Part shown: positions 1 through 64,000 of the stretch, piece after piece
Layout: each line of letters starts with the position of its first letter
Numbering within the stretch: the stretch's first letter is position 1
DNA from: Chrysomallon squamiferum
Lineage: Eukaryota; Animalia; Mollusca
NCBI GenBank assembly: GCA_012295275.1
Contig: CM022668.1
Location: 13,702,001-13,766,000 of the forward strand
DNA: 64,000 bases
Direction of reading: 5' to 3'
Made by a program: the position numbers and the translations under genes
The notes under the pieces: model-generated
The model's database searches: none
What the model was told of the DNA's origin: nothing
What the model saw: the letters and a program-made list of their open reading frames with translations, nothing else

Positions 1-2070
1 TTTCATGAGAGGTAATCTAAGTTGTTATTTTCATTCTCCCTAATCCTCATCAAATTAGTTTTGTTGTTGTTGCTGCTGCTAGAGTAATTGTTGTAGCTGT
101 TGTTAATGATTGTGATATTTAGCAGGAGTGTTTTTATTATTATTGTTGTTTTTTTGTTTCTGTCTAAACACATATATAGTAATGTATACTTGATTGTTAT
201 TACAAAAATGTGTCTCACTGTTTACCTGCATACTCATTTGCCACTAGGACTTGCAAAATAATTAGCAATGATTTATTGATTTAGGTGTATAATACAGATA
301 ACCAAAACAATATTTCTGATTCATTTACCTTTATATTTTGTAATATTAATGTGCATGAGTTAGATGTGATATACCAGTTATATAACATTTCAAATGATAA
401 ACTGTCAATCTTTATGTCTTTCTTTCCCAGTAAGTTTAATTTTGATCTTGTTTCAGGAGCAGCTTTTGTTTCACTGATCTTATGTTGGTCTAGAAACAGC
501 TTAAGAAACAGATATGCTTTCTGTTAATGAAAAATGGAGAGAAAAGATCCTTTGCTGAAGACTGAAACAGAGCAGGCACACAGTAAGAAACTTGACTTTT
601 TCACTAATCATTGTTAGTTTATACTATGTTAATCATTCTGCAAAAGCATACACTATCCATCACAATTAGATTAAAATCTATTTCTGTCTCTGTATATTTA
701 GATATATAGATAGCCAGATAGATATACAGATGACCTCCCTCTTCATGTGTTCCTTTCTTTCCCATGTTTCCATCAATTATCTTGTTTTAAATATTAAAAA
801 TATTTCAGCAGTTTCAATAAGGACTAATTTTGTTTTCTTTCATCAACGATCCCGAAACAAAAACTGATTAATTATACTTTAAACATACAAATATTCATTG
901 CAGGTACCAGACATTACTTGATGTTAACAATAAACATCATCAACAACAACAATAACAAAAACAATAATAATAAATGTGCTCCAAGTGGAAGGGCGAAATT
1001 AAATACCTAGGATTCTTTAATTCATTGGAGGTAATCTAAGTTTGTTATTTTCATTCTCCCTAAACCTCGTCAAGTTAGTTTTGTTTCCTTCGCTGGAGTT
1101 TGATTAGTTTTGTTGTTGTTGCTGCTGCTAGTGTAGTTGTTGTTGCTTTTGCTATGATTATGATATTTATTGGGAGTATTTTTATTACTATTATTATTGT
1201 TGTTTTTGTTTCTGTCTACATAGGTGTATAGGAATGTATTTTTGTTTGTTATTGCAAAAACTTGTCTCACTGTTTATCTGCATACATATTTGCCTCTAGG
1301 ACTTACAGAATAATTAGCACTGATTTATTGATTTTGGTGTAAAATACAGATAATCAAAAGTTTATGTTTCTGATTCATTTACGTTTATATTTTGTAGTAT
1401 TAATGTGCATGAGTTAGATATGCTATACCATTCAGTTTCATTTTGATAGGTTTTCAGGAGTGGCTTTTGTTTCCCTGATGTTATGTTGGTCTATAAACAC
1501 TTTAAGAAACAAATATTCTTTCTGTTAATGAAAAACTGTAGAGAAAATTCTTTGCTGAGGACTGTAATAGTAACCCCACTGTAAGATACTTATATTTTTC
1601 ACTAATCATTGTCAGTTTGATCTTTTTACTATATTTATGTTTCTTTAAAACCATACATTATAATTCATAATTAGATTAAAATCTCTTTCTAGATCTGTAT
1701 ATATAGATATATAGATAGCCAGATAGATATCTGGATGATCTCCCTCTATACCTCTTTGTTTCTTTCCCCTGTTTCCATCAATTATCTTGTTTTAAATATT
1801 CATATTTCAGTAGTTTCAATAAGGACTAACTTTATTTTCATTCATAAATGATATAGAAAAAACTGGTTAATTATTCATTGATTAAGCAGACACAAATAAT
1901 CACTGCAGTTAAATTTTTGCAGTCACTTGTAACTCAATTTTTTTCTTTTCTTGCATCAAAAAGTGTTGAATTGCTCAATAGCACTCCATAAATTAAAAAG
2001 AGGTGCTCTGACTAGGAAGGTGAAATTAAATGTGTATGATATTGCAATTCCAGGGGAATAATTTAAATTG
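1..2070. repeat. Tandem duplication, unit ~1020 bp, two diverged copies
   Basis: Positions 1-60 match 1021-1080 and similarity continues through the unit. Further copies lie at ~10300-10900 (direct) and ~7200-7900 (inverted). Confidence 0.85.
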
Positions 2071-3789
2071 TTGTTTTTTTTGTTATGAATTCACATCCAT
2101 TTTTTTTTTTTATTAATGGATTTTTACTGTTTTTATGAATTTTGGTGATTTTAACTGGGTTTTTTTGATAAATTTTAGTAACCTTAAATTTTTTTTTTTA
2201 AGGACCTATTTTATTTTTTTTCTCCTTTTCTAATGAATTTTTTTAAAATTTTTTTTACTGTTATTGTCATTGATTTTGGTCACTTTAGTTGTCTTTGACG
2301 TTGTTGTCAATATTTGGTAATTTCAGTTGTTGTTGTTTTCGTCGTGGATTTTGTTCATTTGTATTACTTTTGTCTTTGTCATTGATTATTGGTAATTGTG
2401 ATTGTTGTTGCTGTCATGCATTTTGGTTGTTTTGATCTTGGAGTTTTGTTACTGTTGTTGTTATCAGACTGGATTTTGGTCATATTTGTTGTTGCTACTA
2501 TGGTTCCGGATTTAGATCAGTATAATTGCTATGGTGGGTGTTGTTGTTGTTGCTGTTGTTCTCATGGAGGTAGTCATATCAGTTGTTGTTCTTCGAAATT
2601 TTTGTCATTATATTTGCTGTTGTTGTCGTTTTTGTAGCTGTTGCTGTGATTTTGGAATTTGCTCACATTGATTGTTATTGTACTCAATGTTGTTTTCTTA
2701 CATTTGGGCCATTGTTTTGTTGTTTTTGTTCTTGTGTGCTTAATGTATTTGGAATTATTTATGTATTGTTGTTGCTGTTGTGGGTTTTAATTATACTAAT
2801 TGTTCTTCTTGTTGTTGTCGTGTATTTGGTTAATTTATTTATTGTAGGTTTTTATTATATTAGTTATTCTTCTTGCTTTGTCATGTATTTTGGTTTATTT
2901 ATTTATTGTAGGTTTTAATTATATTAGTTATTCTTCTTGCTGTTGTCATGTATTTCTATTTATTTATTGTTGTTTGTTTCTTGTTATTGACTTTCCTGTT
3001 GAAGCCACAACAAGACTGTGCATTTTAAGTAAGCCAAGGTAATACTTGGACCTTTCTGAAGATGCAGAACCTTATTCTAAATAATTAGTTTGTGCTGTAG
3101 AAACTATAAATCGTTTATTTAGTAGTTTATAGCTGGTTTTTCTTTGCAATAGCACTTTCTTTTATACTGTAACTGTATGTAACATCTTGGCCTAAAACTA
3201 TGATTACAAGATACCCGAATTTTGACATGTCTGTATTCCACTGGGAACAACAACAACAATAATAACAATAATAACAATAATAATAATACAATAACAATAA
3301 CAATAATAATATCAACAATAACATTAATAATAATAATAAGAAGAAGAAGAAAATATCTGCATGTGTATTAAAAAAATGTTGCATTACTCCACACAGTTCA
3401 TAAATTAAAAGTGTACGATGTTACAGTTCAAGGGAGAGAATCCAAGTCGTTCTTGTTGTCCCAAATTGTCGTCGTTTGTTCCCAGGTTATTTTAGTTGTC
3501 ATTGTTGATGATGTTGTTGTTGTACTTGTTATTGCTATTGTGACTATTCTGAAAATGTGTTCAAATTATTTGTTTTTAAAAGGTTTTGTCGTAATTTTTT
3601 TTTTATCCTGTTATTATTATTATTATTTAATTCTTGTTAGTTGTTGCTTTGCTGTTAGCCCTCGTTTCTGTTGTTGCAACTTTCTGATATTTTTAGTTTA
3701 ATGTATTTTTTATGTACATACAGACTATGCAGCAGACAAAAACACATATGAACATATGCGAACACACAGATTCATAAAAATACCAGCAC

Positions 3790-4330
3790 TGTACAGTAAA
3801 ATCAAACATATATATATGTCTAAATAGGATCTAGGTACATGAAGTACTTTCTCATTTATATTTCAGTAAGCTGATTCAAAATATTGTTAAAATTTAATTT
3901 CCGCAGTAAGAACGATTAATGCCAAATCACTGAGCTTCTCATCTTTGAGACTGGATCACAGGTAATTCTTAACAATTTTCTCGCAGGAAAAAACAAAAAA
4001 CAAAAGAAAAACCTCTCTGCAGAAATTTGTATCGAGAAGTGACAAGTGAATAGGTAAGGAAATGTACGTTTGAAATTTTTTCTCGCAATTCATTTTTTGA
4101 CAGTTTTCACCGAGTGATAAATTAAAACTGGGGGTTGAGCCCAACCCATTCGGCCCTGTCTGTGCATCAAAAGTTCCCATAAATTGTCCCATTATTTCTT
4201 TTTGTGTAGATTAACTCACTTTAGCATCTCTCTTATAGGAGGATTCCTTTAAATTAATTCCACATTCTTATGACATTTAACACTAAGAGAGAAAATTAAA
4301 AGTTTGCATATATGTGTTCTAAAATGATTC
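3790..4330 (-). mobile_element. hAT 3'-end remnant
   Basis: Same family; ORF 3956-4192 shows HLSLLDTNFCRE...IVKNYL. Confidence 0.68.
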
Positions 4331-5289
4331 ATTACGATCTTTGCAAATGAATTTCAAAATTAAGAAAGAATATAAACTCCACTATCGTCCTCTTTATCAA
4401 GTTCTTTATCAAGAAAATACCTAAAGTTGATAAACTGATTAATTACTTTATTTATTACAATTTAAATAAATTCAAAATGTTTTACCCGAAGCCAAAGTTT
4501 CTCTTTTTCTTAATTTAATAAAATTCTAAAACTGAATTCAGCTCGGACTGTTCACTAAAGAATTGCTATGTGATAGCCGCTTGATAACTCGTATTTCAGA
4601 TGACTCAGTTAACATCTTCACCGATAAAGGAAACTAACTCTTTGACATGTGTAGTATCTCTAAATAACAACGCGTAACCAAAGTACGACATAACAAATAT
4701 TATTCCATTGAATATGTGTGTGCATTACAGGTTTTAAATTTAAAATTAAAATAATGATATAATAAATATGTTATTTCTTCAATCATGCATACAAAAAAAC
4801 ATGTAGTATAAAATACAATACATTTAACATGGACTGTTTCTAATGGGTGGATTCTCTCTGCTTCATAAATACATGAATAATTTAGTTACTTATAACGTGT
4901 GTAATTGAGAAAAACTAAGTTTGTAGACAAATCTATTATCTCTGCATTTGTCTGTCTTTGAACAAATATAATTCTTGACATTTTTGTATTAGACTGTTAA
5001 GTATACCAACATACACATACACAGGGATACACACAAAATTATACAAATAAAAATGAAAGTAATAATAATAGAATAAATACATAAAATTCTAATTCAAGTA
5101 ATTAACATTCTAATAGGTTTCGAAATTAAAAAACAAGAAACTAAACTCCACTAATTCCCTTTTTGTCAACTACAAGTGTTTTCTTCCTGTTAAGTTAGTC
5201 CTTATTAATTATTTAATTTATTTATTACAAATTTATAACATCTTTCCCTCAAACATATTTAATCGTTTCCCCAAGATAATACAATCTCA

Positions 5290-6230
5290 AAATTGAATTC
5301 AGTTAGGACTGTTAGCCTCAAAATTAATTTCTCATAGCCGCTTGAAGGCAAATACAGCACATGACTCGGTTTTGATATAAAAGTTTGCAACATACAGTGC
5401 TGTATTAATCGAAGATGGGGCCTTCACACTTGGTTCAAAAGTACTACTAATTCAGTTATTGGCGTACTTTAGAAGGAGTAATTTTTTCTTGGTTCTTTAA
5501 ACCTAAGGTGGGATCATTACACTTCGAGCTTTTTGGGGGTCCTCAATGCCTCTCCTCACACAGTGGACTGCAATAATATTAGAAATGAAGTAACTAATAG
5601 AACATCAAAGAAAATAATTTCATGTTTTCTGACAACCTTTAATTTGCATGAAGCAAAGCAACACTACAAATACAAGTAATGTACTGCAAAAATCAAACAG
5701 ATATATGCCTAAATAGGATCTAGGTACATGAAGTGCTTTCTCATTTATATTTCAGTAAGCCGATTCATTACGTTAAATTTAATTTCCGCAGTACGAACGA
5801 TTCTTCATTCATAAATGCCAAATTACTGAGTTTCTCATCTTTGAGACTGTATCAAGATAATTCTTAATACATTTAAGAACAGGAAAAAACAACAACAAAA
5901 AGAAACCTCTCTCCAGAAGTAACAAATGAATAGGTAAGGAAATGTACGTTTCGAAAAGTTTCTTGCAATTCATTTTTAACAGTTTTCACCGAGTGATAAA
6001 TTAAAACTGGGGGTTTACCCCAACCCGTTTGGGCCTGACTGTGTGTCAAAATTTCCCCAAAATTGACCCATTATTTCTTTTTGTGTAGATTAACTCACCC
6101 TTAGTGTCTCTCCTATGAGAGGATTCCTGTAAATTAATTTCACATTCTTATGACATTTAACACTAAGAGAGAAAAATAAAAAAAAAGGTTGCATATATAT
6201 GTTATAAAATGTTTCATAACGAACTTCAAA
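5290..6230 (-). mobile_element. hAT 3'-end remnant
   Basis: Near-copy of 3790-4330 plus the subterminal block (cttcgagcttttttggggg). Confidence 0.68.
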
Positions 6231-6244
6231 AAAAAAAAGTATCA

Positions 6245-6620
6245 AAATGCAGGGAGTAATGCAGAGCTCTGAGGAAGAGTTAAAGCAAAAATTAAAATTG
6301 CTCGAAATGGAAAGACAAACACAAATAAAAACGAAAGGCAAACACGAATGGAAGAAATTGAAAATGCACAGAAACAGCTAGAAACAGATCTTAAGGCAAA
6401 AGAAGAAGAAAATAGAAGATAGACAAGAAAAGAAGTGAAAAAGGAAGCAGAAGCAGACAGCAGAACCACTGATATGGTCAGAGATGCTGTTACATTATTT
6501 GCTCGAAATATTGCTGTTAATACATTTAAGACTGTCAGGAAACGGCTTTAAATGCATTCAAGTTTATTTTTGGCAAATGAGCCTCAGTAATATGTTGGAG
6601 ATAAAAAAATGAAAACAAAG
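6245..6620 (+). pseudogene. GIMAP: GIMAP 3' fragment (end of coiled coil and C-terminal helix)
   Basis: Translates to RKEVKKEAEADSRTTDMVRDAVTLFARNIAVNTFKTV...NEPQ*YVGDK, matching the C-terminus of copy A. It contains stops, has no G domain and abuts repeat sequence. Confidence 0.78.
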
Positions 6621-6761
6621 AACTAACCAGTGAACTGAGTATCAGTATCGTCATAACTGTTGCTGACATCTCTTCTGTTTATATATTCCTGTCAAAAATA
6701 AATAAATAAATAAATAAATAAAACCAAGCCACTGCTATATTTTCCCTTTGTATGTTATGTC

Positions 6762-6868
<107 letters not shown>

Positions 6869-7412
6869 TAACATTAGATTAGTTCTTATATTTAGTGTTT
6901 TCTGCATTGTGGCAGACATTTATTTGACTAGGTTATCACTACACAATAATGCAGCTTTCCACCAATTTATTTAGTAAATTTCTATGCCTGAAGAGTTAAG
7001 TGTATTTATATTTATATATCTGGCATAATGTTTATTATTAGTAGTTCTACTACTACTAGCATTACTGCTACTGCTGTTGTTTCTGTTACCACTACTAGTA
7101 CTATTGTATAATAATTGTTATTATTATTATTACTAATTAGTGTTATTATTATTTGTATTGGGTTTTTTACTAATTACTTTTATTATTATTACTAAATAAT
7201 ATCTGATAACTGGAGTGAATATTTACGTTTGCTTAATGTATAATTAACCAATATTTGTTTCTCCGTCATTTAACAATAAAAATAAGATTACTGCTTGCTG
7301 AAAATGCTGAAATTGTCTTAATATTTAAAACTGAAATATATGCTTTTGATATTTTATAATCAAAACAACTATTGATGAAAACTGGGGAAAGAGAGAAAGA
7401 CAGAAAAAGGGA

Positions 7413-7451
<39 letters not shown>

Positions 7452-8835
7452 CATATATATATATACACATACACACAGATATAGATTTTTATATACTATT
7501 GGTTTATAATGTATGGTTTTGTGGAATCATATGTATAGTAAAAGATCAAGCTGATAATGACAGGTAAAAGATATAACAGTTGGGTTCTCTTTTTAGTCTT
7601 CAGCAATGGATCTTTTTTCTGCACCTTATCACTGACAGGAAGAACATTTGTCCACTCCTGAAAAAAAGACACAAAATTAAACTGACACTCACACAAACAA
7701 AATAAATAAATAACAGAAACAGAGACAGACAAATCAGAAATGTTGATGATTTGGAAATTCATGTAACATAGTACATCCGGTATAGCACATTAATATTGCA
7801 GAATATGAAAGTATAAAATATAAAAATAAATGCTAATTATTTTATAAGTTGTAGGGTTAAATATTTATTCTTCATAAATAGTGAAATAGGATACTGTAAT
7901 AAAGAAACAAGAGTACATTAATATATATGCGAATAGACAATAATAATAAAATACCTACCAGTTTAAAATATAACATGAACAATAACATATTACATATTAT
8001 GTAAATTCAGAAATAAAATATTAAAATACAATGATACAAAAGTGTAACAACGAGAACAGCAGACCAAAAACAACGCAACATCAACTAACAAGAACCAAAC
8101 AAAAATTAATATATAAATATTCAAAATATAAACATCAACAATATCGTTATAGCCAAAATGTAAGAGAGTACCTTTAAACAACAAATAATTTGTCCACCTT
8201 TCATATCGATAACAACAGGAGCACAAACAACAACACCAACGACGACAACAAAAGTAGCCAAAATCCAGCAACCACGAGATTTCGAGATACCAAAAAACAA
8301 CTTAAGTTCTCTCCCTTGAATTGCAATATCCTACGCATTTAATTTCGCCCTTCTAGTGGGAGCACCCTTTTTTTATTTATGGACTGTGCGGAACAAGGCA
8401 ACATTTTCTGATACAAGTATTTTATTTTGTTGATGTTGTTGTTATTATTATTATTGTTATTATTATTATTATTACTGTTCACAGTCGATTACGGACACGT
8501 CAAAGTTGTCGTACCATAACCTATATCATAATGTCATAACCTAAGATTTTGTACTGTTAGATGCATTAAATATAGTTGCAATATAAAAGAAATTACTATA
8601 TTATCTTATAAACTGTAACAAGAAATTTGCTTACAAAAGCGCTGAAATCATGTACTGAATAATGAAAGTTGTGTGCTGTTTGTATTTATTCAATAATATA
8701 AAGGTATGACTAAATTATGGCTCAGCAGAAACGTTATGCTGCCGCACAAATAACATAAAATACATTTTACTTAATTATTTTATTGTGAAAAAGGAATTCG
8801 GTGCTAAAACTGTCTGGAAACTGAATATTATACAA

Positions 8836-8909
<74 letters not shown>

Positions 8910-10036
8910 GTGTATTTATATATAAATGTAGGTATGTTTCTATGAATGTGTCTATATCTATATGTGTATATGTAAATATGCATATGTGTGTGAACTATGT
9001 ATTATTGTAAGTTAAATAAATCGTTGTTAAGTACTAGACATATCATAATGGAGTCATGTTGGGGGTTGTTCTTTGAGCCATTAATTTTATTTTATTATTA
9101 TTATTAATATTTAATGGATTTTAGTATTCTTTATTGCTGTTGTTTCAATGAATTTTGGTCATAATTCTTGTTACTGTTGTCGCTGATTTGTCTTTTTATC
9201 TTTTCTGTAGTTGTTGCTGCGGTTGTGGAATTTGGTCACATTGACTGTTATTGTTGTCACTGTTGTTTTCTTATTTTTGTTATTAAAGAGAACAAAGAAC
9301 TAATTAGTGAACTGACCATTATGTTTAGATATTTGTTATATATTAATATATTATTTTATTGATTTTGTTCCTCTGTGGTTAATGTATTCCGATTTATTTA
9401 TTTATTTATTTATTTATTGTTGTTGTTTTGTTTGTATTGTTCTGAGTTTTAGTTATATTAGTTATTCTTCTTGCGTTTGACACGTATTTCGGTTTATTTC
9501 TTTCTTGTTGTTGTTGTTGCTGTCGTTGTTGTTGTTGGATATTCTTATTGTACTAGTTATTCTTCTTGCTATTGTGATGTATTTCTATTTATTTATTGTT
9601 GTTGTTTCTTGTTGTTGACTCTCCAGTTGAAGCCACAACAGCACTGTCCATTTTAAGTAAGATATGGTAATACTTGGACCATTTTGAAGTTGCACAACCG
9701 TATTCTGAATAATTAGTTTGTGATGTAGAAACTATAAACCATTTATTTAGTAGTTCATAGCTGGTTTTTCTTCCGACTAGAACTTTCTATTATACTGTTA
9801 CTGTATTTAATACATCTAACAATACAGTGGCCTAAGACTGAAACTAAACGCGAACGATATTGCAATCAAGGGAGAGAATCTATGTTGTTCCTGACCCGAA
9901 GTCTGGTGAAGTTTTTTTGTTTTTTCTTCTTATCTTAGTTGTCATTTTGTTGTTGTTGTTGTTGTAATTGTTGCTACCATTTTGGCATTCTGAAATGTGT
10001 TCAAAGTATTTGTTTTTTAAAAGTGTTCTCTTATAT

Positions 10037-10072
<36 letters not shown>

Positions 10073-11012
10073 TTGTTCTTGTTGGTTGTTGTTGTTTTGC
10101 TGTTGGCCTTCAGTTCTCGTTGTCACTTTTTATGTTTTTAGTTTAATGCTTTGTTATATAAATATGAAACACATACGTGGTTTTGTTAATATATAAATAT
10201 TCATTGTTCATGATATTTAGTTAACTATTATTACTGTTGTTGTTGTTGATATTGTCCGTCTCTATACATGTATGTAATTATGTAAGCTTGTTTATTTATT
10301 ACAGTAGCCTATCTCACTAGTTACATAGCATAAATATTTCCGACTAAAACTTACAAACTAATTAACATTGATTTATTGATTTATAATATAGATAGTCAAA
10401 AATATGTATATATATATATATATATATATAAAACTTTTCAAATCATCAACATCTCTGACCTCCATTGATGATTTGTCGGTATCTGTTTCACTCAGTTTAA
10501 TTTTGATCTTTTATTTTTCATTAGTGGCTTTGGTTTCAGCGATGTTATGTTGGTCTTTAAACACATTAAACAAAAACAAATAATCTTTCTCTTGACGAGA
10601 GAGTGCAGAGAAAACATCATTTGATAAAGATGGAAAAAGTGTAACCCCAATGTAAGAAAGACAATTATATGTTTCACTTGCCATTTTCAGTTTAATCGTT
10701 CACTATATGTATGATTCTACAAAACTATACATTATAAAATCATAATTAGAGTAAAATCTCTGTTTCTGTCTGTATCTAGATAGCCAGCAAGCTAGATAGA
10801 TAGATAGAAAGACGGATAGATAATCTCCCTCTCCCTATTTCTTTTTTTCACCTTTTTCCATCAATTATGCATTAAGCAAACAAATATTCACTCCAGTTAT
10901 CAGATGTTTCGAAATAATAATAACAGTAATTAATAATAATAATAATAATAATAATAATTATTTCTCTTGTTCTCTTTAATAACAAAATGTTTTTGATTAT
11001 TTTCTCTTGTTT

Positions 11013-12376
11013 TCATTGTTTATCTCCAACATCTTGCTGAGGCTCGTTTACCGCAGTAAAATAATTCCATGCATGTGTAACCAATCCCCCCACAGTCTTA
11101 ACTGTATTTCCAACAGCAATTCCAAAAACTAGTGATACAGCATCTCCAACAGCATTAATGATTCCACCGCCGGCTTCTGCTTCCTTTCTCACTTCATTTC
11201 TTGCCTGACTCCTATATTCATCTTCTTTTGCCTTAATATATGCCTCTAGTTTCCTCCGTTGTTTTTCAATTTCCTCCTTGTACTTTTTCCGTGCTTTTTC
11301 AGCTTCTTCCTTTTGTTTTTCTCTTTGTTTTTCCATTTTTATTTGTATTTCTCTTTTCATTTCCTCTCGCATCAGTTTTAGTTTTTCCTCACTGCTCCGC
11401 ATTTCTCTTTCTCTGTCTTCCAAACGTGTGAGTTTCAGCATTTTCTCTTCACGTTTTCTAAGTTCTTCTTCCTTCTCCTTCAATATTTTCTCTTCACGTT
11501 TTCTAAGTTCTTCTTCCTTCTCCTTCAGTATTTTCTCTTTAAGTTTTCTTATTTCTTCTTCTTTCTCCTTCAATATTTTCTCTTTATTTATTCTTTCTTC
11601 TTGTTTCTCTTTTAGTATCTTTTCGCGTTTTTCTATTTCTTTTTTTTCTATTTTTTCCATGAACTCTTTCACCATTTTTTCCCGTTCTTTTTTAAATTCT
11701 TCCTCTTTGGTTTTCAGTATTTCTCGTTCACGTTTCTGTACTTCTTTTTCTGCTGCTTCCATTAATTCAGATTTATAATATTCACCGCCATTTTCTCGCA
11801 CATTGGATTTGATCATGTCAATCAGTTTGTGAGCCATTTTTTCTTTCTTTTTCTCGTCTTTTTCGCGATTGTTGAATCCAACATATCTTCTTCCACATGC
11901 ATTGATTAAAGTCTTCAGTTTTTCTGGTGCATCAGCTAGTAATTGTTCAAGATCTATTTCGTCCTCTTCGAGATCGTCAAGTCTGGTGAATAGCAGGAAC
12001 AGGTAATCAAACATTTTTTTTCCAAATACTTGCTCGTAGTATTCAATTGTTTTTTGATCTTCTGGAGTAAACCTCTTTGGCTGCAGAACCATGATGAAAG
12101 CATGTGGTCCTGGAGCACTCATCGTTATACACTGGATGATTTCTTTCGTAATCTCTCCTTGTGAACGTTCAGTGTCAAATGCTCCTGGTGTATCAGTGAT
12201 AACAATATCGTAACGAAATCGAGATTTGTGTTTTACCGCGCAGGTTGAAGTAACGGATTTCAGAGAAAGTTTAGATTCAAAACGTTTCTCTCCTAGGATG
12301 GTATTTGCTGATGCACTTTTTCCTGAGCCAGTAATCCCAATCAAAACAAGCCGCAGTTCATTGTCAGTAACGGAAT
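11013..12376 (-). CDS. GIMAP: GIMAP/AIG1-family GTPase terminal coding exon (copy A): G domain + long coiled coil + amphipathic C-terminal tail
   Basis: Open frame with [23 protein letters not shown] (G1), SVT (G2), DTPG (G3), PGPHAF...RFT, FTRLDDL (G4) and RYVGFNN, followed by a K/E-rich coiled coil. Splice acceptor ttatttcag|AT at 12377/12376 (phase 1). The true start must lie in an upstream exon. Confidence 0.93.
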
Positions 12377-13064
12377 CTGAAATAATATTAAATGCTGTGA
12401 ATCTAGAAACGAAGACATTATTTTATCTTCTCGTTCTTCATGTTGTTGTTAATATTAAACAATCAATATTATTATTATCATCGTCATTATGATAATTTTC
12501 ATTACCCGAAACACTACTACAATTACATTACAACTAATATTATTACCATTCTCTCTACTATCACCGCCTTCCACGATTTTTTCACTAAAAAGCCGTTTTC
12601 GAAGAAATATATTTTCCTTCGAGAACAGAAGTGTCTTGTCAAATAATATATGAATTCATCATATACGCGGTGTATTGTCAGTCAGGCCTCTTTAACAAAT
12701 TTGTTCCTCTCGGGAACGAAATCATAGCTAATAGTTTGTGAAACTTTAAAATGTATTTCAGGGGTCGTTTCTACAACTCGACAGTTCTGATTACAATTTG
12801 ACCCAAATCGAGGCTATCCTCGTCGCCAAACGTTTGTGTCCGCAACAACGATAAGACAGTCAGAAAATCCCAGCACAACATCAACATATCTACAGGGAAA
12901 AACGGCGAACGGAAACGAATATAATTACTTCATTTGCAATATTATTGCAGTACATAGTATGAAAGGGGAGCGCAAAATTCGATGGATGTCGAGGCCACAA
13001 AAGTCTAAGGATAATACGACACTGTATCTTGCAGACCTTTATATCAAACAACAGCGAACACTGT

Positions 13065-13432
13065 GCTGTCATCTGAAAAGCTAATACTCCGCCATGATGC
13101 AATGTTCCAGCGATCACGTTGATTACATCAGACACGTGGTGCTGCTTTGTGAGCTGAAGACAGTTTAATAGACTTCGTGGGTTGTCTGGCCCTGTATCCT
13201 GCTACTGTTGGTCATTAGGAAATGGCTGTCCCTCGTAACCACTGTGGTTTTAAAGATGTGCTTCTGCCCCATGAACGGCGTCTAACAACACTTAAAAATT
13301 CTCTGTCCTCTCTTATTGTTCGCTGCCAGGTCTTGGACGATATTTGACATTGTTGGTAGCCCTGTCTTTGTTCAAAAGTCTTGAAATGATGGAAATTTTG
13401 CGCAAACATTGACTTACAATTTGGCTGAGGGA
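13065..13432 (-). mobile_element. Tc1 fragment
   Basis: Homologous to 20700-21060; encodes WNIASWRSISFSDDS (region of the first catalytic Asp). A further small piece lies at ~14010-14240 (+). Confidence 0.72.
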
Positions 13433-16250
13433 CATGGATCAATGCCAAACTGCCGAGCCTCTCATATTTCATTGTGGATCACGTTTACGAGTAGAACAAA
13501 AACCTCTGTCTAGTACGGTTTGTTTCGATAAGTTACAAGTAAATTCGCAACCAGATGAACATGTTTGGAAAAGTTTCATGTATTTCATTTTTAACAGTTA
13601 TGACCACCCTTTCGAGCCATTGTCAAAATTTCAAATAAACCTTTGTATACTTTCTTTGTTATACAGTTTAATGCACACTTAGCGTCTCTCGTATCAAAGA
13701 CGTGCATGAAGTGTTTGCCATGTACACAGTATCAAAATTTAACACTAAAAGAAAAAAAGTCTAGTCAGCCTTCAGGATAATGTTGCACTGGTAACATAGC
13801 TTTGATCCTGAAGAAACATTTATTTATTGCTGAGGAAAACGTATTTCTCCGATAATAGCAATGTAGGATCGACGCCTAGTTTTCTATTAACTGCTCTATT
13901 AACTAAACTTTTTCACCCCTCTGGTCGATTCACTAGTTTTGTTCGTAATCTAATTAGCCTGTTAATTTCGATTTGATGTTTTATGATAGCACGCATATTA
14001 AAGGTCGTCTAAACCCTGGGAGACCCGGTAGCACACCAATAAAAGAGGACAGAACTTTGCTAAGTGTTGTTAGACGCCGTTCATGTGACTCAACGCATCT
14101 TTAAAAGAACAGGAATAGGCTAAAAGGAACAAGCTACAGGGCCAGAAGACCCATGAAGCATATTAAACTATCTTCAGCTCACAAAGTAGCAAGACATGTC
14201 TGATTTAATCATCGTGTTCGCTGGAACATTGCATCATTGATATATCAAGAAGTGATAAGTAAATATGTAAACAAATGTACATGTTTGGAAAAGTTCCTTG
14301 TATTTCATTTATAACAATTTTGACATAGTGATAAATTAAGACTGGCGGTTTGACCCCAGCACGTTCGGTCATGATTGTGCATAAACTGACTCACAATTCC
14401 TTGTTTATATAGATGCAACAGAGTGTGACATAACAGGTATTTATACTTCGAATTCATGTGTAAGCAGAGGGTTTGATGTTAAAAATAAAATAATGATGTA
14501 ATAAATATGTTATAATAAAAACATGTATACGTACAAATCAGATACAGTATAAACATCAATACAAATACTATGAACTTTCTGTAATGGCTTTTAATATACA
14601 TGAGTAATTACGTGTCTTCGAAATTGATACGTGTGTAATTCTGAAGAATAAGTTTGAAGTACAAGATTGTTAAATATCACTGCATTTGTTTGTATCTAAA
14701 CACATTTATTACTTGAAATTGTTGTATTAAACTGTTAAACACAAAATAATAATAATAATAAAAATAATAATAATAAGAAGAAGAAGAAGAAGAAGAATAA
14801 TGGAGAAGTTGGCCCTACTACTAATTCATGTATTAATGTATTTTTCAAAGAGTTAACCTCTTCGTAACTGGATTACTCTCACAGCTGTCTGTTTCACTAT
14901 CAGCCTTTCTATCCATATATCTATGTATCTGAAAATCTGCATATGTATATACAAAGTCATTTATATTGATCAGTATATAGAGAAACGAGATCTGAGAGTA
15001 ATTTTAATTTATATAAAAAAGACAAATAAAATTCAAGAGATAATTTATGTCATTTAAGCGTTGTGAAATATATAACTATGAGAATGAATTTAAAACTAAC
15101 AGAATTTCTGGCTGCCTTGTTGTGGGTGCAGACACGGATGGCTCCGATTTGGGTCAGATGGTAATGAGAACTGTCGAGTTGTAACCAAGGGTACAAAAAA
15201 AAAAATAGGCCATAAATACATTTTAAAGCTTTACAAACTGTAATGGTTCATCCTAATACTGTATCATAATCGGGCGCGTGTCGACATGCAAAGATCTGTT
15301 TATCTAATATAGTATTCTCTATATAAAGCTTACGTATTGTCGTTTTATGAAAGATTTGGCAAAACACTTCTCTTCACGAAGAAAAATATACTTCTCCGAA
15401 AACATTCTTTTAGTGACAAAGTCGTTGTGTTCATATTTTCTCTCGGGACATCCCATGTAAAAATTTTTTCAAAATAATTAAGAACAGTTCTACTAATACA
15501 ATTATTGAAGTTTTTTCCAAGAGTTAATTTTTTCTTAACTCGATTATTCTGCCTGTATGTCTGTGCCTCTGTTTCTCTGTCTGCCATCTAACTACCTGAA
15601 ATCATCTTCATATATATACATTTTTTAATGAAATGGATAAATACACTTTAGAAAACCAATTTCTTTCTTTATATTCTCATTTATTTTATTTTTATACAAT
15701 ATTTGTCATGTATTATTACATTTACTTTTAAATTTAAGAACAATACAAAAAAAAAGAAAAAAAAAGGAATAGGGTGGTTTTCTGGGGGCTGGAACGGATT
15801 AATGATATTTCAATTAATTTTACAACAAAAACAACAGTAGCAGTAATAATATTAATAATTGTTGTAATGACAACACTGGTAATACTACTAATAATAACTG
15901 TATAATAGCGGTTACAGAGATAGTAGCAGTAGTAGTAATGTTAGTACTAGTAGTAGTATAAATAATAATAATAATAACAAACAGTACCCCAATCAATCAT
16001 AAATATACACACGGCATATACATAGAAATGTATTAAACACATTGTCCAAAACCCAAATCATTACAGATTAATATTTGCAACACAATATTAAAACTGTTTA
16101 ATGTTTTCTTTTGAAAAGGCTTGTTCCATAGATAAAAGGCATCTACAAAATGCACAAAAATATAAAGAATCTATTAATGTGTTTGTTTCCAGACAAATAG
16201 TTAATATTCAGTTCAGTAGTTCTTTGCTTTTATTTTTTATCTCCAACATC

Positions 16251-17494
16251 TTACTGAGTCTTGTTTGCCACCAGAAAGAAAGACTTGAGTGGAGAACCCA
16301 CCTTGGTAATGGTATTTTCAATCGCATTTCCAACATTTCTCAGGAAAAATTTGTTTGTTTCTGCTTCTTTTCTAACATCAAATCTTGCCTCTCTTCTATG
16401 TTCTTTTTCTTTTGCTCTGAGTGTTTCTTCTAATTTTCTCAGTGCTTCTGTTTCACTATTCAACTGCCCAATTCTTACGTTCATCGCGGACATCTTCTTC
16501 ATCATTTCCACTTCTTTGAATGTTCTCTGTGTTTCTAATTCTATTTTCATCTGCCTAAGTTTCGCCTTCATCTCAAATATCTCCTGCTCCTTTTCCATTT
16601 CTTCCTTTCCTCTCAAAAATTCTTTCCCAAACTTCTCTTTTGTTCTTTGCATTTCTCGTTCTCTATCTTTCTCCGTCAATTGTTCCTGTAGGAGTTTTCT
16701 TATTTTCTCTTCTTTCTCTTTCAGTATTTTCTCCTCGCGTTCTTTGGCGTCTTTTCTACTTTTTTCAATTTCTTCCTTGAATTCTCTTTCAATTTTTTCT
16801 CGCTCCTTTTGTATTTCTTTTTCTTTCTTTTTCAGTATTTCTTTTTCACGCTTTTGTACTTCTTTCTCAGCTACTTTCAATAATTCCGATGTATAACATT
16901 CGCCATTATTTTCTCCCACGTTTTTTTGTATCATGTTGATCAGGTGAAGAACCATTTCTTCTTTCTTTTTCTCATCTTTTTCGCGATTGTTGAATCCGAC
17001 ATATCTCCGTCCACATGCATTGACTAATTTTTTAAGGTTTTCTGGTGCCTGAACTAGCAGTTCTTCCAGATTTGTTCCGTCTTCTTCAAGATCGTCTACA
17101 TGGGTGAACAGCAAGAACAGGTAATCAAACAATGCTTTTCCAAATACTTGCTCGAAGTATTCAATTGTATTTTGTTCTTCCTTAGTACACCTCTTTGGCT
17201 GCAGAACCATGATGAAAGCATGTGGTCCTGGAGCACTCATCGTTATACACTGGATGATTTCTCTCGTAATCTCTCCTTGTGAACGTTCAGTGTGGGATAC
17301 TCCTGGCGTATCAACGATGACAATATCCTGACCAAATCGAGTTTTGTGTTCTACCTTGCAGGTTGAAGTAACTGAAGAAACACTAGCTACAGAAAGAAAA
17401 AGTTTCTCTCCTAAGATGGTATTTGCTGACGCACCTTTTCCTGAGCCAGTAATTCCAATCAAAACAAGCCGCAGTTCGTTGTTAGTCACGGAAC
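16251..17494 (-). CDS. GIMAP: GIMAP/AIG1-family GTPase terminal coding exon (copy B), P-loop variant GSGKG
   Basis: Intact frame with [47 protein letters not shown] and a coiled coil. Acceptor cttttag|GT at 17495/17494 (phase 1). Confidence 0.92.
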
Positions 17495-17899
17495 CTAAAA
17501 GAATATCAAATACACTTAATGTAGAATCGAAGACATTATCTTTATCTTCTAATTCTTTCTGTTATTGTTGTTTATATTGTAAATCAGTATTGTTATTAGC
17601 ATTATGGTTTATCCATATATATCTGTCAGTCTGTTTATCGGTATTATTTTCATTTTCTGGTTCTTCCTGGTGTTGTTTTTGAAACAATTAAATAATCATT
17701 ATTATTATAATTATGATCCTTTCCATTAATTTAACCACTACAACCACAATAGTACAGCTTTCTCAGCTGTTACTGCCTCTCAAACTAGTGTTACTATTAT
17801 TACTATAACGAAGAAAAACATCAAAAAACACCAACGAAGCTACAACCAGTTCATAGACGTGTAATTCTGTCAATATTGTTGAGATCATGTTTGTATTTA

Positions 17900-18880
17900 T
17901 TATATGTCATACTCTCAATTTGCATTGAATACTGAGTACCATAATTGTCATCACGACGTAGATTGACATAAGAAATACAGGAAAGACCCTCAGCCAAACT
18001 GGACATCAACTTGTGCGCAATATTTCCATTATTTCATGACTGTTGAACAAACACAGGGCTGTCAATGATGTTCATGATTGTCGAAGACATGGTGGACCCC
18101 AGAAGACAACAACAAGAGAGGACAGAGCATTTTTGAGTAATGTTAGACGCCTTTCATGGGACACAAGCACATCTTCATTATGACGGTGGTTATCAGGCAC
18201 AGTCATTCCGTATACGACCGACAGGAATCTGCTAAAAGCAGAATGATACAGGGCCAGAAGACACATTAAGTCTGTTAAACTCTCTTCAGCTCACAAAGCA
18301 GCACAGTCGTTTCTTACTGCCTATGGTGGATGATCGAGCACGTGTCTGGAGAAAAAGTAAAATAGACCCGGCATATCCAGCATATGGGTCAGTATTTGTT
18401 ATTTGGAAACGTTTCTTTGGCTTACAAGATGGACTACGTCACCATTGGTAGTAACCTTAATAAGCCTCGGTATGAACAAGAGATGCTTGAGAGAGCTGTT
18501 GTCTTCAGTTTTGATAATTGTCCTCCAGCCACAAGATCTGTCTTCATGAACTTCAACGCCACGCTCTCAGAGCACGTGCTTTTACCCATTTCTTACAACA
18601 GAAGGCTGTTGAGACTTTTTCATGCCCAGCCACAGTCCAGACCTGAATCCCATTGAGCATCCGTGGACATTTTAGGACTCATGTTCAACTGAGACCCGCC
18701 TGTCAATGAATTAAGTGCTGCTTTACAGTGTTCTTTAAAATCAAATTCAGAGATTGAAGCGTTTTGAAGCAGCTGTTCGTGTGCAGGAATGTTACGCGAG
18801 ATACAGATGGAAAGTCAATATTTGGACTTGCCAAATATTATTCTTCATTTGCGTGAATCAGATGTGTGCATGGAACAGAC
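17900..18880 (+). mobile_element. Decayed Tc1-family transposon
   Basis: Fragmented transposase with an N-terminal GRP-type region and the Tc1 signature SPDLNPIEH at 18634-18660. Confidence 0.82.
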
Positions 18881-19682
18881 TGTTAAGTCTGTGCAATAAC
18901 TGTGAAATTCGTAACGTTTTTGAATGAAATTAAATCATTTACTAAAAATAAAAAATAAAATAAAAAAATAAAAAGTAAAAAAATATTATGTATATGTATT
19001 AAAAATAATAAATAAATATGGAAATAAAAAAGATAATAAAATAAAATAAAATAAAATAAAATAATATAATATAATGTAAAATAACTAAAACAATCATCAT
19101 GCAAATCTTCAGAATTTTTGGTTAACTCCGAGAAGAAAAAGAACAAACTAGTCTTTATATTTGTCTGTTATATGAGACCTCACTGACAATACACCGTGTA
19201 TAAGTGGAATTAACATATTGTTTAATTCTTTACAAATGCATTGATATGTAACTTTTGATAACCAGTACACAAAAAGTCTTGACCAGCTGAATAATTCAGA
19301 TTAGTGGTGACCCCCGCTCGTTCAATCCGGACAGTTCGTCAAAATTTAATATTTAAAACTCTCTCTATAACTACTATTATTACTATCCCTACAAATAATA
19401 TTACCACTGTCTATACAAGTATTATAACTTCTCTCTCTTCCACTTCTATTTCTACTATCTCTACCACTACTACTCCCAGTCCTACTACTATTACTATAAC
19501 TACAGGTTTAATCAATACAACTGCTGATATTTCTAGTACTCGTACTGCGACGTTAGCGACAGCGTGTAGTAAAACTGTTACCAAATTTATACTAGAGGAC
19601 GACGTTACAGTATTAATGATTTTGTAAATTACTGAAGTATATTTCTTGAATGACCAGTATTTGCAAACTTTGATACACATAC

Positions 19683-19869
19683 CAGACATTGATAAATCTG
19701 AACCATTTTTTGGCTGGACGTATTCTGACGGTTGGATTTCTTTTGATAGCTTGACTTGTTGTGATTCGTGGAGTTCTGGTGAAGGTTCCACCCTTCTTAA
19801 TGGCTCGACTCTTTGCAATGGCTGCACTTGTTTTGCTGGCTTCGTATGTAGTGTAGCGATAGACTGAGG
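19683..19869 (-). CDS. GIMAP: Upstream GIMAP coding exon (Pro/Gln-rich linker PQSIATLHTKP...DLSMSG)
   Basis: Acceptor ttaaaag|CCT and donor TCTG|gtatgt; 187 nt, phase 0 in and phase 1 out, matching the GTPase exon acceptors. A homologous exon with the same boundaries lies at 35345-35417 (+). Confidence 0.78.
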
Positions 19870-20201
19870 CTTTTAAAAAGAAAGGTAAAATGAACATATA
19901 AAACGAAAATCAAAATTTTATTGCAAAATTACTGTATATGTGTTTTTGACTGAATTTGTATAAACATGTCTGTACGCAAACCTGCACATATTATGTAATA
20001 TAAGTTTATAAATATAAGATTTTATTTATTTTCTTATTTGAAAGCGGTGGTGTCTTTAAACAATTATTCACTCATTTGTTACTTATTTATTTACTTATTT
20101 ACCCCACTTATTCTTAGCATTTTCTTCAGACATGAATTAATGAATTTTTAAAACCTGTTTAATCTGGTAAATAAGTAAAGTGGTGATTTAATGATGCTCA
20201 C

Positions 20202-20251
20202 CTGTTGTTCAAAACGCTTCTTTAATTCAGAAACTGATATCTGTTCATCAT
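20202..20251 (-). CDS. GIMAP: Upstream 50-nt GIMAP coding exon (DDEQISVSELKKRFEQQ)
   Basis: Acceptor ttgttctag|AT and donor CAG|gtgagc; phase 1 in and phase 0 out, joining exon 19683-19869 in frame. Homologue at 34947-34997 (+). Confidence 0.75.
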
Positions 20252-20419
20252 CTAGAACAAAATTTAAAAAAATGTAAGTTTTTCTCTCAGTATTTAATTA
20301 TATCCATCTATCTATGTGTGAATGCATGTGTGAATGTATGAATGAATGTTTGCATTTTTCTTCCTATGTATCTTCAAACCTATCTATCTATACATGAGGG
20401 AAACAAACTAAGCAATACC

Positions 20420-21060
20420 AATTCACAGACCTGTAATTGTGTGAATTAAGAAAAGAGCGCATTTTCCTGAATAATGTATTGGCGTGTGGCATCTTGCTGA
20501 ATAACGTGACTTTCCTAGAGGTACTCAATGTACTTACAACAAAAAGCAATGCTCGTGAAACGTCATTGTTGAAATCTGGTTGGTAATAATTATATGTCAC
20601 ACTCATTCCAGTCAGTTTGCGCTGAATATTCAGTATCACAACTGTCATGGCACGTTGTAAACTGTAAGAGGCTACAATGTGGCAGAAATGCAGGAATGTC
20701 CATCAGCCAAATTGGACGTCAATGTGTGCGCAATATTTCAATCACTTCAAGACAGTTGAACAAAGACAGGGTTGCCAATAATGTTAGAGATTGTCCAAGA
20801 CCGTGCAGACGCCGAAAGACGACAATAAGAGAGTACAGAACATAGCTGAGTTCTGTTAAACTCCTTTCAAGAGACACACGCAGATCTTTAAAACAGCAGT
20901 GGTTACCAGGGAGAGCCATTTCTTACAGGACTGTCAGGAATCTGCTAAAAGCAGAAAGATACAGGGACAGAAGACACTAAAACTGTCTTCAGCTCACAAT
21001 GCAGCACGACTTGTCTGATGTAATCAACGTGTTCGCTGGAACATTGCAACGTTTCAGATG
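20420..21060 (+). mobile_element. 5' half of the Tc1-family element
   Basis: atggcacgttgtaaactg start at ~20647; homologous to the transposase HTH ORF at 34295-34555. Confidence 0.78.
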
Positions 21061-22330
21061 ACAGCTCATTGGTGCTTGAGATAAAGTTCTGCAAGATGCA
21101 GTGCCGTATTATCCTTAGGCTTCAAACTTTTCTTGACTCTCGACATCCCCGAACGCACTTCCGCACGAATGTTCAGCTCTCCTTGTAAGTAATTAATTCA
21201 GTAACAAAGAAAATGATAGCATCTTATCAGGCAACCTTTAATTAGCATGAAGCAAAGGCACTTCAAAATATCGGTATTGTACTATAAAGTTAAATATACA
21301 TATATATTCCTACAAAGGTATCTAGGTACTTAAACATTTGTCTCGTTAATGTTTCAACAAACTGATCCAGAATAGTGTTAAGACTTAATTTCCAGAGAAC
21401 ATATGATTCTACATCCATTAAAGCCAAATTACTGTGCTTTTCATCTTTCACAGTGGATCACAGGTAGCTATTTCAGAGCAGAAAAAAACAACCTCTCTCC
21501 AGAACAGTTTGTATCGAGAAGTGACAAGCAAATACGTAAAAAAAAAATATACATTTTTGGAAACGTTTCTTGCATTTAATTTTTAACAGTTTAAGATGGG
21601 GGGTGCGAGTAACTATGTGTCAAAATTTGACCCTTCATTTTTGTTAATGTTTTTTTGTTTTATGTTCTTTAACTCACTCTTAGCGTCTCTATATCAAAGA
21701 GGATTCCTATAAATCAATTTCACTGACGCGCATGAAGCGTTTGCCGTGTGCATAGAATTAACATATAACACTAAGAGAGAGAAAAGAAAATATTGCATAT
21801 ATCTTTTGTAAAACATTTCGTTATGAGCTTTCACAAAAAAGAAAAAAAAGAAGAAAAAAAACATTCAGAATTAACTCCACTAATACCCTCTTTATCAAAA
21901 GAGGGGACTTTACACTTCGAACTTTTTGGTGGGCTCTCGACATTTCACAACGTCCCTTCTCACGAACTGCAAGCTCTCGTTTCATATAGTGTATTACAAT
22001 AATATTAGAAATGGAGTAACTAATGGAATAACAAAGAAAATAATATCATGTTTTCAGTCAACCTTTAATTAGCATGAAGCAAAGCAATAGTAAAAATACC
22101 AGTAATGAACTGCAAAATCAGTTCGGGCCTGACTGTGTCAAAGTTTCACATAAACTGACCCATCATTTCTTTTCGAGTAGATTAACTCATCCTTAGCGTC
22201 TCTCCTATCAGAGGATTCCTATAAATTAATTCCACATTCTTATGACATTTAACACTAAGACAGAAAAAGAAAAAGTTTGCATATATGTGTTCTAAAATGT
22301 TTCATTACGAGCTTCGTAAAAACATAAGTT
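21060..22330 (-). mobile_element. Stacked hAT remnants
   Basis: Same family blocks (gccaaattactgtgcttttcatc; gtatcgagaagtgacaag) repeated. Confidence 0.62.
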
Positions 22331-22743
22331 TCAAAATTAAGAAAGAAGAATATAAACTCAACTAATATCCTCTTTATCAAGTTCTTTATCAAGAAAATAC
22401 CTAAAGTTGATAAACTGATTAATTATATTATTTATTACAATTTAATTAAATTCAAAATGTCTTACAAGAAGCCATAGTTTCTCTTTTTCGAAATTTAATA
22501 AAATTCTGAAACTGAATGCAGCTCGGGCTGTTCACTAAAGAATACAAATACTCGTTGGTGCTTTATATAAGTATTGATGAAACAGCACCGCTCCTGAGGA
22601 AAACGAATTTTCCCAAAACTCGTATTTCTATGACTAAATAACAACGCGCAAACCAACTGTGACATACCAGCTATTAATACATTGAATTATTGTGTACTTT
22701 GTGGGTTTTAAATTAAAATTAAAATAATGATGTAATAAATATG

Positions 22744-23617
22744 TTACTTTATCATACCAATATCGTGTTCTTTGGCTTCTTTTCTTTCCATGAATTCTAT
22801 CTCAGATTTTTCTTGCTGCTGTTGTATTGCTTTTTCGTTTTCATTCAATTTTTTCTGCTCGCGTTCCTTGGCTTCTTTCATACTTTTTTCAATTTGTTCC
22901 ATCATTTCGTTCTCAGCTTTTTCTCGCTCCTTTTGTATTTCTTTTTCTTTCTTTTTCAGTATTTCTTTTTCACGCTTTTGTACTTCTTTTTCAGCCTTAT
23001 CCAATAATTCTGATTTAAAATAGTTGCCATGACTTTTGTTCACATTTTCCTGTATCTTCTTCATCAGGTCAAAACCATTTTCTCCTTCTTCTTCTCATCT
23101 CTTTCGCGATTGTTGAATCCGACATATCTTTGTCCACATTGTTTAAGTAATTGTTGAAGGTTTTCTGGTGCGTACTCCAAATATTCTTCAAGGCTTACAT
23201 CATCTGCTTCAAGGTTGTCTAATCCGGTGAACAACAATAACAGGTAATTAAAGAATGCGTTTCCAAAGGTGTCCTCGAAGCACCGAATTGTTTTTTCATC
23301 TTGTTCAGTAAACCTCCCAGTCTTGATAACCATGATGAAAGCATGTGGTCCTGGAGCACTCATCGTTATACACTTGATGATTTCTTTCGGAATCTCTCCT
23401 TGTGGAACGTTAGCGTCGAATGCTCCTGGTGTATCAATGATGACAATGTCATGACCAAATCGACTTTTGTGTTCTGCCTTGCAGGTTGAAGTAACAGATT
23501 GACCAAAAGGTTTAGAAACAAAACGTGTCTCTCCTAGGATGGTATTTGCTGTTGCACTTTTTCCTGAGCCAGTAATTCCAATTAACACAATCCGCAGTTC
23601 TTTGCCAGTAACGGAAT
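22744..23617 (-). pseudogene. GIMAP: GIMAP copy C: complete G domain, 1-nt frameshift near 23071, coiled coil truncated at ~22760 by repeat sequence
   Basis: ORFs 23064-23588 and 22744-23064 are consecutive parts of the same GIMAP exon in different frames. Acceptor ttttttcag|AT at 23618/23617. The C-terminal helix seen in copies A and B is absent. Confidence 0.82.
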
Positions 23618-26600
23618 CTGAAAAAATTTCAAATGCATTTAATGTTGCAATGTAGAATCGAAGATATTATTTTTATCTTCTCATTGCTGCTCTTATCATT
23701 GTTAATATTCTAAATCATTATCATTATCATCATTATGATTTATCTACTTATGAAAATATCTGTCAGTCTGTGTATCGGTGGAAGCATTATTTTCATTCCG
23801 TTGTTGTTGTTGATAAAATTAAATAATCATTATCATCATCATTATGATCATTTTCATTAACTTAACCACTACTACCACAATATTACAACTACTGTTCTTA
23901 CAACTCTCTCTGTTTTACTGCCTCTCAAATCACTAGCACTGTTAGTTGTACAACGATCGCTTCAAACCCAATCCTATTGCCACTCTGTCTACAGCTACTA
24001 TTACTATGTTTTGTTAACTACTATTACTGCTCTCTTTACAACTACTATTACTGCTCTCTCTACAACCGATATTACTAGACACGCTACTACAACTAATATT
24101 ATTAGGCTGTCTATAATTACGTATAGTAATCTCTCTACAAGTACTATTACTAATCTCTCTAGATCTATGGTTACTACTTCTGTCTACGACTAATATAACT
24201 ATTTTTTCTATAGCTACTATTACTACACTCTCTACAACTACTGTTACTACTATATCTACAACTACGTTGACTACTCTTTCTTCAACTACTGCTATTCTCT
24301 GTCTAGAACTACTGTTACTACTTTCTTCATTTCGCACTGAGTGGTAAGCGCATGTTAGACAAAGTTAGATGTTTACACAACTACTGTTTTAATGATAATC
24401 CTGTGAAGTAAACATTTCCTTGTTAAAGAAAACATGGCACATTTTGCTGTTATACCAGCTTGTCATTTCCAATTGCCTCGACTTCATAATTCTATGTACA
24501 GATACCACAGAAAAAATGTTTTTTACTTCTCGTACGACACATTTGTTTTGGACCTAATTTATTCAGTCGGTTAATTTCGAAGGCCTTTCACATTAGATGA
24601 TTAATAAATAAATATATATATGTTTTTAAATCTGATAGTTAACCTGGCTCAAACACATACAAATACACACACGCACATACAGATTCATACAAATCACACA
24701 GAGTATAAATAAAACATATCTGAAATAGATTACTAATTTAGTTACCAAAGGTGCTTGATCCCAAACATATGTTTTGAAATAAGAAATAACTGCCTGTTTG
24801 GGCAAGTTCGTAAGTTAACATTGGTGTATTAGACTGTTAAACATGCCAATGGGGAAAAAAATAAATAATAAATAAAATAAAATAAAATAATATGACGGAA
24901 CCTCATTAGTGCCTCTTAGCAAGACTTGTTTTTATTCATAATTTTATATTCTATGTGGTGAATTATATAATATTCACAAAACACTTATTTATATGTGCCC
25001 ATTTAAAGCAGAATTTCTGCTACATTTTATAGTAAGTATATTATTACATTACGGTCATATTTACTCAGCTATCGTGTATAATCTTGTTTATAATTCATAT
25101 TTTAACAGTTCTTAAATGTTTACCTAATTGATGTGAGAAAATTTGGGTAAATACACAAAAACTAAATAGGAGAGTGTTAGCAGACGTACATGGGCTTGTT
25201 AGAAGCTGTATTATATAATTAGGGGACGTTCTATTATTTTATAAACTAAGAAACTCTGGGATTAACAAACTCAAAATTGGAGTTTAAGTTGCAAAGTAAA
25301 TTCAGAAAAGGCTGTTTGCAGAGGGCTTTCATGAACGCCTGCGCGATGGCTGCACATATTCGAAGTGACAAGTAAATATGTAAACAAATGCAAAAATTTG
25401 GAACAGTTTGTTGCGTTTCAGTTTCGAGAGTTTTAACCAGCAGAAGAATTAAAATTGGGAGGGGACCCTCAACCATTCGTCCCATCCGTGATAGTGCATC
25501 AAAGTTTCATATAAAATCACACATAATTTAAAATAAAATAAAATAAAATAAACAAGAAAATCAATCAATCAGTCAATAAAACATTGCATAGCTCATGGCT
25601 CTTGGTCGACCCCTAGGCTTCAAGCTAGTCACCTGGTAACATAGCACTGATTCTAAAGAAAACGTATTTCGACCTAAATAACTATTAGCCATCAACACAT
25701 AATTACCTCTATCGGTTAATTGTTTTATTAACTTTTATTTTATACTTCTCGGGTCGATTCACTTGTTTTGGACGTAATCTAATTAGTCTGTTAATTCCTA
25801 TTTGTTGTTTTATGATAACCCAGACCACACGTTTTATGTTATATCAACCTTTGATTTATAATTTTGTTTCTTCAGCCATGCAGACACACACAAACTCATT
25901 CGAACACACCAACACATGCATTCATAAACACCAAATAGCGTAGAAATAAAACATAATGCAGATTACATATACAGAAACAAAATCAAGAATTTTAGTTGGG
26001 CAGAAACGAAATACCTCCGGTTGAAAAATTCATCAATAATTCAGTTACCGAAAAATGAATGGTACTTTTACAACTCTCTACAATACTATCTCTACACTAT
26101 ACAACTAATACTACTACTCTCTCTCTCTTTAACTATTCTCACTACTCTCTGTACAGCTGATATTACTACTGTCACTCTAAAAATAATATTCCTACTCTCT
26201 CTACAACAGCTATTAATGCTCTGTACAACTACTATTACTACTCTCTCTCTCTGTACAAGTACTATTACTACTCTGTCTATAACGAAATGAAGTCGGCTAG
26301 GAATGTTCAGCGTATTATTAGTTTGTGATAAGAGTACTCTCTGTTGCTTTATACAAAAAATCTCAGTTCCTGAGGAAAACGTATATCCCTAAATGCAGCT
26401 TGTTACGATCGATCGATCATTCATATCTAGTTTCCCGATATCTGGATCAACAAGTAACATATTTGTTTTATCGTTTATTATATCCAACTATACATATTAT
26501 ACATATTATGTTTAACGTAGGCTATTTGTATGTGTCTTTATGTACAGTATATACATGTGTATCTATAGTATTTATATGTATGTTAACACTTTATGTTTAA

Positions 26601-26652
26601 ATTAAGTTATTTATAGTGTTGTTTGTTTTGTTTCTTTATTTATTTATTTATT

Positions 26653-26684
<32 letters not shown>

Positions 26685-27229
26685 ATCCATATTATGTAAG
26701 AAGAAATGGAATGAAATAAAAATAAAATAAACAAACAAACACATAAACAAACATACAAATCAATAAATATACATACAAATAAATAAGTAAATAAATAAAT
26801 AAACTAACAAAATTAAACAAATAAATAAATAAATAAACAAATAAACAAAATACAAACATACAAACAAATATACATACATACAAATAAATAAATAAACAAA
26901 ACCAGTTTTAATTGAAATAATAGTCGTGTAAATCTCGTGAAAATTACGTAAACATTTTCTCAAATGGCATTATTAATAGATATATATCGCGCATAAATAC
27001 ATCGTGCATAAGTGAAGTTAAGACATTGTTTAGTACTTTATAAACATATTCTTATGTGACATTTGATACGTGTCAACGTATAAAGATCTGTTTATCTAAT
27101 ACATTGTTCTGTGAGTATAGCGTACTTATTCTTTTAATTATTTTATTTACTGCAATTTAATTAAGGTTAAAACGTCTTGTCCGGAGCCATATTTCGAGTT
27201 TTCCTCAAGGAAAGAAAATCCTAAAATTC

Positions 27230-28200
27230 AGTTCAGTTACGACTGCTAGCCTCAGAATTAATTTCTGATCGCCGCCTCACGACAACAGTTTGTATCGAGA
27301 AGTGATAAGTAAACGCGTAAACAAATGTACATGTTTGGAAAAGTTTCTTGGATATGATTTCTAATAGTCTTGACCAGCTTAAAAATTCAGATTAGTGGTG
27401 AACCCTGCTCGTTCAGTCCGGACCGTTCGTCAACATTTCTGAGAGCCGCTTGACAGCAAATACAGCACAGTACCCGTCGTTGCATGAGAGAAGGGTTGGT
27501 AAGATATTATCAGTAAGATATTAACCCAATGTACGGGCCTTAGCCTTCGAGCTTTCTTTTTTGCCTGTTGACATTCGCCAAAGTCCCTATCCCGAATTCT
27601 ACACTCTCCCTTCGTTCAACTTATTGCAATAATATTACAAATGAAATAATTAATGGAGTAATAAAGAGCACCTGTAATTAGCATAAAGAAAAGCAACACC
27701 AAAATACCGTTACTGTGTTGTAAATTAAAAAGATACAGAGGCCTACATATGTATCTAGGAACGTAAATATTATTCTGGTTAATCTTTCAGCAGACTGATC
27801 CAGAATATTGTTAAAATATAATTTCCGGAATAAAAGTATTCTACACTCATTAATGCCAAATTACTGAGATTTTCACCTTTCGGAGTGGATCGCGTTTAAG
27901 AGCAGAAAAAGACGAGTTTGTATCGAGCAGTGATAAGCAAATACTTAAACAAATGTACAAGTTTGGAAAGATTTCTTGCATTTTATTATTAGAAGTTTTG
28001 ACTAACTAAACAAATACAATTTCGCATAAATTAATTCATAATTTATTTTTTATATAGTTTAATGCATCCTTGGCGTTTCTCGTATAAAGAGGATTCCTAT
28101 CAATTTCACTGACGCGCATGAAGCGTTTGCCGTGTACATAGAATTAACATTTAACACTAAGAGAAAGTAAAAGAGAAAAAGGATTTCATATATGAATTGT
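27230..28200 (-). mobile_element. hAT remnants
   Basis: Same family blocks; the minus strand reads FPNMYICLRVYLSLLDTNC near 27290-27340. Confidence 0.65.
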
Positions 28201-28218
28201 CAAATGTTTCATGATGAG

Positions 28219-28260
<42 letters not shown>

Positions 28261-28968
28261 AAAACTAAAAATAAATTTTAAAATTAAGAAAGAAATAAAC
28301 AATCTCCACTAACTCTTTTTATCAACATAAGTATTTTGTTGATCCTAATTACTTTTTATTAATTAATTTATTTATTTCTTACTATTTAATTAGATTTTAA
28401 AATCTTACCCAAAGCCATATCTTCTTTTCCCAAGGCAGTAAAATCCCAAAACTGAATTCACCTCGAGCTGTTCACCAAAGAATTACTTTGTGATAGCCTC
28501 TGGACGACAAATACAGTACTCGTTGGTGCTTTACGTAAGTATTGATAAAACAGCTCCGTTCCTGAGGAAAACGTATTTCCCCGAAAACTCGTATCTCTGA
28601 TGACTCACTTTCGTTTATCGGTTAACAGTTTTATGAACTACCTGATCATGTGTAATGTATAACGAAAATAACAACGAGCAAACTGAGTGTTACACAAGAT
28701 ATATTAATAATTTGAATTATTGTGTACGGTGTGGGTTTTAAAATAAAATTAAAATAATGATGTAACAGACATGTTATGTTATCATACCAACATTAGATAT
28801 TTATGTTTCTTCAAACATGCTACATACTGATAAACATGCATACAAACCACATATAGTATAAAATACAATACATTTAACACGAACTTTTTATTATGGTTGA
28901 ACTCCTTCTGTTTCATAAATTCATTAGTAATTTAATTACTTAGAAACTGAAACAATAATAATAATAAT

Positions 28969-29001
<33 letters not shown>

Positions 29002-29319
29002 AATAATATTCCTGATATAAAATGAATTTCTAGGATTGCTTTTCAGTGCTAGGAACGTCAAAAAGGGTGGTGTTCACATTTTATATCAGGACATTCCAAT
29101 AATAAAATTGTAAAAATAATTATGGAGAAGTAGGCTGTTGGAAAATTAATTGAAAGTAGGTTGATATAAACAAATGGAGACACTAATGAATAATAAATAA
29201 ATAAATAATTTAACAAATATTTAAATAAAGCAAAGAAGATAACAAATAAAAACAGGAAACAAAAAAATTAAAAATTAAAAATTAAAATTTATATCCATCT
29301 ATATGTATGTGTGTGTGTT

Positions 29320-29376
<57 letters not shown>

Positions 29377-29839
29377 GAACGTGGAAAGGAAATTCATATA
29401 AATTATTTATTTTCTTTCTTAATATATTTCATTGTCATTGTTGGGCTAAAAATTGAAATATATATATTCTCAGAATTAAACTGCTGATGTATTTTTCAAA
29501 ATAATTATGTACTACTGCTTATGAATATATTCAGAAACAAGAGAAATAGTTTAATTAGTTTCATATGTATGCTACTTATTTGTTTTTGTTTTTCTTGTAT
29601 ATTTTGTCTTTCTTTCCCTCTTCTTTTTTGTTTTTATTTGCCCCTTTTTTCTTCGTTTTTAGTTATTATTATTTTTTTTTAGTTAAGTAATTAATTGATT
29701 GATTAATAAATGTATCTATTTATTTATTCTAATTATTTCTCTGTTTATATTTGTTGTTTATTAAATTATTTATTAATTTCATTTGGTCGTTTGTTTGTTT
29801 GCCTTATAGTTGATTTGTTGGTTGGTTAGTTTTCTTCTC

Positions 29840-32600
29840 TGGACAGTGCAATGGATGTTACTGTGTTGTATTTGTCGTCAACGGGCTACCAGAAACTAAT
29901 TGTGTATTTCTCCTTAATTACATTTAAAGGGTTTGGACTTGAGGAGTCCTGAAAGTAAATATCAACAGCTACTTTGTCACGTTCCTAGCACCAAAAAGCA
30001 GTGTTCGGAGAAATACATTTTATCTCAGTGACAGGCCTACTCTTTTTTAAAGCGACAATAAGTTAATTATAAATGCAAAATCATATATTAGATCTTTCCA
30101 GCTGTAACCATTTTGAAGTGTCAAATGTCAAAGCAGTTGTAAAATTTTTTAAAAATATCTTATACTTTCCTTGATCAGTCAGCTCTCATGTGACAAACAC
30201 AAAGACGAGTTTGGCTAGAACGAGTTGGGTGATTCATATGATTCAGACCTTTGTTGATAATGAAAAGATAGAAGCTAATTTTCAAAATGATCTGAAGTTA
30301 AACTTGCTACCCTTGACAACAAATACAACACACGATTCTTTGCTGCTTTATATAACGGTTCTCAAAACACTTATATGCTGACGTAAATGTATTTCCCAGA
30401 AAACTGTCCTAGCACTAAAAAGCGCCTTTTGTTAGGTATACAATACTTTTTTCTCAGGACAGAAGCGTCTTGCCAAATGTTTTATAAAGCAGCAGTAATA
30501 TAAACTGCACTCATTAAAGAGTATTTTGGACAAATCAGCCTTTGCAGATAAAACCATTATGAAATGTCACGCATCAACGCATTTATAAATCAAAGAATAC
30601 ACACTACGTTATGTCATCTCTCATGCAAAAAAAGAAAAACAACCCAGAAAGGACGAATTTATTCTCATAGTTTTCAGGTCAACCAAGTTCCTCTTGTTAA
30701 TAATATTTCGTAACCTTTGACCTCCTCATCTAATATTCATCACATTTGCACGCCAATTATTTTGCTAATAGTTAATTCAAATACAAAGATCTGCAGTACT
30801 AAGTAATTATGTATTCTTCAAAATAAACAATGAGCATTACACAGGTTTAATTTCTAGGTAACTAAAATAATGAACAGAACCGTCAATTTCTCTATAAATG
30901 AATTATTGATGTAGTTCGGGGGTAAAACAGCATTTTTTTTCATAGTGTTCTAAACACCTAGACATGACAACTAGCTCTTAAAGCAGTTGCATCGTGACAG
31001 TAACGTATTTCAGTGGTCACATAAATTCCCTTTCATGTCTTGCATATCATGTATTCGTGTAATCTTTTAGAGATCGAAATTGTTAAGTTTTATTCTCCCG
31101 CTTTGACTTATCATTAGTAGCCTCAAGCAGTTTTCGGAGTAATATATTTACGTCGTGAATAGAAGTGTTTTATAAACCGCTACATAAAGCAAGAAAGACT
31201 GGTGTGTTGTATTTGTCAATGGTTACTGGAGTATTAACATTTACTATTCAGATCCCTTTTAGAGGATATGAAAATATTTTTTTCTTTTTCAACAAAAGCC
31301 TGAATCATATGAATCACCCTACTCGTTCTAGCCAAGCTCGTCCTTTCTGTTTGACCGCAACATGACAGGTCACTCATAAAAAAAATTATAATATGTTTTA
31401 AATCACCCTACTCGTTCCAGTTAAAGATAAATTTAATCGAGATTTCTAATAAAGGTTTGAAAATGTATAATGGCTTACACCAAGAATTTTCATAACGCCA
31501 TTGTAGAGTGTTTACTTTCATAGAAATATATTAAGAAAGAAAATAAATGATTTATATTATTTTAGTTACGTAGAAACTATACTTGTGTAATTCTCATTGT
31601 TTATTTTGAAGAAAAAAAAAAAAAACAATTACATACTACTGCAGATGTTTATATTTCAACTAACCTATTAGCAATATAATCGACATGTAAATCTGATGAA
31701 CATTACATCAGTAGGTCAAAGGTTACGAAATGTCATTATCAACGTGAACTTGTTTCACCTGGTAAATACAAGAACAAATTAGTACTTTCTGTTTTTTGTA
31801 TGAGAGATGACTCATAACGTAGCGTGTATTCTTTGATTTATGTCTGACATTTCATAACGGTTTTATCTGCAAAGTCTGATTTGTCCAACATATTCTTTTA
31901 TGAGTGCAGTTTACATTATTACTGCTTTGATAACATTTGGCAAGACGCTTCTGTTCCTGGAGAAAAAAAAATGCATACCTAAAAATATTGCATTTTAGTG
32001 CTAGGACAGTTTTCGGGGAAATACATTTACGTCAGCACAGAAGTGTTTTGAGAACTGTTATATAAAGCAGCAAAGAATCGCGTGTTGTATTTCTTGTCAA
32101 TGGTAGCAACAGTAAAACTTCAGATCGTTTTAGAAGAAATGCAAATACCTTTTCATTATCAACAAAAGCCTGAATCATAAGAATCACGCTACTTGTTATA
32201 GCCAAGCTCGTCCTTTCTGTTTGACCGCAACATGACAGCTCACACATAAAAGAAATTATAATACTTTTTAAATTCTTTACAACTTTAATGATATTTGACG
32301 TTTCGTAATGGTGACACGTGGAAAGATCTATGTATCTAATATTATTACTTACAGTTTATTTATTGTTGCTTTATAAAAGGCTTGGCAAGACTCTTCCGTT
32401 CCTGAAGAAAAATATATTTCTCCGAAAACTGCGTGTCAATGCTTCGAACGTGAAAAGGCCGTCTTGTTCGTATTTACCATCGAGAAACCCCAAGTCCAAG
32501 CCCTGTAAAACTAATTAAGGAGACATACAGAATTAGTTTCTGGTAGCCCGTTGACGACAAATACAACACAGTAACATCAATTGCACTGCCCAGAGTTCCT
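29840..32600. repeat. Inverted duplication, arms ~29840-30880 and ~31550-32600
   Basis: ORF-track peptides 30190(+) and 32032(-) are similar, and reverse-complement matches extend along both arms. Confidence 0.85.
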
Positions 32601-33129
32601 TCTACCAGTCTAACAACGAATCCGTTAAACCGCAAACACTTGTACATTAAGAAAATATTGATTAAATTAAAATAAAATACACTTGACGTTCGTGTCATAA
32701 ATTGATCTTCCGATGTATTTTTGATTTCACAGATACTTTTTTTATTGCCAAATAGTGTTAATAAATGAATTAGTCGTACGGCTTACTTTGCAATAACAAT
32801 TCTTAAAATTTTACAGTTGGAATGTTCTGATAGAAAATTTTGACACCACGGATTATTCACGTTCCTATACATTTTTCATCAGAACAGAAGTGTGTTGCTA
32901 AATCTTTTATAAAGCAACATTAAGTAAACTATATTTACAGAATAATGTATTACATGAAGAGATCTTTGCATTGTTGTATTTTTAGTCAAGCTGCAATCAG
33001 AAATTAATTATGCTGATAACAGTCCTAACTGAATTCAATTTTGGAATTTTATTAACTTGGGGAAAACACGAATAAGTCGAATAACTCGTTTTACGCTTAA
33101 TTAAATTTTAAATGAAACTGATACGACAG

Positions 33130-34100
33130 ACGGTAAGGATGCATTAAACTATATAACAAATAAATTATCGTACAATTTATCTGAAATTTTAGTTTTTTAA
33201 TTAGTCAAAACTGTGAAAAATGAAATACAAACTGTTCTGGAGAGAATTTTTTTTTTCTGCTCTTAAATGTATTAAGAATTACTTGTGATCCAGTCTCAAA
33301 AGCTCAGTAATTTGGCACTGATGAATGTAGAATCGTCTGTTCTCTGGAAATTGCATTTTAATAACATTCTGGATCAGTTTGTTGAAAAATCAACGAGAAA
33401 AATGTTTACATGGCTAGAAACATATGTAGTCTTCGTTATTTCTTAAGTTACTGTGTTTCTTTCCTTTTATGCTAATTAAAGGTTCAAACATGTGCATTTG
33501 TTTACTTATGTACTTGTCATTTCTCGCCACAAACTGTTCTAGAGAGAGGTCTTTTTCTATTCCTAAACGTGATCCACAATGAAATAAGAGAAGCTCACCA
33601 AATTGGTATCAATCCAGGCAGACTTGTCTGTGCTCTGGAAATTAAATGTGAACAGTATTCTGGATAAATGTATGTACAGATTAACCAGACAAATGTTTAA
33701 CTACCTTGATACTTATTTAGGTATATATATATTTGATTTTACAGTACGTTACCGGTATTTTTAGTATTGCCTTGCTTCATGCTAATTAAACGTTGACTGA
33801 AAATGTGGTATCATTTTCTTTCTTACTCCATTAATTACTCCATTTCTAATATTATTGCATTAAATTGTACGAAATGTCAGCGTGAAATTCGCGGCGAGGG
33901 GCTTTGGGGGTCGATAGGCCGACAGAATGTCGAAGCCTAAAAGCACTAGCACGGGTTAATACCGCACTGCATCTTGCAACCCTTATCTCAAGCATTAACG
34001 AGTATTGTACAGTGTATGTCGTCAAGCGGCTATCAAAAACTAATTCTGTGGTAAACAGCTTTAACTGAATTGAATTTTGCGATTTTATTAACTTGGTGAA
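33130..34100 (+). mobile_element. Two tandem remnants of a hAT transposon 3' end (C-terminal dimerisation domain)
   Basis: Translates to FSALKCIKNYL*S...SNLALMNVESSVLWKLHFNNILDQFVEKSTRK (33239-33407) and NMCICLLMYLSFLATNCSRERSFSIPKR (from 33484), matching the hAT dimerisation motif TNCSxERSFSxLKRIKxYLRSTM..ERLxxLAL. Confidence 0.8.
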
Positions 34101-34139
34101 AAGACCAAATAGGGTAAGAAGTTATTTCAGTCGTTTTAC

Positions 34140-34795
34140 AGGTGAATACGTTGATTACATCAGACAAGCTGTGTGGCTTTGTGAGCTCAACACAGTTTTA
34201 TAGACTTGACGTGTCTTCTGGCCCAGTATCCTGCTGCTTTTAGCCTATTCCTGACGGTCGTGTAGGAAAAGACTCAGCCTGACAACAACTGTTATCATAA
34301 AGATGTGTTTGTGTTACATGGCAGGCGTCTAACAAGACTCAGCAATGCTGTTTCCTGTCTTATTGTTGTCTTTAGATGTCTGCCAAGTCTTGGACGATCT
34401 TTAACATCATTGGCAGCTCTGTGTTTGTTCAACTGTCTTGAAATGATGGAAACTTTGCACCCATATTGACGTCCAATTTGGCTGATGGCCATTCCTGCAT
34501 TTCTTATGTCAGTAATCTGCCACATTGTAGCCTCTGACAGTTTACAACGTGCCATGACAGTTGTGATACTGAATATTCAGTGCAAACTGACTGGAATGAG
34601 TATGACATATAATTATTACAAACCAGATTTCAACAATGTTGTTCTTATGGCAATTCACATGCATTGCATCTTGTTGTTGTATGTGCATTGAGTACCTCCA
34701 GGAAAGTCATGTTATTCAGCAAGATGCCTCGTCAATACATTATTCAGGAAAATGCGCTGTTTTCTTAATTCACACAATTACAGGTCTGTGAATTG
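34140..34795 (-). mobile_element. 5' half of the Tc1-family element (inverted duplicate)
   Basis: ORF MARCKLSE...GMAISQIGRQYG...VKDRPRLGRHLKTT resembles the Tc1 paired-type HTH followed by the GRPR-like linker. Confidence 0.82.
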
Positions 34796-34946
34796 GGTAT
34801 TGCTTAGTTATTGTCCTGATAGAAAGATAGGTTTGAAGATATATAGCAAGAAAAACACAAACATTCATTCATACATTCACACATAGAAAGACGGATATAA
34901 CTAAATACTGAGAGAAAAACTTACATTCTTTTAAAAAAAATTCTAG

Positions 34947-37460
34947 ATGATGAACAGATTTCAGTTTCTGAATTAAAGAAACCATTTTGAACAACAGGTG
35001 AGCATCATTAAATCACTACTTGATTTATTTACTTAGTATCAGATTAAACAAAAATACATTAATTTATGTCTGAACAAAATGTTACAACACATTATAAATC
35101 AAGTTAAAATAATTACACAAAGTGCCAAAGAAATGGGTTAAATAAATAAATATATAAATAAACAACAAATGAGTGAATGATTTTTTAGTGACAGCAGTGC
35201 GTTTAAATAAGACAGTAAATAAAATATATTTATAAAGTTATATTACACTGTATTGTAGATAAATTAAATCAAAAATACATATGCTGTAATAATGCAATGA
35301 AATTTGTATTTTCTGTTGATATGTTTGTTTTACCTTTCTAAAAGCCTCAGACACTTCAAACAAACCAACCACCACAACAAGGTGTGTCAAAAATTCGTCG
35401 AGGTTCTCTGACGTCTGGTATGTGTATCAGTTTGTAAATACTGATCATTCAAGAAATATACTTCGATAATACGCAAAATCATTAATACTGTAACGTCGTT
35501 CTCTAGTACAAATTTTGTAACAGTTTTATTACACCCTGTCACTGACGTCGCAGCAAGAGTACAAGAAGTAATAGTAGCTGTAGAGAGTAGTAATACAAGC
35601 TGTACAGAATAGTAATACAAGCTGTACAGAATAGTAATACAAGCTGTACAGAATAGTAATACAAGGTGTACAGAATAGTAATACAAGGTGTACAGAATAG
35701 TCATAGTAGGTCTAGAGTGTAGTAATAGTAGTTGTAGAGTGTAGTAATAGTAACTGTAGAGTGTGGTAATAGTAAATGTAGTGTGTTGTAATACAAGCTG
35801 TACAGAATAGTAATACAAGGTGTACAGGATAGTAATACAAGGTGTACAGAATAGTAATACAAGGTGTACAGAATAGTAATACAAGGTGTACAGAATAGTA
35901 ATACAAGGTGTACAGAATAGTCATAGTAGGTCTAGAGTGTAGTAATAGTAGCTGTAGAGTGTAATAATAGTAACTGTTGCGAATAGTAATAGTAACTATG
36001 GACTGTATTATGAGTAGCTGTAGAGAACTGTAGGGAGAGAAAGTAATAGTCATTGTAGTGAGTAGTAATATTAGTGCTAGAGAGAGTAGTAGTAGTAGTA
36101 GTTGTAGAGAACGTAACAACTGTCATGCCTTGTTAGTACTAATAATAGCAACTGTGGGTTGAGAGGCAATAATGGTAGAGAGAGTTGTCATATTGTGGTT
36201 GTAGTGGTTAAGTTAATTTGAAATGACCATGATGATGATAATAATAATGATTTACAATGTTAACAACAATAACAACAACAGTGAGAAGATAACAATAATG
36301 TCTTGGATTCTACTATTAAATGTATTTGATTTTCTTTAAGATTCCGTTACTGACAATGAACTGCGGCTTGCTTTGATTGGAATTACTGGATCAGGAAAAA
36401 GTGCGTCAGCAAATACCATCCTAGCAGAGAATGGTTTTTCTTCTAAACCTAGTCTTACATCCATTACTACAACCTGCAAAGTAGAACACAAAACTCGATT
36501 TGGTCGTGACATTGTCATCGTTGATACACCAGGAGCATTCCAAACTAACCTTCGTTCACAAGGAGAGATTGCGAAAGAAATCATCCAGTGTATAACGATT
36601 AGTGCTCCAGGACCACATGCTTTCATCATGGTTGTGTAGGTAAAGAGGTTTACTAAGGAAGAACAAAATACAATTGAATACTTCGAGCACGTTTTTGGAA
36701 AACCATTGTTTGATTACCTGTTCTTTGAAGAAGAAGGAAAAAATCTGGAAGATTTTCTATTTACTGAATCAAGAAATCAAAAAACATTAATCAATGCATG
36801 TGGACGGAGATATGCCGGTTTCAATAATCGCGAAAAAGATGAGAAAAAGAAAAAGAAATACAAAAGCTTGAAATTGAAATACTGACAGAAAAAGAAAAAG
36901 AAATACAAAGGGAGCGAGAAAACATTGAGAGAGAATTCAAGAAAGAAATGGAAAAAATCAGAAAAGAAGGAAAAACGCGAGGAGAAAATACTGAAATAAA
37001 AAAAGAAGAAATAGAAAACTCAAAGTGGAAATATTGAAAATGAAAGAAGAAGAAATGAGAAAACTCAAAATGGAAATATTGAAAAAGAAAGAAGAAATGA
37101 GAAAACACAAACAGGAAGTGTTGAAGGCGAAAGATAGAGAACGAAAAATGCAAATAATAGAAAAGAAGTTTCAGGAAGATTGTTTTATTAAAATGAAATG
37201 GAAATGTGCAGGAGATGTTTGAGATTAGGGAAAAAATGATGCAGAGTGAAAGAGAAAAAGAAGCACAGAGAAAATTAGAAGAAATACTCAGAGCAAACCA
37301 AAAAGGGCATAGGAGACAGTCGAGAAATGAATTTTAAAAAGAAGCAGAAACAAACGAATCTCTGCTGGATTCTGTTGGGAAAACTATTACAAAAACGGGT
37401 TCTGCACTCAGGTCTTTCTTTTTTGGATAAACATGCCTCAGTAAGATGTCTCAGGTAAAA
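34947..37460 (+). pseudogene. GIMAP: Inverted GIMAP pseudogene (exons 34947-34997, 35345-35417, 36341-~37460)
   Basis: Same three-exon layout as copy B. The micro-exon has a +1 nt change, there is a TAG at 36637-36639, the LLFTxxDD (G4) segment is deleted near 36725, and the coiled coil has further frameshifts and stops. Confidence 0.88.
35580..36110. repeat. 22-bp minisatellite (aatacaaggtgtacagaatagt)n in the GIMAP pseudogene intron
   Basis: Direct tandem units; the reverse complement resembles the 57.3-kb array. Confidence 0.85.
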
Positions 37461-38131
37461 CAATAAAAGCAAAGGACTAACAACTGAACTGAATATTAAC
37501 TTTGAAATGTTGTAATGGACTGGTTTTATATTTGTCTAGAAAAACAGTTATTAGATTAACAATAAAACTATATACATATATCCAAACACACACATACACA
37601 CATACACACACTCATACACACATAAACACATGTACGTACTGGAACTGAATTATTGATGTATTTTTCAAACAGAGGGCGTTCATTTCTATGTTACCAAAAT
37701 CTGATTGATTTTTCTAACAAAGGGCGTTTGTAGCTGTATATTTAAACAATGTTGTGTTTTATTTATATTCTCTATGGTCTGTATGAATATGTGTGTGCGG
37801 CTGTGTGTTTGTATTGGTCTAAGGTTCGTATGACATAAAATGATTGGTCTCTACTATCATAAAACAGCAAGTAGATATGAACAAAATTGAACTCAGTTCG
37901 GACTGTTCTCCAAAGAATTAATTTCTGATAGCCGCTTGACGCCAAATACAGCACAGTACTCGTTGTTGCTTGAGATAAAGACTGGCAAGATACTGTGTCG
38001 TGTTAACCCACGGTAGGACCCTTAGCCTTCGAGCTTTTGGGGGCACATCGACACGCCCCCAAACGCCCCTTCCAGCGAATTTCACTCTCTCCTTTTCTAC
38101 AGTTTATTTATATACATATATTTATATGAAA

Positions 38132-38163
<32 letters not shown>

Positions 38164-39589
38164 ATGTATGTATGTATGTATGTATGTTTGTATGTATGTA
38201 TGTATGTATGAATTAACATTATGTTTGTATGTGCGTACGTATGTGTATATGTATGTATGTATGTATTTATGCTTGTATGTATATATTTAGTATTATGTTT
38301 ATATGTATAGATATATGTATAGACGTATGAATGTATGGATGTACGTATGTTTGTGTGAATGAATATAAAAATACAGACTATATATACGCATGTTTAAAGT
38401 AATTGATTTACATATTTCTGTCAGCAGCATTCTGAAGTGAAAAATTTTCCTACAGCAGTTTTCTGTTATGTTACAAAGGTTATTCAAGAATTGTTACGAA
38501 AGGCAGGAATTAGGTTAGATAATAAATAATACATTTTCTAGTATCTGCTCTCGGTAAGAAACTGTATTTTCAGATTACAAAGAAATAAAATAAAATAATA
38601 TAAAATAAAACAAGAAATAAATAAAGAAAGAAAGAAAGAAAGAAAAACAAAGAAAAAGAAATAATAATAAAAACAACAACAATAACAATGATAATAATAC
38701 CATAAATAAATCTATTGATAAATAAGTTAATACAAGAATAAATATTTATTACAGGTAATAAAAGTTAAAACAAGTTACCGTGTAAATAAACAAAGTAAAT
38801 TATTTACATAGAACAGATAATCATCATCATCACCATTATCATCATTATCATTTATTTTTAAGTGATATTTTTAAAAGTTCAGATCTGAATAATGCAGTAG
38901 AGTAATATCTGAAAATCTGCCTGTCAGCGGTGACAAAAACTTTGCGATGGAATCATAAATATAATTTTGTAACTTTTCAACTGTGTTTCAAATAGATTAA
39001 TAATAGATAATATAACGATATTGACAAGTAAATATATAAATAGCATTCATCATCATCATTATATCGTCATCCTGTCATTGTAATCATCATCTTCCTATCA
39101 TCATCATTGTCATCGCCGTCATCATCGTCATCATTATATAAAAATGTTTAAATGTGTAATATAGTACATTTAAAACAGCTGATTGAAAGGCAATTCGCAA
39201 TTGCACTGAATATCGCTATAAAGAAAATAAAAATTAAATAAATATTCTAAAGAAACAACACATGCAAGCAATTAAACGAAGGTCACAAAAAAAAACATTA
39301 TTATTTACAATTCTTCGTTTCAAATCCATTATAGGATCATCAAAGGTTATGTGCATAAAATGGAAGTGAAATCAATTTTTTTTCTGGATACAAGTATACT
39401 AAGGTAAATCTGAGTGTGTGAAATAAAGTATGTGATAAATATTGACTTATATCTGTGATATAAAGTAATTGCTAATCTGAACATGATAGCTAGTGATTTC
39501 TATACTATTACAGCGATGTTTATGTGATAAACCGTGATAAATACTAATTCATACAATAATATTTCTTTGTGATATGTAGTGATTCGTAA

Positions 39590-40770
39590 GTGATGATCCT
39601 GATAATTACTCATTTGTACGAGATAATCTGATAATTACTAACTTGAACGTGATAATCATGATAATTACTAATTTGTACGTGATAATCTGATAATTAGTAA
39701 CTTGAACGTGATAATCTTCATAATTACTAATTTGTACATGATAATCTGATAATTACTAACTTGAACGTGATAATCTTCATAATTACTCATTTGTACGAGA
39801 TAATCTGATAATTAGTAACTTGAACGTGATAATCTTCATAATTACTAATTTGTACGTGATAATCTGATAATTACTAAATTGTACGTGATAATCTTAATGA
39901 TTACTAATTTGTACGTCATGATCTGATAATTACTAACTTGTGATAATCGTGGTAAATGCTCATATGTACATGGCAATCTGATAATAACTCATTTGTACAT
40001 GATAGTCCTAATAATTTCTACGTGAGAACTGTGATAATTACTAATTTGTACGTGATAATCCTTATAATTACTAATTAGTACGTGATAATCTAATAAATCC
40101 TAATTTCTACGTGGTAATCTAGATAATTACCCATTTGTACATCATAATCTTGATAATTACTAGCATGTATGTGATAACTCTGATAATGACGAATTTGTAC
40201 GTGATAATCCTTATAATTGCTAACTTGTACGTGATAATCTGATAATTACTACTTTGTACGTGATAACTCTGATAATTACTAATTTGAACATGATAATCCT
40301 TATAATTGCTAACTTGTACGTGATAATCTGATAATTCCTAATTTGTACCTGATAATCTTGATAATTATTAATTTGTACGTGATAATCTTGATAATTACTA
40401 ATTTGTACGTGATAATCTTGATAATATCTAATTTGTACGTGGTAATCTTGATAATTACTAATTGATAACTGATAATGACGAATTTATACAAGATCATCAT
40501 AGTATTGATAATTACTAATTTGTACTTGGTAATCTTGATGATTACTAATTTGTACGTGATAATCGTGATAATTACTATTTTGTACGTGATAAATTTGGTA
40601 ATTACTCACTTATACTTGGTAATCTTGATCACTACCAACTTGTACGTGATAATACTGATAATTACTAAGTTGTACGTGGTAATCCTGGTGAATACCAATT
40701 TGTACGTTGTAAATAATAATTTGTATGTGATATGTTGTAATTTATACGTGGTAAATACTGGTAACAATGT
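39590..40770. repeat. 29-30 bp minisatellite (gataatcttgataattactaatttgtacgt)n immediately 3' of the CHS stop
   Basis: Roughly 39 diverged tandem units over ~1.2 kb. Confidence 0.92.
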
Positions 40771-40821
40771 GTCAGTTTAGTACATCGCGCAAATCAATTG
40801 CTGCTTTCACAACTTTGCTCT

Positions 40822-54908
<14,087 letters not shown>

Positions 54909-55079
54909 TTCGGCAATTCTTTTACGCCAAGTATCCATCGTTGACTTTTAGTATCTACTATGTTGTTGTAGAACCTTCTCCTCTAGTTTACATTTAACTT
55001 AGTATTTTTTCTAGTTTATACAGCACTTGGATTACTGCTCATTTACACAGCTCTAACTTCACGTACCATCTTAGTTTTT

Positions 55080-55294
55080 CACTGGTTTATGCAACGCCTC
55101 TTCCACTAATTTATATATCAAGTTATTCGCCCTTGATTGTTTGTGTCTACTTGGTAATTACTAGTTTGCCTAATCAAGTCAGTCAGCTATTTCTATTCTT
55201 GCACGATTCAACCTTACTTTGTTATGTAAACTATATTTTGATTGGCTTTTTTAAGTGACACGAAGCTTTTTGCGACGGATCTGTTTCCACGTCA
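55080..55294 (-). promoter_or_regulatory. Putative chitin synthase core promoter: TATATAAA (55110-55117), Inr-like CCAGT (~55083), CCAAT (55241-55245), TGACGTGG (55287-55294)
   Basis: TATA-to-Inr spacing is ~32 nt; the Inr lies ~175 nt upstream of the putative ATG; all motifs are in gene orientation. Confidence 0.5.
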
Positions 55295-55431
55295 GGGGCA
55301 TTTGACAGCTAACCATGCAGGTAACTTGTGCACTAAGGTGGAAGAATATTAACTGAAACATTATAAAGATCGAGCAGGGTGCAGGCAAATTTGTATCCGT
55401 TTGTAAACTGTTGTACCCATCATTACCCCCA

Positions 55432-56008
<577 letters not shown>

Positions 56009-56699
56009 GCCCTAATGAATCATGGACGCCGCTGGTAACACAGACGTCTTATTATTGTCATTTATTTATTTTTAATAGAGCAGTTTATGTTTGTTCTGGT
56101 ACTTACGATGGTGCAGACAGTGTTAACGCCATTTCTGTATGGTACAGACTACGTGCGTTTGAAGGAAGCATAGAGCCGTACCCAGACATTTAATAATAAT
56201 TATATTAAAAAAAAAAGAACATTACTTAAATGTACAGGGAACAAACAAGGAACTGAGTGCCTTGCTGTAATTTCTGATGCAATCTTTTTAAGGAGAGATA
56301 GGTTTACGGCACGGGAGGTCAAAGGGTTACTGTTTATTTAATAATCAAGAACTCTAAGGTAAAATATACTGATGAAAGAATATATTATGGTGGCTTTTGT
56401 GTGGGGGCGGGTGTTGTTCGTGCGAGCATGTGTTGGTAACAGAAGTAGTTGCAGTAGCATATATTATCAATATAACATATCAATATATGCATTGACACTG
56501 TCCAAGCATAACATAAATTAATGTTTGCAAAAAAATGTTTTTCAAATTTTTTGGAATTATTATCTTTTAACATCGCAAGTTCTGTAGGTAAAACGTATCT
56601 AAACTGCTAATCCACAAAGGAACAAGGAACTGATGCTAAAATATAAAAGATTAAAGAAAAATCTGTTAACGTTTGTTCTAGACAAATAAAAAAATAAAT

Positions 56700-57300
56700 C
56701 CTATAAAGTTACTATTCAGTTCAATAGTTCTATGTTTTCTTTAATACAAAATATTCTTACATTATTTCGCTCTGTTAATTTCTTCTAATTTTCTCTTTTT
56801 TTTTTTTTTTTTTTCATTTCCAACATCCTAATTTTGTTTCTCCTTTTCCGTTTCTTTCTTTTTTTCTGCAAAATTCTTCCCTAAACTTGTCTTGTATTCT
56901 TTGCATTTCTCGTTCTTCGTCTTTCAGGACTTTTTGGTTCAAGGTTTCCTGTTAAAATATTCTGATTTTCTCTTTCAAGATCTCCTCTTGGCATTTTCTC
57001 ATTTCTTTTCCTTTCTACTTCAGTTTTTTCTGTACGCGTTATTTGGTTTCGTTTATACTATGTTTTTCTATATCGTGTCGATCAGGTGAAGAACCTTTTA
57101 TTTTTTTTCCTTCCTTTTCTTATCTTTCTCGCGACTGTTGGATCCAACATATCTTCGTCCACATGCATTAATTAATTTCTTTTTATATTTCCTTCTGCCG
57201 TAGACGAAAAAAAAAGTTCCGTCTTCATCAAGATCATCTAAAGCGCTGACCAGCAAGAACACGCAATTAATCAATGATTTTCCAAATACCAGCTCAACTA
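56700..57300 (-). pseudogene. GIMAP: Degraded GIMAP fragment (G4/RYVG region to coiled coil)
   Basis: Nucleotide similarity to copy B, e.g. tcgcgactgttggatccaacatatcttcgtccacatgcatt (NACGRRYVGSN). The G1-G3 part is missing and the fragment runs directly into a minisatellite. Confidence 0.75.
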
Positions 57301-57985
57301 TTACTAGTCTCTGCGGCTACTATTACTACTCTCTGAAGCTACTATTACTACTCTCTGCGGCTACTATTACTATTCTCTGAAGCTACTATTACTACTCTCT
57401 GAAGCTACTATTACTACTCTCTGAAGCTACTATTACTACTCTCTGCGGCTACTATTACTACTCTCTACAGCTACTATTACTATTCTCTGAAGCCTACTAT
57501 TACTACTCTCTGCTGCTACTATTACTACTCTTTGCAACTACTATTACTACTCTCTGCGGCTACTATTACTACTCTCTGAAGCTACTATTACTACTCTCTC
57601 TCTCTACAGCTACTATTACTACTCTCTACAACTACTATTACTACTCTCTACAGCTACTATTACTACTCTAGACAGCTACTATTACTATTCTCTACAGCTA
57701 CTATTACTACTCTTTGCAACTACTATTACTACTCTCTACAGCTACTATTACTACTCTAGACAGCTACTATTACTATTCTCTACAGCTACTATTACTACTC
57801 TTTGCAACTACTATTACTACTCTCTACAGCTACTATTACTACTCTAGACAGCTACTATTACTATTCTCTGCTGCTACTATTACTACTCTCTGAAGCCTAC
57901 TATTACTACTCTCTGCGGCTACTATTACTACTCTCTACAGCTATTATTACTACTCTTTGCAACTACTATTACTACTAGTACTACT
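57300..57985. repeat. 22-bp minisatellite (gctactattactactctctgaa)n
   Basis: About 30 tandem units. Confidence 0.9.
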
Positions 57986-58269
57986 CTTGAACTTTTGACG
58001 ACATACTGTCACGGAGGGTTACCTCCTAATCTTAATTTTTGTGCTGGTTAAAACTGTCAAAAATGAAACGCCAAAACCTCCCCCCAAAAAAAAAAAAACC
58101 AAAAAAGCACGTATACTGTAATATTGTAATTAAATTTTCATTTTCGGTTCATATGTTCATTTGATCTTTCTTTTAAAAAAGTCTCAGTCTAACGCGCCGG
58201 AACATGCAAAGCCATTATAGAAAGTGCAGCAAATGTCTATGCATATATGTTTGAAAATGAACATATGGT

Positions 58270-59524
58270 TGAAAATCATTAATGGAAGAAAAAATCGGGG
58301 GCAGTTGTCCAGAGGGAAATTTTCCTCGAGGTAAGTTATCCAGGGGGCAGTTCTCCGGTGGCAGACGTCCAAGAATCCTTTCCAACATGCTAATTAAACA
58401 TTGTCTGAAAAGATTACATTATTTTATTTGTTACTACGTTAATTACTTGATTTGTCATTTTAATGCAATAAATTGTACGAAAGGAGGGCGTGAAATTCGC
58501 AGAGAGGTAGGGGGGTCGGAGGATTTCGAGGAGCCCAAAAAAGCTCGAAGTCTAAGGGCACACTATCTTGGGTTAATACAGCACAGCATTTTGCCAAACC
58601 CTTATTTCATGGAACAACGAGTACCGAGCTCTGTTTGGCGTCAAGAGGTTATCAGTCCTTACTGAACTCAGTTTTGGGATTTTATTGACTTGGGGAAAAG
58701 CAAAATATGATCAATTAAACTGCAATAAATAAATTAATTACTTAAAAATTAATTTAGCATTAAGAAAATACATGTAGATCATAAACAGGGCTTTGGTGGA
58801 GTTTGTTTTCTTCTTTCTTAATTTTGAAACTTCGTTTTGTTTAAAGCAAGCTGATAATGAAACATTTCTTGTCAATTTAAGTAAGTCTAACATATGATCA
58901 ATCAATGACTTTATCGGAGATAATTTCATTACGAAATGTATATGCACACAGATGATTTCAGACAGAGAAATAGACAGACATACTCACAGACAGAATAATC
59001 CATTTAAGAAGAAATTACCTCTTTAAAAGAAAAAAGTCAATAACTGAGTTAGCTTTACTTTTTCTTAATTATTTTTAAAATTTTATACTTGGGGTGTCAC
59101 TAAAGGCAGTTCTCGAAGTTCTCGAAGATACATATTTTTCTTCAGAAACAAAAGTGTCTTTCCAAACCTTTTATAAAGCAACAATAAATAAACTACACAC
59201 ACAGAATAGTATATTAGATAAACAGAGCTTTGCATGTTGACACCTTATCAAATTTTACATATCAGTGCATTTGTAAAGAATTAAACAACATGTTAATTCC
59301 ACTTATTTACGGTGTATTGTCACTGACGTTTCATATAACAAACAGACACAAAGACGAGTTTGTTCTGTTACTTCTTCGAGATAATCATATTTCATAATCT
59401 TTGGACCTAATTTTCAGCCATTTGCATGATGATTGTTTTAGTTACATAATTTTATTTATTTAATGTATTTTATTGTATATTATTTTTGTTTGTTTGTTTA
59501 TTTATTTATTTATTTATTTATTTT

Positions 59525-59567
<43 letters not shown>

Positions 59568-59909
59568 TTTTTTTATTTTATTTTATTTTATTTTATTTTT
59601 TTTGTTTTGCGTTAGGATGTAAAAGTTTAATAAAAATCATGCAGTTATTTTGCCTTTCCAAATAAATATTCAGAATTACACACGTTCTAACACGTAACTA
59701 AATTACTAGTAAATTTCAGAAAAATGCAGCTTTAATTTCTTTCCAACTGAATAGCTGATGTATTTTTCAAACAGAGGACATTTCTTTTCTATGTAACGAA
59801 AATATGATTGATTTTTTTTGAAAGAAAGGGCGTTTATTTCTATATATTTAAACTAAGATTTCTTTCATTTATGCGCAGTGTTATGTGTATGAATGTATGT
59901 TCGAATGCT

Positions 59910-59945
<36 letters not shown>

Positions 59946-61730
59946 TGGTTGAAGAAACATAATTATAGATCAAAGGTTGATTATAACATAAAACGTTCGG
60001 TCCGTTTTATCATAGAACAGCAAAACGAAATTAACAGACTAATTGGATTACGTCCAAAACAAAGTGTGGGCTCCAGAAGCAAAAAAATATTTAAAAATAG
60101 TTAATAAAACAGTTGGAATTTTGACGTTGGACGCGTGCATAGTGTTAACATTTAACATTAAGAGAAAAAAGAAATCGCAAGGTTCCCTGCCGTTTGTTCG
60201 ACCTAGTCAACCTTAGAGATAATGTGGGGCTGGTAATATAGCTTTAATGCTGAAGGAAAATATATTTCTCCCAAAATAGCAATTTACGCTCTATGCAGTT
60301 TCTACACCGGTTAACCCCAGACAGTGGGTTTGGACGTAATCCAGTTAGTATGTTAAATCTGCTTTTGTTTTTTTATGATAACACAGACCGAACGCTTTAT
60401 GTTATATCAACCTTTGATCTATAAAATTATATTTCTTCAGCCATGCAGACACACACACGCACAATAACATTCGAACTAATCTGCTAAACGTTATGTCAGA
60501 CATTTGTGAAATATGATTATCAACATGAACGAGGAAGTAAGAGAACAAACTCGCCTTTGTGTTTGACTGTTATGTAACACCTCAATGACAATACACCGTG
60601 TATAAGTTGAACTACCTGCTAGAAGTTAGGTCAAAGATTTGTGAAATATGATTTATCGACATGAACGTGTCACCTCGAAGAACTAACAGAACAAACTCGT
60701 CTTTGTATCTGTTTGTTATATGAGACGTCAGTGACAGTACACCGTAAATAAGTGGAATTAACATGTTGTTTAATTCTTTACAAATGCACTGATGTGTGAA
60801 ATTTGATAAGGTGTCAACATGCAAAGCTCTGTTTATCTAATATATTAATCTGTGTATGTAGCTTACTCGTTGTTGCGTTATAAAAGGTTTGGAAAGACAC
60901 TTTTGTTTCTGAAGAAAAATATGTATCTTCGAGAACTGCCTTTTAGTGACACCCCAAATATAAAATTTTAAAAATAATTAAGGAAAAGAACAGCTATCTG
61001 ATTTATTGATTTTTTTTTCTTCTTAAATGGATTATTTTGTCTGTGAGTCTATCTGTCTATTTCTCTGTCTGAAAACATCTATATGCATATACATTTTGTA
61101 ATGAAAGTATCTCCGATTAAGTCATTTATATTGATCCATCATATACTAGACTCACTTTCATTATGAGCTTTCAATTAAATAAAAAAAACAAGTTTCAAAA
61201 TTAAGAAAGAAGAAAACAAACTCCACTAAAGCCCTGTTTATGATCTACAAATATTTTCTTAATGCTAAATTACTTTTTAAGTAATTAATTTATTTATTGC
61301 AATTTAATTAATCTTAAAAGGCCTTATCCGAAACCATATTTTGCTTTTCCCCAAGTTAATAAAATCCCAAAACTGAGTTCAGTAAGGACTGATAGCCTCT
61401 TGATGCTAAATAGAGCTCAATACTCATTGTTCCATGAAATAAGGGTTTGGCAAAATGCTGTGTTGTATTAATCCAAGATAGTGTGCCCTTAGACTTCGAG
61501 CTTTTTGGGGCTCCTTGACATCCTCCAACCCTCCCTCCCTCCCCGCGAATTTCACGCCCTCCTTTCGTACAATTTATTGCAATAAAATTACAAATGAAGT
61601 AATTAATGGAGTAACAAATAAAATAATGTAATCTTTTCAGACAATGTTTAATTAGCATGTTGGAAAGGATTCTAGGACAATTTCCCTCTGGACAACTGCC
61701 CCCGATTTTTTCTTCCAATAATGATTTTAA
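58270..61730. repeat. Inverted duplication, arms ~58270-59400 and ~60650-61730, with an inner pair ~59890-60060 / 60330-60480
   Basis: ORF-track peptides 58282(+) and 61356(-) are closely similar; long reverse-complement matches. Confidence 0.88.
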
Positions 61731-62620
61731 AGGACATATATACATTGCAAGGACAATTTTTTTAATACTTCAAAAAAAAAAATAATAATAATAATAGACC
61801 ACATATAAAATGAAATTCAGAGTAGTCTGTCGATAGTTCTCTAGTAAAGCTTTGTACAACAACAGTTCTTTCACAAGTACAGGTTGAGCTATAACCATGT
61901 ATACTAAGGCATTACTTACAAGAAGAGTTCATTGACACTTTTCAGTTTTCGCACTTTTATGTTGTGTGCTGTTCCACGCAATTAGTCCAGGACGTGTCGC
62001 TTTTCACGCTGTCTGACCAGTCTCAACAAACACAATGAAACTTCTTGGTATTTTGAATGAAGTGGTTGAGTTGCTTCCTCGCTTTTTAAAAAGTCTACAA
62101 ACCTCCAGGAATTAAGAAGCTATTCGCCAATGTTTGACTGGAAGCGACGGTGCCACCCTTCCACGAAGTTGTTAGTCCGCGGCAAACTCTTTTCCACTCG
62201 CTGATGAAGTTGTCCTCAAAGTACTCCAGTATTAGTAACACATAATCAGTCATCATCAGCTTCCGATAGTGCTTCAGGAGCTGCCGTGACTTCATCCATT
62301 GAAGTGAATGCAATTGCAGCTATCTGACGGATCAGTAAAGCAAACTCTTCATCGATATTTTAATGAACTGCCAGACAAATGAGTTGACCTTGGCGCCAGA
62401 TGCTTTGGTTCAAATGAAAGAAGCATCCAGTCACAGTACAGTTTAACTTCTTCTTCAAACTCGTAAGAAATCACTCCACCATTGAGTCCGTTCTGAAGGA
62501 CATACGCATAGTTTTCGAAGGCAAGTCTTGGATGATCATGCTTTGACGCATTGAATATCTTTGCTTGAACTTTGAACCTTGTCCGTCGCTATTTTCGCTA
62601 TAAGGCATGACCTTATATAT
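61668..62620 (-). mobile_element. Decayed, internally deleted Mutator-like (MULE) transposon
   Basis: Minus-strand fragments GCFFHLNQSIWR, LEYFEDNFI, LPRTNNFVEGWHRRFQ and LD*LRGTAHNI are typical of metazoan MULE transposases. A likely terminus ggattctaggacaatttccc lies at ~61668. Confidence 0.8.
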
Positions 62621-62829
62621 TGTTTAATTCATCTCAGTTATAGATCACTTGCTAAACCAAAGGAATCTTTGACATTTAATGAGCCTGAATTAGTAATATT
62701 GTTTAGCAGATCAAAATAATCCAAATGCCTTTAATCAAATTGTATGTAACACTTTGACTGATTTATTGGAATGTTGCTTGAAAAATCATTCTGAATGGTT
62801 TATTGGATGAAAAATACGGTATTAAAACA

Positions 62830-63520
62830 AGGTGTGGCCCTTACACTTCGAGCTTTTTGGGGTCCCTCAACCTCCACTATCGCTCCTGCCCGCCTATTTC
62901 AAGCTCTCCTTTCGTACAATATATTGCAATACTATTAAAAATTAATTACTCAATGGAGCAACAAAGAAAATAATATCAAAATACCGGTGCTATACTATAA
63001 AGTTAAACACATTTATGTCTACATAGGTATCTAGGTACTTAAGCATTTTTTTCCCTTAATGTTTCAACAAGCTGATCCAAAATATTATTAAAATTTGATT
63101 TCAGGAGCACAGACGATTTTACATCTATTAATGCCAAATTACAGAGCTTTTCATCTTCCATAGTGATTCATGAATAATTCGTAATACGTTTAAGAACAGA
63201 AAAACACCTCTCTTCAGAACAGTTTGTATCGAGAAGTGACAAGTAAATAAGTAAACAAATGTATGTTTGGAAAAATTTCCTACATTCCAGTTTTGATAAT
63301 TATGACCAGCTGAAAAACAAGACTGGGAGGTCACCCCCAGCCGTTCGGCCCATCCCTGACCGTGCGTCAAAATTTCACATTTATTTTTTTATATAGTTTA
63401 GCCCACCATTAGAGTCTCTCGTATCAAAGAGGTTTCCTATAAATTAATTTCGGTGACGCGCATGAAGCGTTTGACGCGTTCACAGTACTAACATATAACA
63501 CTGAAAGAAGAAGGAAAAGA
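62830..63520 (-). mobile_element. hAT 3'-end remnant
   Basis: The minus strand encodes YLSLLDTNCSEERCFSVLKRITNY..TMEDEKLCNLALI, followed by the GC-rich subterminal block. Confidence 0.78.
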
Positions 63521-64000
63521 AAGATTGCATGCATCCCTGCTTTTGATGGACCACTAGATTTCAGCCTAGTCAGCCTTAGACACAATGCAGCGCTGGGAAG
63601 ACACCTTTGATCCTGAAGAAACTGTATTTATTCTCCGAAAATAGCAATTTACCATCGACATTGTTTTCCATACCGGTTAATTTCTTTATTAACTTTTTTT
63701 TTTTTTTAACTTTTTTACTTTTTTACGATTCTCTTGTTTTCGACCTAATGTAAAAAGTATGTTAATTTCCATTTGCTGTTGTTAGTGACTGAACGCTCTC
63801 TGTTTAAAAAATACATGAGTAATTTTGTTATTTGAAAACTGAAACGTGTGTACAATTCTGAAGAATATGTTTGAAGTAGAAGATTTTTAGATATCACTGC
63901 ATTTTTTTGTATTTGAACACATTTTTTTTTTTACTTGAAATTGTCTTATTGAACTATTAAACATACCAACACACATACACACACATACAATAATAATAAA

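What the first reader, a model, noticed from the sequence alone, without database searches (positions are those of the whole stretch)
11013..23617. Possible cassette system: shared 5' exons with alternative terminal GIMAP GTPase exons
Seen: three co-oriented GTPase exons (acceptors at 23617, 17494, 12376) all begin in phase 1, as does the 50-nt micro-exon (20251), and the linker exon ends in phase 1. Only one set of these small exons (20202-20251, 19683-19869) exists on this strand. I find none between 12377 and 16250, yet copy A is an intact 454-codon frame with no obvious start codon of its own ahead of the P-loop. Inference: one promoter and N-terminus could be spliced to alternative last exons, each carrying a whole GTPase+coiled-coil+tail module. 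This would be a constant-5'/variable-3' diversification scheme, the mirror image of clustered protocadherin or UGT1 loci. GIMAP expansion in molluscs is established; I do not know of this architecture being described.
Basis: partly seen in the sequence, partly recalled or inferred. Interest (0 to 1): 0.8.

Follow-up and report, generated by a model that had tools for sequence, protein, structure and literature searches.

The report
Decaying snail GIMAP gene array
This is a cluster of six copies of a mollusc immune GTPase gene, four of them broken, and it is most likely an ordinary duplicating-and-decaying gene array rather than a cassette system, although one intact copy with no recognisable front exons might borrow them from its neighbour, which is untested.

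Summary
The exons, splice sites and phases are as described, but they do not make a three-way cassette. Matching phase follows from common descent. Copy C lies upstream of the 'shared' exons and is frameshifted and truncated. The DNA upstream of copy A is rearranged copies of the flank that precedes the micro-exon elsewhere, as if A lost its small exons. What survives is narrower. A is intact (454 codons, canonical motifs, first Met at codon 85) and has no recognisable micro-exon or linker, while B, which has them, lacks the Walker A serine (Gly in 1 of 440 homologous domains). A could be a second last exon of the B gene (about 0.33), have a short first exon of its own, or be freshly orphaned. 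Three RNA runs showed no spliced junction, not even the expected linker-to-B one, so the test failed. Constant-5'/variable-3' genes are known (lola, mod(mdg4)); four literature searches found no GIMAP case.

The parts
11013..12376 (-). Copy A: intact GIMAP terminal exon (AIG1 domain, Lys/Glu-rich tail), phase-1 acceptor, canonical Walker A and DTPG motifs, first Met at codon 85; ATTAAA 32 nt after the stop
   Evidence: (AIG1 211 bits)
12560..16200 (.). A-B interval: 75% is similar to other places in the window; it holds a same-strand (about 14760-13990) and an inverted (13435-12900) copy of the flank-plus-Tc1-like block found before the micro-exon in B and D; no micro-exon or linker
15596..15611 (-). 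Best chance-level candidate for a private first coding exon of A (ATG, five codons, phase-1 donor scoring 2.9); unverified
   Evidence: putative chitin synthase donors score -0.9 to 8.2 on the same matrix
16251..17494 (-). Copy B: open GIMAP terminal exon (414 codons with the split codon) with Walker A Ser replaced by Gly and three more departures at conserved columns (F66S, D67H, F102C); AATAAA 16 nt after the stop, also present in D
   Evidence: (204 bits)
19683..19869 (-). Linker exon, 187 nt, phase 0 to 1; holds an in-frame ATG just before its donor
20202..20251 (-). Micro-exon, 50 nt, phase 1 to 0; encodes a V-x2-L-x3-F-E motif also seen before the GTPase domain in other molluscan GIMAPs
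20400..22750 (.). Flank of B: Tc1-like remnant (family label recalled from the transposase-like frame, not searched) plus locally repeated blocks; no first exon identified
22744..23617 (-). Copy C: pseudo-exon; 183 codons open, 1-nt deletion near 23072, tail cut off by repeat DNA; upstream of the micro-exon
   Evidence: (198 bits)
24330..24500 (-). Possible decayed linker end (donor at 24456, score -1.8) just 5' of the satellite that precedes C
   Evidence: (17 and 75 of 1000 shuffles); weak
34947..37445 (+). Copy D: whole inverted unit, dead. Micro-exon 34947-34997 (51 nt, frameshifted), linker 35345-35417 (73 nt, frame kept), GTPase exon from 36341 (stop 36637-36639, several frameshifts)
6250..6622 (+). 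Copy E: A-like tail fragment with a stop
56766..57302 (-). Copy F: B-like GTPase-exon remnant, many breaks
58103..58235 (+). Linker acceptor and 5' fragment, inverted relative to copy F

Best explanation
The window holds six GIMAP terminal-exon copies, four of them broken, in what is likely an ordinary birth-and-death array made by repeated duplication and inversion of a whole gene unit (flank, micro-exon, linker, GTPase exon), with no regulated sharing of 5' exons. Shown: the six copies, their breaks, a second whole unit (D), and copies of the same 5' flank upstream of A. Inferred: A descends from a whole unit whose micro-exon and linker (237 nt, frame-neutral) were lost in a local rearrangement. 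A then either starts from a short private first exon that I cannot recognise (about 0.29) or was orphaned so recently that its frame is still open (about 0.26). B keeps the only intact small exons but is predicted to bind Mg-GTP poorly, and may be decaying.
For: Whole inverted unit D with its own micro-exon and linker. 4 of 6 GTPase copies broken. Self-similar DNA covers 45-97% of 18 of the 19 2-kb bins from 1 to 38 kb but 0-22% of the 9 bins from 38 to 56 kb, so most of the repeats are likely local segmental copies. A's upstream DNA shares a block-to-Tc1 junction with B's flank. An inverted linker fragment beside F shows small exons being separated from their GTPase exon at this locus. C, with 183 codons still open, shows recent deaths. 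A weak private donor cannot be excluded: 6 of 8 putative chitin synthase donors score no higher than the 2.9 candidate at 15596. Pecten and Gigantopelta paralogues each carry their own diverged motif-bearing N-terminus. In an unnamed Logan set, 4 of 4 full-length forms use the same GTPase body although four body types are present. Tandem arrays with partial copies and one exon per AIG1 domain are reported in Biomphalaria (PMC7053062, passages).
Against: A's frame would survive neutral drift in 9% of simulations at 1% divergence and under 1% at 2%, yet the rearranged pieces upstream of it are 67-86% alike. If the loss is that old, A is under selection and needs an upstream exon. A-B dN/dS is 0.53 (bootstrap 0.29-0.91), and A keeps the motifs that B has lost. 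No private exon was positively identified: 2 of 8 donors in A's interval have an in-frame ATG, the same rate as upstream of B. Informative sites group A with C and B with D (11, against 4 and 2), while A's flank is B-like, so the flank need not be A's own. No first exon was found for B either.
Confidence: 0.55

Rival explanations
1. Two-way alternative last exon. One transcript carries the micro-exon and linker and ends either in B (2.2-kb intron, polyadenylated just after B's stop) or, skipping B, in A (7.3-kb intron). That would give one N-terminus on either a canonical GTPase (A) or a Walker-A-defective one (B). All splicing steps are inferred; it would be a by-product of duplication, not a multi-cassette system.
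For: A is intact, canonical, with an intact acceptor and no Met before the P-loop. The only intact small exons on that strand lie upstream and join A in frame. Neutral survival of A's frame is short. A-lineage changes are 7 synonymous to 10 non-synonymous (p = 0.063). Each exon has a polyA-like hexamer. Lead only: RefSeq Ostrea edulis GIMAPs share a 60 of 60 identical SAM segment between two bodies that are 370 of 397 identical; genomic positions were not checked, and the two accession series suggest separate genes.
Against: The phase match is inherited. C cannot take part. B's AATAAA is conserved with D, which fits B as an ordinary last exon. Relatives look like whole-gene duplicates. The dN/dS signal may date from when A had its own exons, and the A-lineage test is not significant.
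Confidence: 0.33
2. B and A are two exons of one dual-AIG1 protein (GIMAP8-like): a donor near the end of B would splice to A, which would explain why A has no 5' exons and why B tolerates a defective P-loop.
For: Dual-AIG1 genes with one exon per domain exist in Biomphalaria (PMC7053062, passage) and in a partial G. aegis model (P0004). A phase-2 GT at 16255 in B matches a phase-2 AG at 12402 found only in A.
Against: That donor scores -0.2 and overlaps B's stop codon. The strong donor in B (16302, score 6.4) is phase 0, and none of the 3 AG sites in the open stretch before A's P-loop is phase 0. B has a conserved AATAAA after its stop.
Confidence: 0.05
3. Assembly artefact: A's small exons are missing, or the order of units is wrong, because near-identical segments were collapsed or mis-joined; C's 1-nt deletion could also be a sequencing error.
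For: The region is a dense set of direct and inverted local repeats. C's deletion sits in a run of four T.
Against: Copies are mostly 65-87% alike, which is usually easy to assemble (own knowledge). C is also truncated. The window has no N.
Confidence: 0.07

Closest known systems
Molluscan AIG/GIMAP tandem arrays (Biomphalaria glabrata; PMC7053062, abstract and passages)
   Same: Tandem copies in mixed orientation, partial copies, one exon per AIG1 domain. Nearest named proteins are Gigantopelta aegis GIMAPs at 52-56%.
   Different: In the passages seen, that paper reports splice variants that change N-terminal domains on one AIG1 domain, not one N-terminus on alternative AIG1 exons; its supplements were not read.
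Drosophila lola and mod(mdg4) (PMC6237743, abstract and passages)
   Different: They have 20 and at least 31 shown variants; here at most two candidates, no junction seen, and the 5' exons are duplicated too.
Homologous alternative terminal exons with multiple poly(A) sites, e.g. human capping protein beta (PMC3228551, passages)
   Same: Two homologous last exons of like phase downstream of common exons would be this class.
   Different: The same paper warns that tandem gene duplicates give the same picture and are recognised when the other exons are duplicated too, as copy D shows here.
Mammalian GIMAP8 (PMC4201521, passages) and human GIMAP1-GIMAP5 (name seen in a search listing; read-through nature recalled)
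   Same: Several AIG1 exons used by one transcript within a GIMAP cluster.
   Different: GIMAP8 chains its domains in one protein; no good in-frame donor-acceptor pair for that exists here.

Membership tests
GIMAP / AIG1 GTPases | AIG1 domain above the Pfam cut-off | tested here: met
   A 211, B 204, C 198 bits against a cut-off of 27
GIMAP / AIG1 GTPases | Walker A GxxxxGK[S/T] in copy A (and C, D) | tested here: met
   Ser present; 426 of 440 homologous domains have Ser
GIMAP / AIG1 GTPases | Walker A GxxxxGK[S/T] in copy B | tested here: not met
   Gly, seen in 1 of 440 domains and 0 of 89 single-domain proteins; this residue coordinates Mg2+ (10.1101/2022.06.23.497298, passages)
GIMAP / AIG1 GTPases | Coiled coil after the domain | not tested
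   Lys/Glu-rich tail seen by eye; no predictor run
GIMAP / AIG1 GTPases | GTP binding or hydrolysis | not testable with these tools
   needs a biochemical assay
Birth-and-death tandem gene array | Whole gene unit duplicated, small exons included | tested here: met
   copy D with micro-exon, linker and flank
Birth-and-death tandem gene array | Pseudogenes and fragments among intact copies | tested here: met
   4 of 6 GTPase-exon copies broken
Birth-and-death tandem gene array | Each intact copy has its own first exon | tested here: inconclusive
   none identified for A or B; the donor scan cannot exclude weak ones
Constant-5'/variable-3' locus (lola, mod(mdg4) type) | All variable exons intact and, for cis-splicing, downstream of the common exons | tested here: not met
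   true for A and B only; C is upstream and broken
Constant-5'/variable-3' locus (lola, mod(mdg4) type) | Common exons single-copy while 3' exons multiply | tested here: not met
   2 micro-exons and 3 clear linker copies or fragments for 6 GTPase exons
Constant-5'/variable-3' locus (lola, mod(mdg4) type) | Transcripts join the common exon to two or more 3' exons | tested here: inconclusive
   0 of 15 listed joints (27 in all) at any predicted splice site, the expected linker-to-B control included
Constant-5'/variable-3' locus (lola, mod(mdg4) type) | Layout conserved in related species | not testable with these tools
   no animal genomes on hand; protein-level comparison leans to whole-gene duplicates
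Dual-AIG1 (GIMAP8-like) gene | Usable in-frame donor in B and acceptor before A | tested here: inconclusive
   only a donor scoring -0.2 fits the phase; 1 of 8 putative chitin synthase donors scores lower

The most novel reading that the evidence does not exclude
One snail GIMAP gene switches by alternative last-exon choice between an active GTPase (copy A) and a Walker-A-dead pseudo-GTPase (copy B) on the same N-terminus, a built-in active/decoy pair captured from a tandem duplicate: the first GIMAP with swappable GTPase modules.
Probability: 0.27. Interest if true: 0.6.

Novelty: new member of a known kind. Interest (0 to 1): 0.3.

Why it matters
On the best reading it matters little: another fast-turnover molluscan GIMAP cluster. 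If linker-to-A splicing is real, it would show a duplicated immune-gene exon rescued as an alternative last exon. It would also give an active and a predicted inactive GTPase from one promoter, which is of interest because mammalian GIMAPs are reported to act as heterodimers in which one partner stimulates the other (PMC4201521, passage). One RT-PCR decides it.

Tried and rejected
RNA: only three runs were offered (one study, contigs only; shares 0.21, 0.09, 0.03). Laid on 10700-28200, 0 of the 15 listed joints (12 more not shown) fall at 20202-19869, 19683-17494, 19683-12376, or into 23617 or 20251. With no positive control this says nothing against A. Depth over exons cannot be used: contigs only, and many are 90-95% alike and probably come from paralogues. 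No whole genome is held. Protein searches for same-species transcripts found none: best identity 56% among 75 hits; linker exon 0 of 15 candidates; short proteins at most 51% among 7 hits; best 150 representatives at most 55%; exact look-up 0 of 3. Metagenome scans: 0 confirmed of 412 pattern hits and 0 matches to 30 nt of the linker. tblastn of molluscan GIMAP N-termini (15 of 16 chosen; one too short) against the window gave nothing better than E 0.16, so no SAM or other first exon was found. Rfam: 0 matches. The screen for identical N-termini on divergent GTPase domains (5151 pairs among 102 of 239 proteins) was confounded by multi-domain models; only the O. edulis set was usable. A window at 14597-14770 scores higher against the linker flank (77) than C's remnant (64), but it belongs to a repeat block found at four other places, so I rejected it as a linker remnant. 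The donor matrix uses recalled, approximate frequencies, and real donors score as low as -0.9, so the absence of strong donors in A's interval was rejected as evidence. PMC12176472 gave no passage on GIMAP1-GIMAP5 read-through. No structure was predicted, since it could not decide a splicing question.
Full report
Observation. Every coordinate given is right. The minus strand has AG acceptors before 23617 (C), 20251 (micro-exon, 50 nt), 19869 (linker, 187 nt), 17494 (B) and 12376 (A), and GT donors after 20202 and 19683. Micro-exon plus linker is 237 nt, entered and left in phase 1, and reads in frame into all three GTPase exons. A is open for 454 codons; its first Met is codon 85 and the P-loop begins at codon 13. 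A, B and C score 211, 204 and 198 bits on Pfam AIG1. The nearest named proteins are Gigantopelta aegis GIMAPs at 52-56%, so the animal is probably a gastropod. The micro-exon is likely real coding sequence. A V-x2-L-x3-F motif lies before the GTPase domain in 11 of 239 fetched proteins, all molluscan where named. A profile from seven of them ranks the micro-exon first of 56,590 stop-free windows (17.1, next 13.9). This is partly circular, because the motif used to pick those seven was drawn from the micro-exon.

The window holds six GTPase-exon copies, not three. D (34.9-37.4 kb, plus strand) is a whole inverted unit with its own micro-exon (51 nt, frameshifted), linker (73 nt, frame kept) and a GTPase exon with a stop and several frameshifts. 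E (6250-6622) and F (56766-57302) are fragments, and a linker fragment at 58103-58235 faces away from F. C is not a whole module: it has a 1-nt deletion near 23072, its tail is cut off by repeat DNA at about 22750, and it lies upstream of the small exons. A decayed linker end may precede C at 24456. It is the best window in 9 kb upstream of C, but 17 and 75 of 1000 shuffles reach its scores against B and D. The shared phase is inherited and is no evidence of cassette use.

The A-B interval. No micro-exon or linker is there. The interval is not random filler, though. Self-similar DNA covers 45-97% of 18 of 19 bins from 1 to 38 kb and 0-22% of the nine bins from 38 to 56 kb, which hold a chitin synthase gene (Pfam hit on one of three exons tested). 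Most of the repeats are therefore likely local copies of the GIMAP unit. Upstream of A lie a same-strand and an inverted copy of the block plus Tc1-like remnant that precedes the micro-exon in B and D; the inverted copy shares its junction with B. I infer that A descends from a whole unit and lost its small exons in a rearrangement. One caution: informative sites group A with C and B with D (11, against 4 and 2), so the B-like flank may not be A's own.

Is A alive? It keeps the Walker A Ser and the Phe-Asp after DTPG that B has lost. A-B dN/dS is 0.53 (bootstrap 0.29-0.91) over 181 codons and 0.41 over 252. Changes private to A are 7 synonymous and 10 non-synonymous (p = 0.063), which is not significant. 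Pairs with D are near or above 1 (0.91-1.46). I took the indel rate from B-D non-coding DNA (16 gaps per 101 substitutions) and assumed 80% of indels shift the frame; A's frame then survives neutral drift in 59%, 9% and under 1% of simulations at 0.2%, 1% and 2% divergence. So A is either still translated or was orphaned very recently. The rearranged pieces are 67-86% alike, but they may have diverged before being brought together, so the loss cannot be dated. If A is translated it needs an upstream phase-1 donor. That could be the linker, or a short private exon such as 15611-15596. That candidate is at chance frequency (2 of 8 donors upstream of A have an ATG, as do 2 of 8 upstream of B), but it cannot be excluded, because 6 of 8 putative chitin synthase donors, located by eye, score no higher on my recalled matrix. 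No first exon was identified for B either.

B is the odd one. It has the only intact small exons and an open frame, but its Walker A Ser is Gly, seen in 1 of 440 homologous domains and 0 of 89 single-domain proteins, and it departs at three more conserved columns. That residue coordinates Mg2+ in P-loop NTPases (10.1101/2022.06.23.497298, passages), so B is predicted to be impaired. In total departures at conserved columns B is hardly worse than A or C (11, 10 and 10 of 70). B may be decaying, or may be a pseudo-GTPase.

RNA. Three contig-only runs from one study were available. One contig bridges B's acceptor unspliced (17448-17725), and another crosses C's with 30 nt on the exon side, so these libraries hold DNA or unspliced RNA. 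No listed joint is at a predicted splice site, including the expected linker-to-B control, so the decisive test was not achieved. Searches for same-species proteins or transcripts found nothing.

Relatives. Two Pecten maximus GIMAPs on a contig of the same length, and two G. aegis GIMAPs, each carry their own diverged motif-bearing N-terminus. In an unnamed Logan set with four GTPase body types, 4 of 4 full-length forms use one body. Both fit whole-gene duplication. Against this, O. edulis RefSeq models show one SAM segment (60 of 60 identical) on two bodies (370 of 397), and one body with two SAM segments. I could not check positions, so this is a lead only.

Known systems. Tandem AIG arrays with partial copies and one exon per AIG1 domain are described in Biomphalaria (PMC7053062, abstract and passages; supplements not read). 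Constant-5'/variable-3' genes are textbook: lola has 20 and mod(mdg4) at least 31 variants (PMC6237743, abstract and passages). PMC3228551 (passages) describes both homologous alternative last exons and the risk of mistaking tandem duplicates for them. Searches (listings and abstract starts) found no GIMAP with alternative AIG1 last exons; the library lacks most subscription papers. Earlier AI notes report lola-like arrays elsewhere in this genome; they are unchecked and concern other genes.

Verdict. A birth-and-death GIMAP array without regulated exon sharing, 0.55 (A with a private first exon about 0.29, A freshly orphaned about 0.26). Two-way alternative last exon, 0.33. Assembly artefact, 0.07. 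Dual-domain protein, 0.05. These odds are my judgement, not computed values. The three-module diversification system is not supported. Interest 0.3; about 0.6 if linker-to-A and linker-to-B junctions are both shown.

Noticed in passing
window 12300-12250 and the matching parts of B, C and D: The segment just after the P-loop is hypervariable among the four copies (20-28% different in that 90-nt window against 6-13% in the one before it), and C-D dN/dS is 1.46 (0.82-3.15). Possible diversifying selection.
   Followed up: partly
window 11016-11040 against 16251, D and E: B, D and E stop at TAA where A has CAA and runs eight codons further.
   Followed up: partly
window 12142-12069, approximately: A and B share a 74-nt identical tract although dS is 0.26; possible gene conversion.
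   Followed up: no
window 40825-52275 (-): Multi-exon chitin synthase gene (PF23000 on one exon) lying between GIMAP copies D and F; its introns are nearly free of the local repeats.
   Followed up: partly
window 39520-40750: Tandem repeat array of about 1.2 kb just downstream of the chitin synthase gene.
   Followed up: no
window 19360-19516, 23974-24326, 26063-26280, 35558-36110, 57297-57982: A GTA-rich satellite sits in the intron before the GTPase exon in B, C, D and F; a fifth copy at 26 kb has no recognisable exon beside it.
   Followed up: partly
window 29837-30871 and 31556-32595: Inverted pair of about 1 kb (78% alike) between the minus-strand copies and inverted copy D; it may mark the inversion centre or hold the missing first exon.
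   Followed up: no
proteins P0044, P0082-P0086 (Ostrea edulis RefSeq): One SAM segment on two GIMAP bodies and one body with two SAM segments: a possible case of real exon sharing in an oyster GIMAP cluster.
   Followed up: partly
window 1-10900: A second family of local duplicates (2-906, 1021-1911, 7143-8346 inverted, 9186-10868) with no GIMAP exon recognised.
   Followed up: no
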